A stretch of DNA of 64,000 nt from Acidimicrobium ferrooxidans (GTDB lineage: Bacteria; Actinomycetota; Geothermincolia; Fen-727; Anoxymicrobiaceae), in contig DYIU01000001.1 in the NCBI GenBank assembly GCA_020723485.1, positions 757,850 through 821,849 of the forward strand, in the 5' to 3' direction. The notes under the pieces were generated by a model. That model did not search any database. It had not been told where the DNA came from and saw only the letters and a program-made list of their open reading frames with translations. Numbering within the stretch: position 1 is the first letter of the stretch; the number at the start of each line of letters is the position of its first letter. Made by a program: the position numbers and the translations under genes. This document shows positions 1 to 64,000 of this stretch, piece by piece.

Positions 1-224
1 GAAGATGGGTATCTCATGTAAGGCCTCACCCGCCGCGCCCGTCTTTGAACGCATCAATATTATCAGAGATGGTGAAGCCCCCCACAGGGGCCGTTCACCC
101 CGACCCGGGTGCTTCCGGCGGTTCGCGCGTAAGACTGACCGCGGAGCGGGAATGGTGTAAAATTGAGTTCTAGAGCTATCTATGATGAAAAGAGCCCCCA
201 CGTTCACTGGGGGATATATTTGTT

Positions 225-1631
225 ATGAGACACCCCAAGGACACTGACGAGCCGCACCTGCACCTCGACGGCGACCAACCACATCTATATCGGAAACGCC
301 TCAGGCGGCGCGAGCTGAAAGGGCACGTGGAAGCCCCCGGCGAGCCACATATGTACCTGGACGGCGACCAGCCCCACATCTACCGGCGGAAACGCAGGCG
401 GTGGACGTCGGTACTCAAGTGGGGAGCGCTTGCCCTCGTGATACTCCTGCTAGCGGGCTTCGCCTGGGGGTACGTATGGCTCAAGTCCAAGGAGTCCAGG
501 ATGCGCGTGGAGGGTATCGCGGACTCTCTCGATCCCAAGCAGAAGGGTCAGCCCGTGACGACGCTCGTGATGGGGGTGGACAAGGGGAGTGTCCCCGGCG
601 AAGAGGAGAGCCGCACCGACATCATGATGCTGGTGAGCGTCGACCCGGCCACCGACAAGGCGGCCGTTATCTCCATCCCCCGCGACACGAGGGTCGAGAT
701 CCCGGGGAAGAGCGGCTATAACAAGATAAACGCGGCTAACGCGTTCGGCGGCCCCGAGCTCGCGATCGAGACGGTCAAGGATTTCACCGGCCTCGACATC
801 AACCATTTCGTGGTGCTCGACTTCGAGGGTTTCAAGCATATCGTGGACGCGGTCGGCGGGGTCAGGATGAACATAGAGGTCGCGATCAACGACAAGTACG
901 CGGGCAAGGTCCCGGCGGGAGACCAGGTCCTCAACGGGGACCAGGCGCTGGCTCTGGTCCGGGCGCGCCACGACGTGAAGTCCGTCCCGGCGGGCGACCT
1001 GGACCGCATAAAGAACCAGCGGAAGTTCCTGCAGGCGATGCTCTCCACGGTGGCGCACACCCGCAACCCGTTCAAGATAATCAAGCTCATCGACGTGACG
1101 TCCCAGAACGTCAAGACCGACCTCACCTTCACCGAGATCCTCTCGCTGGGGCGCAGGCTCCAGGGGGCCGGCGGCAACCTCACCATGACCACCGTCCCCG
1201 GCAGGACAAGGGTGATGAACGGAGTATGGTATTACATTGCAGACATGCAGCAGTTCCAGTCGATGCTCGATACGTTCAAGACGAAGCAGGAGGTGGACGC
1301 GAGCGTCGAGGAGCAGGCGAGCTCAGAGGGCTCGTCGAGGTCCGGCATGAAGGTGGCCGTGCTGAACGGGGCCGGGACGCCCGGGCTGGCAGCGGCGGTG
1401 GCCGAGGCGCTGGCCAAGGAGGGATACACCGGCGTGAAGACGGGCAACGCCGAGAGCCGCTACAGCACGACTACGATATACTACTCGGACGATGAGAGCG
1501 AAAAGGCAGGGCTGGTTGCGGCGGACCTTGCCGGCGCCGAGGAGCCCGCTATCCAGAGCAGCGACGAGCTGACCTCCAGGTACGGCGTTGAGGTGCTGGT
1601 CGTCCTGGGAGCGGATTACCAGAGCCCGTGA
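225..1631 (+). CDS. LytR-CpsA-Psr (LCP) family cell-envelope protein with N-terminal membrane anchor
   Basis: ATG at 225; single TM helix (WGALALVILLLAGFAWGYVWL); LCP core reads MMLVSVDP...ISIPRDTRVEIPG...NKINAANAFGGPELAIETVKDFTGLDINHFVVLDFEGF; C-terminal LytR_C-like region (VAVLNGAGTPGLAA...TTTIYY). Cytoplasmic tail holds a tandem-duplicated ~30-aa motif. Confidence 0.8.
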   Translation: MRHPKDTDEPHLHLDGDQPHLYRKRLRRRELKGHVEAPGEPHMYLDGDQPHIYRRKRRRWTSVLKWGALALVILLLAGFAWGYVWLKSKESRMRVEGIADSLDPKQKGQPVTTLVMGVDKGSVPGEEESRTDIMMLVSVDPATDKAAVISIPRDTRVEIPGKSGYNKINAANAFGGPELAIETVKDFTGLDINHFVVLDFEGFKHIVDAVGGVRMNIEVAINDKYAGKVPAGDQVLNGDQALALVRARHDVKSVPAGDLDRIKNQRKFLQAMLSTVAHTRNPFKIIKLIDVTSQNVKTDLTFTEILSLGRRLQGAGGNLTMTTVPGRTRVMNGVWYYIADMQQFQSMLDTFKTKQEVDASVEEQASSEGSSRSGMKVAVLNGAGTPGLAAAVAEALAKEGYTGVKTGNAESRYSTTTIYYSDDESEKAGLVAADLAGAEEPAIQSSDELTSRYGVEVLVVLGADYQSP

Positions 1632-1686
1632 CCCCCAGGCCTTGCGCCGGAACCAGAAGCCCGGCGGATGGAAAGGCGGCGGCGAG

Positions 1687-2133
1687 ATGCACATCGAGGA
1701 GAAGCTCGAATTGGCCGGCCCGGAAGACATCCAGAGGGAGATGGAGAGGTTCTTCGAGCACGTGGGCCGCTGGAAGCGCCCGGTGTTCTTCTTCGAGAAG
1801 GCGTGGAAGCCGCTCTGCGACGTCTCAGAGTCCGACAGCGAGGTCATCGTGGTCGCCGACCTCGCGGGCGTGACCGTCGACAACATAGACATCCAGGTGC
1901 AGAACAACGTACTGCTCATCCGCGGCATCAGGGGCGAGCCCCCGGGGGCGCCGCGCACCAACTACCACCTCATGGAGATAAGCTACGGGACGTTCGAGCG
2001 GGAGATACCGCTTCCCGTCAGGGTCGATGCCGAGGCCGCCAAGGCCACATACGACGAGGGTTTCCTCGAGATAAGGCTCCCCAAAGCTGCCAAGGAACCG
2101 CCGAAGGGGGTGGACGTCGATGTGTCCACCTGA
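1687..2133 (+). CDS. Hsp20/alpha-crystallin family small heat-shock protein
   Basis: ATG at 1687 (MHIEEKLEL...) chosen inside the longer ORF 1588..2133; alpha-crystallin domain-like sequence (VIVVADLAGVTVDNIDIQVQNNVLLIRGIRG...GTFEREIPLP...EGFLEIRLPK); stop overlaps the lon start. Confidence 0.8.
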   Translation: MHIEEKLELAGPEDIQREMERFFEHVGRWKRPVFFFEKAWKPLCDVSESDSEVIVVADLAGVTVDNIDIQVQNNVLLIRGIRGEPPGAPRTNYHLMEISYGTFEREIPLPVRVDAEAAKATYDEGFLEIRLPKAAKEPPKGVDVDVST

Positions 2134-4579
2134 GAGTGACGGCCTCGGAGAGGAAGTGCAGTCGAACGCGCAGGGAGGCGAGTTCGACTCCGACGAGCGG
2201 GCCACGGTCATCAAGGCGATCGCGGAGAACCAGGAGCGGGAGCGCGAGGAAGGCACCCCCATCGAAAAGATCGAGATAGCCGAGGAGCTCCCGATCCTCC
2301 CTCTCAAGGACACGGTCATATACCCGCACATAGTGGCGCCGCTGCTCGTGACCGAGGAGCCCCTTATAAAGCTCATAGACGACGCGCTGGCGGGCGACCG
2401 CATTGTGGGCGTCCTCACCGCGATGGAGGAGGTCGAGGAGGACATCCCGGCCCCCGAGCAGCTGTACGATGTGGGTTCGGCCGTCGCCGTGGCACGGATG
2501 TTCAAGCTGCCCGACGGCAAGATGCAGCTCCTGGTGCAGGGCATAGCCAGGATAAAGGTGGAGGAGTTCACCCAGACGCAGCCGTACCTGAGGGCGAAGG
2601 TCGAGCGCCTCCGTGACACCGTGGAGGACGGGGTCGAGGTCGAGGGGCTGGCCCGCAACGCCCTCAACCTGTTCCGAAACATCGTGAACCTGGCGCCCTA
2701 CCTCCCCGAGGAGATATTCATCGCCGCCATGAACGTGAGCGAGCCGAACGACCTCGCCGACTTCCTCGCCGCCAACATCAACCTCGACACGAAACAGAAG
2801 CAGGAGCTCCTCGAGGAGCTGGACGTAAAGGAGCGCCTCCGCAAGCTCACCGTGTTCCTCAACCACGAGGTCGAGGTGCTGGAGATAGGCTCCCGCATCC
2901 AGGACCAGGTCCAGTCGGAGCTGGGCAAGGGCCAGCGCGAGTTCTTCCTGCGCGAGCAGATGAAGGCCATCCAGAAGGAGCTGGGGGAGCTCGACGAGAA
3001 GACCGTCGAGGTTAACGAGCTTCGCGAGGCCATCGAGGCGTCCGGAATGACGGAGGAGGCGCGCAAGGAGGCCGAGCGCGAGCTGGACCGACTGGCAAAC
3101 ATGCCGGCGGCCGCCGCCGAGTACACCGTCGCGCGCACGTACCTGGACTGGATGATAAACCTGCCCTGGGAAAAGAGCACCGAGGACAACCTCGACGTCA
3201 AGCGCGCCGCGCGCATACTCGACGAGGACCACTACGACCTCGAGAGGGTAAAGGAGCGGATAGTCGAGTACCTGGCGGTGCGGAACATCAAGGAGGACAC
3301 GAAGGGGCCCATCCTGTGCTTCGTCGGTCCCCCGGGCGTGGGCAAGACGTCGCTCGGCCACTCCATCGCGCGCGCCCTCGGGCGCACGTTCCACCGAATC
3401 TCCCTCGGCGGTGTGCGCGACGAGGCAGAGATTCGCGGGCACCGCCGCACGTACGTGGGCGCGCTGCCGGGCAGGATAATCCAGGGCCTCCGCAAGGCGG
3501 GCACCAACAACCCCGTGTTCATGCTCGACGAGGTGGACAAGCTGGGCGTTGACTTCCGGGGCGACCCGGCGGCGGCCCTCCTGGAGGTGCTCGATCCCGA
3601 GCAGAACGATTCGTTCTCGGACCACTACCTCGACGTGGCGTTCGACCTCTCGAAGGTGATGTTCATAACGACCGCGAACATCCTGTTCACTATCCCCCCG
3701 GCCCTGCTCGACCGCATGGAGGTCCTCGAGCTCCCGGGATATACCGAGCCCGAGAAGATAAACATCGCGAAGCAGTTCCTGGTGCCCCGGCAGCTGGAGG
3801 AGCACGGCCTGAAGGACGCCGACCTCGATATCCAGGAGAGCGCGCTGCACGGGATAATTCGCAACTACACCCGCGAGGCGGGGGTCCGCAACCTCGAGAG
3901 GGAGATAGCCGGCGTCTGCCGCAAGATAGCAAGAAAGGTCGCCGAGGGGGAGAAAGGCCCGTTCGAGGTCACCGGCGACGACCTGCACGATATGCTCGGC
4001 CCCATCAAGTTCCGGCAGGATGTCATAGGGCAGGAGGACGAGGTCGGTGTTGCCACCGGGCTGGCGTGGACCGAGACCGGCGGCGACGTGCTGTTCGTCG
4101 AGGCGGAATCGTTCGGCGGCAAGGGCAACCTGAGCCTCACCGGCAAGCTCGGCGAGGTCATGCAGGAATCGGCCCGGGCGGCCGTCACCTACGCGAGAGC
4201 CAACTCCGACAGGCTGGGTATTTCAGACGATTTCTTCGAGAAGAACGACGTCCACATACACGTGCCGGCGGGTGCCATCCCGAAGGACGGCCCCTCGGCG
4301 GGGGTGACGATGGCGGCCGCACTCGTCTCTGCGGCGACCGACAGGCCGCTCATCAAGGACACCGCCATGACCGGCGAGATAACCCTGCGGGGCAAGGTGC
4401 TCCCGGTCGGCGGCATCAAGGAGAAGGTCATCGCGGCTCACCGCGCGGGCGTCAAGAAGGTCATCCTGCCGGAAGACAACGAAAAGGACCTCGAGGAGGT
4501 CCCCGACTTCGTCAAGAAGGACATGGAGTTCTCGTTCGTAAAGGACGTGAACGACCTCATGTCCCAGGTCCTGAAATAA
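2120..4579 (+). CDS. lon: ATP-dependent Lon protease
   Basis: 819 aa; Lon N-terminal substrate domain; AAA+ Walker [10 protein letters not shown]; C-terminal protease domain with PKDGPSAGV...[19 protein letters not shown]; start overlaps the Hsp20 stop by 14 bp. Confidence 0.92.
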
Positions 4580-4712
4580 TGTGTGGCCCCGCAGGTTTGA
4601 ATCCCAACGGTTAACTGTATTTGTCACCTGTTGTTCAGGACAACAGGAGTATCGCCCGCAGCGGCTTTCTTGCCCGAGCCTGATTGATTTCCGTGGTCAG
4701 TGACAGCGTTTG

Positions 4713-5831
4713 TCAACAACTGTTGTCAGAGTTATTCAAACCTGCGGCGCCCGCTTGCAGGTTGGCTAGGCGCTCGGCGACGAGCGCTTCGCCGTATTCG
4801 GCCAACTCGTCCATGACCGCCTGGACACCCTCGGTCTGCCTATCGGCCAGGGCATCTGTGGTCTTCCACTCAAGCTCGCGCTTCCTGCGGGCGAAGAACG
4901 CGGCGGCGGTCTCGCTGAACCGGTAAGGGCAGACGAAGAAGTACTTGAGCCCGAGCTCGTTGTCAGGGAACTGTCCACGGGCCTTCCCATTGACCAGGCT
5001 GTCGAGTTTCCTGATCGCTTCGGCGAGCGCCTCGGGTTTCCCGGTGACACCGGCGGCGACGGAATCGGCGAGCAGGTAATCCTGAGAGTCCGGCCGCCGC
5101 AGCCTCCGAACGACGAGCCCTCCAAGGAAGAGGACAGCCGCGGCCCCTGCCAGGAAAGCCACGCCCAGGCCGGTCCTGCCCCCCGCCCCGACCATGGGCG
5201 CCGCGGCGAGTCCGAGCAGGGAGAAGAGCCCCAGGAGACCGTAGGCTGCGAGCTCGAAGCCGAACGTCCCCGGCTTCCTCAGGTAATCCGAGGCGATGAT
5301 GCCCGCGAGCTGGTGCGCCATCACGGCCTCGGCCTCCTTGTAGGAGAGGTCTGACTCGAGCAGGCCGCGGGTCACGCCCACTACGGCCTTCCCTCCGTGT
5401 CCCTCGAAGGTGAGAGCGTTCGGGCTGGAAGAAGCAAGCACGGCGACAGGCGGCTCGTCCACCCCGGCTTTCAACCTCGCCCCGTCGAGCGCGTTCATGA
5501 ACATCGCCAGCCGCCGGGCGTCGTACTCCCCCGCCCTGGACGTGAGCTTCGCGTAGTAGCGCCTGTCGCGCACCACGCCCGGGATATAGAGGAGCGCGAA
5601 GACGACGTCCAGCACAAGCGCCACGGCGGCAAGCGCGGCGACCCGCCCGGCCCCACCGGCAGCGGTCACCAGGGGGCTGAGCTCGGTGCTCCCGGCCGCG
5701 TACGGCACGATGACCAGGACGATGACGGCAATACAGAGCGCCCCCAGCACCGCGAAAAAGGCGCCCCTGGCGGCGCGGGAGCGCCGCCGGTCACGGCTTA
5801 TGCGCGCGGCTAGCTCGCGTTCCAGTTCCAT
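4713..5831 (-). CDS. Hypothetical polytopic membrane protein (HtpX/M48-like layout but HExxH replaced by HQLAG)
   Basis: ATG at 5831 (reverse strand); several hydrophobic helices; segment EAEAVMAHQLAGIIASDYLRK resembles the M48 active-site helix but lacks the HExxH motif. Confidence 0.5.
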   Translation of the reverse strand: MELERELAARISRDRRRSRAARGAFFAVLGALCIAVIVLVIVPYAAGSTELSPLVTAAGGAGRVAALAAVALVLDVVFALLYIPGVVRDRRYYAKLTSRAGEYDARRLAMFMNALDGARLKAGVDEPPVAVLASSSPNALTFEGHGGKAVVGVTRGLLESDLSYKEAEAVMAHQLAGIIASDYLRKPGTFGFELAAYGLLGLFSLLGLAAAPMVGAGGRTGLGVAFLAGAAAVLFLGGLVVRRLRRPDSQDYLLADSVAAGVTGKPEALAEAIRKLDSLVNGKARGQFPDNELGLKYFFVCPYRFSETAAAFFARRKRELEWKTTDALADRQTEGVQAVMDELAEYGEALVAERLANLQAGAAGLNNSDNSC

Positions 5832-6010
5832 GCCGGTAGTCTAGCAGAACGCCGCTTGCCTGAAGGTACTGCCCCCCGTCCCCGGAACCAGGAGCGCGCA
5901 GCGAAGGAACGCGCGGCTCGCGCGAGGCCGAGCAGGAGGTACCGAGCGTTGCCATGCAGGGCGCGCCTTTGCGATATGATACCGGGAGTCGCGTAGCAAC
6001 AAGGAGAGCG

Positions 6011-6751
6011 ATGGGTGACGGCGACCGGTACTCGATAGAGACCCGCGGGCTCACTAAGCGATACGGTAAGTTCACGGCAGTGGACGGGTTCGACCTGCGC
6101 GTCGAGCCGGGCGAGGTATACGGCCTCCTCGGACCCAACGGCGCAGGCAAGACCACCACTATCAAAATGCTCTGCGGCCTCCTGAGGATGACCAACGGGG
6201 AGGCCCGCCTCCTGGGAGAGAGCGTCCCTGACAAGAAGATATCCTCCCGGCTCGGCTATATGCCCCAGGAGACAGCGCTCTACGAGGGGCTTACGGCTCA
6301 CCAGAACATCGCGTTCTACGGACGGGTCTTCGGGCTGACGCGCACACAGATAAACGACCGCGAGCGCCAGCTGCTCGAGTTCGTAGACCTCACCAGGTGG
6401 CGCGACGAGCTGGTACAGAACCTGTCCGGCGGGATGAAGCACCGCGTGTCGCTCGCGTGCGCACTCATCCACCAGCCCCCGCTGCTCTTTCTGGACGAGC
6501 CCACCGTGGGGGTGGACCCCGAGCTTCGCGCGTCGTTCTGGGAGTACTTCGATGAGCTGAAGGCCGGCGGGGTCACGATACTCATTACTACGCACTACAT
6601 GGACGAGGCAAGCCACTGCGACAGGGTGGGATTCATGCGGAGCGGAAGGCTGATAGCCGAGGGGACCCCCCAGGAGATACTGCGGGAAGCGGGGGCGTCG
6701 TCGCTGGAGGACGCGTTCCTCGCCCTGTCGAGGGAGGCGGACCGGCGATGA
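6011..6751 (+). CDS. ABC transporter ATP-binding protein (ABC-2 exporter type)
   Basis: ATG at 6011 preceded by AAGGAGAG; Walker A GPNGAGKTT; ABC signature LSGGMKHRVSLA; Walker B LLFLDEPTVGVD. Confidence 0.88.
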   Translation: MGDGDRYSIETRGLTKRYGKFTAVDGFDLRVEPGEVYGLLGPNGAGKTTTIKMLCGLLRMTNGEARLLGESVPDKKISSRLGYMPQETALYEGLTAHQNIAFYGRVFGLTRTQINDRERQLLEFVDLTRWRDELVQNLSGGMKHRVSLACALIHQPPLLFLDEPTVGVDPELRASFWEYFDELKAGGVTILITTHYMDEASHCDRVGFMRSGRLIAEGTPQEILREAGASSLEDAFLALSREADRR

Positions 6752-7890
6752 AAGCCCCACGCTTCCTGGCGGTGACCAGACGGATATTCCTGGACCTCAA
6801 GAACGACAAGCGCACACTCGCGCTCATCTTCATAGCCCCGATATTCGCGATGTTCGTGTTCGGCCTCGCTTTCAGCGGCGAGGTGAAGGACGTAAGGGTG
6901 GAGGTCGTGAACCTCGACAAGGGCGCTCCGGGCCCGGTGCCCGGCACCACGGTCTCGATACCGGAGAAGGTGCTCTCGAACATCGACGACGAGACCCTGG
7001 ACCTGCACGACGAAGCTGACCTGGACGCTGCCATCCAGCGTGTGAAAGACGGCGACGCCTACGCGGCCATAGAGTTCCCGGAAGGGCTTACCGCCGGCGT
7101 GATGGCACAGATGCAGGGCCAGCCGGGGGCCGGCCAGGCCGAGGTGAAGCTCTATCTCGACCAGAGCAACGTGAACGTCGCAAACGCCGTCGTGCAGGAG
7201 TTGAACCAGGCGCTCCTCGAGACATCGAAGGAAGCCGGCATCGAGCCGCCGGTCACAGTCGACAGCATCGCCATTTACGGCAAAGGGGCCAAGTTCATCG
7301 ACTTCTTCGTGCCCGGCATCATGTCGTTCGTGGTGTTCATGCTCACCACCCTGCTGACGCTGATGTCCTTTGTGGGCGAGCGCACCTCTGGGACACTCGT
7401 CAGGATGCTCGCGACCCCCCTCAGGGAGAGGGACATCGTGATGGGGTATGCCGTCACGTTCAGCATCATCGGGATCGTCCAGTCGTCGATACTTCTCGCG
7501 ATAGGCATCCTGGTCTTCGACATAATCATCGTCGGGAACGTGCTGCTCGCCCTCCTCGTGATCGCCCTGCTCGCGGTGGTCTCCCAGGCCCTGGGCATCC
7601 TGCTGTCGAGCATGGCCAGGCGCGAATCACAGGTGATCCAGTTCTTCCCGTTCATCATCCTGCCCGTCTTCCTCCTCGCAGGCATCTTCTGGCCCCTGGA
7701 AGCGATTCCGTCCTGGCTGAGACCTTTCTCCTACCTGGTTCCACCCACGTACTCGGTTCAGGCGTGCCGCGCGGTCATGCTGAAGGGCTGGGGCATCTCC
7801 CAGATATGGGTGGACATAGTAGCCCTGCTGGCCTTCGCCGCGGTGTTCCTCTCTCTGGCGACGGCCTCCCTCAAGGTCCGCAAAGGCTGA
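6748..7890 (+). CDS. ABC-2 family transporter permease
   Basis: ATG overlaps the stop of the ATPase gene; N-terminal TM helix, large extracytoplasmic loop, then multiple C-terminal TM helices, typical of ABC-2 permeases. Confidence 0.8.
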   Translation: MKAPRFLAVTRRIFLDLKNDKRTLALIFIAPIFAMFVFGLAFSGEVKDVRVEVVNLDKGAPGPVPGTTVSIPEKVLSNIDDETLDLHDEADLDAAIQRVKDGDAYAAIEFPEGLTAGVMAQMQGQPGAGQAEVKLYLDQSNVNVANAVVQELNQALLETSKEAGIEPPVTVDSIAIYGKGAKFIDFFVPGIMSFVVFMLTTLLTLMSFVGERTSGTLVRMLATPLRERDIVMGYAVTFSIIGIVQSSILLAIGILVFDIIIVGNVLLALLVIALLAVVSQALGILLSSMARRESQVIQFFPFIILPVFLLAGIFWPLEAIPSWLRPFSYLVPPTYSVQACRAVMLKGWGISQIWVDIVALLAFAAVFLSLATASLKVRKG

Positions 7891-8019
7891 CCCCCGGTTT
7901 AGGCGCGTTTCAGGTCGCGCGGCATTTCGCCGATGAAAATCAAGGGTGGTCAAACCGCTGCTCCCGTTTACTGTGCCGGCACCAGCCCGATTGCGGCTGC
8001 AGGACCTGAGGGGTATTCG

Positions 8020-11000
8020 ATGGATGTCTTCGCTCGTCACAAGATGCTTTTTGTCGTTCCAGTGATAGCCGCAGCCGTCTGTATTGTGCTTACGGCAACC
8101 GGGCTGATAGTCCCGCCGGTGACAAAGGCGGCCGACCTCAACCAGGGCGACGTCGCCCGACTCCTCCAGAAGACCTGGTACATGGCGGAAGGCTACACCG
8201 GCGGCTCGTTCCAGACCTGGGTCGCGGTGCAGAACCCGGGGGCCCAAAAGGCCAACGTCTCGATGGAGTTCCAGGTGCCCGCGGGACGTCCGGCCCCCGC
8301 CCCTTACGCGTTCGAGCTGCCTGCGAAGACCAGGAAGAGCGTCAGGCTCGACGACATACCGGGACTCGAGAACACCGAGGTGTCCACCAGGGTCAGCGCC
8401 GACGTGAATATCTATGCCCAGCGCTCGATGTACTTCGACGAGAACGGCAGGCAGGGCGGAAGCAGCACCATGGCGGCGGCCATACCCGACTTCGAGTGGT
8501 ACCTCGCGGAGGGCTACACCGGCGGCACGTTCGAGACTTTCGTCTGCATCCAGAATCCCGGACCTGACACCTGCAAGGTAACGATGAGCTTCAACCTGCT
8601 GGCCGGCGGCGCCGCCGACCCGTACGCCTTTGACCTGCCCGGCCGCACCCGGCGGACGGTCAAGCTCGATGACCTGCCGGGGCTCATGGGCACGGACGTC
8701 TCCACCAGGGTCTCCGCCACCCAGCCCGTGGTGGTGGAGAGGGCGATGTACTACGACTATTTCGGGAAAGACGGCGGGGACTGCTCGCTCGGCCAGACCA
8801 GCACCGATACGGAATGGTACATCCCCGAGGGTTACACGGGCGATTCCTTCGACACGTACGTGCTGGTGCAGAACCCGGGAACCGAGGAGGCCGCCGTAAG
8901 GCTCAACTTCCAGCTCTCCGGAGGGGAGGACGGTGAAACGCGCGCGTTCAAGATGGCGCCGGGAACGCGCCGGACGGTGAAGCTCGACGAACTCCCCGGG
9001 TTGGACTCCGCCGAGGTCGCGACGGTCATATCCTCGGATAAGCCCGTTGTCGCGGAGCGGGCGATGTACTTCGACCGCGCCGGAAGCGACGACGGCCATT
9101 CCTCGCCGGCCAGCGATTCCATAAGCGACGTGTGGCAGGTCCCGGAGGGATGTACGAGCGACGGCTTCGAGACCTACTTGAGCGTGCAGAACCCCGGCGA
9201 CTCCCAAGTCGAGGTGACGCTCGAGTTCCAGCCGGCGCCTGGTTACGAGATAGAACCCTACAAGTTCGAGGTTCAGGCGGACGGGCGCGAGAGCGTGTCC
9301 CTCAACCGGATTGACGGTTTCCCCGAGACGGACGTCTCGACGACCGTGCGGGCCACCGCTCCCGTGATAGTCGAGTCCTCGATGTACTACGACCGAGTGG
9401 GAATGAACGGCGGACACAGTTGCCTGGGGGTCATCCCCAACACCCTGATGCCGAACGGGGTCATGCTGGACCAGGCGAGCGAGGCGCTCGTGACCTCGGC
9501 CCCGGACGGCCAGGTCGTTTTCAGCTCTTCCAACGACCTCATCGACTCCATCGAGGTGGACGACGTGGTCTGCGGCATGCCCTGTGAGGGCGCGCCGAGC
9601 GGGTTCATGAGGAAGGTGAAGGAGGTCCAGCACGCGGGCAGCGTGGTGACGCTCATCACCGAGCAGGCGGCCCTCCAGGAGTTCGTCAGGTACGGTTTCT
9701 TCTACGGCACCCACGACCCGGCCGGGGGCGCCCGGCAGGGCGGCTTCGACGTCACGGTCCCGTTCAACGTCGACCTTTCCTCTTACGGGAACATAAAGGG
9801 CGAGGTCTCCGTCGGCGTCAGCGTCGACATCTCGATACACATCAAGTGGAAGGGCTGGTGGATATTCAAGGTACCCGTCGGGTTCACGTTCAGGATGGCG
9901 GCGGGGTTCCAGCAGTCGGCGAACTTCACACTGACCGCCGGGGACAACTTCACGCTCGACAAAGAGGTGAAGATCAAGACGTTCTACCTGTCTCCGATAG
10001 ACGCGGGGCCGCTGGTGTTCTTCCCGAGGGTGAGCATCTACGTGGGCTTCACCGGCAACTTAGCCAGGGGAACGGTCTTGTCGTGCGGTGAATCCCTGTC
10101 CGCGCAGGCGGGCTTCGGGTACGACGACGGCTGGTACACCATATCCAACTTCGACCCGGGTGCCTCGGCGGACGCGAGCCTGCCGTACGCCTCCATGGAC
10201 GCCAAGCCCTACATCAGGGAGGCGCTCGAGTGTCTGCTCTACGACATCGTGGGGCCGTACATCGACGTGATGCAGTACATCAGGCTCCACTCGGACCCGG
10301 CCGCCGACCCGTGGTGGGTGGTGTACGCCGGTGTGCAGGCCGACGGCGGGATAGACATAGACCTGCTCATCTGGACCCTGAAGTGGCACGGGAAGATATA
10401 CGGGTACGAATGGCAGATCAAGAGCGCCCCCCCGAAGCCGAAGATTACCGGGATAAACCCCAACCCGAGCGCGACCGGGACGCAGGTGACGCTGAGCGGT
10501 TCGAGCTTCGGGGGCGCCAAGAGCCCGAGCTGGTACGTGACGTTCGGGGGGACACGTGCGTCCGAATACGGGCCCTGGTCCGACGGTTCAATAACGTGTA
10601 CGGTGCCGGGCGGCCTGTCCGGCCGGGTGACGGTGCAGGTGTTCAATGACGGAGGGTTATCAGCGGGGGCGGATTTCGGAGTGCAGCCCCACATAGGCGG
10701 CGTCTCGCCGCCATCCGGTAAAACCGGCTCCAACGTGACGGTCACCGGCACGTCCTTCGGCGCCTCGCGAGGCAGCTCGTACGTCTGCTTCAACGGGGTC
10801 GGCTCCCCGGGGTACTCCAGCTGGTCGGACTCCAGCGTGACCTGCGAGGTCCCTGCCGGCATCTCGGGCGTGGCGAACGTCACAGTGACAACCTCCGGCG
10901 GGGAGTCCAACTGGTTCCAGTTCAACGTGATACCCGACCTCGATGCTGTCACCCCTGCTTCCGGAACGATAGGGAGCGAGGTCAAGCTGACGGGCAATGC

Positions 11001-13977
11001 CTTCGGGGCGACTCGGGGCGGCTCTTACGTGACGTTCGGCGGGGTACAGGCGACCCAGTACACCGGCTGGGCGGACGGCGAGATACGCTGCCTGGTGCCC
11101 GCCGGAGTGTCGGGGACGGTCGACGTGACGGTGACAACGCCGGGAGGCACTTCGAACGCGGTCAAGTTCGGCGTGGCCCCGCACATCGACGGGCTCTCGC
11201 CCGGGTCCGGGACCGTCAACACCACCGTTACCATCGTCGGCAGCGGGTTCGGCCCGGCGCAGGGTGACTCCTACGTCAAGTTCGACGGAGTGAAGGCCGT
11301 GGCGTATGCATCCTGGTCTGACGGTCAGGTGGTCTGCAACGTGCCGTTCGGGGCATGGGGGATAACAAACGTCACCCTGGTCACCGGCGGAGGCACCTCC
11401 AACGGGCAGCGGTTCGTTGTGGTGCCGCACCTGGACATCATGGACCCGCAGTCGGGGATCGTAGGCAGCACCGTTACGCTGACCGGCAGCGCATTCGGGC
11501 CGACCAGGGGAAGCTCATACGTGATGTTCGGCGACACAAAGGTGACCACCTACACCAGTTGGAACGACGTCAAGATAGTCTGCAAGGTGCCCCTCGGGGC
11601 GGCCGGGCCGGTCCAGGTCGGCGTAACGACTGAAGGAGGTGCCTCCAACACGATGGGCTTCAGCGTCGTTCCCGACGTGGACGACGTGGACCCGAACGCC
11701 GGGGTCGTCGGCTCGCAGGTGACGCTGACCGGCACCGGTTTCGGCGGCTCCAGGGGGGACTCCTCCGTGACGTTCGGCAGCGTCCCGGTTACCGACTACG
11801 ACAGCTGGACCGACACGAAGGTGGTCTGCCACGTCCCGGTCGGCGCTTCGGGGAACGTGCCAGTGGTCCTGACGACCGCCGGCGGCTCTTCCGCGCCGCT
11901 CTACTTCAACGTCATACCACGTGTCGACGGGGTCGACCCGGGGTCGGGAGTGGTCGGGACCGCGGTCACGATGGCCGGCGCCGGCTTCGGTGACACCCAG
12001 GGCGACTCATTCGTGGCGTTCGGCGGGGTGAAGGTGGTGGACTACCAGTCCTGGGCGGACAACCAGGTAGTGTGCCTGGTCCCGCTGGGGGCGCACGGGG
12101 ACACAAGCCTGACGGTCACGACCGGGGGCGGCACCTCCGCCGGAGCCGACTTCAAGGTGATACCGAAGATAGACGGCATCGACCCGGCGGCAAGCCAGGC
12201 CGGGACCCAGGTCACGATAAGCGGCAGCGCGTTCGGCGACGACCAGGGGACCTCGTTCGTCACGTTCGGCCCGTTCACCGTCACGGACTACGTGTCATGG
12301 TCCGATACGCAGGTCGTCATCGAAGTCCCGAACGACGCGTTCGGGCAGGTGCAGGTCAGCCTGACCACGGACGGCGGCGAGTCGAACCAGGTCGGCTTCA
12401 ACGTGCTCCCCTACATCAACGACGTCCTGCCGCCCTCCGGAGGCATGAGCACCACGGTGAGCGTGGAAGGAAGCGGCTTCGGCACCTCCAGGGGGGACTC
12501 GATGGTCCTGTTCGGCACCACCGAGGCGGCCAGGTACACCTCCTGGTCCGACAGGGTCATAAAGTGCGTCGTCCCCGTAGGGCCGACCGCCGGGACCGTC
12601 CGGGTGGTGACCTCGGGAGGCACGAGCAACGGCGAGGACTTCACAGTATTCACGCCGACCTGGTACCTGTCAGAAGGAACGTGCGCCTGGGGTTTCAGCA
12701 CTTACATAACGATAATGAACCCCAACCCCGAGGCGCTTACCGCTTCGGTCACGTACATGATCCCCGAGGGCGCGGGCAAGGCCGGCGGCGGGGTCCCGCC
12801 GATGAAGGTGGACCTCCCGCCGAACAGCCAGACCACGATAAACCCGATGGACTACCTGAAGTTCGAGACCGACTTTTCCACGCGCGTGGATTGTCTTGAG
12901 GGGAAGATGATCGCCGTCGACAGGACGATGCAGTGGACCGGCGCGGGAGCCCCATCGTTCGAGAAGCAGTGCTCGGTAGGGACGGTGGCACCGGCCACCC
13001 ACTGGATGCTGCCCGAGGGCTCGGCGCTCTGGGGCTTCGAGACGTGGCTCACCCTGCAGAACCCGGGTGACGCACAGGCGAACTGCGAGGTCACCTACAT
13101 GATTGAGGGCGGCGAGCCCCGCAAGGTGACGCACAAGCTCGCGCCGAGGTCGCGGACGACATACGGACTGGTCGAGGAGGTCGGCCGGGTGGACGCCTCC
13201 GTCGAGGTAGACTCCGACCTGCCCGTCATCGCCGAGGGGGTCATATACAGGAACTCCCGCCGCGAGGGCAGCTCCTCTGTCGGCACCACGCTCCCGGCCC
13301 ACGGCTATTACGTCGCCGTGAAGGGCAGGGGCCTCTCGCACGACCAGTTCCTGGCGGAGGGCACCACCAGGGAAGGGTTCACCACCTTCCTGGAGCTGCA
13401 GAACCCCAACGCCGAGGCCGGCTGGGTCCGTGTCCAGTACATGACCGAGGACGGCGTCGTGACCCAGCCGGAGTTCACCATGCCGCCCATGTCACGCAAG
13501 ACGATCAGGGTGAACGACGTGCTCCCCGGCAGGGATTTCGGGATACACGTGCACGGCCAGCACCCGGTCGCCGCGCAGAGGACCATGTACTGGGGCGCCG
13601 GGACGCCGGCGGGCGAGGCGACGCACGGGACCATCGCGATGACCGACCTGCACAACGCGTTCTACTTCCCCGACGGGCAGACCTCCAACGGGTGCGAGAC
13701 GTACACCGTCCTCCAGAACCCGAACAAGGGAGCGGTCTGGGTGGAGGTCAGCTACCTCTCCGCCGAAGGCGATGTGCTGTCCCGGTTCAAGGTGGAAGTG
13801 CCGCCGGGCTCGCGGCGCACTCTCAACATGGCGGACAAGGTCAAGGACCGCAGGGCCTCGGTGCTCGCGCGCGTCGTCTGGAGCGAGCAGCGCATCATGG
13901 CCGAGCGTGTCATGTACTGGAACAACCGCGGCGCCGGAGCGTGCTCCATCGGAGGTTTCGAGGACAGCCTCCCGTAG
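8020..13977 (+). CDS. Giant secreted repeat protein (~1985 aa): 4 type-A repeat modules, a unique middle region, 9 tandem IPT/TIG domains, 4 type-B repeat modules
   Basis: ATG at 8020 preceded by GAGGGG, giving a signal-peptide-like N-terminus (MDVFARHKMLFVVPVIAAAVCIVLTATG); the ORF is open from 7933. Type-A modules begin WY[ML][AP]EGYTGGxFxTxVxxQNPG and end ERAMY[YF]D; nine 82-aa repeats match the IPT/TIG pattern (P.I.G..P..G..G..VT..G..FG...G.S.V.FG........W.D..I.C.VP.G..G.V.V.V.T.GG.SN); type-B modules begin W[YM]L.EG[TS]..WGF.T[WY][IL]...NP. Confidence 0.8.
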   Translation: MDVFARHKMLFVVPVIAAAVCIVLTATGLIVPPVTKAADLNQGDVARLLQKTWYMAEGYTGGSFQTWVAVQNPGAQKANVSMEFQVPAGRPAPAPYAFELPAKTRKSVRLDDIPGLENTEVSTRVSADVNIYAQRSMYFDENGRQGGSSTMAAAIPDFEWYLAEGYTGGTFETFVCIQNPGPDTCKVTMSFNLLAGGAADPYAFDLPGRTRRTVKLDDLPGLMGTDVSTRVSATQPVVVERAMYYDYFGKDGGDCSLGQTSTDTEWYIPEGYTGDSFDTYVLVQNPGTEEAAVRLNFQLSGGEDGETRAFKMAPGTRRTVKLDELPGLDSAEVATVISSDKPVVAERAMYFDRAGSDDGHSSPASDSISDVWQVPEGCTSDGFETYLSVQNPGDSQVEVTLEFQPAPGYEIEPYKFEVQADGRESVSLNRIDGFPETDVSTTVRATAPVIVESSMYYDRVGMNGGHSCLGVIPNTLMPNGVMLDQASEALVTSAPDGQVVFSSSNDLIDSIEVDDVVCGMPCEGAPSGFMRKVKEVQHAGSVVTLITEQAALQEFVRYGFFYGTHDPAGGARQGGFDVTVPFNVDLSSYGNIKGEVSVGVSVDISIHIKWKGWWIFKVPVGFTFRMAAGFQQSANFTLTAGDNFTLDKEVKIKTFYLSPIDAGPLVFFPRVSIYVGFTGNLARGTVLSCGESLSAQAGFGYDDGWYTISNFDPGASADASLPYASMDAKPYIREALECLLYDIVGPYIDVMQYIRLHSDPAADPWWVVYAGVQADGGIDIDLLIWTLKWHGKIYGYEWQIKSAPPKPKITGINPNPSATGTQVTLSGSSFGGAKSPSWYVTFGGTRASEYGPWSDGSITCTVPGGLSGRVTVQVFNDGGLSAGADFGVQPHIGGVSPPSGKTGSNVTVTGTSFGASRGSSYVCFNGVGSPGYSSWSDSSVTCEVPAGISGVANVTVTTSGGESNWFQFNVIPDLDAVTPASGTIGSEVKLTGNAFGATRGGSYVTFGGVQATQYTGWADGEIRCLVPAGVSGTVDVTVTTPGGTSNAVKFGVAPHIDGLSPGSGTVNTTVTIVGSGFGPAQGDSYVKFDGVKAVAYASWSDGQVVCNVPFGAWGITNVTLVTGGGTSNGQRFVVVPHLDIMDPQSGIVGSTVTLTGSAFGPTRGSSYVMFGDTKVTTYTSWNDVKIVCKVPLGAAGPVQVGVTTEGGASNTMGFSVVPDVDDVDPNAGVVGSQVTLTGTGFGGSRGDSSVTFGSVPVTDYDSWTDTKVVCHVPVGASGNVPVVLTTAGGSSAPLYFNVIPRVDGVDPGSGVVGTAVTMAGAGFGDTQGDSFVAFGGVKVVDYQSWADNQVVCLVPLGAHGDTSLTVTTGGGTSAGADFKVIPKIDGIDPAASQAGTQVTISGSAFGDDQGTSFVTFGPFTVTDYVSWSDTQVVIEVPNDAFGQVQVSLTTDGGESNQVGFNVLPYINDVLPPSGGMSTTVSVEGSGFGTSRGDSMVLFGTTEAARYTSWSDRVIKCVVPVGPTAGTVRVVTSGGTSNGEDFTVFTPTWYLSEGTCAWGFSTYITIMNPNPEALTASVTYMIPEGAGKAGGGVPPMKVDLPPNSQTTINPMDYLKFETDFSTRVDCLEGKMIAVDRTMQWTGAGAPSFEKQCSVGTVAPATHWMLPEGSALWGFETWLTLQNPGDAQANCEVTYMIEGGEPRKVTHKLAPRSRTTYGLVEEVGRVDASVEVDSDLPVIAEGVIYRNSRREGSSSVGTTLPAHGYYVAVKGRGLSHDQFLAEGTTREGFTTFLELQNPNAEAGWVRVQYMTEDGVVTQPEFTMPPMSRKTIRVNDVLPGRDFGIHVHGQHPVAAQRTMYWGAGTPAGEATHGTIAMTDLHNAFYFPDGQTSNGCETYTVLQNPNKGAVWVEVSYLSAEGDVLSRFKVEVPPGSRRTLNMADKVKDRRASVLARVVWSEQRIMAERVMYWNNRGAGACSIGGFEDSLP

Positions 13978-14162
13978 GAGCTGCGCCGAGGCGGGCCGTA
14001 CTCTGAGAGCGGCGCGTGGAACTCCTTTCCGCGCGCCGCCTTCGCTTCTCCGCCAATTTGCCCTTGACTTCCCGTACAAATATAATCTTCCCTGACCGAT
14101 TCGGGAGGGTTGCCGGCGCTGGGACGCGTCCAGATTCCGGCCCCACTGAGGAAGGGGGCAGC

Positions 14163-14951
14163 ATGAGAGGGAAGAGGCTTATGACTGCGGCGCTGGGGCT
14201 CGTCCTCGTGGCGCTGCTGGCCGTGCCGTTCGTGGCCGGCTGCGGGTCGTCCAGCTTCACCATCAAGGAGGGCAAGCTCCTGATGGGCAGCGACACCGCC
14301 TACCCACCGTTCGAGAACATGGAGAACAACAAGGCCGTGGGCTTCGACGTCGACATCGCCGAGGCCATCGCCAAGAAGCTCGACCTCGAGCTCGAGGTCA
14401 TCTCCACGGCGTGGGACGGGATCATCCCGGGTCTCAAGTCGAACAAGTACGACATCATCATGTCGGCGATGACCATCACCGAGGACCGCAAGAAGCAGAT
14501 AAACTTCTCCGACCCTTACATCGACAGCGACCAGTCCATCGCGGTGGTCACCGGTTCCCCGATAAAGGATGAGGCCGGCCTTAAGGACAAGGTGGTCGGC
14601 GTCCAGCTTGACACCACAGGCCAGTTCAAGGCCGAGGAGATACAGAAGGCCGGGGGCCTCAAGGAGATACAGAAGTTCGACACCATCCTGCTCGCCTTCC
14701 AGGCGCTCGAGCAGGGCAAGGTCGACGCCATCATAAACGACTACCCCGTCAGCCAGTACATCTGCATGACCCGCGGCAACAAGACCACTGTTGTCGCCAA
14801 CATCAAGACCGACGAGCAGTACGGCATCGGCGTGAACAAGGACAACACCGACCTGCTCGACAAGGTGAACGACGCCCTCCAGGAGGTCAAGGACGACGGC
14901 ACCTACAACGAGGTCTACATGAAGTGGTTCGGCGTGGAACCCGCCGAATAG
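14163..14951 (+). CDS. Polar amino-acid ABC transporter substrate-binding lipoprotein (SBP family 3)
   Basis: ATG at 14163 inside the longer ORF from 14016; lipoprotein signal with lipobox VAGC; family-3 SBP sequence (DTAYPPFENMEN...GFDVDIAEAIAKKL...YDIIMSAMTITEDRKKQINFSDPY). Confidence 0.85.
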   Translation: MRGKRLMTAALGLVLVALLAVPFVAGCGSSSFTIKEGKLLMGSDTAYPPFENMENNKAVGFDVDIAEAIAKKLDLELEVISTAWDGIIPGLKSNKYDIIMSAMTITEDRKKQINFSDPYIDSDQSIAVVTGSPIKDEAGLKDKVVGVQLDTTGQFKAEEIQKAGGLKEIQKFDTILLAFQALEQGKVDAIINDYPVSQYICMTRGNKTTVVANIKTDEQYGIGVNKDNTDLLDKVNDALQEVKDDGTYNEVYMKWFGVEPAE

Positions 14952-14980
14952 CACAGTCCTTGTAGCATCACAGTTGTCGT

Positions 14981-15009
14981 GGGCCTGCGTTCATTTCGAG
15001 CGCAGGCCC
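14981..15009 (+). terminator. Intra-operon hairpin between the SBP and permease genes (candidate partial terminator)
   Basis: GGGCCTGCG-TTCATTTCGAG-CGCAGGCCC followed by ATGTTTCTCT; 30 bp after the SBP stop. Confidence 0.4.
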
Positions 15010-15136
15010 ATGTTTCTCTAAAGGAGAAGGTCAGATCCCGGAGCACAGGGAAGGGTACGAGTTCAACCAGGAGGGCCAGCCGGTCTCTCTCTTCGAGAGG
15101 CAGGATGTAAGCGGGTGGGCCAAGGCCTCGCTCCTC

Positions 15137-16003
15137 ATGGGCATTGCAGGCCTCACGTTCCTCCCCGTCATCGGGGCCATCCTTGCGATAGTCTTCGCGG
15201 CCAGGGCCAAGAAGCAGATACTCACCTCGGACCTGGAGGGCATGGGACTGGCAAAGGCCGGCCGGACCCTGGGCATAATCGGGATAGTGATCCCGGCGCT
15301 CGCGCTCATCCTCTTCCTCCTGCGCGACAACGTGAGGGCGTTCATCGACGAGTTCTTCGACCTGGAGATAATGAAGGAGTCCTGGAGCTTCCTGCTCAGG
15401 GGCCTGGTCGTCACCCTCGAGCTCGCGCTGGTATCGGAGGCCTGCATCCTGGTGCTCGGTCTGATAGTCGCGCTCATAAGGATATCGAGGATAAAGGTAT
15501 TCCGCTTCATCGCCGCGGTGTACATCGACGTCATCAGGGGCATGCCCCTCCTCCTGCAGATAATAATCATCTACTTCGGGCTTTCGTACCTCGGATTGAA
15601 CCTCAGCCGGTTCACAGCGGGCGTCCTTGCGCTCACCATATGTTACGCCGCGTACGAGGCGGAGATATTCAGGGCCGGCATCGAATCGATCCACAAGGGC
15701 CAGATGGAGGCAGCCCGCTCGCTGGGCATGACCTACCTGCAGTCCATGCGCTTCGTAGTGCTGCCCCAGGCGGTGCGTAGGGTCATCCCGCCGCTTTCCA
15801 ACGAGTTCATAGCGCTCTTGAAGGATACCGCCCTGGTGTCTGTCATCGGGCTGGGCGAGATGATGCTCAGGGCGAGGGAGCTCATGGGGACCAAGGCGAG
15901 CGTCACGCCGCTGGTCGTGGCGGCTTTCTTCTACCTCATGATAACCATCCCGCTCATGAGGCTTGTCCAGGTCATGGAAAAGAGGCTTTCGAAGGGTGAT
16001 TGA
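15137..16003 (+). CDS. Polar amino-acid ABC transporter permease
   Basis: His/Glu/Gln/Arg-type permease; multiple TM helices; conserved EAA-like loop region ([27 protein letters not shown]). Confidence 0.85.
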
Positions 16004-16790
16004 GACGGAAGACGAGAACACGGAAAAGAAGACGCAGGCAGAACAGTCCGACGGACCGATGATACGCGTCCTGGGCCTGCACAAGAAGTTCGAGGACTTC
16101 GAGGCCCTCCGGGGCATCGACCTCGACGTGCTGCCGCAGCAGGTGGTGGTCGTGGTCGGGCCGAGCGGCTCGGGCAAGAGCACCATGCTAAGGTGCATCA
16201 ACGGGCTCGAGCAGGCGACCCGCGGGCAGATATTCATCGAGGGCATCGACATCACTCACCATGCGACGGATATCAACGAGGTGCGTCAGAAGGTCGGGAT
16301 GGTGTTCCAGAGCTTCAACCTGTTCCCTCACCTGACCGCCCTGAAGAACGTGACCCTCGCCCCCATCAAGGTCAGGGGGATGGACCAGGACGAGGCGAGC
16401 GAGAAGGCCTTGAAGCTGCTCGAGAAGGTCGGCCTGAGCGACAAGGCCGACGCTTACCCCGCGCACCTCTCGGGAGGCCAGCAGCAGCGCGTCGCGATCG
16501 CCAGGTCGCTCGCGATGGATCCCGACGTCATGCTGTTCGACGAGGTCACCAGTGCCCTGGACCCCGAGCTGGTCAAGGAGGTCCTCGACACAATGCAGGA
16601 CCTTGCCCGCGAGGGCATGACCATGGTGGTGGTCACTCACGAGATGGGCTTCGCGAAGGAAGTCGGATCCCGGCTCATCTTCATGGACGAGGGGATAGTG
16701 GTGGAGGACGGCGACCCGGAGCAGGTGTTCACCAACCCGCAGCACCCGCGGACGCAGGAGTTCTTCTCCAAGATCCTCTCACATATATAG
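15996..16790 (+). CDS. Polar amino-acid ABC transporter ATP-binding protein (GlnQ-like)
   Basis: Walker [10 protein letters not shown]; signature [16 protein letters not shown]; Walker [13 protein letters not shown]. Start placed at GTG 15996 (GAAGG upstream); the ATG at 16059 ([11 protein letters not shown]) is an equally plausible start. Confidence 0.85.
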
Positions 16791-16807
16791 AGGGGCCAGG
16801 CCCGCGA

Positions 16808-17770
16808 GTGCAGAGCAACAATCCACGAACAGAGGGCGCAGATTCGCCCGGTGCGCGGCCGGGACGCCGGCCCCTGCTCAGTGACAGGCGCCGCGCCGAG
16901 TTCCTGCTCATCAGCATAACCGTCGTCTGGGGGCTGACCTTCGCGCTCATCAAGAAGAGCCTGAAGGACATACAGCCGTTCGTCTTCATGTCCTGGCGGT
17001 TCTGGATAGCGGCCTTTCTCATGGGGGCCCTGAGTGTCCCGAAGCTCCGCGAGCTCGACTGGAAGATAGTGCGGGCCGGGGTCCTGCTGGGCCTCCTGCT
17101 CTACGCCTCATACTCGTTCCAGACGTTCGGGCTCCAGTACACCACGGCGAGCAACGCCGGGTTCATAACCGGGCTGTTCATAGTCTTCACGCCCATCCTG
17201 GCCACCGTCTTTCTCGGGCACCGCCCCGACGCCAAGTCGGTCGCGGCGGTCGCGATCGCCCTGGTCGGCCTGGGCTTCCTTTCCATTCAGTCGGGCTTCA
17301 CGGTGAACGCCGGGGACGCGCTGGTGCTGGCGTGCGCGTTCTGCTACTCGGTGCACATAATCCTCCTGGACGGGTACGTGAAGAAGCACGACCTGGTGCT
17401 TCTCACGTTCCTGCAGATGCTGGTGCTCGCGGTCGCGTTCACCGCTTCGGGGCTCATCTTCGAGGATTTCATCGCGCCGCCGAACGGGTTCGTATGGATG
17501 ACCATCCTGGTATGCGGGGTGCTCGCCTCCGCGGCGGCGTTCTACGTGCAGGCCTATGCCCAGCGGATCCTGACCCCGGTGCGCACCTCGATGGTGCTCA
17601 TAATGGAGCCGGTCTTCTCGGTCATCTTCGGGATACTTATCCTCGGCGAGGTGCTCACCTTGCGCAGCTGGGTGGGTTGCGGGCTCATCTTCGCCGGCAT
17701 GCTGCTCACCGAGCTGCCGATAGGCCGCAGCGCGGAGCCATCACCGCCCGGGCCGGGGGCCCAGGCCTGA
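16808..17770 (+). CDS. EamA/DMT-superfamily transporter
   Basis: About ten predicted TM helices in two EamA-like halves; start set at GTG 16808 because the upstream part of the ORF (from 16193) overlaps the preceding ATPase gene in another frame. Confidence 0.7.
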   Translation: MQSNNPRTEGADSPGARPGRRPLLSDRRRAEFLLISITVVWGLTFALIKKSLKDIQPFVFMSWRFWIAAFLMGALSVPKLRELDWKIVRAGVLLGLLLYASYSFQTFGLQYTTASNAGFITGLFIVFTPILATVFLGHRPDAKSVAAVAIALVGLGFLSIQSGFTVNAGDALVLACAFCYSVHIILLDGYVKKHDLVLLTFLQMLVLAVAFTASGLIFEDFIAPPNGFVWMTILVCGVLASAAAFYVQAYAQRILTPVRTSMVLIMEPVFSVIFGILILGEVLTLRSWVGCGLIFAGMLLTELPIGRSAEPSPPGPGAQA

Positions 17771-17815
17771 GGGACCCCGGCCTCCGGCCCCGGAACGCTG
17801 CCGCTCCCTCCCCGG

Positions 17816-18034
17816 CTAACCCTGCACGTTCCATCGCTGCAGGACCATCTCCGCCTCCTCGGGGGTGTTGTATGTGCCCTCGGGCAGGTTCTCGATGAAC
17901 CAGCGCCTCTCCTCCTCCGGGATATCGGAGACGTTGTTGCAGGCCTGGATAATGTCCTCTTTCGTGGCAGGCCAGGTCTTGATGTGCTCCCGCAGGTGAG
18001 TGGTCACCTCTTCTGACATCATGTGCATCTCCAT
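17816..18034 (-). CDS. Small DUF2795-like protein (hypothetical)
   Basis: 72-aa ORF; the pattern WPATKEDIIQ...LPEGTYNTPEEA resembles the short DUF2795 family as I remember it; assignment not verified. Confidence 0.45.
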   Translation of the reverse strand: MEMHMMSEEVTTHLREHIKTWPATKEDIIQACNNVSDIPEEERRWFIENLPEGTYNTPEEAEMVLQRWNVQG

Positions 18035-18204
18035 TCGAGCTCACCTCCTCGGCGCGTGCTGACGGACGGCCCTCCGCCGGCTCCGCCCCGCCTCCACCCG
18101 GGAGCAGCTTGTGAGAAATACCATTCGGGCGGGCCCCGACGATTCCTGCATCCCCGAACAATCCAGGCGTTACGCTCTGGAAAGACCACGCCAGGCGAAG
18201 GCTG

Positions 18205-18233
18205 GTTGAATATCACATAAATATGTGTTATAC
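18205..18233 (+). promoter_or_regulatory. Candidate sigma70-like promoter of vapBC with a palindrome in the spacer
   Basis: TTGAAT (18205-18210), 17-nt spacer, TATACA (18228-18233); the spacer contains the palindrome CACATAAATATGTG (18213-18226); the region is locally AT-rich. Confidence 0.4.
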
Positions 18234-18272
18234 ATGATTTTGTGTATCCATGAGATCTGGGAGTAAGCTGAA

Positions 18273-18515
18273 ATGGCTAAGAGGAACATAACCCTCGCCC
18301 TTCCCGAGGAGCTAATCAAAAAGGTAAAGGTACAGGCCGCGAGGGAGGGAAAGTCGATAAACATGTACGCGCGGCAGGCCCTGGAGGAACGCCTGAGGGA
18401 GCGGTCGGGTTACGCCGCAGCGATGAGGCGACAACTGTCAGCCATGGAATCGGGCGCTTACATGGGAACAGGGGGGAAGGTGGAGCTCACAAGGGACGAA
18501 GTGCATGAGCGGTAA
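18273..18515 (+). CDS. vapB: Ribbon-helix-helix (CopG/VapB-like) antitoxin
   Basis: 80 aa; N-terminal RHH-like segment (NITLALPEELIKKVKVQAAREGKSINMYARQALEERL); overlaps the downstream PIN gene by 11 bp. Confidence 0.7.
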   Translation: MAKRNITLALPEELIKKVKVQAAREGKSINMYARQALEERLRERSGYAAAMRRQLSAMESGAYMGTGGKVELTRDEVHER

Positions 18516-18939
18516 GACTTTCGTGGACACGAATGTGCTGGTCTACGCCTACGACCGCTCACACGCCGGAAAGAACGAGACCGCGAGGTCGCTGGTGGCC
18601 GACCTGTGGGCCTCGGGCCTGGGAGTGTTGAGCACGCAGGTGCTCCAGGAGTTCTTCGTCACCGTCACGGCGAAGGTGCCGCGACCCCTCAAGATCGAGA
18701 AAGCACGCGAGATAGTGCGCGACCTCCTCAGATGGGAGGTTGTGGTCAATGACGCGGAGTCACTGGTCGGCGCGGCCGACCTGCAGAAGAGGTACGGGTA
18801 CTCGTTCTGGGACTCGCTCATCATCCGCGCAGCGGTAGAAGCGGGCGCGGACATACTCGTCACGGAGGACCTCGCAGCGGGACAGACCATCGGAGGAGTG
18901 ACCATCAGGAATCCGTTCTCTGGAGGGACAGGTGGCTGA
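18505..18939 (+). CDS. vapC: PIN-domain toxin (VapC-like)
   Basis: 144 aa; PIN acidic residues in the expected order (FVDTNVLVYAYD...E...D..I...A......LVTEDL). Confidence 0.8.
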   Translation: MSGKTFVDTNVLVYAYDRSHAGKNETARSLVADLWASGLGVLSTQVLQEFFVTVTAKVPRPLKIEKAREIVRDLLRWEVVVNDAESLVGAADLQKRYGYSFWDSLIIRAAVEAGADILVTEDLAAGQTIGGVTIRNPFSGGTGG

Positions 18940-19600
18940 CGGCTGGACAGACATATCGGTACCGATAATGCCGGGGATTCCCGTGTGGCCCGGTGACCCG
19001 GAGGTCGAGGTATCGAGGCGCCTTTCGATCGACGGGGGCGACGATTTCAACATATCCGTGGTCACGATGAGCTCGCACACGGGCACGCACATGGACTCCC
19101 CTCTCCACTTCATCGCCGGCGGCGCAGGGCTGGAGAGCATGCCGCTCGATGCCACGATGGGACCGGCGAGGGTCATCGAGATATCCAGCCGCGTCTGCAT
19201 CGACCCCGACGAGCTTGTTTCCCACAACATAGGCCCCGGACAGCGCCTGCTCTTCAAGACCGCGAACAGCCTCAGGCGCTGGTGGGAGGAGCCGTTCACG
19301 GAGGACTACGTGTTCCTGTCGCTCGCCGGGGCGCGGTTCCTGGCCGAGCGCGCCGTTGCGTGCGTCGGCAGCGACTACCTCTCGATAGCCGGCGTGGGCA
19401 CGGACGCGGCCGAGACCCACGTGACCCTGCTCGAGGCGGGCGTCTGGATAATCGAGGGACTCTTCCTGGGCGGAGTCGAGCCCGGGGATCACGAGCTGGC
19501 TTGCCTTCCCCTGCCCCTGCAGGACGCGGACGGGGCTCCCGTCCGCGCCGCGCTACGAATGGGGTCATACCACTTTCGTTCCACTGGCAACACTGGTTGA
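18932..19600 (+). CDS. Cyclase-family protein (kynurenine formamidase-like metal hydrolase)
   Basis: GTG start at 18932 overlapping the vapC stop; motif HTGTHMDSPLHF matches the HxGTHxDxPxH signature of the cyclase/arylformamidase family. Confidence 0.7.
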   Translation: MADGWTDISVPIMPGIPVWPGDPEVEVSRRLSIDGGDDFNISVVTMSSHTGTHMDSPLHFIAGGAGLESMPLDATMGPARVIEISSRVCIDPDELVSHNIGPGQRLLFKTANSLRRWWEEPFTEDYVFLSLAGARFLAERAVACVGSDYLSIAGVGTDAAETHVTLLEAGVWIIEGLFLGGVEPGDHELACLPLPLQDADGAPVRAALRMGSYHFRSTGNTG

Positions 19601-19679
19601 CTTTAAGAACAGACATAGCGTAACTCCGGTCAACCGTCTATATGGTGCCGACGGCATGACGAAAGTGGTCTGACCCCGG

Positions 19680-22600
19680 GTGTACAATGGCCCAGTGAGT
19701 TACTCGATCAACAGACTGGTTCAGAACCTCAGAGACCTGTGCGCCGACAGGGTCCTCAACGAGAAATGGCTCATCGCCCCTTCGCGCCGCGTCGGCATGC
19801 AGTGGCTCGACGCCGTCGCGCGCTCCGGGCAGCCGGTCCTGAACTTCCGGGTAAAGACTCTGCCAGCGCTGGCGCTGGAGCTTGCGTCGCAGGCGATGGT
19901 TGATCGCGGTCTCGAGCTGATAAGCGGCATTCGCCATCGCGTGCTCACGGCCCGTCTCTACGCAGGCCTGTCCGGCGGCAGCCGGGAATACCTCTCCGGT
20001 CTCGAGGCGAGCCGGGGCCTGGCCGACACCCTTGCCCGGGTGCTGGGAGAGCTCCGGCGGGCCGGCCTCGGCTCTTCCGATCTCGAGCCGCGGCGATTCG
20101 AGGTGCCTGCCAAAGGGAGGGCGGTCAAGGCATTACTGGCGGCTTACGAGCGCGAGCTCGAGTCAGCCGGACTCGTCGATTATCCCGGGTCGCTGAGGCT
20201 GGCCATCGCGAGGCTCGAGAGCGGAGCCGGGGTCACGGGCGGCCAGGCACTGATGATGATTCCGGATTTCTTAGAGGTCGAGCTCCGGGGCCTGGAGTCG
20301 CGCCTCTGGCAGGCGTTGCCCGAAGGCGAGAGGCTCGTTCTCGCTTCCGACGCCGCCGGGGACGTGGACCGCACAGGCACCAACGCTTCACTCCTCGCCT
20401 GCATAAGAAGCCCTGCCGACGCCCCCGAGCCGACCGGAATCGACGGCACCCTGCAGATATTCCGCGCGGTCGGCGAGGTCAACGAGGTGCGAGAGGTCCT
20501 GCGCCGCTGCGTGGAGCGCGGTATCCCTTTCGACGACGTCGAGATACTGCACACCGACAGCGCCACATACGTGCCGCTTATATTCGAGCTCTGTTGCCGG
20601 TTGAAGCCCGAAGACCCGGCATCGATTCCGGTCACGTTCTACGAGGGAGTCGCGTCAACATACTCCAGGCCGGCCCGCGCCCTTCTCGGCTGGCTCAACT
20701 GGATCTCGGAGGGCTACCCGCAGTCCGCGCTCGTGGACATGGTAACCGACGGGCTCCTTCGGTTCGGCATCGATGATTCGCTGTCAATGAGTTTCGCGCG
20801 CCTCGGCGCGATCCTGCGAGCGGTGCCGATCGGTGGCGGCCGTGACCGGTACCTGCCGGCCATCGACCGCGCGCTCGGGGCCCTCAACATGCAGATCGTG
20901 GACGAAGAGGAGCCGGTCGGGGCTGAAGACGAGACCTGTTCACCAGAGGAGAGATCGGCAAGGATTTCCAGCCTGCGCGAGAGGGCTGCCGGGCTCGAAG
21001 CGCTACGAGAGACGGCGGCCGGGCTCCTTTCGCTGTCCCCGGACAAGCGGGCGACCCAGGAGTCTATTCTCCTTGGCGCCCGTTCATTCATCGACCGTTT
21101 CGCACGCCGGGTCAACGAGTTCGACCAGTACTGTTACCGGCGCCTCTCCGACGAGATCGAGGCCGCCGCAGGCTGCTTCGAAGGAGGTGACGTGCAGGGT
21201 TTTGACCCGGCTGCATGGCTGGAGGCCCTTCCCGCGGACACCGCCGTCGAAGGCAAGGGGCCAAGGCCCGGCTGCCTGTATGTCTCGAACGTCCGCGGTG
21301 GTGGGCACTCCGGGCGCGGGCACACATTTATCATCGGGCTCGACGACACGCGCTTTCCCGGCACGGGCCGGCAGGACCCGCTGCTCCTCGACGCCGAGCG
21401 CTCACGCATCTCAGACGAGCTCCCCACAGGCGCCGGGCGTCTCTCCCGAGAGGTCGACGACCTTGCGCGGACGATGGCCGGGCTCCGGGGAAACGTCACC
21501 CTGGGCTACTCCTGCCGCAGCCTGGAGGACGACCGCGAGCTTTTCCCCAGCCCGGTGGTAGTCTCCGCCTTCCGTCTGATCGGCAGGCGAGACGGCGACC
21601 AGAAAGACCTGGCCCGCTGGGCGGGCCATCCCGCTTCTTTCGCTCCTTCAGATCCCGACCGCTGCATCGACTCGACCGAATGGTGGCTCTCGAGGACCTG
21701 CGGGGACGTGCTCGCCGAGGGCCTCGAGCTCGCGACGTCGGTGTCGTTCCCAAACCTGGGTCGCGGTTTCGTTGCCAGGGCGGCGCGCTCCGGCGACGAC
21801 TTCACAGAGTACGACGGGTATGTTCCCGAGGCGGGCGCCGAGTGTGATCCAGCCAGTCCCGGCGGCCCGACGCTTTCCGCCTCCAGGCTGGAGACGCTCG
21901 CGAAGTGCCCTCTGGAATACTTCTTCCGTTACGTGTTGAAGGTCGAGCCTCCGGAGGAGTTCGAGATCGATCCGGCGGTCTGGCTCGACCGGGCGCGCAG
22001 GGGCGAGCTGCTTCACTCAGCCTTTCGCGAGTTCATGACACACCTCACCGAGAAGGGGCTCAAGCCCGATTTCAACCGGGACCTTCCGCTCATCATGCGG
22101 GTGCTCGACGAGGAGGTGGCCCGCTGGGAGGCCAGGCTCCCAGCCCCCAGCACCGTGGTCTTCGAGAGCGAGAAGCGTGAGCTGTGCCGAATATCCCGCA
22201 TCTTTCTCCAGGAGGAACACGAGCACTGCATGGGGAACAGGCCGGTCTACTTCGAGGCGTCTATCGGCCTCGAGCCCGAAGGGGAGGGGTGCCCGCTCGA
22301 CTGCGAAAGCGGCGTCGAGATCGAGCTGCCGGGCGGACGGAGCATCAGGGTCCGCGGGCGCATCGATCGTATTGACGAGCTGCCCTCCGAGGGAGCGCCC
22401 CGGTTCGCTGTGTGGGATTACAAGACCGGGAGCATGTACGGCTATTCACGGGAAGACCCGTTCAGGCAGGGCCGGCACCTGCAGAACGCCTTGTACCTCG
22501 AGCTGGCGGCGGCGCGCCTTGCCGAGCTCCACCCGGGTGCCCGCGTGGTAAGCTTCGGCTACTTCTTCCCGGGCACACGCGCCCACGGGGCGCGGATCGT

Positions 22601-22856
22601 GTGGGACGAGGTCGAGCTCGCCGGAGCCAGGTCCCTGCTCGACAGGCTCTGCCGGATGGTCGCCTCCGGATGCTTTCCATTCACCGACGACCCCGAGAAC
22701 GACCTGAAGTTCAGCGACTTCACGCCCGCTTTCGGCGACGTCGAAGCCGCCGCCGCCGATATCACCCGCAAGCTCGCCAACCCGGCGAACGAGATGCTCC
22801 GGCCCTACCGCGAGCTGAGAGCTCTCGAGGACGCTTTCGAGGGGGCGGACAAATGA
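19680..22856 (+). CDS. AddB-like PD-(D/E)XK nuclease-family protein (helicase-nuclease partner subunit)
   Basis: 1058 aa, GTG start; no Walker A seen; C-terminal RecB-type nuclease motifs (CPLEYFFRYVLKV, GRIDRIDEL, AVWDYKTGS, QNALYLEL); stop overlaps the start of the downstream UvrD-like gene. Confidence 0.65.
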   Translation: MYNGPVSYSINRLVQNLRDLCADRVLNEKWLIAPSRRVGMQWLDAVARSGQPVLNFRVKTLPALALELASQAMVDRGLELISGIRHRVLTARLYAGLSGGSREYLSGLEASRGLADTLARVLGELRRAGLGSSDLEPRRFEVPAKGRAVKALLAAYERELESAGLVDYPGSLRLAIARLESGAGVTGGQALMMIPDFLEVELRGLESRLWQALPEGERLVLASDAAGDVDRTGTNASLLACIRSPADAPEPTGIDGTLQIFRAVGEVNEVREVLRRCVERGIPFDDVEILHTDSATYVPLIFELCCRLKPEDPASIPVTFYEGVASTYSRPARALLGWLNWISEGYPQSALVDMVTDGLLRFGIDDSLSMSFARLGAILRAVPIGGGRDRYLPAIDRALGALNMQIVDEEEPVGAEDETCSPEERSARISSLRERAAGLEALRETAAGLLSLSPDKRATQESILLGARSFIDRFARRVNEFDQYCYRRLSDEIEAAAGCFEGGDVQGFDPAAWLEALPADTAVEGKGPRPGCLYVSNVRGGGHSGRGHTFIIGLDDTRFPGTGRQDPLLLDAERSRISDELPTGAGRLSREVDDLARTMAGLRGNVTLGYSCRSLEDDRELFPSPVVVSAFRLIGRRDGDQKDLARWAGHPASFAPSDPDRCIDSTEWWLSRTCGDVLAEGLELATSVSFPNLGRGFVARAARSGDDFTEYDGYVPEAGAECDPASPGGPTLSASRLETLAKCPLEYFFRYVLKVEPPEEFEIDPAVWLDRARRGELLHSAFREFMTHLTEKGLKPDFNRDLPLIMRVLDEEVARWEARLPAPSTVVFESEKRELCRISRIFLQEEHEHCMGNRPVYFEASIGLEPEGEGCPLDCESGVEIELPGGRSIRVRGRIDRIDELPSEGAPRFAVWDYKTGSMYGYSREDPFRQGRHLQNALYLELAAARLAELHPGARVVSFGYFFPGTRAHGARIVWDEVELAGARSLLDRLCRMVASGCFPFTDDPENDLKFSDFTPAFGDVEAAAADITRKLANPANEMLRPYRELRALEDAFEGADK

Positions 22857-25800
22857 CGACAGGTCCGAATCCCCCGCCCGACCAGCACGAGAGGGACCGC
22901 ATCCAGAACGGGCTCCACGCCTGCATGCTGGTGGAAGCAGCTGCGGGAACGGGAAAGACCACCAGCATGGTCGGGCGCATGGTCGAGCTTCTGAAGAGCG
23001 GCACCTGTGCCGACATAAGGACTCTGGCCGCGGTCACTTTCACCCGCAAGGCCGCCGCCGAACTGCGGGCCCGCTTCCAGGTCACGCTCGAGAAGGCGGC
23101 CCACGAGTCTTCCGGAGAAGAGCGCGCCAGGCTCGAGAGGGCCCTGGCCAACGTCGAGCAGTGTTTCGTCGGAACGATTCACTCCTTCTGCGCGCGGCTG
23201 CTTCGCGAGCGCCCGGTGGAGGCCGGTGTCGACGTCGAGTTCGAGGAGATAGACGAGGACGCCGACGCGCTGCTCCGCACAGAGGCGTGGAGCGAGCACT
23301 GCGCGCGGCTGATCGCCGATGACGGCGAAGGGATCGTGTCAGAGCTGAGCCGTCTCGGCATACAGCTGTCCGACCTCGAGCAGGCGTTCAAGACGTTCGT
23401 GCTCTACCCCGACGTCGTGCGCTGGCCGATGCCGGCGGAGAGCCGGGACCTCGAAGGTCTCGAGGAGGCCGCGGCGGCTCTCGACGATTACATCGAGCAC
23501 ATGCGAGCTCTGGCCCCTGGTCTTCCTGAAGACTGCGGTCGGGACACCCTGATCCCCGCTTTTCGCAGCCTGCCGCGCGTGGTCTCCCACTACGAGGACC
23601 TGGGTGATCCCGCGCAGCTGATGGAGGTTCTCGAGCAGCACTTCAACAGGGGCGTCAGGGTGATACAGAAGGTCTGGGCACAGGCCGGCTACGCTCCCGA
23701 AGACGCCAAGGCCGAGGGCACGCGGTGGGCCGATTTCCAGGCGCAGGTCGTGAGCCCGCTCGTCCGCGCGTGGCGCGAGGCCCGGTACAGGCCGGTGATG
23801 AGGGTGCTGTTCCAGGCGCGTGAGCTGTACGACCTCAAGCGCTCAGAGCGCGGCCAGCTCAACTTCCAGGACCTGCTCATGAAGGCGGCGGGCCTCCTCC
23901 GGGGCAATCCGCACGTCAGGCGGTACTTCAGCCAGCGCTTCACCCACCTGCTGGTGGACGAGTTCCAGGACACAGACCCGATCCAGGCCGAGGTCATGGT
24001 CCTGCTCGCTTCCGCGAGCTTCGACGAGACTGACTGGAGAAAATGCCGGCCGAGGCCGGGCTCGCTGTTCGTAGTGGGTGATCCCAAGCAGTCGATCTAC
24101 CGCTTCCGCAGGGCTGACATTGTCACCTACAACGAGGTGAAAAACCTCATCCTCTCACCGGGCTCGGAGGGCGAGCCCGGCGAGCTGGTGCGGCTCTCCG
24201 CCAACTTCCGGACGGTCAGCCCCCTCGTCGAATGGGTGAACTCCACTTTTCAGCCCGTGGACGACACGGATGCCGCCGACGGGGGCGTAATGACCCGCTT
24301 CTGCTTGGAAGAGTCCGCCGAGTCGCCGTCATACGTTCCCCTCGGGGTCGGCCGCCGGGAAGGCAGCGCCGGCGAACTGGTGGGGGTCTGCACGCTTCTC
24401 ATAGATGAAGAGGCGGGCAACCGCGACGAGGCAACCGCATTCGAGGCCGACTTTATAGCCCGGTTCATACGCGCCGCCATTGACGACGGTGTCGCGGTGC
24501 CGCGGACCGTCGAACAGCTGGAGGCGGGGCAGGAGGCAGCTGCCGGCCCCTCCGATTTCATGATAGTCACCCGGTACCGCTCCGGCCTGAGCGTCTACGC
24601 CGCGGCCCTTCAACGGTACCGCATCCCACACCAGGTCACCGGCGGCACGGCGCTGAACGAGGTCTCCGAGCTCAAGCTCCTGCAGGCGTGCCTGCGCGCG
24701 GTCGCCCGTCCGGACGACCCCGTTGCGCTCCTGTCTGCGCTGCGGGGCGAGGCGTTCGGAGTGAGCGATGCCTCGCTATACAGGTTCAAGGCGGCGGGCG
24801 GCAGGTTCAACTACAACTCTCCCTTGCCCGAAGAGCTCCCGCCAGGCGATCTCGAAGCGTTCACCGACAGCTTCGCGAGACTCCAGAAATACCACCGTTG
24901 GCTCTCGAGCCTCCCGGCGGTCTCGGCCATCGAGAACGTAGTCTCTGACCTCGGGCTCGCGGTACTGGCGAGCGCGCGCGAGGGCGGTGACGTCGAGGCG
25001 GGCAGCCTGGGGAAGGCCGTCGAGCTGGTCAGGTCCGTTGCCCGGAGCGAGTGGTCGACCGTCAAGCTCGTTCAGTTCCTCGGCCAGATAGTGGACATGG
25101 AGCAGAAGTACGACGGCGTCTCCGCGAGCTCGCGGGAGGTCCCGGCCGTCAGGCTCATGAACCTGCACAAGGTGAAAGGCCTGGAAGCCCCGGTCGTCTT
25201 CCTTGCCAATGCGTTCGGGGAAGGGGCGCACGACGTAGGTCTGTTCGTGGACCGTTCGGGCGAGGAGGTCCACGGGTACATGGCGGTCCGCGGGGCGAGA
25301 AGAGGACGGGCCGCAGGGCCGCTCCTGGCTCACCCGGAAGGTTGGGACGAGCTGGCCGCGAAGGAGTCGGCTTTCACGACCGCCGAGGAGCTGAGGCTCA
25401 GGTACGTGGCCGCGACCAGGTCGGGCTCGATGCTCGTCGTCACCGAGAGGCCGAAGTCCAACAGGTGGAACGCCTGGCGGCATTTCCTGCCGGTGCTGCC
25501 TGGCGACCGTTTCCTCGAGGACGCCGGCGAGCGAGCCGCGCCGGCACGGCGGAGAACCGCCCTCTCCGCCGCTGACGCTTCCGCCGCGGTCGAGGCCCTG
25601 GCTTCGCGACTCGCCACGGCGGAAGCACCGACTCACGCGGTGAGCCCGGCAAAGGAGCTGGCCCTCTCGACCCCCGGGAAGACGGCGGCACCGCCGTCCC
25701 CGGACACCGGGGACGTGCCGCCGTTCGCGGACGGCGAGCACGGTGTCGAGTGGGGACAGGCGGTCCACCAGCTCCTCGAGCTGGCCATGCGCGAGCCCGG

Positions 25801-26212
25801 GGCTGATCTTAATGCCGCGGCGCGTGCCCTGCTCGAAGAGAACGGCATTGACCCGTCACATGTCCCGGTCGCGGTCGAGACCGCATTATCAGTGGTAGCG
25901 TCGGACACCTGGAAAAGAGCAGAGAACTCGACCCGAAGACTCTCCGAGGTCCCGTTCGAGATGGTGCTGGAGGACAGGGAACCGCCTACTCTGGTAAGGG
26001 GGGCGATAGACCTCGTCTTCGCCGAGAACGGGGGGTGGGTGCTGGTCGATTTCAAGACGGACCTGGTGTCGGATGCCGGCACTGCCGCGCTCGCGGAGAG
26101 GTACAGGCCCCAGCTCGCGCTGTACAGGCAGGCATGGGAGCGGTGCACCGGCGAGGAGGTCAACGAGTGCGGTATCTTTCTGACCCGTACTGGCCGGTAC
26201 GTCACGACTTGA
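22853..26212 (+). CDS. UvrD/AddA-like helicase-nuclease
   Basis: ATG at 22853 (MTTGPNPP) inside the longer ORF from 22412; Walker A AAAGTGKTT; UvrD motif Ia-like AAVTFTRKAAAELR; C-terminal PD-(D/E)XK nuclease (GAIDLVFAENGGWVLVDFKTD...QLALYRQAW). Confidence 0.8.
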   Translation: MTTGPNPPPDQHERDRIQNGLHACMLVEAAAGTGKTTSMVGRMVELLKSGTCADIRTLAAVTFTRKAAAELRARFQVTLEKAAHESSGEERARLERALANVEQCFVGTIHSFCARLLRERPVEAGVDVEFEEIDEDADALLRTEAWSEHCARLIADDGEGIVSELSRLGIQLSDLEQAFKTFVLYPDVVRWPMPAESRDLEGLEEAAAALDDYIEHMRALAPGLPEDCGRDTLIPAFRSLPRVVSHYEDLGDPAQLMEVLEQHFNRGVRVIQKVWAQAGYAPEDAKAEGTRWADFQAQVVSPLVRAWREARYRPVMRVLFQARELYDLKRSERGQLNFQDLLMKAAGLLRGNPHVRRYFSQRFTHLLVDEFQDTDPIQAEVMVLLASASFDETDWRKCRPRPGSLFVVGDPKQSIYRFRRADIVTYNEVKNLILSPGSEGEPGELVRLSANFRTVSPLVEWVNSTFQPVDDTDAADGGVMTRFCLEESAESPSYVPLGVGRREGSAGELVGVCTLLIDEEAGNRDEATAFEADFIARFIRAAIDDGVAVPRTVEQLEAGQEAAAGPSDFMIVTRYRSGLSVYAAALQRYRIPHQVTGGTALNEVSELKLLQACLRAVARPDDPVALLSALRGEAFGVSDASLYRFKAAGGRFNYNSPLPEELPPGDLEAFTDSFARLQKYHRWLSSLPAVSAIENVVSDLGLAVLASAREGGDVEAGSLGKAVELVRSVARSEWSTVKLVQFLGQIVDMEQKYDGVSASSREVPAVRLMNLHKVKGLEAPVVFLANAFGEGAHDVGLFVDRSGEEVHGYMAVRGARRGRAAGPLLAHPEGWDELAAKESAFTTAEELRLRYVAATRSGSMLVVTERPKSNRWNAWRHFLPVLPGDRFLEDAGERAAPARRRTALSAADASAAVEALASRLATAEAPTHAVSPAKELALSTPGKTAAPPSPDTGDVPPFADGEHGVEWGQAVHQLLELAMREPGADLNAAARALLEENGIDPSHVPVAVETALSVVASDTWKRAENSTRRLSEVPFEMVLEDREPPTLVRGAIDLVFAENGGWVLVDFKTDLVSDAGTAALAERYRPQLALYRQAWERCTGEEVNECGIFLTRTGRYVTT

Positions 26213-26326
26213 CGGTAGCGCGGACCGACACCCGGGTCCACTTGATTTACGCCACCGCCGCTTATATTGTGAACCCGGAGTTCGATGCCGGGGCGGCAGC
26301 ACCCGGTGGATATGGGGGATGAGGAG

Positions 26327-27394
26327 ATGTCCGAGATAAAGCTGTGTAGAGAGTGCGGCGTGCCGCTGATGGTCTCGAGGGAGCACACCTGGCACGACAA
26401 CGGGATAATCACCCAGACCGCGGACCCCGACCATCGGATGATATTCTACGAGTCCGCGAACCTCGACGGCCTCTTCAGCGGCGTGGAGGAGATCCTCGGC
26501 CTCTCCATAGAGAAGATAGTGCTCGAGAGCAAGCGCAGGGAGGTCAAGGAGTACGTCGAGAAAATGATGTCACCCCTGACCCTCAAAGCCGCCAAGTACT
26601 TAGGTATCGGAAAGGTCATCGACAAGCTCTCGAAGAACGGCCGGGCCTTCGGCTACGGTGAGATCGGGCTGGTCGACCGCCGCAGGAAGGGCGACGAGGG
26701 CGACTTCGTGACCATGTCGGTGAGGAACCCGCATTCGGTGCTCTTCTTCGCCGGCGAGGTGCTGGGGGCCTGGGAGGCCATCGACGGCCGCGAGCACTAC
26801 GTCGAGCGCGAGCAGGTGGACGACGACACCTTCCATATCACCTGCAGGCCCGGCCCGCATCCTATCGAGCTGCAGGAGCGGCTCAAGGTGAGGCATTTCA
26901 AGTACAAGCCCGGCGACATAACCTACGAGCGCTGCTCGACCTGCGACGTCCCGTCCGGAGTCGGCAAGTACAACTGGAACCTGGGGGCCGGCACCATCAC
27001 CCACCCCGAGAACAACCGCCGGATGGCCATATTCAGCCCCATGGGCCTGGAGGCGATCCTGGACGACCTCGAGGCGGAGCTCGGGGAAGCGATACCCGAG
27101 GTGGTCATCGAGGCGCAGAGGCGGCACGTGAGAGCGACGATGGACGACCTTTCCTGGCTGGGCGACCAGGAGCGCTACCGCCGCATGATGGGCTTCAGGG
27201 GCCTGTGCAACATAACCTACTTCCAGAGGGAGGAGGGCAGGGTCTCCATCACCATGGAGAACCCCTGCGTCCCTCTCCTCGCGGTAGGCCAGACCCAGGG
27301 GATGGTCGAGCTCGCCGCCGGCGCCGACGCCTCGGACTACAAGTTCGAACGGGCCCCTGACGGAGACCTCTCTATCGAGATAACCCTGGGATAG
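26327..27394 (+). CDS. Hypothetical protein with internally duplicated CxxC-containing domain
   Basis: Two halves each begin with a CxxC motif (CRECGVP and CSTCDVP) and share similar downstream layout; no family recognised. Start could also be 26285 or 26312. Confidence 0.5.
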   Translation: MSEIKLCRECGVPLMVSREHTWHDNGIITQTADPDHRMIFYESANLDGLFSGVEEILGLSIEKIVLESKRREVKEYVEKMMSPLTLKAAKYLGIGKVIDKLSKNGRAFGYGEIGLVDRRRKGDEGDFVTMSVRNPHSVLFFAGEVLGAWEAIDGREHYVEREQVDDDTFHITCRPGPHPIELQERLKVRHFKYKPGDITYERCSTCDVPSGVGKYNWNLGAGTITHPENNRRMAIFSPMGLEAILDDLEAELGEAIPEVVIEAQRRHVRATMDDLSWLGDQERYRRMMGFRGLCNITYFQREEGRVSITMENPCVPLLAVGQTQGMVELAAGADASDYKFERAPDGDLSIEITLG

Positions 27395-27412
27395 GAGCGA
27401 CCCGGCCGGGCG

Positions 27413-28360
27413 CTACTCCCACCCGTAGAGCATCGCCGCCGCGCCCCCGGTGACCATGTCGATCTCTTCGGTCGTGAAGCTTATCCCCGACGGACTCTTC
27501 GGCTCGAGCCACGCCTGCATCCAGTCCCTCGGCCACAGCATCACGTTCGTCATCGAGCCGTCTGTCCCGAACATCACCCGCGAGGCGCCCAGCACGTTGA
27601 TGGCCGCCCGCAGCACGAAATAGAAGTAGTCCGGGTCGCCGTTGTACTCGGCCTGCCACCCGGAGAAGTCGACATACAGGTTCGGCTTGGACATCGCCAT
27701 GTCGAGGGCCTCGATCCACCAGCCGTGGCCGCAGTGCGCGATGATGAACGTGACCTCGGGAAAATCCGCCGCGGCCGCGTCGATGTACTTCGGCTGCGAG
27801 AACATGGGCTTGAGCGGCGCGGGCTCGGTCCCGGAGTGTATGAGCACCGGGACGCCCATCTCGCGCGCCGCCTCGTAGAACGGGTAGCAGACCGGGTCGT
27901 GCGGGTAGAATCCGGCGGTGGGGTGCAGCTTGAGCCCCAGCATCCCCCACTCCTCGATGCCCCTGCGGAACAGCTCGAGCGCGCCCTTCCTCCGGGGGTC
28001 TACCCCCAGGTAGGAGTAGAGCCTCCCCGGGTACTTGCGCGTGAACTCGGCGTAGAGCTCGTTCCTCTCGAGGATGGTGAGCCTCTCGAGCTTGCCGATC
28101 GCAGGCTCGTCGCAGCCCATACCGAAATCGAGGGGGAGCAGCACCGAGCGGTCGATGCCCGCCTCGTCCATCCACCCTACGAGCTTCGAGGCGTCGGGGT
28201 CCCCGAGCTCGCCCATCGCCGACTCCCTCAGGACCTCCGGCGCGACGGCCACCCCGCTCTTCTGCTCTACGATCTTCGCCCCCACGCGGGCGCAGCCTAA
28301 GATGAACTCCTCTGGGTCACTGCCCTCGAAAAAGACGTGAACGTGCGAATCGACTCTCAT
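27413..28360 (-). CDS. Amidohydrolase-2 family metal-dependent hydrolase
   Basis: ATG at 28360 with AGGAGG upstream; N-terminal metal-binding MRVDSHVHVF; TIM-barrel hydrolase-like length and composition. Confidence 0.75.
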   Translation of the reverse strand: MRVDSHVHVFFEGSDPEEFILGCARVGAKIVEQKSGVAVAPEVLRESAMGELGDPDASKLVGWMDEAGIDRSVLLPLDFGMGCDEPAIGKLERLTILERNELYAEFTRKYPGRLYSYLGVDPRRKGALELFRRGIEEWGMLGLKLHPTAGFYPHDPVCYPFYEAAREMGVPVLIHSGTEPAPLKPMFSQPKYIDAAAADFPEVTFIIAHCGHGWWIEALDMAMSKPNLYVDFSGWQAEYNGDPDYFYFVLRAAINVLGASRVMFGTDGSMTNVMLWPRDWMQAWLEPKSPSGISFTTEEIDMVTGGAAAMLYGWE

Positions 28361-28397
28361 CTCGTGCCTCCTCTATGGTCACCGTACGGTCTTACTT

Positions 28398-29315
28398 CTA
28401 CCTGTGCCGTCGGTAGTACCAGCCGCCGTGGATGTTCTGGTAATGCCACACCAGCCTGATTAGTCCCGGCAGCGCCGGTGTCCAGAACCCGGCGGGCGGC
28501 TCCTCTGAGGCAGACGTCCGTCCCGGCTCCACCTCGGCGACGGCGATGCCCTCACCGTCCTCGCGGCGGAGCCGGGCAAGCACCCTTCCTCCCGCGTCCA
28601 CGACCTGCGCCTCGCCGAGGAACCCCGACCGGTAGGGAAACCCGGGCATGAGCGGCATGCCCGCCTTGAACTCTCCAGCGTGGGCCGCGTGGATGAGCGG
28701 CGCCCCGACCAGGCGGGCCAGCCGGGCGGGGGTGTCGATCATTATCTGCATGTTGCGCTCCGCCGCGCGGCGCTTCCCGGGGATCGGGATGGCCCTGTCC
28801 GGGACGTCCCACCAGCACGACCCTCCTATCAGGAGGTCGACGCGACCCCGCAGGCGGCGCACGGTCCTGGTGCGGACCATCTCCCAGCACATGGCGACCC
28901 CGACGCTGCCGGGCGCCCCGCCGGTCTCCAGCACGCCTTCGTCCGACCCGGCGACGTACCAGCAGTTCTCCCACATCGTCGGCTGGTCCTTGTCGTGCGT
29001 CCAGCGCTCGCCCGTAGGGCCGACGAGCACCCAGGTGTTGTAGTCGTCGCCGTCCCGCGAGCATATGAAGGAGCCCGCCACCCAGCCGCCGTGCCGCCGT
29101 GCCGCCGATTCCATCATCTCCAGAGCCGGGCCCTCGAGCGGCATCGCGACGCTCCCCATGTCGGGGTGGAATGCCACCGCGGACGTGAAGAACTCCGGCA
29201 GGACGACCATCTCGCAGCCCTGTGCGAAAGCCCTGTCCGCGAGCGCCCCGGCGCGCTCCAGGTTGTAATCGACGTCCGCAAGCCGGGCTTTCATCTGCAC
29301 AGCCGCTACCTTCAA
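28398..29315 (-). CDS. Carbon-nitrogen hydrolase family protein (nitrilase/amidase superfamily)
   Basis: TTG start at 29315 with AGGAGG upstream; CN-hydrolase N-terminus (KVAAVQMKARLADVDYNLERA...EMVVLPEFF) with a later catalytic Cys context (GIAMCWE). Confidence 0.75.
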   Translation of the reverse strand: MKVAAVQMKARLADVDYNLERAGALADRAFAQGCEMVVLPEFFTSAVAFHPDMGSVAMPLEGPALEMMESAARRHGGWVAGSFICSRDGDDYNTWVLVGPTGERWTHDKDQPTMWENCWYVAGSDEGVLETGGAPGSVGVAMCWEMVRTRTVRRLRGRVDLLIGGSCWWDVPDRAIPIPGKRRAAERNMQIMIDTPARLARLVGAPLIHAAHAGEFKAGMPLMPGFPYRSGFLGEAQVVDAGGRVLARLRREDGEGIAVAEVEPGRTSASEEPPAGFWTPALPGLIRLVWHYQNIHGGWYYRRHR

Positions 29316-29330
29316 GGTCTGCCTCCTGTT

Positions 29331-30560
29331 TCACATGCGTGCACGGAGCTCAGACAGGATACCGCGACCGACGCCGCGAAGCGCCGTCAATCCGTAGATG
29401 GACCTGGGTTCCTGAACTCCTGAAAACACCCTGCAGTAGTGCCCGAGCCAGGTGTTCTCGCCGGCCCGCGCATCAGTTATCACCTTGAGGGACAGGTCGA
29501 AGCGCCAGTCCACCTGCGTATAGGTGAACAGCTTGCCCGCCGTCCACAGCCAGAAAGAGCCGGTGTCCATCATCCTCCTGCGGTATCCCGAGAACGAGAA
29601 ATCACCGCAATCGAAGGCCCGAAGTATCTCCTCCGCTGCCAGTACGGCTGAATCCGCGCTGACCCCGATGCCCTCGCCTGTCAGGGGGTCCACCCCCAGC
29701 TGCTCCCCGACGAGCAGCACCCGCTCGGCGGAGAACTCCTGCCTGAAGGAGAGGACGCGCTCGGGGTACGGTTTCAACTTAAGGGCGTCGGGGCCCGCCG
29801 CCGTCATCTCCGGGTGCCGCTCGATCGTGGAGGCGAAGTGGTCCTGGAGGCGGCCGGCGCCCCCCCGCGCGAGCTCACCGCCGGTGACTCCCGTGTTTAT
29901 CACCAGTCCGCCGTCCTCGCCCACGGAAGGGAAGAACCAGACGTAGCCCTTCAGCCCGTGTTTGATGGGGGTGAAGTCTATCAGGAGCGAGCCGCCAGTC
30001 GGGTCTGTTCCGGGGGCCGTGGGCAGCCATCCCTGCAGGAGGAGCTGCCTGTCGTTAGCGGGGGGGAGCCCGAACCATACCCGGCTTGAGCCGTTCACCC
30101 CGTCGGCGCCGACGAAGACGTCGCACCGGTAGGCCTCGCCGCCGCCGCCGACAACGACGACGCCCGAGCGCTCCCGGTATGCCCCGGCGGCCGGTGTCCC
30201 CTCCCTGACCTCGACGCCCAGCTCCCTGGCCCTGTCGAGGAGGTACTGGTCCAGTACGCTCCGCCGGAGGACGTAGCCGTCCTGGCCCCCGAACGGGGTA
30301 TAGCTCTCGAAATCTCCGTAGTTGACGGTGAGACCGCTGACACTGGTGTGGGGCAGGCCGTCGAGGGGCGCGCCGATGGAATCGAGCCAGCTCACCACCC
30401 TGCCCGCGACCCCGCCTCCGCATATCTTCTCCCTGGGGAAGCGCCTGCGCTCGAGTAGCAGTATACGGGGGGCGAGGTCCGGCCTCGACCTGGCCAGGCA
30501 CACGGCTGTCAGGGCCCCTGCCGGCCCCCCGCCGACTATCGCCACCCTGTACCTGTCCAA
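29331..30560 (-). CDS. FAD-dependent oxidoreductase (geranylgeranyl-reductase-like family)
   Basis: Dinucleotide-binding motif VAIVGGGPAGA near the N-terminus; start set at TTG 30560 with GAGGGGG upstream; the ORF is open to 30707 but the extension is low-complexity. Confidence 0.7.
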   Translation of the reverse strand: MDRYRVAIVGGGPAGALTAVCLARSRPDLAPRILLLERRRFPREKICGGGVAGRVVSWLDSIGAPLDGLPHTSVSGLTVNYGDFESYTPFGGQDGYVLRRSVLDQYLLDRARELGVEVREGTPAAGAYRERSGVVVVGGGGEAYRCDVFVGADGVNGSSRVWFGLPPANDRQLLLQGWLPTAPGTDPTGGSLLIDFTPIKHGLKGYVWFFPSVGEDGGLVINTGVTGGELARGGAGRLQDHFASTIERHPEMTAAGPDALKLKPYPERVLSFRQEFSAERVLLVGEQLGVDPLTGEGIGVSADSAVLAAEEILRAFDCGDFSFSGYRRRMMDTGSFWLWTAGKLFTYTQVDWRFDLSLKVITDARAGENTWLGHYCRVFSGVQEPRSIYGLTALRGVGRGILSELRARM

Positions 30561-30802
30561 GCCACCCCCTCTCGAGCCTCTGGAACCGCGCGGAGACCGC
30601 TGTTCCGGGTTCCTATCCGAGGCCGCTTTATGGTAGCATATCAATCCCCGAGGGGGTCTTCTGATGCGGGTGCATGCTCTCTTTCCCGCGAATGAACTTG
30701 GGCGCAAGGCCGTAGATGAGTACGGCTGTGATGAGCTTCAGGATCGGAGGTCCGAAAGCAGGCGACAATCCTCGCGAAAGCAGGGAACAAGGAGGGAAAG
30801 TT

Positions 30803-31363
30803 ATGGCGCTTACGTACGGCACAGACGAGTGGGAGCAGGCATACGTAGCCGAGGTCGCGGAGAGGCAGAAGGCACCGCGGCCCTACATCGCTTTCAGCCC
30901 GGAGTGGATAGGGCTCTACGAGAAGGCTGTGCAGGAAGACGCCCTTTACAAGGAAGCCGCCGCGACCTGGGAGGGCTCGGTCGTGCTCCACGTGCTGGCG
31001 GCCCCCGAGGTCGGTATCGACGAGGACCTGTACCTGTTCATGGACCTGTGGCACGGCGACTGCCGTTCGATGCGGCTCGTTCCCAAGGAGGCCGGCGAGG
31101 CGGGCGACTTCGTCATCACCGGCTCGATGGAGCGCTGGCTTCAGGTGTCCAGGAAGCAGCTCGATACCGTCAAAGGGATGATGCAGGGCAAGCTCAAGCT
31201 CAAGGGCGACCTGCCGACCATCGTCCGCGCGGTGAAGGCGGCGTCGCGGCTCGTCGACATCGTCGCCGACATGGATTCCATCTATCCCGACGAACTGACC
31301 CCGGAGCAGATAGAGGAGCTCAGGGGCTGGATAGTGCCCCTCCGCGAGAAGTTCGGCGTCTGA
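30803..31363 (+). CDS. SCP2 (sterol-carrier-protein-2) domain protein
   Basis: ATG at 30803 with AAGGAGGG upstream; C-terminal SCP2-like motif (MMQGKLKLKGDLPTIVRAV). Confidence 0.65.
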   Translation: MALTYGTDEWEQAYVAEVAERQKAPRPYIAFSPEWIGLYEKAVQEDALYKEAAATWEGSVVLHVLAAPEVGIDEDLYLFMDLWHGDCRSMRLVPKEAGEAGDFVITGSMERWLQVSRKQLDTVKGMMQGKLKLKGDLPTIVRAVKAASRLVDIVADMDSIYPDELTPEQIEELRGWIVPLREKFGV

Positions 31364-31536
31364 ACACGACTTTTCAGACAGGCGGGGCATCCTCCAGGTG
31401 TCCCGCCTGTACAGCATCAGCGACCACACGGAGGCGCCCGGGGAAGGCCCCTCCGGCTGAGAACACGTGAGCCCCGTGCCGGCGTCCACGGGACGGGGGC
31501 CTCATAACGTCCCCGGCCAACAACGGGAGGTATGAG

Positions 31537-32700
31537 ATGGCTTACGACAGAGACCTTTCATTCGTCTACCGCAATCCCACCAAGCTGGTATTCGGTGAGA
31601 ACAGCGCGAAGGACGTCGGCATCGAGGTGGGCGAACTCGGGTGCAGCAAGGCGTTCCTGGTCACGGACCCCGGCCTCGTCGAGACCGGGCTGCCCGAGAT
31701 CATCGTAAAGGCGCTCGGCAATAAGTACGCCGGAACGTTCGACCAGTGCATACAGGACTGCGGGCTTCACATCATAAACGAGGCCGCGGAGGTGGCGAAG
31801 GCCGCCGGCGCGGACTGCCTCGTGAGCCTCGGTGGGGGCAGCACGATAGACACTGCCAAAGGGATGGCGATCCTCATCAAGGAGGGCGGCAGGATAGAGG
31901 ATTACGCGGGGCTACAGATGCTGACCCGCCCGCAGACGCCGCACATCGCCATTCCGACCACGGCGGGGACCGGCAGCGAGGTCACCTACGCCTTCGTGGT
32001 CAAGGACTGGGAAAAGAACCAGAAGCTCATCTTCGCCGACACGTTCGTCATACCGAACATCGGCATCCTCGACCCGACGCTCACGGAGGGCCTGCCGCCC
32101 GGCCTCACGGCCACCACCGGCATGGACGCCATGACCCACGCTGTGGAGGCCATCCACGCGCTGCAGGCCATGCCCATGTCCGATGCCATGGCGATGCATG
32201 CGATCAGGCTCATCATGGAGTACCTCCCCACCTGTGTCGAGAACGGCACCGACTTGTTCGCGCGCGGCCAGCAGCAGATAGCCGCGACGATGGCGGGCAT
32301 CGCCTTCGGCAATGCGCAGATCGGCATGGTGCACGCGATGGCGCACAGCGTAGGCGGCCTGTTCAAGGTGCCGCACGGGCTGGGGAACAGCATCCTGCTC
32401 CCGCACGTGATGCTCTACAACATGGACGAGTGCGCGGACCGCTACGCGATGGTGGCGGACGCCATGGGCCTGGACACCAAGGGCATGAGCGACCTTGAGG
32501 CCAGCGAGGCAGCGGCGAACGCGATATGGGACCTGACCAGGAAGATGGGCGTTCCCCAGAAGCTGAGCGAGGTAGGCGTGCCCGAGGACGGGCTCGACGC
32601 GGCGGCCGACCTGGCGCTCTCGGACGGCTCCATAGTGTACAACCCGAAGCTCATCTACGAGACGGACCAGATACTCGAGGTCTACAAGAAGGCCTACTAG
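31537..32700 (+). CDS. Iron-containing (group III) alcohol dehydrogenase
   Basis: GGGAGG RBS; Fe-ADH sequence (GGGSTIDTAKGMAI...; metal-ligand His in HAMAHSVGG and GLGNSILLPHV). Confidence 0.85.
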   Translation: MAYDRDLSFVYRNPTKLVFGENSAKDVGIEVGELGCSKAFLVTDPGLVETGLPEIIVKALGNKYAGTFDQCIQDCGLHIINEAAEVAKAAGADCLVSLGGGSTIDTAKGMAILIKEGGRIEDYAGLQMLTRPQTPHIAIPTTAGTGSEVTYAFVVKDWEKNQKLIFADTFVIPNIGILDPTLTEGLPPGLTATTGMDAMTHAVEAIHALQAMPMSDAMAMHAIRLIMEYLPTCVENGTDLFARGQQQIAATMAGIAFGNAQIGMVHAMAHSVGGLFKVPHGLGNSILLPHVMLYNMDECADRYAMVADAMGLDTKGMSDLEASEAAANAIWDLTRKMGVPQKLSEVGVPEDGLDAAADLALSDGSIVYNPKLIYETDQILEVYKKAY

Positions 32701-32744
32701 AGTCATTTCATCGACCACGCAGTAGATAGTTGGGAGGGTAAGAG

Positions 32745-33269
32745 ATGGTAACGTACCTGGTGGGCGCGCTGCTCGTAGCCCTGGGCGGAATCGCAATCGT
32801 CCTGATAATCGCGAGTTCCAAGGCGGAGGTGGGCTCAGGCGGAACGGGCGAGCTCGACGTCACGATGGCGGAGGGCGTAGAGGATAACGGCATGGCGGTG
32901 ATGCTGGCCGAGATGATAAAGACCAACCTCACCAACAAGCCCGAGAGGGTCAAGGACTTCAACAAGCTCAAGGGCACCGTCTGGATCACGGCCGAGGACG
33001 CCGACGTCGAGATGACGATGGATTTCAACAAGGGGAGCCTGACAGTGCGCGACGGGAAAGTCGGTAAGCCGATCCTCGCTATCTCGACAGACTCCGCGAC
33101 CCTCATGGACCTCGCCAACATAGACATAAAGTTCGGCATGCCCTATTACTTCGACGAGACGGGGATGATGGTCATCAAGAAGCTGCTCAAGAGGGAGCTC
33201 AAGATCAAGGGCCTGCTCACGCATACCATCGCCCTGACCTACATGACCAAGATAATGTCGGTGAAATAG
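32745..33269 (+). CDS. Membrane-anchored SCP2-like domain protein
   Basis: N-terminal TM helix (LVGALLVALGGIAIVLIIA) then SCP2-like region ending KRELKIKGLLTHTIAL. Confidence 0.6.
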   Translation: MVTYLVGALLVALGGIAIVLIIASSKAEVGSGGTGELDVTMAEGVEDNGMAVMLAEMIKTNLTNKPERVKDFNKLKGTVWITAEDADVEMTMDFNKGSLTVRDGKVGKPILAISTDSATLMDLANIDIKFGMPYYFDETGMMVIKKLLKRELKIKGLLTHTIALTYMTKIMSVK

Positions 33270-33339
33270 CAGCGGGCCGTCCCGCGTATGCGCGCGGGGA
33301 ACGGACCCGGCCGTAAGCCGAGAACGAGGGGGGACTCGA

Positions 33340-35196
33340 ATGTACGGCAATACCGGAAAGGTGCTCGACGTCGATCTGACGTCCGGGGAGATCAACGTTA
33401 TCGAGCTCGACGAGGATACTTACCGCCAGTACGTGGGGGGCACGGGCCTCGCCGCCAGGCTGCTTTACGACCACGGCGACCTCGAGGCGGGCCCTCTCGA
33501 CCCCGGGAACCTCTTCATCGTGGCCATCGGACCGATGCAGGACACCGGGATGTACGGCACCAGCCGGTTCTCGGTTGGCGCCCGCTCTCCTCTGACCGGT
33601 GTCTGGGGCCAGGCCAGCTGCGGCGGCGACTTCGGCCCGGAACTCAGGCGCTGCGGCTACGACGCGGTTATCTTCAGGGGCAAAGCCTCCGAGCCGGTCT
33701 ACCTTCTCATCGAAGAATCAGAGGCTTCACTCCAACCCGCCGGCGACCTCTGGGGCAAGGACACCTACGTGGTCGACGACGAGCTCAAGGCAAAGCACAG
33801 CAAGCAGCACAGGATAATGGTCATCGGCCCCGCCGGCGAGAACGGCGTGCTCTTCGGCAGCATCGCCAACAGCAAGGGCCACCATGCCGGCCGCTCGGGA
33901 ATGGGCACGGTCATGGGCTCGAAGAACCTCAAGGCGGTCTGCGCGAAGGGCAGCATGAAGCAGGAGTACGCCGACCCCGAGGGCCTCAAGTCTTTCTGGC
34001 AGGACACGGTCCGGCCGCAGATGGACGAGAGCATCTACTGCCAGACTGTCGGAGCTTTCGGAACGGCTGCCAACATGGAGATGAAGATGATCGAGGGCGA
34101 CGTGCCCACCAAGAACTTCCTGGTCGGCTCCTGGGAAGAGGGCCCCGAGACCCTGAGCGGCATCGCGATGGCGGACACTATCCTGACAGGCCGGGAGACC
34201 TGCCGCGGCTGCGGAATCCGCTGCAAGCGGGTGGTGAAGATAGAGGAAGGCCCGTACGCGATAGGCGAAGGCCCGGGGCCGGAGTACGAGACCATCGGCA
34301 CGTTCGGCACGATGCTCATGAACCCCAACCTCGAGGCCGTGGCGAAGGCCAACGACCTGTGCAACCGCCTGGGGATGGACACCATGACCTGCGGGTCGAC
34401 GATCGCCTGGGCCATGGACTGCTTCGACCGAGGCATGTTGAAGCCGGAGGACTGGGACGGCATAAAGCTGGAGTGGGGCGAGATAGATCCTGTCATCGAC
34501 CTCGTCCAGAAGATCGCCGTGCGCGAGGGCAAGCTCGGCGAGCTGCTCTCCAGGGGCTCCGCGAAAGCCGCCGCGGAGGTCGGCAACGGGAGCGAGGAGC
34601 TGCTGACGACCAGCAAAGGCCTCGAGTCTCCCATGCACGACCCGCGCTGCAACTGGGGCGACGGCCTGGCTTACGCTACCTCAGTCCGAGGCGCGTGCCA
34701 CGTCTCCAACCTCATGTTCCTGCTCGAGTGGGGGGCCCTGGACTTCCCGGAGATAGGGGTAGACCACATACTCGACCCGATGGGAACCGAGTACAAGGCG
34801 GACGGGGCCGCGAAGATGCACGATATCGGGTGCATCACGAACTCTGCGTGCTGGTGCCAGTTCCCCTCGCAGGCTCTCAGTCTCCCCCAGTGGGTCGAGG
34901 CGTTCAACCTGGTCACCGGCTGGGGTTGGGACATCGACGAGTTCATGAAGACCGGCGGCCGCATATGGTTCCTGCAGCGCTGCCTCGGTCACATCTGGGG
35001 CGCGACCGCTGAAGACGACGTCATGGGCGCCAGGAGCATGTACCCGACCGAGGACGGCATGATCGCGGGCTCGGTGCCCGACATGGACACCATGCTCAAG
35101 GAGTTCTACGAGCTGCGGGGCCTGGACTCCGACGGCAAGCCGACGGAAGAGACCCTGAAGGACTACGGCCTCGACTTCCTCATCGGCAAGATCTGA
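33340..35196 (+). CDS. aor: Aldehyde:ferredoxin oxidoreductase (tungsten-pterin AOR family)
   Basis: 618 aa; AOR N-terminal domain (MYGNTGKVLDVDLTSGEINVIELDEDTYRQYVGGTGLAARLLY) and conserved Cys-containing Fe-S/pterin region (CRGCGIRCKR). Confidence 0.85.
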   Translation: MYGNTGKVLDVDLTSGEINVIELDEDTYRQYVGGTGLAARLLYDHGDLEAGPLDPGNLFIVAIGPMQDTGMYGTSRFSVGARSPLTGVWGQASCGGDFGPELRRCGYDAVIFRGKASEPVYLLIEESEASLQPAGDLWGKDTYVVDDELKAKHSKQHRIMVIGPAGENGVLFGSIANSKGHHAGRSGMGTVMGSKNLKAVCAKGSMKQEYADPEGLKSFWQDTVRPQMDESIYCQTVGAFGTAANMEMKMIEGDVPTKNFLVGSWEEGPETLSGIAMADTILTGRETCRGCGIRCKRVVKIEEGPYAIGEGPGPEYETIGTFGTMLMNPNLEAVAKANDLCNRLGMDTMTCGSTIAWAMDCFDRGMLKPEDWDGIKLEWGEIDPVIDLVQKIAVREGKLGELLSRGSAKAAAEVGNGSEELLTTSKGLESPMHDPRCNWGDGLAYATSVRGACHVSNLMFLLEWGALDFPEIGVDHILDPMGTEYKADGAAKMHDIGCITNSACWCQFPSQALSLPQWVEAFNLVTGWGWDIDEFMKTGGRIWFLQRCLGHIWGATAEDDVMGARSMYPTEDGMIAGSVPDMDTMLKEFYELRGLDSDGKPTEETLKDYGLDFLIGKI

Positions 35197-35206
35197 GTAA
35201 TAACCT

Positions 35207-35286
35207 GGGGTCACGTCATATTTTATTACCGGCGGTCACGCGTGCCTCGATAATCGGCACCAGGTAATAAAATTAGACGTGACCCC
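35207..35286. repeat. 80-bp palindromic element (24-bp arms GGGGTCACGTCATATTTTATTACC, 32-nt loop) between convergent genes
   Basis: Left arm 35207-35230 and right arm 35263-35286 are reverse complements with one or two mismatches; shares the GGGGTCA-GTCA 5-prime core with the element family found further downstream. Confidence 0.7.
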
Positions 35287-35289
35287 ATC

Positions 35290-36282
35290 TTATGACACGC
35301 TGTAGTAAGCGGTCTCACCGCGGAGCTCGCTTCCCACCCTGCGTTCGCTCTCGAGTATGACCAGGTGGCCGAAGACCTCCCGCATGCCCAGGAAGATGTT
35401 CTCCACGGTGTTCTCGGCCTCGATGTCCGCAAGCATGTCGAAGGTGAGCTCGATGACCGTCTTCTCCCCGTCCCCGAGCGCGCCCTCGATGAAACGCAGT
35501 CGCTCATCGTGGTGTGCGAGCACCTCCTCGACCCGCCTGCTGAAGTCCTCGATGCAGTCACCGTGACCCGGGAGCGCCAGGCGGACGTCCAGGCCCCTCA
35601 GCTTCTCGAGGGACCTGATGTAGTCGGGAAGGCCGCTCCGCTGTTCGCTCTGCCATGGGGGGTACATGTCGGGGTTCGGCGTGATGGTGTTGAGCAGCAT
35701 GTCGCCGGTGAAAAGGAGCTTCTGCGCCCTAAGGTAGAGGCAGATGTGGTCTATCGAGTGGCCGGGCGTGTGGATTACCTCGAGGTCGAACGGTTCGCCC
35801 TCCAGTATGTCTCCTTCCTCTACAGGCCTGTCGACGGCCACCCCTTCCGCTACCACGTCCCACTGGGAACTGGTCAGCGCCGTTGTTTTCACCAGCTCGC
35901 GGTCCAGCCCCATCAGCGGCGACATCCCTATCAGGTACTCGCGCAGGCGGACGGCCTCCTCCCTGTAGCTTCCGACCGGCCCGAGCCCGAGACGGTGACA
36001 GACCACCTCCGCGCCGCCCTCGGCCTTGAACCGTGCGGCTAGGCCCATGTGGTCGGGGTGGTGATGCGTGACGATTATCCTCTGGATGGAGGCCGGCGGG
36101 TGACCAAGCTCCGATAGCGTGCGCGGGATGGTCTCGGTGACTTCTTCCATGATGGGGCCGGTGTCGATGAGCGTCACCGGCTCGCCCTCGATGAGGTACA
36201 GGTTGACGGGCTGGACCGTGTAAGGTATCTCGAAGTGGAGCTTCCGGATGCCACCAGTGATATCGACTATCTCACGCTTCAA
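35290..36282 (-). CDS. MBL-fold metallo-hydrolase
   Basis: TTG start at 36282 with GGAGG upstream; metallo-beta-lactamase motif IIVTHHHPDHMG. Confidence 0.8.
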   Translation of the reverse strand: MKREIVDITGGIRKLHFEIPYTVQPVNLYLIEGEPVTLIDTGPIMEEVTETIPRTLSELGHPPASIQRIIVTHHHPDHMGLAARFKAEGGAEVVCHRLGLGPVGSYREEAVRLREYLIGMSPLMGLDRELVKTTALTSSQWDVVAEGVAVDRPVEEGDILEGEPFDLEVIHTPGHSIDHICLYLRAQKLLFTGDMLLNTITPNPDMYPPWQSEQRSGLPDYIRSLEKLRGLDVRLALPGHGDCIEDFSRRVEEVLAHHDERLRFIEGALGDGEKTVIELTFDMLADIEAENTVENIFLGMREVFGHLVILESERRVGSELRGETAYYSVS

Positions 36283-36379
36283 ACCCGGCCTCCGTTTCCT
36301 CCTGCCCCGCTCGCCATAGCGTATCAGAGTGGGCGGGTCGCCGCGCCGCGGGGTACGATCCTAAAACCTCGAAATCGTA

Positions 36380-36433
36380 TTGACACCATTGTCACATGCG
36401 GATAGAATCCCTGGCAAGTGAGTGCTCACTCAC
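36380..36433 (+). promoter_or_regulatory. Canonical sigma70-type promoter plus palindromic operator upstream of a TetR gene
   Basis: TTGACA (36380-36385), 17-nt spacer, TAGAAT (36403-36408); palindrome GTGAGTG-CT-CACTCAC (36418-36433) sits at the predicted transcription start. Confidence 0.6.
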
Positions 36434-36458
36434 CTGGGATGTGGAGGCGCAGGTGCCC

Positions 36459-37064
36459 ATGAAAGCGGAGCCGGAAACGGCACAGGAAACAGAATCGGCA
36501 AGGGGTCCCCGTTACAACGAAATCCTGACGGCCTCGATAGAGGTCTTCTCGAGGACGAACTACGAGAAGGCCACCACGGCACTGCTCGCTAAGGAAGCCG
36601 GGATCGCAGAGGGAACCCTGTACAGGTACTTCCCCACCAAGAAGGACCTCTTCCTCGAGTGCTTCCGCTACATAACGAACCAGATGGTCGAACGGTACAT
36701 CGATGTCTACAGGAGGGTCGGCCAGGACCCGCGCTCGTACCTGATAGAGGTCGCGAAGAGCTACTTCGAGTTCCTCCAGGAGAACCCGAGCATGCGGCTC
36801 TTCATGGCGTTCGTCCTCAACAACTCCTTCGACCAGGATTTCCGCGACGAGCTCGACAGGTTCGTGATGTTCAACGTCAACGCGACGGAGCGCATGCTCA
36901 GGCTCGCCATCGAGAAGGGGGAGATCCGCGATGACATCAACCCCAGGGTCGGGGCGTGGTTCTTCGTCGGCGGTTATTTCACCCTGATACTCATGTCCGA
37001 GCTGGACGCCGACGACTTCAAGCACCCCGACTTCATGGATGACCTCTTGAAGCTGTTCCTGTGA
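36459..37064 (+). CDS. TetR-family transcriptional regulator
   Basis: ATG at 36459 inside the longer ORF from 36396; helix-turn-helix region TTALLAKEAGIAEGTLYRYFPTKKDLF. Confidence 0.8.
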   Translation: MKAEPETAQETESARGPRYNEILTASIEVFSRTNYEKATTALLAKEAGIAEGTLYRYFPTKKDLFLECFRYITNQMVERYIDVYRRVGQDPRSYLIEVAKSYFEFLQENPSMRLFMAFVLNNSFDQDFRDELDRFVMFNVNATERMLRLAIEKGEIRDDINPRVGAWFFVGGYFTLILMSELDADDFKHPDFMDDLLKLFL

Positions 37065-37109
37065 GGTCCCACGGCCTGACGGGCGACCGGTCCGCATAGG
37101 GAGGATTGT

Positions 37110-38840
37110 ATGACGAGTGACGAGTTGACCATCCTCAAGAACAAGGTCCTGCTTGGGGCGAGGCTCGCCAGGTCGCTGCTGCTCTTCTTCATCGATGAGT
37201 ACAGGCGTGGGACGCTCCTCGAGAACCTCAAGAGCATCAGGCAGGCCAGGGGCATATCGGTGGCCGTGGACATGTCACACGCCGACCTGCTGGAGGAGAA
37301 GTCCGCCAGGCCGCGGCTCGCCGGCAAGGTGTTCCTCCGGTTCAAGGACGAGTCGTTCACCTACAGGCAGATGGACGAGAACGCGAACCGGCTGGCGAAC
37401 TACCTCGCGGGCATGGGCGGAGGGTGGGGCGTCGGGCTCGCCATAATGATGAAGAACTCCCCCCGCTGGCTCGACGTGTTCTTCGGGCTGGAGAAGCTCG
37501 GCATGTACCTCGTCCCGGTGAACATCGCGCTGCGGCAGGACCAGCTCGCTTACATCCTCGACAACTCCGAGGCCTCGATACTCGTGATAGACCACGACCT
37601 CCTGGACCATTACCGTGCTGTCGCGGACAGGGTGCCGGGCATCAGGCAGGTGATAGTGAACACCGAGCGTGCCCCGGAGGACTACCGTGTCCCGGACGGC
37701 ATGGAAAGCCTGCAGGCCGCGTACGGCCCCGGTTCGAGCACGGAAAGGCCGCCCACCCGCGCCAACCCGGACGACCTGTGTATCATCATGTACACATCCG
37801 GCACGACGGGCCTCCCCAAGGGAGTCGTCTACCGCTACAATTCCACCAGCGTGAAGCCGCTCGCCATCATGACCCGGCTGCTGATGTCGTCGGACGACGT
37901 CGCGTATACTTGCTATCCTCTCTTCCACGCCAACGCCCTCTTCCTGACGGTCACCACCGGCCTCCACGCCGAGGCGAGCATGGCGCTGGCCGAGAGGTTC
38001 AGCGCGAGCCGCTTCTGGGACGACATGAGGCGATATCACGTGACGACCTTCAACGGGCTGGGCGCGGTGATGCCGATACTGATGAAACAGCCGCGGAAAC
38101 CCGATGACGCGCGCAACGACGTCAGGGTGGTCCTCGCAGCAGGCTGCCCCGCGGAGATCTGGCGCGGCTTCGAGGAGCGCTTCGGTTTGACCATTTTCGA
38201 GGGCTACGGCGCGGTCGACGGCGGCAGCACCGTCATCATGAACGTCGGGACCGCGCCGGTCGGCTCGATGGGAAGGCCGATAGGGTCCAGGGTGCGCATC
38301 ATCGATTCAGAGGGCCGAGACTGCCCGCCGGGCACGCCCGGGGAGCTCATCTGCGAGGTGGGAAGGAAGAAGAGCTCCGTCGAGTACTTCAAGAACAGGG
38401 ACGCCACCAGCGACAAGGTCCGCGACGGCTGGCTGTACACCGGCGACCTGGTCTACGCGGACGAGGACGGCTACATCTACTTTGTGGGCAGGAACACGGA
38501 ATCGATGCGCTGCAAGGGAGAGAACGTCTCCGCCTACGAGGTCGAGCACGCCATCATGCAGCACCCGGACGTGCTTGAGTGCGCCGTGTACGCGGTACCC
38601 TCCCAGCTCGCCGAGGACGAGATAATGACGACGCTCGTGCCCGTCGAGGGCAGGAGCATAGACCCCTACACGATGCCGGCGTTCCTGTCCGAGAGGCTCG
38701 CGAAGTTCGCGGTCCCGAGGTACTACAGGGTCGTGGAGAGCCTGCCGAAGACCGAGACCCACCGCGTGATCAAGAAAGAGCTGGAAAAGCTCGGAGTCAC
38801 CGGGGACACATACGACGCGGACGCCGTGTCCGCGAAATAG
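37110..38840 (+). CDS. AMP-forming acyl-CoA synthetase / fatty-acid-CoA ligase
   Basis: AMP-binding motif YTSGTTGLPKGV; C-terminal adenylate-forming domain (TGDLVYADEDGYIYFVGR); GGGAGGA RBS. Confidence 0.85.
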   Translation: MTSDELTILKNKVLLGARLARSLLLFFIDEYRRGTLLENLKSIRQARGISVAVDMSHADLLEEKSARPRLAGKVFLRFKDESFTYRQMDENANRLANYLAGMGGGWGVGLAIMMKNSPRWLDVFFGLEKLGMYLVPVNIALRQDQLAYILDNSEASILVIDHDLLDHYRAVADRVPGIRQVIVNTERAPEDYRVPDGMESLQAAYGPGSSTERPPTRANPDDLCIIMYTSGTTGLPKGVVYRYNSTSVKPLAIMTRLLMSSDDVAYTCYPLFHANALFLTVTTGLHAEASMALAERFSASRFWDDMRRYHVTTFNGLGAVMPILMKQPRKPDDARNDVRVVLAAGCPAEIWRGFEERFGLTIFEGYGAVDGGSTVIMNVGTAPVGSMGRPIGSRVRIIDSEGRDCPPGTPGELICEVGRKKSSVEYFKNRDATSDKVRDGWLYTGDLVYADEDGYIYFVGRNTESMRCKGENVSAYEVEHAIMQHPDVLECAVYAVPSQLAEDEIMTTLVPVEGRSIDPYTMPAFLSERLAKFAVPRYYRVVESLPKTETHRVIKKELEKLGVTGDTYDADAVSAK

Positions 38841-38856
38841 AGCTGGAGACACATAG

Positions 38857-40101
38857 ATGAGCGACAACGTGTACGTGGCGGACGTGGTGATGACGCGTTT
38901 CGACAAGCACCCGGACAAGAGCATAAAGCAGTTGACCGCCGAGGCGGTGAACGCGCTGCTGCAGTCGTCCGGCGTGGACGTTAAGGACCTCGAGGCGGCC
39001 TGGTTCTCGAACTCCGGGTGGGGCCTGAGCCAGACACAGCACTGCATACGGGGCCAGGTCGCGCTCGCGCCGATAGGGATACAGGGGCTCCCCATAACGA
39101 ACGTCGAGAACGCCTGCGCCGGGGGCTCGACCGCGATACATTCGGCCTGGACCGCAGTGAAGGCCGGGCTCTACGACCTTGTGCTCGCGGTAGGGGCTGA
39201 AAAAGTCTACTTCCCCCAGGACCGGAAGAAGATGTTCGAGGGTTTCATGTCAGGCACCGACGTCGAGTTCGCCCAGTCGATGATCGAGATGATGAAGGCG
39301 GACGCGAAGAAAAAGGCCGAGGAGGCCGGGGCGTCGGGCGAGGAGAAGAAGGGCGGGCACTCCGCGTTCATGGACATCTACGCCATGGGCGCCAGAATGC
39401 ACATGAAGGCGTACGGCACCACCCAGCGCCAGCTCGCCGTCATCGCCGCCAAGAACAGGGCCAACGGGGCGCTGAACCCGCTCGCGCAGTTCCAGCACGA
39501 GATGAGCGTCGAGGAGGTCCTCGCCGACGTGCAGGTCGCCTACCCGCTGACCAGGGCCATGTGCGCGCCCATCGGTGACGGCGCGGCCGCGGCGCTCATC
39601 GCGAGCGAGAGGGGCCTTAAGAAGCTCGACGGCGCCAGGCCGGCTCTCGTCAGGGCGTCCATGCTGGCGTCCGGGTCGCTGCCCGGAAGCGGGCTCGAAG
39701 GCATCAGCCGCAGGCTCAGCCAGGCCGCGTACGAGAAGTCGGGGCTCGGCCCGGAGGACATCGACGCGGTGGAGGTACACGACGCCACCGCGTTCGGCGA
39801 GCTCCTGCAGTGCGAGGACCTGGGCCTCTGCCCGGTCGGTGAGGGAGGGCCCTACGCGGAGTCCGGCGCAACCAGCCTGGGCGGAAAGCAGCCGGTGAAT
39901 CCTTCCGGCGGCCTGGAATGCCGCGGGCACCCAATAGGGGCTTCAGGCATCGCCCAGGTCTACGAGCTCGTGACCCAGCTCCGCGGCGAGGCCGGGCGGC
40001 GGCAGGTGGAGGGCGCCCGCGTGGCGATGGCCGAGAACGGCGGCGGCTTCATCGGGGTGGGCGAAGCCGCCATGTGCATACACATACTGGAAAAGGTCTG
40101 A
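38857..40101 (+). CDS. Thiolase-like protein, SCPx/lipid-transfer-protein type
   Basis: Thiolase active-site Cys context (ITNVENACAGGSTAI); C-terminal thiolase region (GGLECRGHPIGASGIAQV); overall layout like non-specific lipid-transfer-protein thiolases. Confidence 0.8.
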   Translation: MSDNVYVADVVMTRFDKHPDKSIKQLTAEAVNALLQSSGVDVKDLEAAWFSNSGWGLSQTQHCIRGQVALAPIGIQGLPITNVENACAGGSTAIHSAWTAVKAGLYDLVLAVGAEKVYFPQDRKKMFEGFMSGTDVEFAQSMIEMMKADAKKKAEEAGASGEEKKGGHSAFMDIYAMGARMHMKAYGTTQRQLAVIAAKNRANGALNPLAQFQHEMSVEEVLADVQVAYPLTRAMCAPIGDGAAAALIASERGLKKLDGARPALVRASMLASGSLPGSGLEGISRRLSQAAYEKSGLGPEDIDAVEVHDATAFGELLQCEDLGLCPVGEGGPYAESGATSLGGKQPVNPSGGLECRGHPIGASGIAQVYELVTQLRGEAGRRQVEGARVAMAENGGGFIGVGEAAMCIHILEKV

Positions 40102-40161
40102 GCAGGGCAGTTAAATCGGGGTCAGGCCTGGATTCAAGGCCCCTCGAGTCAGGAGTCCGGA

Positions 40162-41415
40162 TTGAAGAAGTGGCCCCTACTGGTTGCGCTGGCCGCCGGC
40201 GAGGCGGCGAGGCGGTTGCTGCGCACCGCCCCGGGTCCCGTGTCGCCGAAGTACCCCGACTTCGTGCCGGACGACTACCCCCCGCTGCTGTTCGAGGTGC
40301 CGACGGGTGACGGCCTGGTACTGCGGGGCAAGAGGTACGAGAACCCGGGAGCGACGCCGCTCATACTGATGGCCGGGTTCAGCGGAAACGGGTTCAACTA
40401 CGACATCGCCTTCGAAGAGACCAATTTCGCCCTTCACATGGCCCGCCGGGGCTACGACGTGTGGGTGGCCAATTTCCGCGCGACGGGCAGGAACCCGTAC
40501 AGGAGCGATTCCGGGGATTACTCGCACCACATCCAGGACCTGTGCGTCTACGACGCCCCCGCGCTCGTGGCCGCGGTAACAGAGAGGACCGGGATGAAGC
40601 CGGTCATATTCGGGCACAGCATGGGTGGGGTCGTGTGCTACGGGTACCTGCAGGGAGCGGACTACGAGGTGGACGGCGCAGTGCGCCGCCTTGTCTCGGA
40701 TCCCGACCTCGCGCGTGAGCGGAACGAGGCGGTGGCCGGCGTGGTCTCCCTGGCCGGCCCGGCGAGCTTCTACTGGCCGAAGGACTCCAGGTACTACTGG
40801 CTGGTCGCGAGCCCGGTGTCGAGGCTGTTCCTGAGGGCTTTCAGGGCACTGCTCCTGCGCTTCTCGACCAACCCGCGGCCGGTGCCGGTCGAGGACTCGG
40901 TAGTCGGGCTCATCCGGCGCGCGCCGAGGCTCGCCTACCTGGTCCTGAGGGCGGGCTACTCCTTCTTCGCCAATCTCGAGAACATGGACCCGGAGATGCT
41001 CATGGAGTCGGCGGCGTCCGGGATGAGCGACGTATCCGCGAGCGAGCAGTGCCAGCTGGTGGAAGCGCTCCTGACCGGGGACCTCGTCTCGCGACGGGTC
41101 GACGGCGCCGACGGCGGAGAGCCCCACAACCTGACAAGGCACATGCACATGATAACCGCGCCCATACTCTTCGTCGCCGCCGAGCTCGATGCGGTGAACC
41201 CGGCGGTGCTCTACCGCGACGGCTTCGAGCAGGTGGGAAGCCGGACGAAGTATTTCAAGTGCTTCACCGGGTACGGCCACGTCGACCTGATCCAGGGATA
41301 CGGGATAGGAGACACCGTCATTCCATACGTGGCGCGCTGGCTGGAGAAGGTGCTCGGAGACCAGCCGGATTCAAAGGGAGCTGTCGATGGCGCTTATGAA
41401 AAGGTCGGGGAATAA
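40162..41415 (+). CDS. Alpha/beta-hydrolase fold protein
   Basis: TTG start with AGGAG RBS; nucleophile elbow GHSMGG; length and layout typical of alpha/beta hydrolases. Confidence 0.7.
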   Translation: MKKWPLLVALAAGEAARRLLRTAPGPVSPKYPDFVPDDYPPLLFEVPTGDGLVLRGKRYENPGATPLILMAGFSGNGFNYDIAFEETNFALHMARRGYDVWVANFRATGRNPYRSDSGDYSHHIQDLCVYDAPALVAAVTERTGMKPVIFGHSMGGVVCYGYLQGADYEVDGAVRRLVSDPDLARERNEAVAGVVSLAGPASFYWPKDSRYYWLVASPVSRLFLRAFRALLLRFSTNPRPVPVEDSVVGLIRRAPRLAYLVLRAGYSFFANLENMDPEMLMESAASGMSDVSASEQCQLVEALLTGDLVSRRVDGADGGEPHNLTRHMHMITAPILFVAAELDAVNPAVLYRDGFEQVGSRTKYFKCFTGYGHVDLIQGYGIGDTVIPYVARWLEKVLGDQPDSKGAVDGAYEKVGE

Positions 41416-42238
41416 GGAGGTCTCGGGGGCCTCGGTAGTGGTCACAGGGGCCGCGTCGGGCCTCGGCAGGGGGCTCGCCCTCGAGTTCGCACGCGCGGGG
41501 GCCGCGCGCGTCGCGCTGGTCGACGTCGACGAGGAAGGCCTCGCCGGGACGAAGGGGATGGTCGAGGCTATCGGCGCCCGGGCGGTCTCGCACCGGGTGG
41601 ACGTCGCGGACTGGGACCAGATGGCCGGGTTCGCATCGGAGCTGCTGGCGGATTGGGGCGCCGTGGACATCCTGGTGAACAATGCCGGCGTCGGCGTGGG
41701 AGGCGAGCTGAAGGACGTCGACATACGCGACTTCGACTGGATAGTCGGCATCAACCTGATGGGAGAGATATACGGGACCAGGCTCTTCCTCCCGCACATG
41801 ATCGAAAGGGGCTCCGGCCACATAGTGAACATCGCATCGCTCTCCGGGCTGGTGCTCCTGCCTTTCCACCTGCCTTACACCACCACCAAGTACGGCCTGA
41901 CCGGATTCTCGGAAGCGCTCTGGGCGGAGGCAAGGCGCTTCGGCGTCGGGGTGACCCTGGTGTGCCCCGGGGCTGTAAAGACGTCCATAATGCAGAACAC
42001 CCGCGTGCCGGACGTGACCGGCAGGCAGCAGCAGTTCGTCGAGAGGTTCCAGGCCCGGCTCGAGGAGAAGGGCATGGAGCCGGAAGACGTGGCGCGCAGG
42101 GTCGTTGGGGCCGTGGAGCGCAACAGGTTCCTGCTCCTCACCGGCCCGGAGTCGTTCATCATGTACTACTTCAAGCGACTGGCTCCCGGAGCATGGCGGA
42201 GGCTGATCGCCTCCTTGACCGATATAGCCTCGAGATAG
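41387..42238 (+). CDS. Short-chain dehydrogenase/reductase (SDR)
   Basis: Cofactor motif VVVTGAASGLGRGLA; NNAG motif (LVNNAGVGVGG); catalytic YxxxK region present. Confidence 0.8.
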   Translation: MALMKRSGNKEVSGASVVVTGAASGLGRGLALEFARAGAARVALVDVDEEGLAGTKGMVEAIGARAVSHRVDVADWDQMAGFASELLADWGAVDILVNNAGVGVGGELKDVDIRDFDWIVGINLMGEIYGTRLFLPHMIERGSGHIVNIASLSGLVLLPFHLPYTTTKYGLTGFSEALWAEARRFGVGVTLVCPGAVKTSIMQNTRVPDVTGRQQQFVERFQARLEEKGMEPEDVARRVVGAVERNRFLLLTGPESFIMYYFKRLAPGAWRRLIASLTDIASR

Positions 42239-42330
42239 ACCACCGGCGGGCCGTGTCGGACGGTCCGCCGCGATCGACGGAGCGGTACACGCGGGGCCCG
42301 GGTGCGGGGCCCGGCAGCAAGGGAGGGACC

Positions 42331-43833
42331 ATGGTACCTCGAGGAGCCAACCTGGCCGTGCTCGAGCGGGAGCCGACGCCGAAGGACATCATGTGCGGGC
42401 TCGACGCGTCGGGCGGAATGCCGCGGGCCATTCGCAAGGAGACCCTGGAAGTCCTTGCGCTTGCGAGGCGGTTCAACGAGCTGGTAGTGAGGCCCGGCGC
42501 GCTCGAGCTCGACCGCAGAAAACACGAGGAGCCCGACTACCTGCCCTGGGATTTCGTGCACGAGGCCAACAGCTGGGGCCTCTACACCATGTTCATCCCG
42601 AAGCTCTTCGGGGGACAGGGTTACAACCTGCCCGCGCTATCTTACATGGTGGAGGAGCTCGGCTCGGCGTGCACCGGCATGGCCAACCTGGTGGGAGTCC
42701 ACTACCTCGGCGTGGCGACGCTCTGTTCCAGCTGGAACATGCGCCTGATGAACAAGGTGATGCGCGACACCGTGGAGGGCGAGAAGACCGGCGAGCCCTG
42801 CCTTATCTCACTCGCGATAACGGAGCCGGGCGCCGGCACCGACGTAGAGGAGGTGGAGCTGGTCTCCAAGGCGACCGTGACCTGCCAGGCGAAGAAGGTA
42901 CCCGGCGGCTACGTGGTCAACGGCCGCAAGATATTCATCTCGAACGGCCATCTCTCCACCTGGCATATGCTCATCGCCTACGAGGACCTCGCCAGCCCGG
43001 AGACCAGCACGGTCATGCTCGCGGTGCGAAACGGCATGGAGGGATTCTCCTTCGGGCGCCAGGAGCGCAAGATGGGGCAGAAGGGCTGCCCTGCGAGCGA
43101 GCTCATCTTCGAGGACTGCTTCGTCCCCGACGAGAACGTCTGTTTCAGCGCCTCCGAGGCAGGGAGCATGAAGGGCTCGGCCGAGCGCGTCACGATGCAG
43201 GTCATCGATTCAGTGGTATCCACCTCGCGCGCCGGGGTGGCCGGCTTCGGGACAGGTGTCGCGCGAGGGGCCTACGAGGAGGCGCTGCGCTTCGCGAGCG
43301 AGACCGAGGTGGGCGGCAAGCTCCTCATCAACCACGAATGGGCGCAGTGCATACTCGCCGAGATGTACAAGAACGTAGCCGTTTCCCGGCTCACGTACGT
43401 GGAGACGAACAACGCCAACGGGATGTACGGGATGTTCAAGATCATGCAGTGGAAACCGGTCTACTACTACCTGAAGTTCGTGCCCCGGGCTGTAATCGAC
43501 AGGGTCGTCCAGCCGCTGTTGGACCTGCCCGCTATGACGTGGCTGTTCCGGAAGGTGATGTTCGAGTGGCAGAAGGACTCCGACTGGCAGTGCACCTCGG
43601 GCTGGGGCTCGCTCGCGAAGTTCACCGCGACGGACGCCGGGGTCAGGAACTGCCAGCTCGCCCTCGAGCTGATGGGGCGTGCCGGCCTGCGGCACGACCG
43701 GGGGGCGGAGAAGCACCTGCGCGACTCCAAGCTCCTGCAGATATACGAGGGAACCAACCAGCTCAACCGGCTGAACGTCTTCAAGTGCTTCATCGGGCGC
43801 CAGGTGCCCGAAGCGCAGGTCTTCGAGGATTAG
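42331..43833 (+). CDS. Acyl-CoA dehydrogenase family protein
   Basis: ATG at 42331 with GGGAGGG RBS, inside the longer ORF from 41653; ACAD middle and C-terminal regions (FISNGHLSTW..., LLQIYEGTNQLNRL). Confidence 0.8.
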   Translation: MVPRGANLAVLEREPTPKDIMCGLDASGGMPRAIRKETLEVLALARRFNELVVRPGALELDRRKHEEPDYLPWDFVHEANSWGLYTMFIPKLFGGQGYNLPALSYMVEELGSACTGMANLVGVHYLGVATLCSSWNMRLMNKVMRDTVEGEKTGEPCLISLAITEPGAGTDVEEVELVSKATVTCQAKKVPGGYVVNGRKIFISNGHLSTWHMLIAYEDLASPETSTVMLAVRNGMEGFSFGRQERKMGQKGCPASELIFEDCFVPDENVCFSASEAGSMKGSAERVTMQVIDSVVSTSRAGVAGFGTGVARGAYEEALRFASETEVGGKLLINHEWAQCILAEMYKNVAVSRLTYVETNNANGMYGMFKIMQWKPVYYYLKFVPRAVIDRVVQPLLDLPAMTWLFRKVMFEWQKDSDWQCTSGWGSLAKFTATDAGVRNCQLALELMGRAGLRHDRGAEKHLRDSKLLQIYEGTNQLNRLNVFKCFIGRQVPEAQVFED

Positions 43834-43845
43834 GGAGGGATAAAG

Positions 43846-44976
43846 ATGGGGTCCCGGATAGACGAGGAGCTCCGCATGCTCGAGGAGATGGCGCTCGACT
43901 TCGCGGAGCGTGAGCTGAAGGACAGGCGCGAGGAGTGCGACCACTACCCCTACGCGCCGCTCGAGGAGAACGTGCTCGAGAAGGCCTGCGACGTGGGGTT
44001 TTTCTGCATGACCGTACCCGAGGAGCTCGAGGGCGGGGCCATGGGCGTCGAGGCGCTGTCGCTCGTGCTGAAGGACATATCGCGAACCGACGCGAGCCTC
44101 GCGGGAGTGATCTTCACTACCGCGCTCGCCCAGGAGCTCGTGCTGGCCGCCGGGGCCGGGTCGGTGCTTGCGGGCGCGCCGGGCAACGGCAGCTGGCGCG
44201 AATCTCTCATCGCGTTCCCCTCCTTCGACGACGCCGCCGAGAACCTCGGACTGAGTGCCGAACGGGCCGGCGGGGCGGGTTACACCCTGACGGGGAAGGT
44301 GGAATACGTTGTCCTGGGCGGTCTCGCCTCCAGGGCCCTGCTGCCGGCGGCGGTTCCCGGCGTGGACGGCTACTCCTTCTTCCTGCTCGACCTCGACGCC
44401 GAGGGTGTCAGGAAGAGCGAGCCTGTGCTGAGCCTCGGCCTGCACTCGTGCCCGGCCGTGGACCTGGAGCTCGACGGCGCGAGGGCCGCGCTCGTCGGAG
44501 AGGAGGGGCTGGGCGCCAGCTATTTCACCGACTGCGCCGACAGGCTGAGCATACCCGCCGCGGCCATCTCAACCGGCATCATGAAGGGGTGCCTCGACGA
44601 GGCGCTGGAGTACTCGCGGCAGAGGTTCCAGGGGGGCAGGGAGATAGTCAACTGGTCGGAGCTCAGGCGCATTCTCGCGGACATGGCGACCGTCCAGGCG
44701 ACGGCCGACGCGCTGGTCGCATGCGCCTGCGTGCGGGCCGAGGCAGACGAGCCCGGGTGGCGCCTGCTGGCCAGGGCGACGGCCCTCCAGGTGCAGGCCG
44801 CCGCCTGCGACGTCACGACCGACGGCATACAGGTCCTCGGCGGGAACGGCTACATGGAGGACTACGGGCAGGAGAAGCGGTTCCGCGACGCCAAGCAGGT
44901 CCAGGCGCTGCTCGGCCTGGTGCCGATGAGAAAGCTCGAGTACATAACCCGTGTCATCGAAGGCGAACCCACTTGA
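43846..44976 (+). CDS. Acyl-CoA dehydrogenase-like protein (second paralogue)
   Basis: Follows the first ACAD by 12 bp; N-terminal ACAD-like helical domain; C-terminal region ends with a GGNGY-type motif (LGGNGYMEDYGQEKRFRDAK). Confidence 0.7.
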   Translation: MGSRIDEELRMLEEMALDFAERELKDRREECDHYPYAPLEENVLEKACDVGFFCMTVPEELEGGAMGVEALSLVLKDISRTDASLAGVIFTTALAQELVLAAGAGSVLAGAPGNGSWRESLIAFPSFDDAAENLGLSAERAGGAGYTLTGKVEYVVLGGLASRALLPAAVPGVDGYSFFLLDLDAEGVRKSEPVLSLGLHSCPAVDLELDGARAALVGEEGLGASYFTDCADRLSIPAAAISTGIMKGCLDEALEYSRQRFQGGREIVNWSELRRILADMATVQATADALVACACVRAEADEPGWRLLARATALQVQAAACDVTTDGIQVLGGNGYMEDYGQEKRFRDAKQVQALLGLVPMRKLEYITRVIEGEPT

Positions 44977-44986
44977 ACGCAAAATC

Positions 44987-45008
44987 GGGGTCAGGTCACT
45001 TTGTTGCG
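44987..45008. repeat. Solo 22-bp arm of the GGGGTCAGGTCA element family
   Basis: GGGGTCAGGTCACTTTGTTGCG, 11 bp after the ACAD stop; no partner arm within 100 bp. Confidence 0.7.
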
Positions 45009-45047
45009 TTTCCTGGACAGGATCGAAAGGACGGGCGGGAGGACACA

Positions 45048-45821
45048 ATGGATGACGAGCTGTCGACCGAGCTGAGAGAGATGGACGACGAGCTGGACGA
45101 GATGCTCGAGGGCGAGGACCTCGCGCCGCCGCAGGGGGACGACTGGAACCCGGTGGAGAAGGTGATACTCGAGCGGCGCAGCGTGCGTAAATACAAGGAC
45201 AAACAGGTCCCGGAGAGCGTGGTGCGCCGCATACTGGAAGCCGGCCGGTTCGCGCCGTCGGCCGGCAACTGCCAGCCCTGGAAGTTCATAGTCGTCAGAG
45301 ACCCGGAGTTGATAGACGAGATGGAGCGGGACGCCCGCCGCATGTGCAGGCTGTTCCGGTTCTTCATGGACTGGCGGACGAGTCCCCTCGGTTACTGGAT
45401 CCCCTGGCTGCTCGCGCAGACGTACATAAGGCTGCTGCACCACGAGCTGCACCCGATACCGATGGGCGCCGTGTTCGCCATCTCGGAGGGCAACCTGTCC
45501 CTCTTCCACGGAGCGCCGACCGTCGTCTTCATCCTCGAGGACTTCCGCGGTGTCAGCAAGCCGAAAGTGGACATAGGCTGCTGCGGCCAGAACATGGTCC
45601 TTGCGGCACACAGCATGGGCCTGGGGACCTGCTGGGTGGGCACCATCAAGCTGCTCACCTTCACCCCGAAGTGGAGAAGGCGCCTGGGAGTAAAGTTTCC
45701 TTACAAGTTCTGCGAGGCCGTCACCATAGGGTACCCGGTGGGGCACCCGGACGGGATGATACCCAGGGAGACCGTGGAGACAGACTGGTACGAGGACGGA
45801 CGCAAGCGGACCACCTTCTGA
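45048..45821 (+). CDS. Nitroreductase-family flavoprotein with acidic N-terminal extension
   Basis: ATG at 45048 with GGGAGG RBS; nitroreductase motif RRSVRKYKDKQVPESVVRRILEAGRFAPSAGNCQPWKFIVV; N-terminal ~30 aa very acidic. Confidence 0.75.
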   Translation: MDDELSTELREMDDELDEMLEGEDLAPPQGDDWNPVEKVILERRSVRKYKDKQVPESVVRRILEAGRFAPSAGNCQPWKFIVVRDPELIDEMERDARRMCRLFRFFMDWRTSPLGYWIPWLLAQTYIRLLHHELHPIPMGAVFAISEGNLSLFHGAPTVVFILEDFRGVSKPKVDIGCCGQNMVLAAHSMGLGTCWVGTIKLLTFTPKWRRRLGVKFPYKFCEAVTIGYPVGHPDGMIPRETVETDWYEDGRKRTTF

Positions 45822-45837
45822 GCCTTGGAGGCTGTAA

Positions 45838-46167
45838 ATGGGCGAATTCACCCTCTTCGAGATGCTGCGGATACCCACGTACGACAACGAGGACTACGCG
45901 ACCACCGGGCGGGTCACGATCGACCTCGAGAAGTGCAACGGCTGCGGGTTGTGCGCTAAGGTGTGCCCGGGCAAGGCGCTCTATGTCGCAGGCGAGGGGA
46001 AGGACCGGAAGGCGCACATGCACGCTGATTTCCCGCAGTGCATGTCCTGCAACGACTGCGCCGCGATATGCGAGCGCGACGCCATATTCGTGAGCGTCCC
46101 CTACTTCTTCCCGTTCTTCTTCAAGACGCAGGGCAAGGGCGAGTTCTCGCCCCCCCGCAAGTTCTAA
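45838..46167 (+). CDS. 4Fe-4S dicluster ferredoxin-domain protein
   Basis: Two cysteine clusters: CNGCGLCAKVCP and CMSCNDCAAICE. Confidence 0.7.
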   Translation: MGEFTLFEMLRIPTYDNEDYATTGRVTIDLEKCNGCGLCAKVCPGKALYVAGEGKDRKAHMHADFPQCMSCNDCAAICERDAIFVSVPYFFPFFFKTQGKGEFSPPRKF

Positions 46168-46176
46168 CGAAACACA

Positions 46177-46249
46177 GGGTCAGGTCACTTGTTGCATTTC
46201 TTACTCTGAACTTGGCGGAGGATACAAGTGCAACAAGTGACCTGACCCC
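46177..46249. repeat. Full palindromic element of the GGGGTCAGGTCA family (20/21-bp arms, 32-nt loop)
   Basis: Arms GGGTCAGGTCACTTGTTGCA (46177-46196) and TGCAACAAGTGACCTGACCCC (46229-46249) are reverse complements; lies in the 85-bp gap between the ferredoxin and SDR genes. Confidence 0.8.
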
Positions 46250-46267
46250 GATGTGCAGGGAGGTGCA

Positions 46268-47119
46268 ATGGGTTACAGCGACATCCCGCGCACGGCGGTC
46301 ATAACCGGGGCCGGCTCGGGCCTGGGGAGGGCGATGGCGCTTACCCTGGCCCGGGAGGGCTTCAGGGTCGGAGCGGCCGACATCGACCTCGAGAGCGCCC
46401 GGGAGACCGTGGAGATAGTGCGCCGCGCCGGCTCTACAGGTGAGGCGGTCTCCTGCGACGTACGGTCCCACGACGCAGTCCACGCGCTGGCCGACCATTT
46501 CTTCGACGAATGGGGAGAGGTAGGCATAGTGGCGAACAACGCGGGCGTAGCCGACGTCGGCCACGTCGGTGACATCCCCATGCACTGCTGGCAGCGGACT
46601 ATCGAGACCAGCCTCTGGGGAGTCATCTACGGGTGCCACGCGTTCCTCCCCCGCATGAAGGCCAGCGGCGCCGGCCACATCATCAACACTGCTTCGGCCG
46701 CCGGCTTCATGAACATGCCCGAGATGGCGCCCTACAATATCGTCAAGGCGGGGGTCATCTCGCTGTCCGAGACGCTCAGGGTCGAGCTGACCCCGTTCGG
46801 CGTCGGCGTGACCGTCCTGTGCCCCAGCTTCATCGCGACTAACCTCGACAGGACCGCGACTGTCACCGACCCGTGGCAGGGCGAGCTGGTGACCGCCCTC
46901 TTCCAGAACGCGAAGGTCACCCCCGGCCAGGTCGCGGAGGCCACGCTGAAGGCGGTCAAGCGCAACCGCCTCTACGTGGTCCCCCAGTTCACCCCCAGGT
47001 GGGGCTGGAGGTTGAAGAGGTTGAATCCCGGAGCTTTCACCGCCGGCTTCGCCGCGGCCTACAACGCCCCCTTCGGCAAGCGCGTTGCCATGTTCTTCGC
47101 CCGCCGGGGGATGATATAG
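46268..47119 (+). CDS. Short-chain dehydrogenase/reductase (SDR)
   Basis: ATG at 46268; cofactor motif AVITGAGSGLGRAMA; NNAG motif (VANNAGVADVG). Confidence 0.8.
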   Translation: MGYSDIPRTAVITGAGSGLGRAMALTLAREGFRVGAADIDLESARETVEIVRRAGSTGEAVSCDVRSHDAVHALADHFFDEWGEVGIVANNAGVADVGHVGDIPMHCWQRTIETSLWGVIYGCHAFLPRMKASGAGHIINTASAAGFMNMPEMAPYNIVKAGVISLSETLRVELTPFGVGVTVLCPSFIATNLDRTATVTDPWQGELVTALFQNAKVTPGQVAEATLKAVKRNRLYVVPQFTPRWGWRLKRLNPGAFTAGFAAAYNAPFGKRVAMFFARRGMI

Positions 47120-47242
47120 GCCGGGACCTATTGCATTCCCCGGGCGAACTGGGATAAAAAAGACCCGTCCCTTCACAAAGGGATTTCACCCTGACTGGAA
47201 GAAGTTAGGGGTGTCTGACGAGGTCTGCTTGAGGGTGACGCG

Positions 47243-47461
47243 ATGGTGGCGGAAAAGCGCGCTACACGCATGCTCATACTCATCCCGGTTTTTGCGGTGC
47301 TGCTCGCTCTTCTCTTCTCTATGACAGGTCTCAACATGGGCATGACGGTCGCCGAGAGGCCGACGGCTCCCAGGGCCCTGATCCACGCCGCCGTCCTTTT
47401 CTCTGACGCCCTCTACATTACCGCCACCGGCGCCCAGGCGCTCGTGGCCCGTCGACAGTAA
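47243..47461 (+). CDS. Small hypothetical membrane protein (72 aa)
   Basis: ATG preceded by GAGGGTGA; one predicted TM helix (MLILIPVFAVLLALLFSMTGL); no homology recognised. Confidence 0.3.
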   Translation: MVAEKRATRMLILIPVFAVLLALLFSMTGLNMGMTVAERPTAPRALIHAAVLFSDALYITATGAQALVARRQ

Positions 47462-47568
47462 TCGCGGCGGCCCCCCTCAAAACGTGCCGGAACCCATTAC
47501 CTCGCACCGTGTGCGCCCGCGCCGCGACGGCTATTATATAGGCGACCGCAAAGAACAAGGGGGCTGCC

Positions 47569-48348
47569 ATGGACGAGGTGCTGGTCGAGAAGAGCGGGAA
47601 GGTCTGCACGGTCATCATCAACCGGCCCGAGGTGCGCAACTGCGTGAACCGGCCGACCGCCGAGCGGCTCTTCGAGGCGTTCAAGGAGTTCGACTCCGAC
47701 GATTCACTGTGCGCCGCGGTGCTCTGGGGCCAGGGCGGGTACTTCTGTGCCGGGGCTGACCTCAAGGCGCTGGCGAGCGGTGACCTCAACCTGATTAATC
47801 CCCTGAACGAGGACATGAGCCTCTGCGCCCCGATGGGCCCGACGCGGCTGCTCCTCTCAAAGCCGGTCATAGCGGCCGTCGCCGGCTACGCCGTAGCCGG
47901 TGGGATCGAGCTCGCCTGCTGGTGCGACCTCCGAATCGTTGAGGAGGACGCGGTGTTCGGGGTCTTCGACCGCAGGTTCGGCGTCCCCCTCATCGACGGG
48001 GGCACCCAGCGGCTCCCGCGGCTGGTCGGCCTGAGCCGCGCGCTCGACATGATACTGACAGGCCGGGCGGTGGGAGCCCGTGAGGCGCTCGAATTCGGGC
48101 TTGCGAACAGGGTGGTCGGCAAAGGGGAAGCCAGGCTGGAGGCGGAGAAGCTGGCCGCCGAGCTCGCGGAGTTTCCACAGTCGGGGCTGCGGGGCGACCG
48201 GAAAGCGGCCTATCTCGGGTTCGGGCTCGAGCTCGACAGGGCGATGGAACTCGAGTACAGGGTCGGCATCGAGGCTATCACCAGCGGCGAGGCGGTCACG
48301 GGAGCCACCGAGTTCACCGGCGGCAAGGGAAAGCACGGGCAGTTCTGA
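47569..48348 (+). CDS. Enoyl-CoA hydratase/isomerase (crotonase family)
   Basis: Crotonase oxyanion-hole region (FCAGADLKAL) and conserved catalytic stretch (VAGYAVAGGIELACWCDLRI). Confidence 0.85.
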   Translation: MDEVLVEKSGKVCTVIINRPEVRNCVNRPTAERLFEAFKEFDSDDSLCAAVLWGQGGYFCAGADLKALASGDLNLINPLNEDMSLCAPMGPTRLLLSKPVIAAVAGYAVAGGIELACWCDLRIVEEDAVFGVFDRRFGVPLIDGGTQRLPRLVGLSRALDMILTGRAVGAREALEFGLANRVVGKGEARLEAEKLAAELAEFPQSGLRGDRKAAYLGFGLELDRAMELEYRVGIEAITSGEAVTGATEFTGGKGKHGQF

Positions 48349-48457
48349 CTCCCGGCGCGCTGCGTGACAGCACGAAGGAGGCGCGGTGCCCGGGCGTTGC
48401 CTCTGTGGCAAGAGGTCGCTGGCTGGCTTTCCGCCCGGGCCCCACCGCCGAACTTCG

Positions 48458-51211
48458 CTAGTCGGTTCCGCTCACCCCGAGTGACGCGTGCGCAGCCTGC
48501 CGGTACGTCCCGTCCGCGCCGTGCCAGTACATCGCTCTCTCGGCTATTACCGGCGCATCGGAGGTTACCAGGGTGGAGACGCTCCACTCACCGGGCAGCG
48601 TGTCGGCCACGCTGAGGGTCTGCCTGCCTCCCGGCTCGAGGGGCGGCAGAGGCGGGCCGGGCACACTCCCCTCGAGCGTCATGTACGTTATCAGCGGGTT
48701 GGCAACTTCGGTCCCGGCGTTGAAGATTGTGATCCAGGTCTCGAAAGAGCCGAAGGTGCCCGAGCCCGTTGAACCTTCGGCGAAGCACCACTCCACCGCA
48801 CCGGCCGTGGCGCCGATCGACCCGTGCGCCGCCTGCCGGTAGGTCCCGTCAGAACTGTGCCAGTACACTGAGCGCTCCGCGACTATCGGTACGTCTGATG
48901 CCACATGCGTGGAGAAGCTCCACTCACCGGCAATGCCGACGTTGTACGTCTGCCTCGTACCCGGCTCCAGCGGGGGAACTATGTGCCGGGTCGCGGATTC
49001 AATGTTGACGTTTGCCGTCTCGGTCCCCGGGTTCTGAACGGTGATCCAGGTCTCGAACGAGCCGTGGCCGTCCGAGCCCGCGGAGCCCTCCGCGAAGTAC
49101 CAATCCGTCGCCCCGGCTGTGACCCCGATGGAATCGTGCGCCGCCTGCCGGTAAGCCCCGCCGGAACCGTGCCAGTAAACCGCCCTCTCCGCGACGATCG
49201 GTACGGTGGAGCTGACCCGGGTTGAGACGCTCCATTCGCCGGGAACCGTGTCCCCAACGCTGAACGTCTGCCTGGTCCCGGGCTCCAGAGGCGGCACGGC
49301 CGGTCCCGCTACCTCGCCCTCCGGAGTCATGTAAGTCATCACCGGGAGGGCGGTTACGGCTCCCGGATTCTGCAGTGTGATCCAGGTCTCGAACGAGCCA
49401 CGCGAGTCAGAGCCGGTGGAGCCTTCAGCGAAGTACCAGTCGGACGCACCCGCGTTGACCCCGATGGAATCGTGAGCCGCCTCGCGGTAGCCGCCGTCAG
49501 CGCCGTGCCAGTACTGCGCCCTTTCGGCAGCTATCGGCACGTCCGAGGTGACATGGGTGGACACGCTCCACTCATCCGGGACCGTGTCACCCACCGAGTA
49601 CGTTTGCCTGGTCCCCGGCTCCAGGGGCGGGACGGGCGGTCCGGCCACCTCGCCGCCCGGCGTCATGTAGGTGATCACCGCCTGCGCCGACTGGTTCCCC
49701 GGGTTCTGAAGGACAATCCATGTCTCGAAAGACCCACGGGCGTCAGCGCCGGTGGAGCCCTCGGCGAAGTACCAGTTCTGTGCCGTATCCGGGAGCTCGG
49801 GGTTGTTTACGACCGTCTGTGTATCGCTCGCGGTCTTGTAGTAACCGGTCTGCTCGTCCTTTATCTCGGCGATGTTTATCAATAGGACGTCCCCGAAACG
49901 CGGGAACTGGTCCTGCGCCTTGAGGGTCAGCCTGTAGCTGAACTCGCTGGTGGCCGAACCGCCCTCGAGCCGCCCGACCTGCCATCGGACCTTCCCGCCG
50001 TCGATTACGCTCCCCCCGTCCGTGATGCCGGTCACGCTCTCCACGAGGCTCTCGTCGTAGTCGTCCATGACCGCTACCTGGTTCGCGGCGGTCTGGCCGC
50101 GGTTCTCGAAGCTCACGGTGTACTCCAGGGTGTCCCCGGGCGAGATGAGCCCGTCGCCGTCGCGGTCGACGGCCAGCCGCCCGCTTTTCTCGATATTGAA
50201 GTCGACCATCGCGGCGAACCAGAACCAGTCGAAGTAGAAATCGGCGTAATACCCGTCGTCGTCCGTGTTGACGAGGTCGACCGAGTACCTGGCTGTGTCC
50301 GTGGCGACGTGCCCGGCCAGAGGGTAGGTCCTGTCGTCCCAGCTGTTCCCGTCCGTATCCTCGCAGACGTCGTCCTGGTGGAAGTCCGGAGCGTTGCGGT
50401 TGCCCCACTCGTCATAGGAGCGGAAGTCGTAGGACATTGTGTCCGGGGCGTGGCCTTCGGATGTCAGGATGCCCTTGTAGGCGGAGGGGAGTGTCGGCCT
50501 GGTGGTGAAGTCCATGGCGGAACAACTCGCCTGGTGATGCGAGTCCATGATGTTACAGCCGTCGGCGATGCACACCTCGCCCATGGTGATCGACTGGTGA
50601 GTGAAGACTATTACGAGGCTTGCCCCCCACCACGCCTTCAGGGGAAGGAGGCTGAGCGGCCCGGTCTCGACGTGGTACATCCGGTTGGGCTCGTCCCCGA
50701 TGAGGTCGGTGACCTCCGCGCGGTACAGGCGGCGGTGGTTGACGCCGTTCATCATCTCGTAGCCGACCTGGTCGACGTCGCCCCCCTCGTCCCTCCAGCC
50801 GGTCAGGGGCGTGCCCTCGAACGTTATCTCGCCGGACCCGGCCGGCGCCTGGTCCCTTCCCGGTATGGAACGCCCGTCGGTCCCGAAGTTCCCTCCCCAG
50901 TAGAGGAAGGCTCTCTTTATCTCAGCACCTTCCGGCACATGGTTTATCGTGGCGTTACCGGGGGACATGTCGATGTACATCTGGCTCCTGTCCGGGGCCT
51001 CGTGCATCCCGATACCCTCGGAAGTTATCCCCACGTTACCGGCAGCCCTGAGGAAGACGGTGGTGGAGCCGTCCTTACCGACCGACCAGTCAATGGTCTC
51101 GTCGTATGACAGGGCCGACTTGTCCGCCGCAGCCGCCGGCCCGTACGCGCCGATGATGAGACAGGCCAGTATGAAAACCGCCGGCAGGACGATAAGGCGT
51201 CTTCTCAACAT
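48458..51211 (-). CDS. Secreted repeat protein (917 aa), paralogue of the giant protein: unique N-terminal half plus 4 type-A repeat modules
   Basis: ATG at 51211 with AAAGGA RBS; signal peptide (MLRRRLIVLPAVFILACLIIGAYGPAAAA); C-terminal half holds four ~110-aa modules beginning [WC][YF]FAEGS.G....GSFETWI.[VLI].N.G and ending AER[AS].YWH. Confidence 0.8.
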   Translation of the reverse strand: MLRRRLIVLPAVFILACLIIGAYGPAAAADKSALSYDETIDWSVGKDGSTTVFLRAAGNVGITSEGIGMHEAPDRSQMYIDMSPGNATINHVPEGAEIKRAFLYWGGNFGTDGRSIPGRDQAPAGSGEITFEGTPLTGWRDEGGDVDQVGYEMMNGVNHRRLYRAEVTDLIGDEPNRMYHVETGPLSLLPLKAWWGASLVIVFTHQSITMGEVCIADGCNIMDSHHQASCSAMDFTTRPTLPSAYKGILTSEGHAPDTMSYDFRSYDEWGNRNAPDFHQDDVCEDTDGNSWDDRTYPLAGHVATDTARYSVDLVNTDDDGYYADFYFDWFWFAAMVDFNIEKSGRLAVDRDGDGLISPGDTLEYTVSFENRGQTAANQVAVMDDYDESLVESVTGITDGGSVIDGGKVRWQVGRLEGGSATSEFSYRLTLKAQDQFPRFGDVLLINIAEIKDEQTGYYKTASDTQTVVNNPELPDTAQNWYFAEGSTGADARGSFETWIVLQNPGNQSAQAVITYMTPGGEVAGPPVPPLEPGTRQTYSVGDTVPDEWSVSTHVTSDVPIAAERAQYWHGADGGYREAAHDSIGVNAGASDWYFAEGSTGSDSRGSFETWITLQNPGAVTALPVMTYMTPEGEVAGPAVPPLEPGTRQTFSVGDTVPGEWSVSTRVSSTVPIVAERAVYWHGSGGAYRQAAHDSIGVTAGATDWYFAEGSAGSDGHGSFETWITVQNPGTETANVNIESATRHIVPPLEPGTRQTYNVGIAGEWSFSTHVASDVPIVAERSVYWHSSDGTYRQAAHGSIGATAGAVEWCFAEGSTGSGTFGSFETWITIFNAGTEVANPLITYMTLEGSVPGPPLPPLEPGGRQTLSVADTLPGEWSVSTLVTSDAPVIAERAMYWHGADGTYRQAAHASLGVSGTD

Positions 51212-51429
51212 GACAGGTTCCTTTCTCTCCAGCCTTCGCTCATCAGGGCGCTCAGGCCGACCTTTACCACGCGGGGATGTTCTTCACCAGCGCGGGAGCA
51301 CCCGCCGCCATCGCACTCGTCATCATCCGCCAGCGGGTAGCGCGGGAGGGAGCATTCCCCCGACCACGGCCCGGAGTACGCCCTGAGGTACTGCGCTATC
51401 CAGTTCCGCGGGAGTGGTTCGTACTTCAT
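51205..51429 (-). CDS. Small hypothetical Cys-containing protein (74 aa)
   Basis: ATG at 51429 preceded by GAGGAG-type RBS; four cysteines; stop region overlaps the start of the downstream secreted-protein gene. Confidence 0.35.
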   Translation of the reverse strand: MKYEPLPRNWIAQYLRAYSGPWSGECSLPRYPLADDDECDGGGCSRAGEEHPRVVKVGLSALMSEGWRERNLSC

Positions 51430-51645
51430 CGCTTCTCCTCGTGGTTGGCAGGGGTTTCGCGCATTTGCCCTCCTGTGACTCGCCGCCGCCGTAAGAGTGC
51501 ACCTTCCCGTTTCAGGTTATGTAGTGAGTCAATAATGCGTACTAGCAATATAGGTTGGACAGTGGGTTAATTTCAATAGCCGCAGCGGGAATTGTTGATA
51601 AAATACCCTGAATAGGGGATTATCTGACGTTCACTTAATGCAGTA

Positions 51646-51693
51646 TTGACAAAAAACCATCTGAAATATATTATTAATTATCCAATTAATTAA
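51646..51693 (+). promoter_or_regulatory. Canonical sigma70-type promoter with ATTAATTA operator-like motifs upstream of the second TetR gene
   Basis: TTGACA (51646-51651), 17-nt spacer, TATTAT (51669-51674); two ATTAATTA motifs (around 51673-51680 and 51685-51692) overlap the -10 and predicted start; embedded in a ~160-bp AT-rich divergent region. Confidence 0.55.
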
Positions 51694-51702
51694 GGAGTTC
51701 AA

Positions 51703-52326
51703 ATGGCGAGGACGCCGGCAGGCCCGGGACCGGAAGAGAGGAAGAAGCAAATACTGGAGGCCGCAATCGAGGTGTTCGGCCAGAAGGGATACGGCAACGC
51801 GACCGCCGTGGAGATAGGTGAGAAGGCGGGTGTATCATCAGGGACGGTATTCCACTATTTCGGGAACAAGAAGGAGCTGTTCCGCGAGGCTCTGAGGAAC
51901 TGCGCCGTCGATCTTCGGGCGGCGATGGAAAGGGGCAGCCCACCCACCGACGACATAAAGACGTTTCTCAAGATGACGTCGAGGAACTTCTTCGCGTATC
52001 TTCTCGAGAACCCCATGAAGGTGAAGATCCTCTTTCACAGCCCCGAGACCCTCGCGGACCAGGACATCAAGTACGAGTACCGGCGCGTGATGGAAGACCT
52101 CTACCAGTTCGTGTACTCGATGCTCGAAGGTGCCCGGAACAGGGGAGAACTGCCGGAGGACCTCTATATCCAGGGAATCGCCGAGTACATGCTGGGTTTT
52201 AGCTTCTTCACGTCATATCTCTCATTCCTGGGGATAGAGTGGTTCCAGGGCGGCGGGGTATTCCGGTTTACCGACGGCGACTACCTCATCGACTACCTGA
52301 CCAGGCCGCAGGCCGGCCGGGCGTGA
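51703..52326 (+). CDS. TetR-family transcriptional regulator
   Basis: AAGGAG RBS; helix-turn-helix region (KKQILEAAIEVFGQKGYGNATAVEIGEKAGVSSGTVFHYFGNKKELF). Confidence 0.8.
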   Translation: MARTPAGPGPEERKKQILEAAIEVFGQKGYGNATAVEIGEKAGVSSGTVFHYFGNKKELFREALRNCAVDLRAAMERGSPPTDDIKTFLKMTSRNFFAYLLENPMKVKILFHSPETLADQDIKYEYRRVMEDLYQFVYSMLEGARNRGELPEDLYIQGIAEYMLGFSFFTSYLSFLGIEWFQGGGVFRFTDGDYLIDYLTRPQAGRA

Positions 52327-52346
52327 CGCCGTCACCCGAGAAGGAC

Positions 52347-52377
52347 GAAACCCCCGGTACAGATGACCGGGGGTTTC
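52347..52377. terminator. Hairpin with 10-bp GC-rich stem between convergent genes (candidate bidirectional terminator)
   Basis: GAAACCCCCGG-TACAGATGA-CCGGGGGTTTC, immediately after the TetR stop and before the stop of the minus-strand membrane-protein gene. Confidence 0.55.
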
Positions 52378-52398
52378 GAATGAAGGTTCCGGATCGCG

Positions 52399-53094
52399 CT
52401 ACTGCTGGGGTGTCCCCGGCTCCGCCGGCTGCGGCGGCAGCTGCGGGGGCGCCTGCGTCTCCACCGGCGTCGCCGCAAGCAGGGTGCGGTACACGTAAGC
52501 GTTAGTCACCAGTATCACCGGGACCGCGAACAGCATTCCTACGCAGCAGGCGAGGAACCCGAGGATGTTGATCCCCAGGATCGTCCACCAGAGCCCGAAC
52601 ATGTGCCACCACACGCCGCGGGTCAGCTGACCGCTCCGCTTGATGGCGTCCACCGGGCCCAGGTCCTGGTCGATGATGAGGTAGGTGAAGAACTGGTACC
52701 GGATGGCCCAGTAGATGCCCGGGATGATAAGCAGTATGAACCCGGCCAGGACGATCAGGCCGTAGAGTATCATTCCGACCAGCACATCCAGGAACTTCGG
52801 GTACTTGTCGACCAGGTCGGGGAAGTCGGCCGTCTCGCCGCTCACGAACTTCAGGCCGACGTTGGCCTGGGCGATGTTGATGAACACGCTGACGACGAAG
52901 CTCGCGATGCCGAAGATTATCGACCATATCGCGGCAGCGGTACTGGACATGTACGCGCTCATCGACTGGATGCCGCCGGGAATCGCACCGGCCACCCAGA
53001 AGATGAGCACCGTCGGGATGAAGAACCCCAGGTTCGTCTTCATCGCGTTCCAACCGAACGAAACGGCGTCCCCGATAGAGAAGTTCTTCTCCAT
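52399..53094 (-). CDS. Hypothetical integral membrane protein with Pro/Gln-rich C-terminal tail
   Basis: ATG at 53094; about six predicted TM helices; C-terminus ATPVETQAPPQLPPQPAEPGTPQQ. Confidence 0.6.
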   Translation of the reverse strand: MEKNFSIGDAVSFGWNAMKTNLGFFIPTVLIFWVAGAIPGGIQSMSAYMSSTAAAIWSIIFGIASFVVSVFINIAQANVGLKFVSGETADFPDLVDKYPKFLDVLVGMILYGLIVLAGFILLIIPGIYWAIRYQFFTYLIIDQDLGPVDAIKRSGQLTRGVWWHMFGLWWTILGINILGFLACCVGMLFAVPVILVTNAYVYRTLLAATPVETQAPPQLPPQPAEPGTPQQ

Positions 53095-53344
53095 TTAAAG
53101 CCCCCTTCCGCCGGGGCGACCTCGCCCTCCGGCACCAGCTGAGCAGGCAAACACCTGCCACAATGATATCGTGCATCTCCAAAGATAACTTTACACGCGG
53201 GCCGCCGCGTTCCTCCACGGGGCCTGGAGCGCGTTCTTACCGAAGGTAAAATCCTGCGTGCGACAGCGGCGGATATGCACGGGGCGAGCCCACTCTTATA
53301 TAATTTGACACTGGCCTGATTGTATTTAGTGGAGGGAGTTGTCA

Positions 53345-54391
53345 ATGAAGACCAAGATCACCGAACTCCTGGGCATCGAACACCCGATAATCCTCTCGGG
53401 TATGAGCTGGATAAGCACGCCGGAGATGGTGGCCGCCGTGAGCAACGCGGGGGGCCTGGGCATACTGGCGACGGGCGTCCTGGACGCGGACGAGACGAGG
53501 AAGGCCATCAAGCGCATAAGGGAGCTGACCGACAAGCCTTTCGGGGCGAACGCTTCCCTGCTCTTCCCGGGAGCCGCCGCGAACGCCGCTGTGTGCCTCG
53601 AGGAGAAGATACCGGTTGTCAACTTCTCGCTGGGAAAGGGCGACTGGATAGTGCAGATGGCTAACGAGTACGGCGGCAAGGTCCTGGCGACCGTCACCAA
53701 CGCCCGCCACGCGAAACGCGCCCAGGACTACGGCTGCCACGGGGTCATCGCGACCGGGAACGAGGCGGCCGCGCACGGCGAGCCACCGACGACCTTCTGC
53801 CTTGTGCCGAGCATGGCCGATGTCATCGACATCCCCATTATTGCGGCGGGCGGAGTGGGCGACGGGCGCGGGCTGGCGGCGGCCATGGCACTGGGCGCCG
53901 AGGGGGTCGCCATGGGGACCCGGCTGATGACGACAGTCGAAAGCCCCCTCCACGAGAATTACAAGAAGCTCTCGATCGAGAAGGACGTCTACGACACGCT
54001 CTACAGCAAGCGCTTCGATGGCCTGTGGTGCCGCGTCCTGGACACTCCGGGCGCCAGGAAGTCCATCAAGGCGGGCATCTTCCCGTGGGGTTACCTCAAG
54101 GCGATACCCAACTCGAAGTTCCTCGCCGACATGCTGAACCTCCCATACTGGAAGATGTTCATCGGGGTGCTGGCCTCCGGGTGGAGCAACGCCCGGCAGC
54201 TCGCCTACATGGCGAACGCTTTCAACAAGATAAAGGAAGCGACCGAGGAAGGCGACGTTGTAAAGGGCGTTCTGCCGGTCGGCCAGGTGACCGGTCTCCT
54301 GCACGATATCCCGACCGTCGCAGAGGTGATCGAGCGCACCGTCCGGGAAGCCGAGGAGATAATAAAGGCCCGGCTGGCCCAGATGGCGTAG
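53345..54391 (+). CDS. Nitronate monooxygenase / FMN-dependent enoyl-reductase-like (NMO family) protein
   Basis: ATG at 53345 with GGAGGGAG RBS; NMO sequence (ITELLGIEHPIILSGMSWISTPEMVAAVSNAGGLGILA...; IPIIAAGGVGDGRGLAAAMALGAEGVAMGTR). Confidence 0.8.
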   Translation: MKTKITELLGIEHPIILSGMSWISTPEMVAAVSNAGGLGILATGVLDADETRKAIKRIRELTDKPFGANASLLFPGAAANAAVCLEEKIPVVNFSLGKGDWIVQMANEYGGKVLATVTNARHAKRAQDYGCHGVIATGNEAAAHGEPPTTFCLVPSMADVIDIPIIAAGGVGDGRGLAAAMALGAEGVAMGTRLMTTVESPLHENYKKLSIEKDVYDTLYSKRFDGLWCRVLDTPGARKSIKAGIFPWGYLKAIPNSKFLADMLNLPYWKMFIGVLASGWSNARQLAYMANAFNKIKEATEEGDVVKGVLPVGQVTGLLHDIPTVAEVIERTVREAEEIIKARLAQMA

Positions 54392-54395
54392 GGAA

Positions 54396-55526
54396 TTGGC
54401 CTCAGAAACGCGCTTCGCCCCGCCGGAACGGGAGGAAAGACAGCAGGCGCTGGCCGAGTCGCGCAGGCTCGGAAAGGACAGCGACCTGCAGCTGCTGCTG
54501 AGAGCAGTGCCTGACTGCGCGGCCATCCTGAACGACAAGAGGCAGGTGCTGCTGGCGAACGGCGAGCTCCTGGGGCTGCTCGGGGCGGAGGACCTCGAGA
54601 ACGCGGTAGGGAGCAGGCCCGGGGAGGCGGTGGGCTGCATCCACGCATGGGATTCCCCCGCAGGATGCGGCACCTCGGAAAGCTGCAGATACTGCGGCGC
54701 GGCCCAGGCGCTGGTGGCGGCAGTCGAGACCGGTAGGAAAACGACCCACGAGTGTCGTATCACAGCGAGCTGCGAGACCGAGACGGAGTGGCTCGACCTC
54801 CTGGTGACCGCGCTTCCCATCGAACACGAGGGAAGCACGCTGGTCCTTCTCACTCTCTCGGACATAAGCGACCTCAAGCGCAGGAGAGCCCTCGAGAGGA
54901 TATTCTTCCACGACGTGCTGAACTCGGCCTCTGCGCTCTACGGGTTACTGCAGATGGCGCACGACTTCGAGGAGGGTGACGTCCGCGAAGAGCTCGGGCG
55001 GCTCGTCGACCTCGGCGGGCGGCTGATAGACGAGATAACCTCGCAGAGGGACCTGCTCGCGGCCGAGAGCGGCGAGCTCAACGTGCAGCCCAGGCCGGTG
55101 GATATCCAGGAGCTGCTCCTGGAGGCGGCCTCGCAGTTCAGGAGCATGACACTGGACGAGGGCAAGGAGCTTGTGGTCGAGGAAGGGGCGGCCCTGGAGA
55201 TAATCACCGACCAGCGGCTGCTGTTCCGCATCATCACGAACATGCTCAAGAACGCGCTCGAGGCATCGGGCGAGGGCTCGACCGTGACCGCGGGTGCCGA
55301 GGCCGTGGGCGAAGGTGCCCGCGTATGGGTGCGGAACCCCGGATGGATGCCCAGGGAGGTCCAGCTGCAGGTGTTCCAGCGCTCTTTCTCCACGAAGGGT
55401 GCCGGCCGGGGCATCGGCACTTACAGCATGAAGCTCATCGGCGAGCGCTATCTCAAGGGTGAGGTCTCGTTCGAATCCGACGAAGTGAGAGGTACGGAGT
55501 TCAGCATCACGCTGCCCCCGGCGTAG
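54396..55526 (+). CDS. Cytoplasmic sensor histidine kinase (no adjacent response regulator)
   Basis: TTG start; no TM helix; N-terminal sensor-like region with a four-Cys stretch (CIHAWDSPAGCGTSESCRYC); H-box-like IFFHDVLNSASAL; ATPase N-box (ITNMLKNALEAS) and G-boxes (GAGRGIGTYSMK). Confidence 0.7.
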   Translation: MASETRFAPPEREERQQALAESRRLGKDSDLQLLLRAVPDCAAILNDKRQVLLANGELLGLLGAEDLENAVGSRPGEAVGCIHAWDSPAGCGTSESCRYCGAAQALVAAVETGRKTTHECRITASCETETEWLDLLVTALPIEHEGSTLVLLTLSDISDLKRRRALERIFFHDVLNSASALYGLLQMAHDFEEGDVREELGRLVDLGGRLIDEITSQRDLLAAESGELNVQPRPVDIQELLLEAASQFRSMTLDEGKELVVEEGAALEIITDQRLLFRIITNMLKNALEASGEGSTVTAGAEAVGEGARVWVRNPGWMPREVQLQVFQRSFSTKGAGRGIGTYSMKLIGERYLKGEVSFESDEVRGTEFSITLPPA

Positions 55527-55590
55527 AGATACGGGTGAGGGCGGCCGTCGGGCTGACCATGGGGTACAATATCCAGAGCGGCCCAGTGAG

Positions 55591-55998
55591 ATGAAGACGC
55601 GTGAGGAGCGTGCCATGCCGGATGACAAAGCCTTGCTCGAGACCCTGGTAGCGCGCGAGAAGGTTCGCCGCGAGGCCTGGCTCAACCATGACGCGGAGGC
55701 GCTCCGCGGCCTGCTGACGGACGACTACGTCGAGGTCAACCTGCTGGGTCGCCTGTCGCGCGAACAGGTGCTCGAGGAGATATTCCCCTACCTCGAGATG
55801 AAAGAGTACGAGATGAGCGACTTCCGCCTGGCCCGCGCGGGAACCGGGGCGGCTGCCATCACCTACCACTGCCGGGAGAGGGTGAGCTTCAAGGGCGAGC
55901 CCGACATCACCGGCGACTTCCACGTCTCCGCCGTATACACGCAGGAAGACAGCGAGTGGCGCCTGCTGCTCTGGTCGATCACCCCCTACGAGAAGTAA
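55591..55998 (+). CDS. NTF2-like/SnoaL-like fold protein (DUF4440-like)
   Basis: 135 aa; composition and motif spacing (W..HD.EAL..LL.DDY...N..G......V.........) typical of small NTF2-like proteins; not verified. Confidence 0.55.
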   Translation: MKTREERAMPDDKALLETLVAREKVRREAWLNHDAEALRGLLTDDYVEVNLLGRLSREQVLEEIFPYLEMKEYEMSDFRLARAGTGAAAITYHCRERVSFKGEPDITGDFHVSAVYTQEDSEWRLLLWSITPYEK

Positions 55999-56163
55999 GA
56001 GCAAGGGGTCAGACCACTAACGTCACGTCCCCAGCAGCAGTACTAGCCGCTGACGCCCGTTTTCGGAGTAATGCCGTTGAATTCGCCGGTGCGCAATATG
56101 ACGAAACCGGCCTGACCCCATCTGGTATACTGACGCGAGTGTCACCAAACACGGGAGGGCCCA

Positions 56164-58032
56164 ATGAGAGGCGACTCGATCACGGGCTGCGAGCTCATCT
56201 CGCGGTGCCTCGAGGCGGAGGGCATCCGCTACGTCTTCACGGCACATACCGAGCGCCTGCACCCCCTGCTCGACGCTCTCGAGCAAAAGGGAGACATCAG
56301 GGTGGTGGCGGCCAGAAGCGAGACCGCGGCCACGGTGATGGCCGACGGGTACGTCCGGCGCTCGAGGCGCGTCGCGGCGGTCCTGACCGACGACAACGGC
56401 GCCGCGTTGTCGCAGGTGAGCGGGGTGACCAACGCGTGGGCGGACAAGATCCCCCTGCTGTCGCTGTCACTCAGCGCGGACAGTGAGCCAGACTTCAGCA
56501 AAGGGTATGACCGTTACCGCTTCGACCAGGGTGAGGTCTTCCAGCCGGTCACCCAGTACAGGAGTAAGCTCGAGTCGCTTTCCGAGGCGCAGTCGGTCTT
56601 TGCCGAGGCCGTTGCGCGTTCCACCAGCAACAAGATGGGGCCGTGCCACGTAGACATCCCGGCGCGCCTGCTTGGCGAGACTATCGACGGCAGGTCGGCG
56701 CCTGACCCGGGCGGTTTCGAGGAGCGGAGGATAGAGTCCGTCAGGATGTGCGGTGACGGGGACGCCGTGGAGCGCGCCGCGGCCCTGATCGCCGGTGCCG
56801 AAAGGCCCCTGCTGTTCCTCGGCGGCGGTGTCCATGCCTCGGGCGCCCATGCCGAGGCCGCCGGGCTTGCCAGGGGGCTTGGCATTCCCGTGGCGACCTC
56901 GATGGCCGGCGTCGGGGCGTTCCCGCTGGACGACCCGCTCTGCCTGGGGGGCCCGAGCTATACCTCGGGTGAGGTCTTCCATGCGGCGATCAAGGAAGCG
57001 GACACGGTCGTAGCCGTGGGTGTCAGTTTCGGCGGCCTCGAGGGCTTCGGACTTCCACCGCTGTGGTCGGACGCGATACGGTTCATACACATCGACGTCG
57101 CCCCCCTGCAGATGGGCTTGAACGTACACCCGGAGGTAGCGGTGCTGGGTGACGCGCGGACCGTCCTGACCCAGCTGGCGGAAACGCTCGCGGGTCGTGG
57201 CTTCACGGGCCGGCCGGAGTGGGGCCGCTGGAGCGCCAGACTGGCGGAGCTCAAATCCGGGCGGGCCAGGCGGCTGGAGCGCAACGCCATGAGGCGTTGG
57301 CCCTCCATGCACCAGGGAAGGGCAGCGATGGAGCTCGGCAGGCTCGTGGACCGGGACGACCTGCTGATAGTCATCGACGGCGGCAACACTCCGCTCTACG
57401 CCACCATGTACGCCCCCACCATAAAGCCCGGACAGGCGTTCTTCCCGTTCGGGATGGCCGCCCTCGGCGGGGGAATCCCATACGCGATAGGGGTGCAGCT
57501 CGCGTCGCCCGACAGGCGGGTGCTGCTGGTCACCGGTGACGGTTCTTTCATGTACAACGTCCAGGAGCTGGAGACGATCAAGAGGCTCGGGCTCCCGATA
57601 ATGATCGCCGTGAACAACGACTCCGCCTGGAACATGATAAAGGCCATGCAGGACTCCCTGTTCGCGCGCAACTTCGTGGGCACGTGCCTGCCGGATGTCG
57701 ATTACTCGAAGATAGCCTCCGGGTTCGGCCTCCACGCTGAGAGGGTCTCGCGGCCCGAGGAGATAGCCCCTGCTTACGAGCGGGCGGTGGCTTCGGGCGG
57801 CCCGGCGCTCATCGACGCGGTCACTGACTCCACGAACATCCCGGACAGCCTGCTCAGCTTCTTCCTTGTCGAGTTCGAGGGAGCGTTCGCGGGCATCAGC
57901 CCCACCAAGCTCGCCAGGAGCCTCTGGATGATGAGAGACGTGGGAATCCACAGGATGATGTACATGTCGACTTACATCAGGAAAGCGCTCTTGAAGGTGT
58001 TCATCCCTTCGGGGTGGGGGAGGTCGTCATGA
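56164..58032 (+). CDS. Thiamine-pyrophosphate-dependent enzyme (acetolactate-synthase/2-hydroxyacyl-CoA-lyase superfamily)
   Basis: TPP N-terminal domain with catalytic Glu context (ARSETAATVMADGY); central domain; intact TPP-binding motif GDGSFMYN...NNDSAWN. Confidence 0.8.
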   Translation: MRGDSITGCELISRCLEAEGIRYVFTAHTERLHPLLDALEQKGDIRVVAARSETAATVMADGYVRRSRRVAAVLTDDNGAALSQVSGVTNAWADKIPLLSLSLSADSEPDFSKGYDRYRFDQGEVFQPVTQYRSKLESLSEAQSVFAEAVARSTSNKMGPCHVDIPARLLGETIDGRSAPDPGGFEERRIESVRMCGDGDAVERAAALIAGAERPLLFLGGGVHASGAHAEAAGLARGLGIPVATSMAGVGAFPLDDPLCLGGPSYTSGEVFHAAIKEADTVVAVGVSFGGLEGFGLPPLWSDAIRFIHIDVAPLQMGLNVHPEVAVLGDARTVLTQLAETLAGRGFTGRPEWGRWSARLAELKSGRARRLERNAMRRWPSMHQGRAAMELGRLVDRDDLLIVIDGGNTPLYATMYAPTIKPGQAFFPFGMAALGGGIPYAIGVQLASPDRRVLLVTGDGSFMYNVQELETIKRLGLPIMIAVNNDSAWNMIKAMQDSLFARNFVGTCLPDVDYSKIASGFGLHAERVSRPEEIAPAYERAVASGGPALIDAVTDSTNIPDSLLSFFLVEFEGAFAGISPTKLARSLWMMRDVGIHRMMYMSTYIRKALLKVFIPSGWGRSS

Positions 58033-59570
58033 GGTACCCGAGCGGAGGCGAACTGCTGGTCGAGTGCCTGGTCCGGCAGGGGGTATCCCATGTCTTCTCC
58101 ATCATCGGGGGCCAGATGGGCACCATCTACGACGCTATCGGCAGGTCGGGGGACATAGACGTTGTGACGCCCCGGAGCGAGACGGCGGCCGCGCTCATGG
58201 CGTGCGGCTACACCGCCGCGAGCGGCCGCCCGTGCGTGTCGATGGCGACGGTCGGCGCCGGGGTGGTCTACGAGGTCGCGGGCCTCTCCAAGGCGTGGTT
58301 CGATTACCTGCCGGTGATATCGATCGCGCCGCAGGTCCAGAGCTACCGGGTCAAGCCTCACCAGGAGAGCCTGCAGGCGTGCGAGCAGGACGAGCTCTTC
58401 TACCCGATAACGAAATGGAACTCCATTGTCTTCCACTGGGCGAGGATACCCCAGATGGTGGACAGGGCATTCAGGGAGGCGCTCACTGGAGTGCCCGGGC
58501 CGGTTCACCTCGACATCCCGGTGGACGTCCTGTTCAAGCGAAGCCCGCTCACGGCCGCGCGGGAGCAGAGGTTGATGGTGGAACCGGGCCGGTCGCGCTA
58601 CGAGGGCTCCATCATGGGAGAAGCCGACGCGGCCGGGAGGGTTTTCCGGGCACTGAGCGCGGCGAGAAGGCCGCTTGCCGTCATCGGACAGGGATTCGGC
58701 CGGCCCGGCAGGTTCCCTGCGGCCGCCGCGTCATTGGAGGAGATGGGCGTTCCTGTCGTCACTACCGTGCACAGTGCCGGGGTGATGCCGGATGGGAGCG
58801 CCTGTTACGCGGGCGACCTCGAGTCCTGCGAGGGGCTCGAAGTGGTCGGACAGACCGATCTCGTCCTGCTGGTGGGCATAGACCACGGCTCCCGGGGGTT
58901 CATTGAGCGAATAGGCGCCGCGGTTCCCGTCGTGCAGGTCGAGACGGACCCCACGGCGTTTCTTTCCGGGCGTGATGTGCGCGTCGCCGTCTACGCGGAC
59001 CCCGAGAACGCGCTCGCCGGGATGAAGGAGGCCACGGTGAAGGCCGACGTCAGCTCCTGGCGCGAAGAGTTCGTTGCGGCCGCAAGGGACGCAGCCGACT
59101 CGGCTGCGGCGGAACACCAGGTCGTGGGCACGATTGTCGACATGCTCCGTGAGGCCGGCACCGGGAGGAACGTCATAGTCGCCGATGGAGAGGTCCCTGC
59201 GCTTGCGGCACGGCGGGTACTTACGCGGGTAGAGCACAAGGCCGTCTTCATCATGGACGAGCGTGAGATCCGCGGAGCCGGCCTCCCGTTCGCAATCGGC
59301 GCGCACCTGTCCGAACCGGGCGACAATGTCATCCTCGTGTGCGACAAGAACTCGCTCTTCTACCACGTAAGGGAGCTTCAGCCGGCGGTCTGTGGCGGAA
59401 TGGACATAACTGTGATCTGCGTCGATGACGTCGATGCGGAGACCAACGTCGCGGACACGGGCAGCGTCCTCTCCGGGCTCGGATGCGACGTCAGAAGATG
59501 CGCTGGGGGCCGGAGGGGGGACCTCGCTTCCTGCCTGGCCGGCGTACCCTCCGCGGTCATCCTCCAGTGA
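58029..59570 (+). CDS. TPP-enzyme homologue with degenerate TPP-binding motif
   Basis: ATG at 58029 with GGGGGAGG RBS, overlapping the upstream stop; TPP N-terminal-like domain present (PRSETAAALMACGY) but the position of the GDG...NN motif reads CDKNSLFYHV...VCVDDVD. Confidence 0.7.
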   Translation: MRYPSGGELLVECLVRQGVSHVFSIIGGQMGTIYDAIGRSGDIDVVTPRSETAAALMACGYTAASGRPCVSMATVGAGVVYEVAGLSKAWFDYLPVISIAPQVQSYRVKPHQESLQACEQDELFYPITKWNSIVFHWARIPQMVDRAFREALTGVPGPVHLDIPVDVLFKRSPLTAAREQRLMVEPGRSRYEGSIMGEADAAGRVFRALSAARRPLAVIGQGFGRPGRFPAAAASLEEMGVPVVTTVHSAGVMPDGSACYAGDLESCEGLEVVGQTDLVLLVGIDHGSRGFIERIGAAVPVVQVETDPTAFLSGRDVRVAVYADPENALAGMKEATVKADVSSWREEFVAAARDAADSAAAEHQVVGTIVDMLREAGTGRNVIVADGEVPALAARRVLTRVEHKAVFIMDEREIRGAGLPFAIGAHLSEPGDNVILVCDKNSLFYHVRELQPAVCGGMDITVICVDDVDAETNVADTGSVLSGLGCDVRRCAGGRRGDLASCLAGVPSAVILQ

Positions 59571-59584
59571 CGTGATGCAACACT

Positions 59585-59606
59585 GGGGTCAGGTCATTTT
59601 GTTGCG
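59585..59606. repeat. Solo 22-bp arm of the GGGGTCAGGTCA element family
   Basis: GGGGTCAGGTCATTTTGTTGCG, 15 bp after the stop of the second TPP-enzyme gene. Confidence 0.7.
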
Positions 59607-59686
59607 TTTTCAACTGGCAGGGGGGTGGAAGCGGGCCTTCGTAGGGCGTAATCTGTATCCCACAGCAGCAGATCGAGGAGGTCTTC

Positions 59687-60238
59687 ATGGGGGACGAGAT
59701 GAACGGGACTGCCGGCGAAGCCGGAGCGTCCGGGTGGAGTGACCCCAAGGTCGCTGGCTATCTGATGACGCTGACATATGCGTGCGGCGCCGCCGGAGTG
59801 GCACTCGGTGTCTACGGGTATGGGACGGACGGAGCCGTGAAAGGGCTGCACTACGCCTGCATCCTGATGGTCGGCGTCGTCGGGATCATCTCCGGGATAC
59901 GGCACACCGTCTTCTATCGAAGCGACCTTGCGCGGATGGGCATAAGCGAGGGGAAACCGTTCTTCCAGTGGGAGACCGGCTTCGCCAACCTTGCGCTGGG
60001 CGTCATCGCGGTCATCGCCTTCTTCGCCGGCTGGGGCGGCGGCGCCGAGGTGGCCCTCATACTGGCATATGCGCTCTACCTCGCCCTCGCCCTCTCGCTC
60101 GTGATCTACAGGCGCGTCAGCTCGAAGAGCCTGGACGCGGGCGTGATATTCGCTATGGTCATGTGGGCGGTAACGGTGGGCTTCATGCTCTTCTTCGGTA
60201 TCGCGGCGGCCGTTTCTTCCGAGCTGTCGCTGTTCTGA
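59687..60238 (+). CDS. Hypothetical membrane protein (183 aa)
   Basis: GAGGAGG RBS; four to five predicted TM helices; no family recognised. Confidence 0.6.
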   Translation: MGDEMNGTAGEAGASGWSDPKVAGYLMTLTYACGAAGVALGVYGYGTDGAVKGLHYACILMVGVVGIISGIRHTVFYRSDLARMGISEGKPFFQWETGFANLALGVIAVIAFFAGWGGGAEVALILAYALYLALALSLVIYRRVSSKSLDAGVIFAMVMWAVTVGFMLFFGIAAAVSSELSLF

Positions 60239-60247
60239 CGCAAACAA

Positions 60248-60326
60248 GGGGTCAGGTCACTTTGTTGCATTTTCACGTGTTCGATCCAGTGAAGTGCAGT
60301 AAAACGCAACAAAGTGACCTGACCCC
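60248..60326. repeat. Full palindromic element of the GGGGTCAGGTCA family (22-bp arms, 35-nt loop) between convergent genes
   Basis: Arms GGGGTCAGGTCACTTTGTTGCA (60248-60269) and CGCAACAAAGTGACCTGACCCC (60305-60326); starts 10 bp after the membrane-protein stop and ends 10 bp before the stop of the minus-strand aldo/keto reductase gene. Confidence 0.8.
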
Positions 60327-60335
60327 GATGTTGCG

Positions 60336-61337
60336 CTACTTGCCGATGGGGAGGTAGTGGCGGAACCTGCGCGAGAGCTGGTCGATGCGGTCCATCTCCC
60401 TGTCCGAGAGCTTGAGCTGCATCGAGGCCACGTTCTGCTCGGCCTGGCTGACCTTGGTCGCGCCCGGGATGGCGACGACGGTATCCCCGTAGTAGTTGGT
60501 GAGCCAGCTCAGGGCGACCACAGCCGCGCTCACCCCGTTCGCGTCCGCGATCTCCTCGAGGCCCTCTACGAGCTTCCGGCTGCGCTCCAGCTGGATGCGC
60601 ATCACCTGCCGGCGCCCGAACGGCCTCGTCTTAAGCAGGGACGGGTCCTTGTGGAACTTGCCCGTCAGTATGCCCATCTCAAGGGGCGACCAGGCGATGA
60701 GGGTGATTCCCAGCTCCTTCGCGGCCTTGAGCGTCCCCAGCGTCTCGATGCGCCGGTTGAGGAGGCTTATCTTCACCTGGTTTGACGCGAGCGGAACCCC
60801 GCGCATGGCGAGCGCCGCGTGCGCTTTTCTCATCATGAACCAGGGGAAGTTGCTGACCCCGGGGGCGCGTATCTTGCCCGTTTCCACCAGGTCCGCCATC
60901 GCGTCCATCTGGGCCCGGACAGAGGAGAGCGCGATGGGCTGGTGTATCTGGAACAGGCCGACCGGGTAAGGGGCAAGGCACTCTATGCGCGTGTCGATAT
61001 TCACCCGCAGCGAGTCGGCCGTCCTCATGAACGGGAACCACTTGGTGGCGACCAAGACGTCCGTTTCTGCATATTCCGCGGCCTCCAGCGCGCAGGCGAG
61101 CCTGCGCTCGGAGCGCCCCATGCCGTATGCCTCGGCGGTATCGAACCAGTTCACGCCCCCCGCCTTCGCCGTCTTGACGATTTGGATGGTCTCGTCGTCG
61201 CAGACCTCCTGCCAGACGAGGCCGTCGAAACCCTGCCCCCCGGCGAACTGCCAGGTCCCGAGGCCGATGGGGGATATCTCGATCCCGGTGCGGCCGAGCT
61301 GCCGCCTCGGGGCTCCGTCAGTAGCTACAGCGCTCAT
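60336..61337 (-). CDS. Aldo/keto reductase
   Basis: ATG at 61337; AKR N-terminus (LGRTGIEISPIGLGTWQFAGG...VNWFDTAEAYG) and C-terminal region (QLSRRFRHYLP). Confidence 0.85.
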   Translation of the reverse strand: MSAVATDGAPRRQLGRTGIEISPIGLGTWQFAGGQGFDGLVWQEVCDDETIQIVKTAKAGGVNWFDTAEAYGMGRSERRLACALEAAEYAETDVLVATKWFPFMRTADSLRVNIDTRIECLAPYPVGLFQIHQPIALSSVRAQMDAMADLVETGKIRAPGVSNFPWFMMRKAHAALAMRGVPLASNQVKISLLNRRIETLGTLKAAKELGITLIAWSPLEMGILTGKFHKDPSLLKTRPFGRRQVMRIQLERSRKLVEGLEEIADANGVSAAVVALSWLTNYYGDTVVAIPGATKVSQAEQNVASMQLKLSDREMDRIDQLSRRFRHYLPIGK

Positions 61338-61413
61338 CTAGAACCACCCTTCTTTCGTGCGGGTATTGCCGGACGGATGCAGTTGGGCAGGGGCCCGGTG
61401 CTCCCGCAAGCGG

Positions 61414-61866
61414 TCACCTGATAATGGCGATCACTATGAACCCGATGAGCGGGTTCAACGCTATGCTCGCGGCGCCGAGAGCGATGCCCCAACCCGCCAG
61501 CCTGCTCTCCCCTTCGACGTTGACGAAAGAGCCGATGCGTTCCCTTCGCGGCTCCGGCAGCCCGTTGATGAACCGCCTGGTCCGCACGCCTGTCTGCATC
61601 GCCATGACCGCCAGGAATAGTGCGGCTATCCCCCCGATGGGCAGGAACATGAACCTGCCGCTGTGCAGGGGGTCCGAGGGATTCAGGAGCAGGGGCACCA
61701 TGAATCCCACGAGGTACCCGCCCACCGCGACCGCGAGTGCCGCCAGGCCCCGGTTGAAGCTCGCCCTGCCCGGCCTCCGCGGACCAGGCCTCTCGGAAGT
61801 GCCGCCCTTCTCGTTCAAATCCGCTCCAGGATACTCTCGTGCCACCGATACGTCTCCAGGGGCCAA
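61414..61866 (-). CDS. Hypothetical membrane protein
   Basis: Three predicted TM helices; true start uncertain; no family recognised. Confidence 0.4.
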   Translation of the reverse strand: MAPGDVSVAREYPGADLNEKGGTSERPGPRRPGRASFNRGLAALAVAVGGYLVGFMVPLLLNPSDPLHSGRFMFLPIGGIAALFLAVMAMQTGVRTRRFINGLPEPRRERIGSFVNVEGESRLAGWGIALGAASIALNPLIGFIVIAIIR

Positions 61867-61961
61867 TATCGTAGCACTGTTGATGTCCCCCTGCGCAGAA
61901 AAGGCGAAGGCCGCGCCCCGGCGCTCGTGGCGCGGCCTTCACTGACGCGTTGTCGGAACGC

Positions 61962-63359
61962 CTAGTCGTCCCAGGCGCCGATGGTCTCCTCCCCCGAGGT
62001 GCGGGCGGAAAGAGACCCCGCCTCGGTCCATATGTAAGTGGCGCGCTCGCAGATTATGTTCTGTCCGGGGGTGAGGCTCCTCACCCTGATCGCATACCTG
62101 CCCGGCGTGGTCATGGTGTCCGCCAGGTTGTAGGTGGCTCGCGTGTTGGCAAGGACAGTCCTGTTGATGGTCGCGTCCGGAAGCACGCCCTCACCGTAGT
62201 ACTTCATCTCGATGTTGACGTCCACCGGATTTGGATTCTGCACGCAGGTCCAGGTCTCGTACAGCAGTCCGCAGTTGCCTCCGGGGAGGTACCAGTAGGC
62301 GTGAGACCCGTCAACCCCTATGGAGTCGTGGCCCACCTCGCGCCAGATGCTTCCGGAGCCCCAGTACATCGGTCGCTCGGCGAGGAGCGGGAGGGTGCCC
62401 GACACCTTGATGGACAGGTCGGTGTTGGGCGCCTGCTCGTTGACCTTGATGGTCTCGCGTGTCTGGGGGGCCATCGGGAATGGAGCCATTACGATCTGGC
62501 CGCTCGGCTTCATGTAGGTGATGGTCACCTGGTTCACAGCCGCGTTGGGATTCTGGATGCACAGGAATGTCGTGAACCCCCAGGCCGTCGTTCCCTCGGC
62601 GAGGAAGAAGTCGTTGGCCGGGGTAGTGGCGCCGACCGACTCGTGACCCATCCTGCGGGAGTCCCTGTACATGGACCTTTCGCAGATTATCGGCTGGTTT
62701 CCCAGCACCTGGATGGAGGCGTCCGCCGAGCCTATGTCGTTCGTCATGTTGTAGGACGCGCGAGAATTAGAGGGGACCGTCTTGTTGACGGCGAACGGCC
62801 CGAAACCCTCGATCATGTAAGTGATGATGATGTCTGTAGCTGCCACGTTCGGGTTCTGCACCGTTAGCCAGGTCTCGAAGCCCCATGCGCTGGAGCCCTC
62901 CGGGAGATACCAGATGTTGTTCGGGGCGGTGACGCCTACAGATGAGTGGGTCTCCAGGTTCTGCTCCACTTCGGAGCCCGGCCCACCCATCCAGAACATA
63001 GTCCGATCGACGGCAATAGTCCTGGTCGGGTCGAGGCACTCCACCAGGGTGCTGAAATCCCGCTGGCCAACTGCAGTCAGGGGATTTACGGTCACTCGGC
63101 TCTCGGAAGGCATCGTGAACGGGGGCTGGACGAGCGGGCCCAGGTCCGCGGTCATGTAGGTTATGCGGATCTGGACGTCAACGGTGTTCGGGTTCTCTAT
63201 GTTGATGTAGGTGCCGAAGCCCCAGGCGGTAGTGCCTTCTGCGAGGTACCAGGTCGGGAGCGGGCCCGCCACGGCCGCCCCTCCGCCGAGGAGCATTAGC
63301 GATGCCGCGCCGGCGCACATCATAAGGGCTACCAGAATCGAGATCATCTTCCGTGCCAT
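61962..63359 (-). CDS. Secreted repeat protein (~465 aa) made of signal peptide plus 4 type-B repeat modules
   Basis: ATG at 63359 (MARKMISILVALMMCAGAASLMLLGGGAAVAG); the upstream part of the ORF (to 63470) is translated palindromic element; four ~110-aa modules beginning WYL[AP]EG[TS].AWGF.T[YW][IL]...NPN. Confidence 0.75.
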   Translation of the reverse strand: MARKMISILVALMMCAGAASLMLLGGGAAVAGPLPTWYLAEGTTAWGFGTYINIENPNTVDVQIRITYMTADLGPLVQPPFTMPSESRVTVNPLTAVGQRDFSTLVECLDPTRTIAVDRTMFWMGGPGSEVEQNLETHSSVGVTAPNNIWYLPEGSSAWGFETWLTVQNPNVAATDIIITYMIEGFGPFAVNKTVPSNSRASYNMTNDIGSADASIQVLGNQPIICERSMYRDSRRMGHESVGATTPANDFFLAEGTTAWGFTTFLCIQNPNAAVNQVTITYMKPSGQIVMAPFPMAPQTRETIKVNEQAPNTDLSIKVSGTLPLLAERPMYWGSGSIWREVGHDSIGVDGSHAYWYLPGGNCGLLYETWTCVQNPNPVDVNIEMKYYGEGVLPDATINRTVLANTRATYNLADTMTTPGRYAIRVRSLTPGQNIICERATYIWTEAGSLSARTSGEETIGAWDD

Positions 63360-63440
63360 CACACCCACCTCCGTAAGGTTGCCTGCTTCAAGAGTACTCC
63401 TGCGGGCAATGACGGTCGAGAGCGCAGTTCCCTTACATGC

Positions 63441-63529
63441 GCACAATGGGGTCAGGTCATTTTGTTGCATTCAAGGAGTCTGGGATGAGTATGGTCAAAA
63501 TGCAACAAAATGACCTGACCCCATTGTGC
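63441..63529. repeat. Full palindromic element of the GGGGTCAGGTCA family with extended arms (~28 bp, 31-nt loop)
   Basis: Core arms GGGGTCAGGTCATTTTGTTGCA (63448-63469) and TGCAACAAAATGACCTGACCCC (63501-63522); the palindrome extends outward to GCACAATGGGG...CCCCATTGTGC; lies between two minus-strand genes. Confidence 0.8.
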
Positions 63530-63533
63530 ACCG

Positions 63534-63995
63534 CTACTCTTCGTCCCACCAGAACGGCGGCTTGGAGCAGTCGAAATAGGGCTCGCCGCTGCGCTTGATG
63601 ATGTAGACCGGCATACCTACGAAGCACTGCTCGAACAGCGCCTCGACGTCAGCCATGCGCATGCGGATGCAGCCGTGGGAGACGGAGTAACCGATGGAGC
63701 CCGTGTCGCTGGTCCCGTGGATGAGCACGCCGCCCCCGTTGATGTGCATCGCCCTCGTGCCGAGAGGGTTGTTGGGGCCGGGAGGTATCATGTCCGGCAT
63801 GTTCTCCATCCAGGTCGACCCGCGGTTGTACCAGGTGGGGTTCTTCTCCATCCTGACTATCTTCCACTGGCCGATGACCGTGGGGTACTTGGCCGAGCCG
63901 ACTGCGACCGGGTACTTTGCCAGGAGCTTGTCGCGGTCGTAGAGCGAGATGGTATGCGCCTCCTGGTTCACCAGAAGCAGCTTGCCGACGGTCAC
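63534..63995 (-). CDS. L,D-transpeptidase (YkuD domain), probably truncated at the window edge
   Basis: Catalytic motif HGTSDTGSIGYSVSHGCIRM; no signal peptide within the window, so the N-terminus likely lies beyond position 64000. Confidence 0.7.
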   Translation of the reverse strand: MTVGKLLLVNQEAHTISLYDRDKLLAKYPVAVGSAKYPTVIGQWKIVRMEKNPTWYNRGSTWMENMPDMIPPGPNNPLGTRAMHINGGGVLIHGTSDTGSIGYSVSHGCIRMRMADVEALFEQCFVGMPVYIIKRSGEPYFDCSKPPFWWDEE

Positions 63996-64000
63996 CTCTT

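Follow-up and report, generated by a model that had tools for sequence, protein, structure and literature searches.

The 64-kb stretch of DNA analysed here (the window) carries a palindrome at 46177-46249, in the gap between the genes for a ferredoxin-like protein and a short-chain dehydrogenase/reductase (SDR). Its position raises the question of whether it is a regulatory part of the operon, acting through a hairpin in the mRNA, or a repeat that has entered the operon from elsewhere. Our analysis indicates that the palindrome is less likely to be a signal dedicated to regulation than selfish DNA within an operon, and that the repeated hairpin element to which it belongs is probably mobile.

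The palindrome in its operon

As the first-pass annotation had stated, 46177-46249 is an inverted repeat: two arms of 23 nt (46177-46199 and 46226-46248) are 96% complementary and enclose a 26-nt loop (46200-46225). The left arm, GGGTCAGGTCACTTGTTGCATTT, is a repeat unit in sense orientation (plus strand; nhmmer unit 46166-46202), and the right arm, its complement, is a unit in inverted orientation (minus strand; nhmmer unit 46223-46260). The spacer between them is unique sequence and had no match in any other copy or locus compared. The window has exactly two occurrences of the 20-nt core GGGTCAGGTCACTTGTTGCA, one on either strand, where 0.01 are expected. Both arms share a private 1-nt deletion, CACTTGTTGC in place of CACTTTGTTGC, and the left arm, which reads AGGGTCAG, has lost one G (AGGG, not GGGG). 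The peptide motif SDLTP in the list of ORFs does come from the element, as had been proposed, but from the right arm on the plus strand (ORF 46038-46304) and not from the reverse strand, on which the left arm with its AGGG gives SDLTL.

The upstream gene (45838-46167, plus strand) encodes a 4Fe-4S ferredoxin-like protein of 109 aa that matches Pfam Fer4 families, and the downstream gene (46268-47119, plus strand) encodes an SDR of 283 aa that matches Pfam adh_short. Orthologues and the public gene call place the SDR start at ATG 46268 and not at GTG 46253, which lengthens the gap from the 85 bp first given to 100 nt; the palindrome fills 73 nt of it. The claim that it occupies most of the space between two co-directional genes holds. 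The left-arm unit begins 1 nt past the ferredoxin stop codon, and the SDR ribosome-binding site, GGGAGG (46258-46263, plus strand), lies 2 nt past the extended hairpin and is unpaired in the predicted fold. Co-transcription of the two genes is almost certain: only 11 nt separate them in the closest relative, and neither a promoter-like nor a terminator-like site lies near the element. Elsewhere in the window, two large secreted-looking proteins are encoded on the minus strand (48458-51211 and 61962-63470). Both contain several internal repeats resembling W[YF][FL]AEG[ST]TG...FETWIT[LV]QNPG, and the only Pfam matches of the protein at 48458-51211 are a weak CLIPPER and a faint CARDB.

If transcribed, the palindrome would form a stable hairpin, an earlier expectation that the folding calculations support. 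The predicted RNA fold has an energy of -50.7 kcal/mol, compared to -24.1 +/- 3.3 kcal/mol for shuffled sequences (z = -8.2), and none of 200 shuffles equalled it; as single-stranded DNA the same segment folds at -27.8 kcal/mol (z = -7.8). A terminator scan reported nothing in the 46177-46249 region, where the hairpin is followed by CCCCGAUGUGCAGGGAGG without a U tract, and the promoter scan reported no promoter-like sites near the palindrome. The whole window gave no Rfam matches at gathering thresholds, and at permissive thresholds the palindrome site gave only sub-threshold, generic microRNA-hairpin noise.

The repeat family and the placement of its units

The palindrome is built as an inverted doublet: its repeat unit, of ~35 nt, is AAY-GCAACAYY-GGGGTCAGGTCAC-TTTGTTGC-RTTT and defines a family that we refer to as family A. 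GCAACA pairs with TGTTGC, so that each unit is a small hairpin with a stem of 6-9 bp around a loop of 13-17 nt that holds the GGGGTCAGGTCAC block. On its own this hairpin is weak (-4 to -5 kcal/mol as DNA, z = -1.2 to -3.0). The units are extragenic and repeated, and they carry GGGGTCAG, the left arm at 46177-46199 being the exception. Singlets finish in a T-rich tail, GCRTTTT.

A profile search detected eight family-A units in the window, arranged as three inverted doublets and two singlets, which bears out the earlier description of the palindrome as a full copy of a repeat family. The doublet in the ferredoxin-SDR gap spans 46166-46260 in the nhmmer search. The same program placed one singlet at 44976-45013 (plus strand, 37.4 bits), 2 nt past the stop codon of an acyl-CoA dehydrogenase gene, and the other at 59574-59611 (plus strand), 6 nt past the stop codon of a TPP-enzyme gene. 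The doublet at 60237-60337 exactly fills the gap between two convergent genes, with its arms 1 nt past their stop codons (DNA fold -33.9 kcal/mol, z = -7.9), and the doublet at 63438-63532, whose arms are complementary at 31 of 31 positions, lies between two minus-strand genes (-37.3 kcal/mol, z = -10.5).

More diverged relatives of these elements are also present. A diverged palindrome at 35197-35296 (GTAATAAcctGGGGTCACGTCATAtTTTATTAC), immediately after a stop codon, belongs to the same superfamily, and another at 19561-19677 has GGGGTCAkACCACTTTCGT ends and a 79-nt spacer. A degenerate palindrome with GGGGTCAG ends follows a stop codon at 56005-56119, and a GGGGTCA-ended sequence at 40118 is a possible diverged singlet. 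All eight family-A units fall within 44976-63532, in the last 19 kb of the window, and its first 44 kb contain only the diverged GGGGTCA-ended palindromes (19561, 35197, 40118).

Doublets have a near-constant overall length (87-101 nt) and arms that are 90-100% alike. Their spacers are unrelated, with no homology found among them, a combination that plain copying of entire doublets does not explain. At the same time the doublet behaves as a unit, as indicated by the private deletion common to both arms at 46177-46249 and by two further doublets that likewise carry arm-specific shared variants. One short-read contig (14,633 bp) from the same organism has its start at the 44976 singlet; given its length, it should end close to the 59574 singlet, a pattern typical of dispersed repeats. 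Family A thus explains both the spurious ...SDLTP... ORFs and the short-read contig breaks in this uncultivated actinobacterial lineage.

The family-A unit was also found in a Candidatus Geothermincolia MAG (L001-L004, L014) and in nine metagenome contigs; a scan of viral contigs gave 0 matches. The pattern used for the metagenome scan was too loose, so that most of its 120 loci are chance matches or one conserved gene and ~25 are informative. One recurrent sequence, aaacgccagatgggtcGGGGTCAGGTACTTTAATTGCacc, is near-identical in many metagenomes (L016, L025, L027 and ~20 further loci); it appears to come from a conserved gene in some common organism and to be a chance match to the pattern, not a repeat. 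Literature searches with the strings GGGGTCAGGT and ACCTGACCCC returned only primers and unrelated matches.

The units tend to follow coding regions closely, a location also reported for REPs (PMC3733652). In ~20 of 31 units the GCAAC motif begins 1-9 nt past the stop codon that ends a long same-strand ORF, and doublets between convergent genes adjoin the stop codons of both. Of 13 singlets, ~11 are oriented in the sense of the upstream gene (one-sided binomial p ~0.01, the cases being partly non-independent). This stop-proximal, sense placement may reflect selection in a compact genome, a function at the RNA level, or targeting. When 160 distinct GGGGTCA[GC]G sites were pooled, 35 had at least 6 of 8 possible pairs between their 5' and 3' flanks, compared to 14% in the control; this is a weak enrichment, diluted by chance sites, on which our reading does not rest.

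The ferredoxin-SDR gap in related lineages

The gene order nitroreductase, ferredoxin, SDR, 72-aa ORF, enoyl-CoA hydratase is kept in four lineages. The SDR of the window is 88% identical to that of L008/L009, the closest relative, and every other pair is ~71-73% identical. The small ORF between the SDR and hydratase genes (47243-47461, plus strand, in the window) has no Pfam match, and its position is kept in all four related lineages (71-72 aa).

In L008/L009 the ferredoxin-SDR gap is 11 nt long (TTCTAACGGGAGGCGATATG) and has no element, and the GGGAGG ribosome-binding site of the SDR gene comes straight after the stop codon. The gap in the window has the same flanks plus 89 nt (46170-46258, boundary +/-1 nt), made up of the two arms, the spacer and degenerate outer GCAACAYY segments on either side. 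The empty site reads TTCTAACG followed directly by GGAGGCGATATG; the window reads TTCTAACG, then the insert AAACACAGGGTCAGG...CCTGACCCCGATGTGCAG, then GGAGGTGCAATG. Comparison of the window with the L008/L009 empty site revealed no target-site duplication longer than 1 nt, and other copies have inverted flanks in place of direct ones. Y1 'peel and paste' transposition would be expected to add 89 nt without target duplication in this way, unlike the movement of miniature elements (MITEs) by DDE transposases.

The other two lineages have units in the gap in different arrangements. In L010-L013 there are two units in direct orientation, and in L014 there is one unit followed by unrelated sequence. 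The copies in the gap carry the unit variant of their own genome (all three units of the L010 genome have GGTGRC, not GGTCAC), which favours turnover within genomes over plain inheritance of one ancient copy. Occupancy varies at other orthologous positions as well. The gap that corresponds to the doublet at 60237-60337 is 36 nt long in L014, and behind its SDR gene L010 carries a unit that is missing from the window. The site of the singlet at 44976-45013 is empty in L014, and in L010 (8657-8749) it is occupied by a look-alike, TCATGCC-GGGGCCAGGCAC-CATGATGA, which resembles a decayed core whose stem is different yet still complementary.

In the Geothermincolia MAG, a tail-to-tail arrangement, CCTGACCCCgccctaataattGGGGTCAGATCTGATTTCATT, at L014 11130-11180 overlaps the 71-aa ORF at its end; the corresponding place in the window is empty.

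The first-pass annotation had proposed that the hairpin could set the relative stability of upstream and downstream mRNA segments, and had named absence from close relatives with the same gene order, together with uniform transcript coverage, as evidence to the contrary. Such absence is found in part: the closest relative (L008/L009) is without the element, and the more distant ones have differently arranged copies. An empty site in the closest relative together with rearranged copies elsewhere points to a mobile or decaying repeat and not to a conserved regulatory part.

These comparisons make it unlikely that the palindrome is a selected post-transcriptional signal. On that account, the hairpin after the ferredoxin stop codon would block 3'-5' exonucleases or create a processing site, mRNA levels would differ between the upstream genes (acyl-CoA dehydrogenase, nitroreductase, ferredoxin) and the downstream genes (SDR, hydratase), and the family would be a domesticated 3'-UTR module. 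The very stable RNA hairpin fits this account, as do the unpaired ribosome-binding site and the missing U tract, with which read-through is likely. The sense orientation of most singlets, the units 1-9 nt past stop codons and the presence of a unit in this gap in three lineages could likewise mean selection at the RNA level and not pure selfish spread. For REPs, both a position that is mostly downstream of coding regions and activity as RNA elements have been reported (Di Nocera et al. 2013, PMC3733652). On the other hand, the closest relative keeps the operon with its 11-nt gap, the arrangement is lineage-specific (inverted doublet, direct doublet or singlet), occupancy of other orthologous gaps is variable, and copies follow unrelated genes. 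Whichever way the element is read, the operon exists in four states among related genomes (11-nt gap, singlet, direct doublet, inverted doublet), a natural series for the effects of hairpins on polycistronic mRNA.

The proposed Y1 transposase link and known systems

The metagenome scan also uncovered other repeat families that share a GGGGTCAGG(T) core and have different self-complementary flanks, for example GCAAAAAA-GGGGTCAGGTACC-TTTTTTGC and CCGAAAAA-...-TTTTTCGG. These sister families occur as inverted doublets with variable spacers and also as nested copies, and in one of them (GGGGTCAGGTAATTTATTTGC...) conservation begins exactly at GGGG. At L094 2050-2900, GGGGTCA...TGACCCC palindromes are nested, with aaaaaGGGGTCAGGTACCTTTATTGC...ATAAAGGTACCTGACCCCttttt inside further AAGGGGTCA/TGACCCCTT pairs; the sequence suggests that the elements may insert into copies of their own kind.

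Sister-family repeats are found next to genes for Y1 transposases. In L044 a 251-aa ORF has doublets on both sides, in L032 a 224-aa ORF lies between two inverted units, and both match PF01797 (Y1_Tnp), at 58.3 and 43.7 bits, respectively (cut-off 23). Their best NCBIfam match is REP_Tyr_transpos (57-61 bits, under the equivalog cut-off of 80), and the transposases found here have the HUH motif NHWH and the tyrosine motif YV[EQ]RN[AP]. In L081 a partial transposase homologue adjoins one unit. L136 and L137, which were picked by protein homology alone, have CCCGAAAAAGGGGTCAGGAATCTTTTTG upstream of a Y1 transposase gene and CAAAAAAGATTCCTGACCCCTTTT at its 3' end. Altogether, a hairpin repeat of the GGGGTCAGG type was present beside the Y1 transposase gene in 5 of 5 loci examined. 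The TGA stop codon of the transposase falls within the CCTGACCCC core of the downstream repeat (L136 3703-3705, L137 3706-3708), so that in these two loci the gene end is encoded by the repeat. Named homologues of these transposases are mostly from Planctomycetota, and the L044 protein had no match among PDB sequences at E <= 0.01.

In the window and in ~150 kb of related DNA from the family-A loci, neither tblastn nor an HMM built from 122 RAYT-like proteins detected a Y1 transposase ORF. One such gene is expected per genome, and its absence from ~150 kb therefore says little. The enzyme cognate to family A is thus inferred, from the sister families that flank Y1 transposases, and not seen.

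We consider it likely that the element is a non-autonomous, REPIN-like doublet of the GGGGWSAS class, and that the copies in this lineage were moved by a Y1 transposase and came to lie in an operon spacer. A transposase encoded elsewhere in the genome would move, or would have moved, the copies as single-stranded hairpin DNA, and the copy at 46170-46258 would have landed in an 11-nt spacer between the ferredoxin stop codon and the SDR ribosome-binding site. If so, the polycistronic mRNA would carry the hairpin (-50.7 kcal/mol, no U tract) as a by-product. It may nevertheless shield the upstream mRNA segment from 3' exonucleases, and read-through into the SDR gene is plausible. Several observations weigh against this reading: no Y1 transposase ORF was detected in the DNA searched, the units have no GTAG/GTGG foot, single units fold weakly, singlets mostly follow stop codons in sense orientation, the gap is occupied in three lineages, and the spacers of doublets are unrelated.

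A broader proposal, that all hairpins with a GGGGTCAGG core form one superfamily of Y1 substrates across phyla (Actinomycetota and Planctomycetota-type) whose insertion or retention is directed just past stop codons in sense orientation, appears doubtful to us. The invariant 10-nt core would in that case occupy the loop, above a stem covarying from one lineage to the next. If the proposal were true, either targeting is coupled to the 3' ends of genes or a domesticated 3'-UTR function is kept by turnover.

Returning to the REPIN-like doublet, two other readings of the palindrome fare poorly beside it. We regard it as highly improbable that family A represents classical MITEs, which would derive by deletion from a DDE insertion sequence with GGGG-starting ends (Tn3-like) and move by cut-and-paste. 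It does resemble MITEs such as Correia/NEMIS, RUP, ERIC and Nezha in being a dispersed, non-coding and gene-adjacent family of ~90-100 nt with terminal inverted repeats, which when co-transcribed give RNA hairpins able to alter mRNA stability, and the sister family that is conserved exactly from GGGG would suit a DDE terminus. MITEs are, however, moved by DDE enzymes with target-site duplications, whereas the filled and empty sites compared here show none; in family A half-elements (isolated single arms) are common and direct doublets exist, conservation continues outside GGGG, and the transposase genes found beside such repeats are of the Y1/HUH type only. It is just as hard to credit a role in transcription, be it as a bidirectional terminator, as an attenuator or as a palindromic operator bound by a regulator of the catabolic genes: the strong hairpin, the T-rich tail of the singlets and the TetR-family genes nearby would agree with one or the other, but the terminator scan was negative at this copy, which has no U tract, a half-site spacer of 26 nt and variable length does not suit an operator, and copies follow many unrelated genes, lie between convergent genes and occur in other genomes.

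Several other candidates were rejected. Integron attC sites have RYYYAAC/GTTRRRY cores, of which there are none here, and the flanking genes are syntenic in relatives; a SECIS element is excluded by copies that follow TAA and TAG besides TGA; the core is absent from the coding DNA of the window, unlike a DNA uptake sequence; and there is no CRISPR array. The resemblance of GGTCACTTTGTTGCA to IS6-family ends and that of GGUCAGGUC to SRP RNA we take to be coincidental.

Among known systems, REP, BIME and REPIN elements (E. coli, Pseudomonas; mobilised by RAYTs) share many properties with family A. Both consist of short, extragenic, palindromic units, as singlets or as inverted doublets that fold into long hairpins, located mostly downstream of genes, with variable occupancy of orthologous sites and no target duplication; association with single-copy Y1 transposases, a property of REPs, is presumed for family A. 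The doublet also acts as a unit in both; in family A the whole 89 nt are absent from the empty site and the arms share private variants. E. coli REPs protect the upstream mRNA segment from 3' exonucleases, and those within operons such as malEFG stabilise upstream mRNA. The differences lie in the unit itself. The GTAG/GTGG foot of canonical REPs was present at neither foot in 31 family-A units, which start with AAY-GCAAC. Canonical REPs (RAYT Groups 2-3) are imperfect palindromes of high copy number, with a long GC-rich stem of 7-20 bp and a loop of 2-5 nt, whereas the family-A unit has a short stem and a 13-17-nt loop, is conserved in the loop and not in the stem, and forms doublets whose spacers are unrelated between copies.

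A closer counterpart is offered by RAYT-like genes for tyrosine transposases of the IS200 family (HUH/Y1) that are flanked not by GTAG REPs but by 'TIRs', and that were named 'TIRtrons', with enzymes termed 'TIRYT' (Di Nocera et al. 2013, PMC3733652). Several of these TIRs share GGGGWSAS, some are self-complementary, and some families are moderately abundant as singles, dimers and clusters (PMC3733652). TIRYT has been tentatively equated with TnpA-Y1 subclass 2.1, for which no REP-like structures were found (Quentin et al. 2018, PMC6006769), and for RAYT Group 1 the flanking 16-mers are just modestly repeated (Bertels et al. 2017, PMC5581495). The TIRtron enzymes are probably the same as TnpA-Y1 subclass 2.1 and RAYT Group 1 (PMC6006769, PMC5581495). 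In the literature searched, the TIRYT terms occur only in PMC3733652 and PMC6006769, neither of which mentions Actinobacteria.

Like the TIRs of TIRtrons, family A is extragenic and moderately abundant, occurs as singles, dimers and clusters, has some self-complementary units, and carries a sequence, GGGGTCAG, that fits GGGGWSAS exactly; in the sister families examined, a PF01797 gene is bracketed by oppositely oriented repeats. In contrast to the TIRs, no TIRYT gene was seen for it in ~150 kb of lineage DNA, its host belongs to the uncultivated actinobacterial class Candidatus Geothermincolia, and its conserved 8-nt outer GCAACAYY segment puts GGGG in the loop of the hairpin and not at the end. 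The palindrome in the ferredoxin-SDR gap is thus an ordinary kind of element that represents a new family in a new host lineage and reveals no novel type of system; what it adds is a further host lineage for REP-like repeats of the GGGGWSAS/TIRYT class, which have hardly been studied.

Follow-up and report, generated by a model that had tools for sequence, protein, structure and literature searches.

The window, a 64,000-nucleotide stretch of DNA from a Geothermincolia actinobacterium, carries on its minus strand the gene of a 917-aa secreted protein, which is preceded by a small ORF and an AT-rich intergenic region. The features of this locus are as follows:

48458..51211, minus strand: gene for the 917-aa secreted protein, from the ORF list (ATG start; stop codon at 48458-48460)
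51125..51211, minus strand: signal peptide, aa 1-29 (RRR, hydrophobic core, AAA followed by AD)
50201..51124, minus strand: DUF3344-like all-beta head, aa ~30-337 (sub-threshold Pfam match and AF2 model)
49802..50200, minus strand: CLIPPER (DUF11) CnaA-like stalk domain, aa ~338-470
49439..49774, minus strand: ASRAH module 1, aa 480-591
49103..49438, minus strand: ASRAH module 2, aa 592-703
48791..49102, minus strand: ASRAH module 3, aa 704-807
48461..48790, minus strand: ASRAH module 4, aa 808-917, ending at the C-terminus
51205..51429, minus strand: 74-aa ORF with four Cys (GAGGAG 5 nt before its ATG)
51430..51702, no strand: AT-rich intergenic region that separates the TetR gene from the divergently oriented unit of the 74-aa ORF and the 917-aa gene, with promoter-like hexamers on both strands
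51703..52326, plus strand: divergent gene for a TetR-family regulator (identified by Pfam TetR_N in a precomputed table of genes)

Using a combination of evidence (the ORF list, hydrophobicity and a module alignment), we found that the 917-aa ORF is real and encodes a signal peptide and four C-terminal modules, as the initial annotation had proposed. Its codon bias is that of the genome, with a GC3 of 0.84 that is typical for real genes here; the exact protein is already on record in an NCBI contig, and it has two full-length orthologues (49% and 46% identity). The signal peptide was called by reading the sequence: MLRRRLIVLPAVFILACLIIGAYGPAAAA, immediately followed by DK, is the only hydrophobic segment in the protein, and such a segment also opens both orthologues. 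A lipoprotein signal ('ILAC', Cys17) was considered and is unlikely, because Cys17 is not conserved among the orthologues, and a Tat signal was ruled out because the orthologues lack the RR. Neither an LPXTG motif nor a C-terminal membrane segment was found in the 917-aa protein, and no relative was detected when genome contigs were scanned with its whole sequence. The neighbouring genes encode, among others, a ferredoxin, an SDR, an enoyl-CoA hydratase, the TetR regulator and a DUF975 protein. A conserved operon was rejected, since the neighbourhoods differ among the three orthologues; no conserved partner gene adjoins them, and the neighbourhood provides no functional hint. Downstream of the gene no terminator-like site was found, and the Rfam search of positions 48200-51800 returned no RNA family, its sole match (M23 RNA, E=0.58) being attributable to chance.

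The four C-terminal modules belong to a set of 16 in the window: four in the 917-aa protein, eight in a giant 2014-aa protein and four in a 502-aa protein, the gene of which lies at 61962..63470 on the minus strand. Outside the 917-aa gene, the relevant features are:

8176..9447, plus strand: N-terminal 'type A' tetrad of the 2014-aa protein, aa 82-505 (DUF5719, 100.4 bits)
12661..13974, plus strand: C-terminal 'type B' tetrad of the 2014-aa protein, aa 1577-2014
61965..63251, minus strand: 'type B' tetrad that ends the 502-aa protein, aa 74-502 (DUF5719, 28.9 bits)
63534..63995, minus strand: YkuD L,D-transpeptidase gene, directly upstream of the 502-aa gene (Pfam YkuD, E=3.9e-26)

A gene for an LCP wall-polymer ligase also occurs within the window. 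The host was assigned to Geothermincolia through its Lon protein, which shares 88% identity with the Lon of a MAG from that class.

These modules are known ASRAH domains of the ASRT superfamily, which was described in 2009 and is covered by the Pfam families DUF5719 and ASRT. First, the profile that we built from all 16 modules, a check that the initial annotation had called for, matched ASRT (2ii7, E=7.2e-6) and TM1070 (1nc7, E=1.8e-3) in an hmmsearch of the PDB sequences, with no other significant match. Second, the AF2 model of aa 472-917 (pLDDT 94.2, pTM 0.92) has eight strands per module, and in a Foldseek search of the PDB it matched with probability 1.0 only 1nc7 (TM 0.68-0.71) and 2ii7/2ii8/2ii9; by both methods the modules are eight-stranded, roughly 100-115-residue beta-sandwiches of the ASRT/TM1070 topology. 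Third, the hallmarks of ASRAH domains are a Trp starting strand 1 and a near-invariant Asn ending strand 2 (PMC2739507); all four 917-aa modules have the Trp, as do most of the 16 (the others have Phe), and the Asn, which in the 917-aa modules is that of QNPG, is invariant in 16/16. Fourth, extracellular ASRAH domains occur as dyads and tetrads, for which hetero-tetramers were proposed (PMC2739507), and the 917-aa protein carries four modules. It is worth noting that the DUF5719 cut-off is passed by the giant and 502-aa proteins and by most tetrad homologues, and the Pfam ASRT cut-off by several homologues (e.g., P0073, 48 bits). The 917-aa protein itself is not listed for DUF5719 (PF18986; gathering cut-off 26.2 bits) at E<=0.01, and its module 1, scanned alone, reaches 14.7 bits, below that cut-off.

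Similarly to the 917-aa protein, the secreted ASRAH tetrads of Chloroflexi (de Souza, Iyer & Aravind 2009, PMC2739507) comprise four tandem copies with the same fold and signature, and their fusion to N-acetylmuramoyl-L-alanine amidases recurs among the homologues found here. The 917-aa protein differs from them in its passenger (a DUF3344-like head and a CLIPPER domain instead of the amidase), in its host (a Geothermincolia actinobacterium) and in the mutual similarity of its modules, which is unusually high (59-78% identity in the 16-module alignment). The range of partners that we observed (YkuD, M23, SpoIID, CAP, TIG, S8 and others) is also far wider than in the 2009 description. The actinobacterial DUF5719 lipoprotein (PMC2739507) has homologous modules, but it comprises two ASRAH domains with family-specific extensions rather than four modules, it possesses a lipobox Cys whereas the 917-aa protein has no conserved lipobox, and its gene adjoins WhiB and glycosyltransferase genes, a neighbourhood that the 917-aa gene does not share. 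As for ASRT (Anabaena, 2ii7) and TM1070 (Thermotoga, 1nc7), they have the fold of the 917-aa modules (TM 0.53-0.71, 22-28% identity) and likewise form a four-domain assembly; however, they are free-standing, single-domain cytoplasmic proteins that assemble from four chains, whereas the 917-aa tetrad places four domains in one secreted chain, and their H/C cleft residues are replaced in the 917-aa modules. In the literature, we found no experimental work on extracellular ASRAH domains and nothing on DUF5719.

The similarity between the 16 modules is not a matter of low complexity, as it spans whole modules, with module-to-module BLASTP E-values of 1e-6 to 1e-20 and, with composition-based statistics, an E-value of 1.5e-55 between the 917-aa tetrad and the N-terminus of the giant protein. 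By contrast, the claim that the 917-aa modules closely match the type-A modules was overstated: in the 16-module alignment they are 25-40% identical to type A, 27-37% to the C-terminal modules of the giant protein and 25-37% to those of the 502-aa protein, that is, 25-40% identical to every other module of the window. The proposal that they arose recently and locally by copying of the type-A modules into a new gene 35 kb away is most improbable and already contradicted. Type A is indeed their best match in the window, though marginally so (34.6% identity, 191 bits versus 147 and 141 bits), and both have QNPG and EG-x-TG in common. However, the 34% identity to type A is far under the 46-55% identity to tetrads associated with FG-GAP, TIG and subtilase domains in other metagenomes, the full architecture is kept in the orthologues at 46-49% identity, and the 917-aa modules combine a 4-residue insert after EGSTG, which occurs in no other module of the window, with motifs in common with type B (TYMT and W-H-G). 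Since the 917-aa tetrad is nearer to these foreign tetrads than to type A, it represents a third tetrad subfamily and not the product of a recent local shuffle. The three proteins that had been taken for paralogues carry three different tetrad subfamilies, with no recent local expansion. Compared position by position, the tetrad of the 502-aa protein is 44, 48, 45 and 32% identical to the C-terminal tetrad of the giant protein.

Each 917-aa module is 70-81% identical to its best partner within the protein, as compared to 60-70% to any module of the orthologues. From these comparisons, the modules appear to have been kept alike within the 917-aa lineage by concerted evolution, their number being constant at four. 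Module 3 is eight residues shorter than the other modules and than module 3 of the orthologues. Exactly four modules were found in 141/146 homologues (26/26 from the first round of searching and 115/120 from the second), and the tetrad occupies the extreme C-terminus in 132/146 (26/26 and 106/120, respectively); none of the 146 has six or more modules, the giant protein with its 4+4 arrangement excepted. Furthermore, module i of one protein is best matched by module i of another in 52% of the comparisons, versus 25% by chance. The idea of an autonomous, shufflable domain therefore holds in part: the domain is real and occurs in varied protein contexts, but it was already known and moves as a four-module block. 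The shuffled unit is the tetrad rather than the single module.

The tetrad occurs in at least 1770 protein clusters, from the best 120 of which the partners were tallied. In these best 120, the wall-enzyme partners, confirmed by hmmscan, are YkuD L,D-transpeptidase (9), Amidase_3 (3), Amidase_2 (2), Peptidase_M23 (1) and SpoIID (2), the YkuD-tetrad fusions (P0060, P0062, P0066 and others) coming from many genomes. The majority of the partners in this set of 120 belong to classes other than wall enzymes (CAP, 15; TIG, 11; fn3, 9; subtilase and oxidoreductase-like domains), and certain carriers bear the label Acidobacteria or Vicinamibacterales, both of them diderm groups. YkuD and the tetrad, which are encoded by separate adjoining genes in the window, are fused in many other genomes. 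No tetrad was found among 50,697 phage genomes, and the two IMG/VR contigs that have tetrads do not carry them in an endolysin; this survey neither supports nor refutes the idea of wall binding.

The first 476 aa, N-terminal to the tetrad, resemble neither the giant protein, nor the 502-aa protein, nor anything else in the window, in keeping with the initial description of this region as unlike the giant protein. When the head alone was used as the query, a word-index search found nothing, not even the 917-aa protein itself; an exhaustive HMMER profile search was used instead and, from 1.84 billion representatives, recovered 34 relatives at E<=1e-3. Pfam DUF3344 (PF11824) matches aa 90-228 with 20.3 bits (E=4.8e-4), without reaching its gathering cut-off of 27.2 bits, yet the head profile reaches distant proteins that pass this cut-off (P0035, 35.1 bits; P0038, 40.2 bits). 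We therefore regard the head, at the sequence level, as a distant relative of DUF3344 that lies outside the family by Pfam's rule. It forms a divergent and very rare branch below the cut-off of a family that is described in the literature as extracellular, with an ambiguous function. In the AF2 model of aa 30-476 (pLDDT 80.9) the head is all-beta; no specific solved structural relative of it was found. The stalk domain passes the DUF11 (PF01345) gathering cut-off of 24.6 bits, has a CnaA-like fold and matches the CLIPPER structure 9ifr (PMC12617251); the 917-aa protein has a single CLIPPER domain rather than a long stalk. The intramolecular Lys-Asn isopeptide bond of CLIPPER domains, which involves a catalytic Asp, is absent from some DUF11 domains; the K342, D383/D386 and N446 residues of the 917-aa domain are, as sequence characters, invariant in the three orthologues.

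From these findings we propose, with moderate confidence, that the 917-aa protein is a Sec-secreted acidic surface protein of its Geothermincolia host, comprising a beta-sandwich head, a CLIPPER stalk and an ASRAH pseudo-tetramer that anchors it to the cell wall. The four ASRAH domains would pack into one compact pseudo-tetramer resembling the ASRT/TM1070 homotetramer, an arrangement of aa 472-917 for which the pTM of the model is the one basis. The tetrad would bind a glycan of the cell's own wall, either peptidoglycan or a wall-attached polymer, and may target or anchor the protein to the wall non-covalently, in the manner of SLH triplets or LysM repeats, whereas the head would be displayed at the cell surface to bind a target. 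We infer that the wall provides the ligand because of the repeated, independent fusions to enzymes acting on the cell's own peptidoglycan (YkuD, Amidase_2/3, M23, SpoIID). Also counted in favour of wall targeting are the YkuD gene upstream of the 502-aa gene, the number of clusters with the tetrad (at least 1770), and the fact that the 917-aa protein has neither an LPXTG motif nor a C-terminal membrane segment.

Other observations are less easily reconciled with an anchor. The non-wall partners are the majority, and a general carbohydrate-binding or oligomerisation role fits them equally well; for the diderm carriers it is harder to picture a wall anchor that is exposed; tetrads at both ends, as in the giant protein, are unusual for a simple anchor; the phage survey turned up no endolysin bearing a tetrad, and the neighbourhood is not conserved among the orthologues. 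Part of this would be explained if the tetrad were an ordinary carbohydrate-binding module for an external polysaccharide (substrate, biofilm matrix or other cell) and the protein were released or acted as a lectin-like adhesin. ASRAH domains were predicted in 2009 to bind a sugar, peptidoglycan or another small molecule through a cleft on one sheet (PMC2739507), a prediction as compatible with external sugars as the apparent diderms among the carriers, and the partners include subtilases, a PHB-depolymerase-type esterase and beta-helix and propeller domains, as is usual for secreted enzymes bearing such modules. We nevertheless consider this explanation unlikely, since the independent fusions to own-peptidoglycan enzymes point to a wall ligand and the near-constant C-terminal position is more anchor-like. 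We attach a lower probability still to the tetrad being a protein-protein assembly device, a closed pseudo-tetramer for docking onto a surface layer or onto further tetrads, with glycan binding lost or secondary. Free-standing ASRT and TM1070 are tetrameric and ASRT binds a protein partner (PMC2739507), the pTM of the model would imply extensive domain-domain interfaces, the giant protein has tetrads at both ends, and one homologue has a weak match to the S-layer protein Slr4 inside its tetrad region. However, the E-T...N-P signature of the strand-2 cleft is invariant, or nearly so, across the 16 modules, beyond what a scaffold needs, and no partner gene is conserved beside the orthologues.

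Returning to the wall-anchor proposal, SLH triplets, LysM repeats and CW_binding repeats offer a possible analogy: they combine a fixed small repeat number, a pseudo-symmetric terminal unit and varied passengers including wall hydrolases. SLH and LysM are proven wall binders. The folds of these repeats are unrelated to ASRAH, so that the likeness would be one of function only, with wall binding conjectural on the ASRAH side. More tentatively, the ASRAH tetrad may be a general, so far unrecognised wall-targeting module of Actinomycetota and Chloroflexota, built as a single-chain pseudo-tetramer and present in at least 1770 clusters, the users of which would span L,D-transpeptidases, autolysins and adhesin-like proteins such as the 917-aa protein. 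Selection for a closed four-fold assembly could then explain why the number stays at four despite the concerted evolution that keeps the copies alike.

Taken alone, the 917-aa gene of this uncultured actinobacterium encodes an uncharacterised surface protein, all domain families of which were already catalogued. The wider pattern is more useful, namely a C-terminal block of four in very many secreted proteins, repeatedly fused to peptidoglycan-remodelling enzymes. If this block binds the wall, a new class of wall anchor would be established in Gram-positive lineages that branch deeply, together with a handle for predicting their surface proteomes.

Immediately upstream of the gene, the small Cys-containing ORF and the AT-rich region that had been noticed are both present. 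The stop of the 74-aa ORF overlaps the 917-aa start codon by 7 nt (ATGTTGA). Its GC3 of 0.75 is below that of real genes here, no homologue was found (a search of about 15 billion proteins left it a singleton) and neither orthologue has a counterpart of it upstream. Its coding status is doubtful, and it was rejected as a conserved partner or leader peptide, having neither homologues nor a counterpart at the orthologues. The TetR gene is linked to the 917-aa gene only by position. The G+C content of the intergenic region 51430..51702 is 43%, falling to 35.5% at 51500-51699, as compared to 64.5% for the window. This region contains promoter-like pairs on the minus strand (TTGAAA-18-TATATT, 51576->51547) and on the plus strand (TTGACA-17-TATTAT, 51646-51674), as well as an imperfect 23-nt inverted repeat at 51657-51706.

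The gene under study lies where the initial annotation placed it and encodes a 917-aa protein from an ATG start codon. Its GC3 of 0.84 is like that of the real genes in the window (64.5% G+C), and the record of the 1.1-Mb NCBI contig holds a protein identical to its product. The sole hydrophobic segment of the protein is N-terminal (MLRRRLIVLPAVFILACLIIGAYGPAAAA, followed by DK) and reads as a probable Sec signal peptide. A lipobox reading of the cysteine in 'ILAC' was dropped because this residue is not conserved in the orthologues (two full-length database relatives with the same architecture). Neither an LPXTG motif nor a C-terminal membrane segment was found in the protein. As previously described, its N-terminal region lacks similarity to the giant 2014-aa protein: residues 1-476 match nothing else in the window. 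The sixteen repeat modules of the window are distributed as follows.

48458-51211, minus strand: 917-aa protein, four modules (aa 480-591, 592-703, 704-807 and 808-917)
7933-13977, plus strand: giant 2014-aa protein, eight modules (aa 82-505, type A, and aa 1577-2014, type B)
61962-63470, minus strand: 502-aa protein, four modules (type B)

The giant protein has an N-terminal membrane segment, nine TIG domains, a tetrad of a different subfamily at each end, and a middle part of about 500 aa (aa ~505-1000) without domain assignment. In a collection of 15 billion proteins its exact sequence is absent; those of the 917-aa and 502-aa proteins are present.

The similarity between modules is not confined to low-complexity segments, because it covers whole modules (BLASTP E values of 1e-6 to 1e-20) and the tetrad of the 917-aa protein matches the N-terminus of the giant protein with an E value of 1.5e-55 under composition-based statistics. 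The shared domain thus stands, but the close match to type A was overstated, as the identity is just 25-40%.

Identity of the modules of the 917-aa protein
With one another: 59-78%
With the N-terminal modules of the giant protein (type A): 25-40%
With the C-terminal modules of the giant protein: 27-37%
With the modules of the 502-aa protein: 25-37%

As a match for the 917-aa tetrad, type A outscores the other tetrads of the window only narrowly (191 bits versus 147 and 141). The 917-aa modules combine a type-A trait (QNPG) with type-B traits (TYMT and W-H-G), and a four-residue insert after EGSTG is private to them. Module 3 (48791-49102, aa 704-807) is eight residues short, with IESATRH replacing ITYMTPxGExxGP; these residues are present in modules 1, 2 and 4 and in module 3 of both orthologues, and the shortened module is still folded in the AlphaFold2 model (pLDDT 87-91).

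The modules are ASRAH domains, which de Souza, Iyer and Aravind described in 2009 (PMC2739507). Run against every PDB sequence, a profile of the sixteen modules matched 2ii7 (the Anabaena sensory rhodopsin transducer; E=7.2e-6) and 1nc7 (Thermotoga TM1070; E=1.8e-3), and no other entry. The AlphaFold2 model of aa 472-917, computed from a tetrad alignment of 23 sequences, has eight strands per module (pLDDT 94.2, pTM 0.92), and Foldseek returned a probability of 1.0 in the PDB for TM1070 (TM 0.68-0.71) and ASRT only. Both ASRAH hallmarks, a Trp that opens strand 1 and an almost invariant Asn at the end of strand 2 (PMC2739507), occur in the modules as W-Y-F-A-E-G and Q-N-P-G, the Asn being invariant in 16/16 window modules. 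In Pfam, the giant protein falls in DUF5719 (100.4 bits), for which the 502-aa protein barely clears the cut-off. Secreted ASRAH domains were reported as dyads (an actinomycete lipoprotein, now DUF5719) or tetrads (Chloroflexi amidase fusions); they might form hetero-tetramers, by comparison with the ASRT/TM1070 homotetramer, and their ligands are probably sugars or peptidoglycan (PMC2739507).

The proposal of an autonomous, mobile domain is broadly borne out, except that the domain was already on record in 2009 and that it moves as a block of four. In each of the 26 homologues found by the first search, the modules number exactly four and sit at the extreme C-terminus, preceded by very diverse N-terminal parts. 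With an E value cut-off of 1e-10, a search with a tetrad-alignment profile retrieved at least 1770 protein clusters; among the best 120 of these, 115 have four modules and five have five, and the tetrad is C-terminal in 106, N-terminal in eight and internal in six. With an unconstrained copy number, proteins bearing six or more modules would be expected to outscore the rest and to top these lists; none appears atop either (the 26, or the best 120 of at least 1770). Two lines of evidence make the tetrad an old four-part unit in most lineages. First, in cross-protein comparisons the best match of a module is the module of the same rank in 52% of cases (25% by chance). Second, the C-terminal tetrad of the giant protein matches that of the 502-aa protein module for module.

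The 917-aa modules share 70-81% identity with their best partner in the same protein, versus 60-70% with any orthologue module, which indicates concerted evolution of the four modules (48461-49774) in this lineage. No very recent conversion tract is apparent, since the copies are just 66-80% identical in DNA. The nearest non-orthologue tetrads sit on FG-GAP, TIG and subtilase proteins (46-55% identity), far above type A of the giant protein (34%). On this difference the 917-aa protein is not a local derivative of the giant, and the window contains three tetrad subfamilies rather than a recent local family.

Domain partners of the tetrad, among others, in the best 120 of at least 1770 clusters
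CAP/YkwD: 15
TIG: 11
YkuD L,D-transpeptidase: 9
fn3: 9
Amidase_3: 3
Amidase_2: 2
SpoIID: 2
Peptidase S8: 2
Peptidase_M23: 1

The tetrad is borne by five independent kinds of enzymes whose substrate is the peptidoglycan of their own cell, and in them it occupies the place where a wall-binding module usually sits. In the window, the 502-aa tetrad gene has a YkuD gene directly upstream, and the pair is the split form of the common YkuD-tetrad fusion.

63534-63995, minus strand: YkuD gene, whose ORF may run past the window end
225-1631, plus strand: LCP (LytR-CpsA-Psr) gene with a LytR_C domain, wall-polymer ligase

Many other genomes encode YkuD and the tetrad as a single protein of about 685 aa (e.g., the database proteins P0060, P0062 and P0066). 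We propose, as the preferred reading of a predicted function, that the tetrad would serve as a non-covalent wall-targeting module. Against wall targeting, many tetrad partners are something other than wall enzymes and some carriers are labelled diderms. The host belongs to the actinobacterial class Candidatus Geothermincolia, its Lon sharing 88% identity with a MAG of the class and 70% with Ca. Solincola. In Gram-positive bacteria, LCP enzymes join glycopolymers to peptidoglycan, and the LCP gene bears on which wall polymer the tetrad might bind. Of most interest, the ASRAH tetrad may serve Actinomycetota and Chloroflexota in general as a module for wall anchoring.

A check for phage endolysins carrying the tetrad found none. 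Two viral-classed IMG/VR contigs encode tetrad proteins, neither of them an endolysin: a stand-alone protein of 462 aa (L084, 4878-6266) and a 676-aa protein with a weak ETX_MTX2 match (L085, 4845-6875). One of the two genes is near a Gp3-like recombination directionality factor.

The head of the 917-aa protein (aa ~30-337) is a rare domain: among 1.84 billion representatives, searched exhaustively with a profile, 34 relatives reach E<=1e-3 and 10 of them E<=1e-10. A word-index search with the head alone (321 aa) retrieved nothing, missing even the identical protein, which the full-length query retrieved. The head scores 20.3 bits against Pfam DUF3344, under the cut-off, which its distant relatives clear; DUF3344 is regarded in the literature as extracellular and functionally ambiguous. 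For aa 30-476, AlphaFold2 gave an all-beta model (pLDDT 80.9, pTM 0.79), and fold searches with it gave generic sandwich matches only. One head relative, P0026, has the full architecture of the 917-aa protein. Five others (P0027-P0031, ~630-656 aa) combine the head with a DUF11-like domain; in place of the tetrad they have a conserved region with Cys residues (C-x-GA-x-S...GC...YENVT) and a C-terminal membrane segment. The gene of the orthologue P0003 (contig L003, 6930-9466) has a CbiMNQ-type Co/Ni transporter a few kb away, and DUF3344 surface proteins adjoin CbiMNQO transporters on Methanoperedens plasmids (PMC9674854), possibly a coincidence.

The small Cys-containing ORF and the AT-rich region noted upstream of the gene are both present.

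51205-51429, minus strand: 74-aa ORF with a GAGGAG Shine-Dalgarno sequence, its stop overlapping the start of the 917-aa gene (ATGTTGA)
51430-51702: AT-rich intergenic region (core of 35.5% G+C)

The status of the 74-aa ORF as a gene is doubtful because its GC3 (0.75) falls below that of the real genes here, its product stands alone among about 15 billion proteins and neither orthologue has anything resembling it upstream. An RNA family search of the 917-aa gene region gave no match. Promoter-like hexamers occur on each strand of the intergenic region, and one set is directed toward a divergent TetR gene. A 23-nt imperfect inverted repeat (51657-51706; 74% complementary, 4-nt spacer), which overlaps both the promoter-like site of the TetR gene and the beginning of that gene, could be an operator. 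The gene neighbourhoods of the three orthologues (the 917-aa protein included) differ, and the remainder of the window consists of ordinary metabolism and repair genes.

Follow-up and report, generated by a model that had tools for sequence, protein, structure and literature searches.

A TetR-family regulator gene (tetR) and a gene for a secreted repeat protein lie back to back, and the DNA between their transcription units raises the question of whether the regulator governs its neighbour or its own gene. The first-pass annotation of the window (the whole stretch of DNA that was analysed, 64,000 nucleotides in length) had placed a divergent control region at positions 51430 to 51702 and had proposed that TetR may control the surface-protein gene. 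The conserved blocks described below mark the region as a real, well-conserved divergent (back-to-back) control region. The best-supported reading, which we regard as probable, is that TetR represses its own gene and that the divergent promoter is regulated independently.

Layout and composition of the intergenic region

The plus strand carries tetR (51703 to 52326, 207 amino acids). On the minus strand the region precedes a small ORF of 74 amino acids with four cysteines (51205 to 51429) and then the gene of a 917-amino-acid secreted repeat protein (48458 to 51211), which overlaps the small ORF by 7 nt. This is the gene layout that had been annotated. The GC content over 51430 to 51702 is 0.43, compared with 0.645 for the 64-kb window, and the segment is the lowest in GC of the whole window at each of the scales tried (100, 150, 200 and 273 nt). 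The AT-richness is confined to the right 193 nt. This AT-rich core, 51510 to 51702, has a GC content of 0.337 (z = −7.0 among all 193-nt windows; the runner-up elsewhere is 0.456) and contains both predicted promoters and every conserved block, whereas the left 80 nt (51430 to 51509) are genome-average, with a GC content of 0.65. The earlier description of the stretch as far more AT-rich than the rest of the window is confirmed, with this core as the AT-rich part. The orthologous intergenic regions show the same bias, with a GC content of 0.33–0.36 compared with 0.57–0.63 for their own contigs.

Conserved blocks in five close loci

A protein search returned only a handful of relatives, from whose contigs we obtained four additional, independent versions of this locus (represented by L001, L005, L007 and L010); the evidence base for conservation is thus five independent close sequences only. 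The identity of TetR to that of the window is 89% in L005/6, 79% in L007-9, 75% in L001-4 and 73% in L010. At the four-fold degenerate sites of tetR, substitution has nearly reached saturation: only 2 of 50 such sites are the same in all five loci, and pairwise identity to the window is 36–47%. Against this neutral background, 75 of the 208 columns (36%) in the alignment of the intergenic DNA at 51510 to 51702 are invariant, and they are clustered into blocks. These comprise the tetR −35 hexamer; the arms of a palindrome together with the tetR ribosome-binding site; the motif TGAC-N5-ACTTAATGC; a central element of 23 bp; TTCAATAG, which includes the minus-strand −35; AATATAG, which includes the minus-strand −10; and AGTCAATAATGAGTA, over the predicted minus-strand start region. 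The gap between the DUF975 and NMO genes is unalignable between the window and L001 (244 nt versus 86 nt), so conservation of this kind is not general to the intergenic DNA of the clade. Synteny in the close clade extends over more than 8 kb, and the kept pairing of the two genes there therefore tells little.

A palindrome over the predicted tetR promoter

Promoters were scored against the sigma-70 consensus, which may not apply fully to this host. A scan of 1.8 kb gave four promoter-like sites, compared with 0.9 expected from shuffles. The promoter predicted for tetR occupies 51646 to 51674 of the plus strand, where the first-pass annotation had placed it, with −35 TTGACA at 51646 to 51651, a 17-nt spacer and −10 TATTAT at 51669 to 51674 (11 of the 12 consensus positions). 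Its position is kept in all five loci; L001, L005, L007 and L010 carry TTGACA/T-17/18-nAnnAT at the same place. Five of the six positions of the −35 hexamer are invariant in the five loci (L001 reads TTGACT), and none of the 17 columns of the spacer is. Transcription of tetR would start near 51681.

Two copies of ATTAATTA had been noted over the −10 and the start region, and these, at 51673 and 51685, are the only two in the 64 kb. They turn out to be the halves of a 20-bp palindrome, TTAATTA-TCCAAT-TAATTAA (51674 to 51693). The first base of the palindrome is also the final base of the −10; from there it runs across the predicted start and stops within AAGGAG (51692 to 51697, plus strand), read as the tetR ribosome-binding site, which stands 5 nt before the ATG at 51703 and is kept as (A)GGAG in the orthologs. 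The regulator's own promoter and start are thus overlaid by a palindrome, at the level of sequence. Its arms are invariant or nearly so across the five loci, and in L001 the palindrome is perfect over 20 bp, TTAATTAACTAGTTAATTAA. In the window it is unique, even when up to three mismatches are allowed. When the AT-rich core is shuffled with its dinucleotides preserved, 14% of the shuffles contain a perfect inverted repeat with 7-bp arms (P = 0.14), which is not significant; arms of at least 10 bp, as in L001, were seen in just 0.3% of shuffles. The palindrome is therefore credible because it is conserved across loci and not from window statistics alone. No second operator or conserved half-site was found in the window (up to three mismatches), in the intergenic alignment or in any fetched locus. 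An extended 23-nt inverted repeat (51657 to 51706) was also considered; it is not kept in the orthologs and was dropped.

We take TTAATTA-N6-TAATTAA as a candidate operator of the kind bound by TetR dimers. A sigma-70-type promoter, TTGACA-17-TATTAT, would drive a monocistronic tetR transcript. A TetR dimer, or a pair of dimers, would most likely occupy the palindrome and block RNA polymerase, and the result would be negative self-regulation, relieved once a ligand binds the C-terminal domain. Downstream, where the tetR and DUF975 genes converge, a GC-rich hairpin of 13 bp lies between them at 52346 to 52378 (centroid −25.5 kcal/mol, z = −2.9). It is without a U-tract and is likely to act as a two-way terminator. 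Since the hairpin separates tetR from the DUF975 gene, tetR is probably monocistronic.

The predicted minus-strand promoter and its operon

On the opposite strand, a promoter for the secreted-protein operon is predicted at 51547 to 51576, with −35 TTGAAA (51576 to 51571), an 18-nt spacer and −10 TATATT (51552 to 51547), matching 10 of the 12 consensus positions. Each of the four orthologs has TTGAAw-18-TATATT at the corresponding position. From the start of one −35 to the start of the other is exactly 70 nt in each of the five loci, with zero indels in between. The minus-strand transcript would begin near 51540 and would reach the small ORF and the 917-amino-acid protein through a leader of about 75–110 nt. 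In this predicted leader (51430 to 51540, minus strand), GGAGGG (51473 to 51468) precedes an ATG at 51464 that opens an upstream ORF of 12 codons, the stop of which overlaps the ATG of the 74-amino-acid ORF (ATGA). In L001, L007 and L010 the first gene does start at the homolog of ATG 51464.

Three further blocks may bear on this promoter or on its counterpart. The central element ATAAAATACCCTGAATAGGGGAT (51598 to 51620, 23 bp; consensus ATAAAATAsCCTGAATAGGGGAT) has 20 of its 23 positions invariant in the five loci and contains a weak dyad, CCCT-N4-AGGG. It is placed close to −70 relative to each of the two predicted starts. The window contains no other copy when as many as three mismatches are tolerated, and in the fetched loci the element occurs at the orthologous position only. 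We regard it as a candidate site for a second regulator. One speculative and rather unlikely proposal is that it could bind an activator that fires both promoters together; TetR, by repressing itself, would then be an inbuilt brake on a switch for surface proteins in this uncultivated lineage, and the switch would have outlasted an exchange of its first gene downstream (a beta-propeller repeat protein in place of the 74-amino-acid Cys ORF or the reverse). The block TGAC-N5-ACTTAATGC (51626 to 51642) lies just upstream of the tetR −35; it is kept in four of the five loci and deviates in L001. The third, AGTCAATAATGnGTA ... AATATAGnTTGGAC (51527 to 51560), extends across the −10 on the minus strand and the initial ~15 nt of the transcript predicted there. 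It may serve as an operator of this promoter and is unlike the TTAATTA half-site. Control of the minus-strand promoter would most likely be exerted through such other blocks, namely the central element and the one that overlaps the promoter's own start region.

The first gene of the operon differs among the loci. It is the 74-amino-acid ORF in the window and in L005, and a 514-amino-acid beta-propeller repeat protein in L001, L007 and L010. The small ORF (GC3 0.75) has a homolog in L005, from which it differs by 9, 14 and 32 substitutions at the three codon positions, a third-position bias, and it is probably coding, but an orphan: a protein database search returned only itself, and Pfam and NCBIfam gave no match. 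The idea that it is a remnant of the 514-amino-acid gene was dropped, as the two show no similarity. The ortholog of the 917-amino-acid protein comes next after the first gene in L001 (66% identity) and L005 (82%). This protein has a signal-peptide-like N-terminus and is composed of a DUF3344-like N-terminal part, DUF11/CARDB-like domains and four DUF5719-like repeats of about 110 amino acids; three paralogous repeat regions occur elsewhere in the window.

The regulator

The tetR product matches PF00440 (TetR_N) over residues 17–63 with E = 3.2e-17 (62.5 bits against a cut-off of 24). Its AlphaFold model is all-helical, with ten helices (pLDDT 83, pTM 0.78). A Foldseek search with it gave 367 PDB matches at E ≤ 0.001, and all chains among the best 50 belong to the TetR family. 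On this modelled structure, the protein is a TetR-family regulator with the standard TetR fold. The nearest solved relative by sequence is TM1030 of Thermotoga maritima (E about 2e-19; PDB 1z77, 2id6 and 1zkg, and ligand-bound 4i6z and 4i76), which has the same TetR fold, with a profile match over residues 13–166. Identity to TM1030, however, is only about 27–30%, and the present subfamily carries an additional C-terminal motif that is invariant (W180 F181 ... G192 D193 D197 T200). By fold, FasR, several FadR proteins, TtgR and HapR score about equally in Foldseek. The ligand class therefore cannot be assigned from the fold, and, given also the low identity to TM1030, neither operator nor ligand is transferable from these relatives. 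Membership of the acyl-CoA-responsive class (Bacillus FadR, FasR) is not supported: the NCBIfam scores are far under the family cut-offs (FadR, 47.8 bits against 200; FasR, 47 against 330). A hydrophobic or acyl-type ligand is a lead only.

The palindrome travels with tetR in distant orthologs

A profile search added distant orthologs at 41–53% identity. Scans of genomes and metagenomes with the TetR profile were dominated by the generic helix-turn-helix pattern, and the only locus of use that they gave was L013, which comes from an Actinobacteria MAG. The neighbours of tetR in these distant loci are a BTAD/TPR regulator and a SEC-C-motif protein (L013/L173), a BTAD protein and a membrane-anchored protein of 274 amino acids (L177), a member of the same 274-amino-acid family together with PlsY and an MFS transporter (L011), and SDR and epimerase genes (L179). 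No relation was found between the 274-amino-acid neighbour of L011 and L177 and the DUF975 protein of the window.

In L011, L012, L173, L177 and L179, a palindrome rich in TAATTA/TTAA lies between a −10-like hexamer and the tetR ribosome-binding site, for example TTAATTA-GG-TAATTAA in L012 and AACATTTAACTAAC-TG-GTTAATTTAATGTT in L173. It can be seen that orthologs of 42–53% identity keep the palindrome despite unrelated neighbours, so the element that travels with tetR is the one in its own promoter, and this is what an operator for self-repression predicts. The spacing of the arms varies among the distant orthologs (6, 2 or 0 nt). These palindromes therefore cannot all be bound alike, which limits the transfer of one binding model; the variable spacing fits the altered recognition-helix residues of the distant orthologs.

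L174 departs from this pattern. Its TetR (41% identity) is divergent to a full-length ortholog of the 917-amino-acid protein (46% identity), in surroundings that include a downstream DUF11 protein of 1285 amino acids, a DUF6159 membrane protein and a PAS protein. Its tetR and secreted-protein gene are more than 900 bp apart, no comparable palindrome is present within 80 nt of the annotated tetR start, and no cis elements are common to L174 and the window. The pairing of TetR with the secreted protein is thus present in the five close loci and in L174, and absent in L011, L173, L177 and L179.

Does TetR control the divergent operon?

The proposal that TetR controls the surface-protein gene survives in part. 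The alternative to be weighed is that TetR directly represses or otherwise controls the operon of the small ORF and the 917-amino-acid protein via the ATTAATTA palindrome, by looping, by cooperation with a protein at the central element, or via a site too degenerate to be recognised. We consider this possible but doubtful. The divergent pairing is kept in the five close loci although the first operon gene has been exchanged; the extent of synteny there, however, makes this observation little informative. The pairing recurs in L174, with a second DUF11 protein downstream, but there without shared cis elements and across a wide gap. The fixed 70-nt spacing of the −35 hexamers suggests coupled promoters. 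On the other hand, the centre of the operator, 51683.5, is on the tetR side and ~143 bp upstream of the predicted minus-strand start, from where it cannot block the minus-strand promoter, and neither a second site (up to three mismatches) nor a conserved half-site is found near that promoter. The orthologs at 42–53% identity have other neighbours (BTAD regulator, SDR, the 274-amino-acid membrane-anchored protein).

Distance can be judged against experiment. A divergent neighbour is the target of most TetR regulators (PMC3511530), which favours direct control. According to Ahn et al. 2012, TetR regulators less than 200 bp from their divergent neighbour repress it, and of the four regulators tested at distances above 200 bp, three left theirs unregulated (PMC3511530). 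The start-to-start gap here is 273 bp (239–260 bp in the orthologs) and exceeds this 200-bp rule. Compared with the TetR/TetA arrangement, the operator does not lie over the divergent target promoter (the minus-strand start being a predicted one), and the separation is not below 200 bp.

A second alternative is that the palindrome is not a repressor site at all. It would then be kept as a −10-proximal or discriminator sequence and as an AT-rich, unstructured leader that aids promoter opening and translation initiation, and TetR would bind elsewhere or serve a remote target only. The palindrome does overlap both the −10 and the ribosome-binding site, its central six nucleotides are asymmetric in four of the five loci, and AT-rich palindromes arise easily in AT-rich DNA, as the shuffles above indicate. 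However, a constraint on promoter or leader needs no symmetry, yet the dyad symmetry is kept, reaches a perfect 20-mer in L001 and recurs with different sequences in the distant orthologs; nor does the region contain an alternative conserved palindrome. It thus seems improbable that the palindrome has no repressor role, though its conservation could partly reflect promoter, discriminator or translation-initiation constraints.

Less probable still is that the AT-rich stretch mainly serves a nucleoid-associated silencer (Lsr2/H-NS-like) as its target or is left over from foreign DNA. Its composition is extreme for the genome (z = −7), but the conservation is block-wise, with variable spacers and a promoter spacing fixed to the nucleotide, the flanking genes have a host-like GC3 (0.75–0.84), and the region stands at the same place in all orthologs. 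A foreign origin of the region is therefore unlikely.

As regards RNA, a search of Rfam gave zero matches, for the region at E values up to 10 and for the whole window at gathering scores, and a tRNA search found none. RNAalifold on the five leaders gave −0.92 kcal/mol, and the single-sequence fold of the leader was no better than shuffles (z = +1.2). The reading of the conserved blocks as a cis-regulatory RNA (riboswitch, thermosensor or leader) or a small RNA, to which the length of the minus-strand leader and one possible compensatory change in L010 that keeps a 5–6-bp TTGACT/AGTCA pairing might point, is the least credible and is largely refuted by these results, by the absence of that pairing from L001 and L005, and by the position of the most highly conserved blocks upstream of both predicted starts.

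Comparison with known systems

The control region is of an ordinary bacterial kind and belongs to a very well-known type of system. In Tn10, TetR(B) and tetA are served by two 15-bp operators in an intergenic region of 81 bp, which overlap both promoters, and TetR(B) represses itself. The present locus resembles this arrangement in that a divergent TetR-family gene has a palindromic, here candidate, operator in the shared gap over the regulator's own promoter. It differs in that a single palindrome of 20 bp, confined to the tetR side, stands in an intergenic region of 273 bp and ~143 bp from the other predicted start, and in that the neighbour is a secreted repeat protein rather than an efflux pump. 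Targets other than pumps are familiar in the family: IcaR, which is divergent to its target icaADBC, and TetR regulators of the HapR/LuxR type act on genes for surface polysaccharide or secreted proteins, and the sites of the LuxR/HapR type are AT-rich. The site of IcaR and HapR, however, adjoins or covers the target promoter, which is not so here, and no specific sequence relationship to them exists beyond that of the family (PDB matches with E of 1e-12 or weaker).

Closer in arrangement are SGR5269, SGR6912 and SGR3402 of Streptomyces, whose intergenic regions exceed 200 bp and whose divergent neighbours were unregulated in reporter assays (PMC3511530); SGR6912 binds DNA upstream of its own gene (PMC3511530). 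The present locus has the same divergent orientation and the same separation of more than 200 bp. Those regulators were tested experimentally, whereas here we infer what goes beyond the sequence, and the operators are unrelated (GC-rich there, TTAATTA here). Two traits of the present region are mildly unusual, the nucleotide-exact promoter spacing and the 23-bp central element.

Implications

The analysis gives a concrete candidate operator, TTAATTA-N6-TAATTAA, and a promoter map for a TetR subfamily that is found only in metagenome-derived genomes. In addition, two further conserved DNA elements are marked next to large surface-protein genes (DUF11/DUF5719). The understanding of TetR systems is unchanged; the result is useful for annotation. 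It puts right a tempting assumption, namely that a regulator controls the gene that adjoins it: control of the neighbouring secreted-protein genes by TetR is possible, but the anatomy of the region points first to self-regulation.

Lineage-dependent first gene downstream of the minus-strand promoter

The minus-strand promoter divergent to the TetR-family gene (tetR) is conserved, whereas the first gene behind it differs by lineage. At L001, L007 and L010, three close orthologous loci, this gene encodes a 514-aa beta-propeller repeat protein with TIGR04275-type repeats (L001 1890-3434, L007 1-663, L010 2-436). In the window (51205-51429) and at L005, a further close locus, the first gene is an orphan ORF of 74/75 aa. 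The control region has been retained with either of these first genes.

On the minus strand of the window, an upstream ORF of 12 codons (MRETPANHEEKR, 51426-51464) with a strong GGAGGG ribosome site was identified. The TGA stop of this ORF and the start codon of the 74-aa ORF overlap as ATGA. At L001, L007 and L010 it is the ATG homologous to that of the 12-codon ORF that is the real gene start. The 12-codon ORF may be a relic of gene replacement or a device for translational coupling.

Other AT-rich and repeat-protein regions of the window

The tight conservation of the tetR control region stands in contrast to the divergent intergenic region between DUF975 and NMO, the genes beyond tetR (53095-53338; GC 0.43 over 100 nt near 53292, TTGACA at 53305), where no alignment was possible between the window (244 nt) and L001 (86 nt). 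The second highest AT-richness in the window was observed at 18190-18290, where GC is 0.38 across 100 nt. A palindrome in this stretch, CACATAAATATGTG, precedes a small ORF (MAKRNITLALPEELIKKVK...) whose product resembles an antitoxin or regulator of the ribbon-helix-helix type.

Paralogs of the DUF5719-like repeat (about 110 aa) of the 917-aa secreted repeat protein are encoded in three further regions of the window (8170-9432, 12661-13953 and 61974-63251) at 30-35% identity, and no TTAATTA palindrome, the candidate operator of tetR, was found near any of them. Just upstream of the paralogous gene at 61974-63251 (minus strand) lies a perfect 30-bp inverted repeat (GCACAATGGGGTCAGGTCATTTTGTTGCAT; 63441-63470 and 63500-63529, 29-nt loop) that is found nowhere else in the window. 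Possible roles for this repeat are those of a hairpin with regulatory function, a terminator or a small mobile element.

TetR subfamily and its distant loci

The TetR subfamily has an invariant C-terminal extension past the usual helices (W180, F181, F189, G192, D193, D197 and T200). Residues 180-200 of the window protein were modelled, with low confidence, as a small hairpin plus helix.

At the distant locus L174 (976-9969), where TetR is 41% identical to that of the window, the 917-aa protein has a full-length ortholog (46%) encoded divergently to tetR. The locus also encodes a downstream 1285-aa multi-DUF11 protein, a DUF6159 membrane protein and a PAS protein; the gene types match those of the window in a rearranged order, and no cis elements common to L174 and the window were found. 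At two other distant loci, L011 and L177, with TetR identities of 53% and 47% respectively, the next gene after tetR, in the same orientation, encodes a 274-aa protein (L011 868-1692, L177 3383-4207). The two proteins (39% identical to each other) are anchored in the membrane at the N-terminus, continue with an acidic linker and carry a conserved domain at the C-terminus; they gave no Pfam match. It is possible that the 274-aa protein is a target of TetR in these lineages.

Follow-up and report, generated by a model that had tools for sequence, protein, structure and literature searches.

Two adjacent genes in the window, by which we mean the whole 64,000-nt stretch of DNA analyzed here, encode homologues of ThDP enzymes, and only the first keeps the GDG...NN motif with which such enzymes bind their cofactor. 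What role can the second protein have? The first-pass annotation had suggested a heteromeric enzyme with one catalytic and one non-catalytic subunit, or a paralogue repurposed for binding. Our analysis points to another division of labor: the losses are complementary, each paralogue lacking the half of the cofactor site that the other retains, and the two probably work only as a heterodimer.

Layout and fold of the gene pair

Both ORFs are present in the window as they had first been given (Table 1). The ATG of gene 2 overlaps the TGA stop of gene 1 as ATGA. Because this overlap is accompanied by the GGGGAGG sequence and because the database copy of the protein (P0001) has 513 aa, the start of gene 2 is most likely the ATG at 58029 rather than a GTG at 58014; the translational coupling claimed for the two genes holds whichever start is used. 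A search for expression signals at the pair found no sigma-70-like promoter, a single terminator-like match inside gene 1 did not rise above the level of shuffled sequences, and no Rfam family was detected across the window. Both genes carry annotations as "acetolactate synthase large subunit" or "thiamine pyrophosphate-binding protein," labels that are misleading for either of them.

Table 1. Features of the gene pair, in window coordinates
Feature	Position	Strand	Basis or remark
Shine-Dalgarno of gene 1, GGGAGGG	56153..56159	+	direct reading, 5 nt 5′ of ATG 56164
Gene 1, 622 aa	56164..58032	+	ThDP enzyme paralogue; Pfam, AF2 model, Foldseek, family alignments
Gene 1 Pyr-domain loop FTAHTERL	56236..56259	+	stands where the G-x-P-G-G loop is canonical
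Gene 1 Glu53 (Pyr-domain Glu)	56320..56322	+	invariant across close family
Gene 1 Gly430-Met431	57451..57456	+	invariant, 35 sequences; missing in gene 2
Gene 1 ThDP/Mg2+-binding motif, GDG (458-460) to N484-N485-D486	57535..57621	+	family alignments; codons verified (GDG 57535-57543, N485-D486 57616-57621)
Gene 1 C-terminal lid motif PDSLLSF.LVEFEG and ~40-aa extension with two further helices	57829..58029	+	family-conserved
Shine-Dalgarno of gene 2, GGGGAGG	58017..58023	+	within 3′ end of gene 1
Gene 2, 513 aa	58029..59570	+	ThDP enzyme paralogue; Pfam, AF2 model, Foldseek, family alignment
Gene 2 canonical Pyr loop IIGGQMG	58101..58121	+	aligns with ypGGa of AHAS
Gene 2 Glu51, candidate cofactor-activating Glu of shared site	58179..58181	+	invariant, 35/35 sequences
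Gene 2 HQESLQA	58359..58379	+	keeps active-site Gln equivalent to AHAS "FQE"; aligns with dafQEt
Gene 2 CDK, at GDG position	59340..59348	+	codon coordinates verified
Gene 2 DD, at NN position	59424..59429	+	codons verified; position variable across family

Both proteins have the Pyr-middle-PP architecture of the decarboxylase/POX-like ThDP superfamily, as judged from Pfam, AF2 models, and Foldseek (TM 0.75-0.88). The N-terminal domain reported for each was recovered as TPP_enzyme_N, with 78 bits for gene 1 and 84 bits for gene 2. Gene 1 also matches TPP_enzyme_M (115.5 bits) and TPP_enzyme_C (125.6 bits), and its AF2 monomer model (pLDDT 87.9, pTM 0.91) superposes on AHAS, HKA synthase, BAL, and HACL with TM 0.75-0.88. 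Gene 2 matches TPP_enzyme_M at 58.9 bits, and its C-domain match is marginal and partial (23.6 bits versus a 21.9-bit cut-off, profile positions 31-82 of 151). Its monomer model (pLDDT 87.7, pTM 0.91) nonetheless has a six-stranded C-terminal alpha/beta domain and matches whole chains of BAL and AHAS with TM of about 0.8.

Reciprocal conservation of the two halves of the cofactor site

Pairwise BLASTP and phmmer alignments set VTGDGSFMYNV...IAVNND of gene 1 against LVCDKNSLFYHV...ICVDDV of gene 2, which bears out the earlier reading that gene 2 has CDK...DD where only gene 1 retains GDG...NN. The superfamily signature GDG-x(24-27)-NN is accordingly present in gene 1 and absent from gene 2, its family, and the sister clade. 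All 35 aligned members of the gene 2 family have lost the motif, and the loss extends over the whole family (about 80 clusters) and its sister clade, which is far beyond chance. Nor has the motif merely shifted: the loose pattern G[DE][GSA]-x20-35-N[NDCSTQ] occurs in 68/68 relatives of gene 1 versus 7/79 relatives of gene 2, in the latter at scattered, non-homologous positions, and neither this search nor the alignments revealed a displaced GDG...NN in the gene 2 family or sister clade.

In the gene 1 family, G458, D459, G460, N485, and D486 are all invariant, and Gly430-Met431 falls at the site where ThDP enzymes keep the cofactor in its V conformation. Toward the C terminus, P560, D561, S565, F566, E570, G573, and Y604 are invariant, and the model has helices at 563-574, 580-593, and 595-609. 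By its alignments, gene 1 keeps the PP (diphosphate-binding) domain intact and also has a conserved middle domain and a C-terminal lid and extension, but its Pyr domain is non-canonical. The FTAHTERL segment aligns with giPGGsil of E. coli AHAS I, and the loop consensus is fTv...rl in the gene 1 family versus FGipGgQ in complete relatives. The gene 1 clades are also without GPGxxN and the active-site Gln. R117 and D121 remain conserved in this Pyr domain, and the Pyr Glu is replaced by Asp in three sister-clade homologues of gene 1 (P0209, P0214, and P0222).

Gene 2 is built the other way round, with a canonical and highly conserved Pyr domain and a compact, degenerate PP domain that in the model keeps its fold but is without cofactor-binding motifs. 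FSIIGGQMG is near-invariant among the 35 aligned family members, Glu51 aligns with the Glu of prhEqg in A. thaliana AHAS, and Q112, E113, L115, and Q116 are family invariants. In its PP domain, the sites that correspond to NN and to G-M, as well as the C-terminal portion, vary or are lacking; within CDK, the Asp shows fairly good conservation, and the Lys that follows it is found in most members.

The same reciprocity is seen across groups. The Pyr contacts (GG loop, GxGxxN/E, and Gln) are kept in the gene 2 clade, its sister clade, and the complete singleton relatives and lost in the gene 1 clades; the PP contacts (G-M, GDG, and N-D) follow the opposite pattern, being kept in the gene 1 clades and lost in those of gene 2. 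Identity in the Pyr domain is 67% within the gene 2 family and 43% to the complete relatives, as against 49% and 27% for the gene 1 family. For the middle and PP domains the gene 1 family has 57-67% within and 35-40% to complete relatives, and the gene 2 family 40-45% and 21-26%. Invariant columns in the Pyr domain number 49/63 for gene 2 versus 18/114 for gene 1. The PP and middle domains of gene 2 evolve fast.

The two genes co-occur strictly. In 22 of 23 genome loci, gene 2 is immediately preceded on its own strand by a full-length gene 1 orthologue, and the junctions measure −4 to about +10 nt; at the exception, L013, gene 2 is kept but gene 1 is reduced to its last 83 codons. The tandem pair is also intact in seven further metagenome or MAG contexts and in three sister-clade loci that we inspected. 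No solitary gene 1 was encountered; three candidates picked as possibly solitary all had the partner downstream. The pair is spread over at least five phyla, mostly among anaerobes, and Desulfatibacillum alkenivorans AK-01 (protein ACL04192.1) is a cultured host.

Tandem paralogues are common, and gene 2 has no cofactor motif, so that it might be a decaying duplicate, or the two might be independent enzymes that happen to lie side by side. The conservation data effectively refute this very improbable reading: the gene 2 ORF is intact at 41-85% identity in about 80 clusters from several phyla and in the sister clade, gene 1 always adjoins it with coupled junctions, and 49 columns of its Pyr domain are invariant. 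In domain-wise NJ trees, gene 1 with its sister clade and gene 2 with its sister clade each received 100% bootstrap support. The complete relatives (tier 3) were non-monophyletic in these trees, and the origin of the pair was left unresolved by the bootstraps; duplication of a tier-3-like ancestor is therefore not demonstrated.

A predicted heteromer with one composite site

The textbook ThDP enzyme of this superfamily is a homodimer or homotetramer in which every dimer has two symmetric active sites. Each site lies at the dimer interface: the diphosphate-Mg2+ end of the cofactor is bound by the PP domain of one chain, and the aminopyrimidine by the Pyr domain of its partner, which activates it by means of a conserved Glu. 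Since a site pairs the Pyr domain of one chain with the PP domain of the other, an obligate heterodimer is the best reading of the reciprocal losses, and we put at roughly 60% the probability that the two gene products are subunits of an obligate heteromeric ThDP enzyme sharing one composite site. The assembly would be a heterodimer or, more probably, two heterodimers joined as alpha2beta2. Gene 1 would supply the PP half as well as the parts that normally surround the substrate, namely the middle domain and the C-terminal lid; gene 2 would supply the Pyr half only, with Glu51 as the activating residue. Each heterodimer would then hold one functional site, formed by PP of gene 1 and Pyr of gene 2, and one dead pseudo-site, formed by PP of gene 2 and Pyr of gene 1. 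Coupled translation at the ATGA overlap would yield equimolar subunits. What we infer is that the two proteins physically associate, that each heterodimer holds a single cofactor, and which Glu is catalytic. The folded PP domain in the gene 2 model is what would be expected of the structural half of a pseudo-symmetric dimer.

The earlier proposal of a heteromeric enzyme is strongly supported by the strictly conserved tandem synteny and coupling. Its division into one catalytic and one non-catalytic subunit is probably wrong, as gene 1 has lost the canonical Pyr contacts and gene 2 is conserved most strongly in its Pyr domain; the evidence favors two half-competent subunits with a composite site over a catalytic subunit with a passive or binding partner. 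Spelled out as a model of a catalytic plus a regulatory or scaffold subunit, that proposal would have gene 1 homodimerize and build two ThDP sites with its own Glu53, and gene 2 act as a pseudoenzyme that stabilizes or regulates it, like the small subunit of AHAS. The intact PP domain of gene 1 and the invariance of Glu53 in the close family are consistent with this, as are the impossibility of canonical cofactor binding by gene 2 and the AHAS precedent for coupled catalytic and accessory genes. Indeed, a purely vestigial Pyr domain would not need Glu53, and gene 1 homodimers might therefore retain some activity. We nevertheless regard this arrangement as unlikely. It leaves unexplained why conservation across the two proteins peaks in the catalytic-type Pyr domain of gene 2, which carries the Glu, GG loop, and Gln, why gene 1 has lost the GG loop, GPGxxN, and Gln, why Glu has become Asp in some sister-clade members, and why a solitary gene 1 is absent among the loci checked.

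A further possibility, which we consider quite improbable, is that the heterodimer forms but the pocket between PP of gene 2 and Pyr of gene 1 binds another ligand, making gene 2 a binding subunit as well; an allosteric nucleotide, the CoA moiety of a substrate, or ThDP held independently of Mg would be candidates. Charged residues are conserved around the pseudo-site (the CDK Asp and next Lys in gene 2; E53, R117, and D121 in gene 1), and the PP fold of gene 2 is kept at high model confidence. Given the conserved CDK Asp and R117/D121, the pseudo-site may serve a separate function. Against this stand the variable or missing NN, G-M, and C-terminal parts of the PP domain and the fast evolution of the PP and middle domains of gene 2, and any ligand is hypothetical.

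If the shared-site heteromer is real, symmetry broken by complementary degeneration of two full-length paralogues would be a quaternary logic new to the superfamily and a clear example of subfunctionalization that ends in an obligate heteromer. Communication between the two sites has occupied much of the mechanistic literature on ThDP enzymes, and the pair would provide a natural single-site variant for the long-debated questions of two-site communication and half-of-the-sites reactivity. The "catalytic" gene would also be insufficient for reconstitution, and gene 1 expressed alone may be inactive.

Relation to known enzymes and possible reaction

In sulfopyruvate decarboxylase (ComD/ComE) and the E1 alpha/beta component of 2-oxoacid dehydrogenases, the Pyr and PP halves are on separate polypeptides encoded by adjacent genes. 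Split-gene transketolases are also known, for example in Carboxydothermus (PMC7661550). These split enzymes are the closest analogue of the proposed working mode, with an active site predicted to form from PP of the gene 1 product and Pyr of the gene 2 product. They differ in having one domain (Pyr or PP) per polypeptide, whereas genes 1 and 2 each encode all three, and in forming alpha2beta2 assemblies with two equivalent active sites. Full-length products with a folded, degenerate other half instead predict one site and one pseudo-site per heterodimer, and the division of labor is by degeneration, not gene fission.

AHAS of the IlvB/IlvN type belongs to the same fold superfamily, gives the best sequence and structure matches, and is likewise encoded by a coupled two-gene operon with an accessory subunit. 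That subunit (IlvN/IlvH), however, is a small ACT-domain protein, whereas gene 2 is a 513-aa paralogue with the full three-domain ThDP fold; in Pfam it matches only TPP_enzyme domains and no ACT domain, which places it outside this known type of regulatory subunit. The RFDDR segment of AHAS aligns with SFGGLEG in gene 1. As AHAS catalytic subunits both proteins score far too low, with 266.4 bits for gene 1 and 169.7 bits for gene 2 against the 538.35-bit equivalog cut-off (TIGR00118 and related models), and no NCBIfam model reached its cut-off for either protein.

Benzaldehyde lyase (BAL)/formolase, 2-hydroxyacyl-CoA lyase (HACL)/synthase, and oxalyl-CoA decarboxylase rank among the best structural matches for the two models. 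For gene 1, the longest alignments are to actinobacterial HACL and take in part of the C-terminal region. These enzymes appear FAD-independent, like gene 1, but are all homo-oligomers, unlike the proposed heteromer. The NCBIfam model for HACL (NF058623) gave 190 bits, short of its 600-bit cut-off. The closest complete enzymes to both halves are the tier 3 relatives (P0104-P0120; 564-594 aa, mostly from Actinomycetota MAGs), which are undivided and homomeric, with both halves intact in a single gene (Pyr 43% to gene 2, PP 40% to gene 1), and have the KESxQ and ELET...ND.AW..IKA.Q signatures in common with the pair. At the one locus inspected, the nearest of them was a singleton.

The pairing, which the first-pass annotation could not match to a described arrangement, does seem undescribed: there was no close PDB entry and no NCBIfam family above cut-off, and no structure, curated family, or paper describing paired half-degenerate ThDP subunits was found. 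Our literature search likewise returned no heteromeric or pseudoenzyme ThDP precedent and no relevant omics on the Desulfatibacillum genes.

The functional context of the pair is weak and variable. SDR, crotonase, alpha/beta-hydrolase, and acyl-CoA dehydrogenase genes recur loosely as neighbors, and an ADC-family gene occurs once; no universal operon partner was present among the pair loci examined, and no B12 mutase lies beside any pair inspected. For the best operon (L026), NCBIfam naming yielded nothing beyond generic matches below the cut-offs (SDR, crotonase, esterase, ACAD, and AraC). From these neighbors and the fold relatives AHAS, BAL, and HACL, we suggest with low confidence that the reaction may be C-C cleavage or ligation beside a carbonyl in anaerobic ketone, acyloin, or 2-hydroxyacyl-CoA metabolism. 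We see roughly even odds for the fuller proposal of a natural obligate heterodimer among decarboxylase-type ThDP enzymes, made of full-length paralogues with reciprocal Pyr/PP loss and exactly one site and one pseudo-site, forming a mobile two-gene module widespread in anaerobes (Desulfatibacillum, Smithella/Syntrophaceae, anammox Brocadiaceae, Geothermincolia, and Bacillota) and acting as a C-C lyase/ligase in ketone or acyl-CoA metabolism. The family marks a reaction without assignment in anaerobes of environmental importance, namely alkane-degrading sulfate reducers and syntrophs, and anammox bacteria.

An acetone-induced COG0028 ThDP enzyme has been implicated in ketone activation in the anaerobic sulfate reducers Desulfococcus biacutus and Desulfosarcina cetonica, and its activity was never reconstituted (PMC4103992, PMC7888143). 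We did not adopt a link to acetone activation and keep it as a lead, since the enzyme (DebiaDRAFT_04566 in D. biacutus) is reported to be a single 685-aa protein beside a B12 mutase (PMC4103992, PMC7888143) and its neighbors are missing from the proteome tables. A relative of the pair (L041) adjoins C_GCAxxG_C_C, SDR, and ADC-family genes, and acetone also induced the first two of these families in D. biacutus (PMC4103992, PMC7888143).

Cofactor motif and family assignment

We aligned gene 1 and gene 2, the tandem ThDP (TPP) enzyme paralogues of the window, against each other and against solved structures of acetohydroxyacid synthase (AHAS). As the first-pass annotation had claimed, only gene 1 keeps the cofactor-binding motif, its VTGDGSFMYNV...IAVNND being aligned opposite LVCDKNSLFYHV...ICVDDV in gene 2. 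The gene 2 family comprises ~80 sequence clusters (41-85% identity, ~510-540 aa), mostly from anaerobic lineages. GDG was replaced by [C/S/T/A]-[D/E/N]-[K/Q/R/D/T/H/L] in 35 of 35 aligned members, among which the NN position was without conservation and the G-x-M-G segment, located N-terminal to the motif in canonical enzymes, was absent. A deliberately loose motif search gave matches in 68/68 relatives of gene 1, in 23/23 proteins of its sister clade (a more distant clade related to the subunit family) and in 14/17 complete relatives, i.e., undivided single-gene enzymes with both cofactor halves. On the gene 2 side, matches were obtained in 7 of 79 relatives, at scattered non-homologous positions, and in 0/16 sister-clade proteins, so the motif in gene 2 had not simply shifted, an outcome that the annotation had considered.

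All three Pfam domains, TPP_enzyme_N, M and C, were matched in gene 1; gene 2 matched N and M, and its match to C was partial and marginal (23.6 bits, profile positions 31-82 of 151). Gene 1 and gene 2 share 26% identity. Neither protein reached the curated cut-off of any NCBIfam model; the highest score was obtained with the AHAS large-subunit equivalog (266 bits for gene 1 and 170 bits for gene 2, versus a cut-off of 538), and the nearest PDB entries to either were generic AHAS (E 1e-34 and 5e-51). Because a confident AF2 model of gene 2 (pLDDT 87.7, pTM 0.91) keeps the C-terminal domain as a complete six-stranded alpha/beta domain and superposes with TM ~0.8 on whole chains of benzaldehyde lyase (BAL), AHAS and 2-hydroxyacyl-CoA lyase (HACL), gene 2 is a degenerate ThDP-fold paralogue. 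With this ThDP-type fold and no ACT domain, it falls outside the known regulatory-subunit families, a placement that the first-pass annotation had considered as an alternative. An AHAS with its regulatory subunit was ruled out as an identity for the pair, since the AHAS cut-offs were not reached and the ACT domain is absent. Database annotations of family proteins were generic or misleading, and we found no description of a ThDP pairing of this kind in the literature. The tandem pair is covered by no curated family.

Of the two candidate start positions of gene 2, the second is the most plausible, since that ATG is preceded by GGGGAGG, forms an ATGA overlap with the stop of gene 1, and agrees with the length of P0001, the database protein identical to gene 2 (513 aa). 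Neither a terminator nor a promoter-like site nor an Rfam element was found between or before the two genes. Over the whole 64-kb window, no Rfam family reached its gathering score, and there were no matches to tRNA or rRNA families; G+C stayed within 60-67%, and the pair did not stand out as an obvious compositional island.

Features of the pair and its surroundings in the window
Feature	Position	Strand	Remarks
Acyl-CoA-type gene set	36396-48348		co-directional; 8-19 kb upstream of pair
Predicted secreted protein	48458-51211	-	917 aa
NMO/IMPDH-like flavoenzyme gene	53339-54391		upstream of pair
Histidine-kinase-like gene	54396-55526		HATPase_c, no HisKA match; starts 5 nt after NMO/IMPDH-like gene
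DUF4440/SnoaL-like gene	55591-55998		just upstream of pair
Shine-Dalgarno GGGAGGG of gene 1	5 nt before gene 1 ATG	+	sequence read
Gene 1	56164-58032	+	ORF, 622 aa
Shine-Dalgarno GGGGAGG of gene 2	58017-58023	+	precedes ATG at 58029
Gene 2	58014/58029-59570	+	ORF on same strand as gene 1
Predicted secreted protein	61962-63470	-	502 aa

Degeneration of both proteins and the proposed heterodimer

In the ThDP superfamily, the active site combines the diphosphate-binding (PP) domain of one chain with the pyrimidine-side (Pyr) domain of its dimer partner, and a Glu of the Pyr domain activates the cofactor. The loss in gene 2 was correctly identified in the first-pass annotation, but degeneration in the Pyr domain of gene 1 was missed, and the loss is in fact reciprocal. 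Throughout the gene 1 family, PP contacts (G430-M431, G458-D459-G460 and N485-D486) are invariant, as are many middle-domain residues and the C-terminal lid motif PDSL.SF.LVEFEG, beyond which an additional ~40 aa form a helical extension. Three elements have been lost from the Pyr domain of this family: the canonical G-x-P-G-G loop (window sequence, FTAHTERL), the GPGxxN turn, and a Gln corresponding to that of AHAS 'FQE'. In the gene 2 family, the Pyr elements FSIIGGQMG, Glu E51, TVGAGVVYE and HQESLQA are invariant or almost so. Pyr identity within the family and to the nearest complete relatives was 49% and 27% for gene 1 and 67% and 43% for gene 2; for the middle and PP domains, the values were 57-67% and 35-40% for gene 1 and 40-45% and 21-26% for gene 2. 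The Pyr domain accounts for 18 of 114 invariant columns in the gene 1 family and for 49 of 63 in the gene 2 family.

Since the degeneration is reciprocal and the pairing strictly conserved, the most economical model would be an obligate gene 1:gene 2 heterodimer, with further assembly to alpha2beta2 probable; from motifs, constraint, fold and synteny, we infer the complex with its stoichiometry and catalytic residue. In the functional site, gene 1 would anchor ThDP-Mg2+ via GDG/NND and G-M and would enclose the pocket with its conserved middle domain and its C-terminal lid, and Glu51 of gene 2 would activate ThDP. The ATGA coupling would fit equimolar synthesis of the two chains. A second pocket, built from the degenerate halves of both chains, would be a pseudo-site; the Asp-Lys of the gene 2 CDK and R117/D121 of gene 1 are fairly well conserved, which leaves room for its having been repurposed. 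Room is also left for a gene 1 homodimer with residual activity, as Glu53 of gene 1 is invariant in its close family. In three sister-clade gene 1 homologues (P0209, P0214 and P0222), Asp is found instead of the Pyr Glu (PLGDIAG, PVSDIAC) and the GDG...ND motif is perfect; the substitution is consistent with a Pyr domain that would not activate the cofactor in that subunit.

Closest to the pair in working are the split ThDP enzymes (ComDE, E1 alpha/beta and split transketolase), whose Pyr and PP halves lie on separate polypeptides. In the pair, by contrast, each chain is full-length, and the division has come about through complementary degeneration; for this reason, one site per heterodimer is predicted, whereas split enzymes have two sites per alpha2beta2. 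As a natural asymmetric dimer with a single site, the pair would matter for ThDP enzymology; as a widely distributed two-gene module, it is of interest for anaerobic metabolism.

Conservation of the pairing

A locus scan with one genome per species yielded 23 genuine loci, spanning Actinomycetota (among them Geothermincolia at 88% identity), Desulfatibacillum (with the cultured D. alkenivorans DSM 16219), Smithella/Syntrophaceae, Brocadia/Anammoxibacter, Bacillota, a Sandaracinaceae MAG and others. A full-length gene 1 orthologue (49-71% identity, C-terminal extension included) lay directly upstream on the same strand in 22 of the 23, with junctions from a 4-nt overlap to ~10 nt. At the exception, L013, what remains of gene 1 is the C-terminal helical extension (the last 83 codons), which continues in frame into the gene 2 orthologue. 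This tail and the gene 2 orthologue form a single 654-aa ORF (L013:2849-4813, one MAG), with an unrelated minus-strand gene upstream; the fusion could stem from a rearrangement or an assembly artefact, or else hint at an interaction of gene 2 with the tail of gene 1.

The pair was intact in all annotated metagenomic contexts inspected and at three sister-clade loci, and was present in three further cases chosen because the lengths of their contigs had pointed to a solitary gene 1. The sizes of the two families mirror each other, and the nearest complete enzyme that we inspected is encoded by a singleton. By neighbor joining, gene 1 with its sister clade and gene 2 with its sister clade each had 100% bootstrap, with no supported placement for their deeper origin; the pairing is therefore older than the split of the two clades. 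In one of the three cases first taken for a solitary gene 1, on a long-read metagenome contig (L040:6862-8333), the gene 2 orthologue was called as two ORFs of 215 and 275 aa, probably because of a frameshift error and not because the gene is really split.

Genomic neighbourhood and possible reaction

No universal neighbour of the pair was found. Among the 136 ORFs counted up to 5 kb from the pair at 23 loci, the commonest non-regulatory families were SDR (7) and crotonase (6), followed by Glyoxalase_4 (4), alpha/beta-hydrolase (3) and CMD (3). The most operon-like context (AraC, pair, SDR, crotonase, SDR, glyoxalase-fold, CMD, esterase, ACAD) was generic throughout by NCBIfam, and at one locus, L038, an ECH_2 gene lay directly downstream of the pair. 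From these contexts and from BAL, AHAS and HACL as structural neighbours of the two models, we propose with low confidence a C-C lyase/ligase acting beside a carbonyl in ketone, acyloin or 2-hydroxyacyl-CoA metabolism. A resemblance to the acetone-activating ThDP enzyme of the sulfate reducer D. biacutus, the activity of which was never reconstituted (PMC4103992, PMC7888143), serves as a lead only. At L041:158-8411, co-directional genes for C_GCAxxG_C_C (PF09719), an 884-aa protein without a Pfam match, an SDR and an acetoacetate-decarboxylase-family protein (PF06314) lie directly upstream of a relative of the pair; PF09719 and SDR proteins are acetone-induced in D. biacutus (PMC4103992, PMC7888143).

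The acyl-CoA-type set of the window encodes TetR, an AMP-binding acyl-CoA ligase, a thiolase-like protein (Thiolase_C_1), an alpha/beta-hydrolase, an SDR, a 506-aa ORF without a Pfam match, an acyl-CoA dehydrogenase, an SDR and an enoyl-CoA hydratase. It might act in the same pathway as the pair, because other genomes have members of these families next to the pair. An NMO-like gene was also found near a sister-clade pair (L037). Both predicted secreted proteins consist of repeats of a ~100-aa module with the signature W[YF]FAEGSTG...FETWI.[LV]QNP...Y.T....V, the 917-aa protein having weak CLIPPER/CARDB matches only (Pfam), and at two loci (L030 and L034) proteins with DUF5719 are encoded close to the pair or to its relatives.
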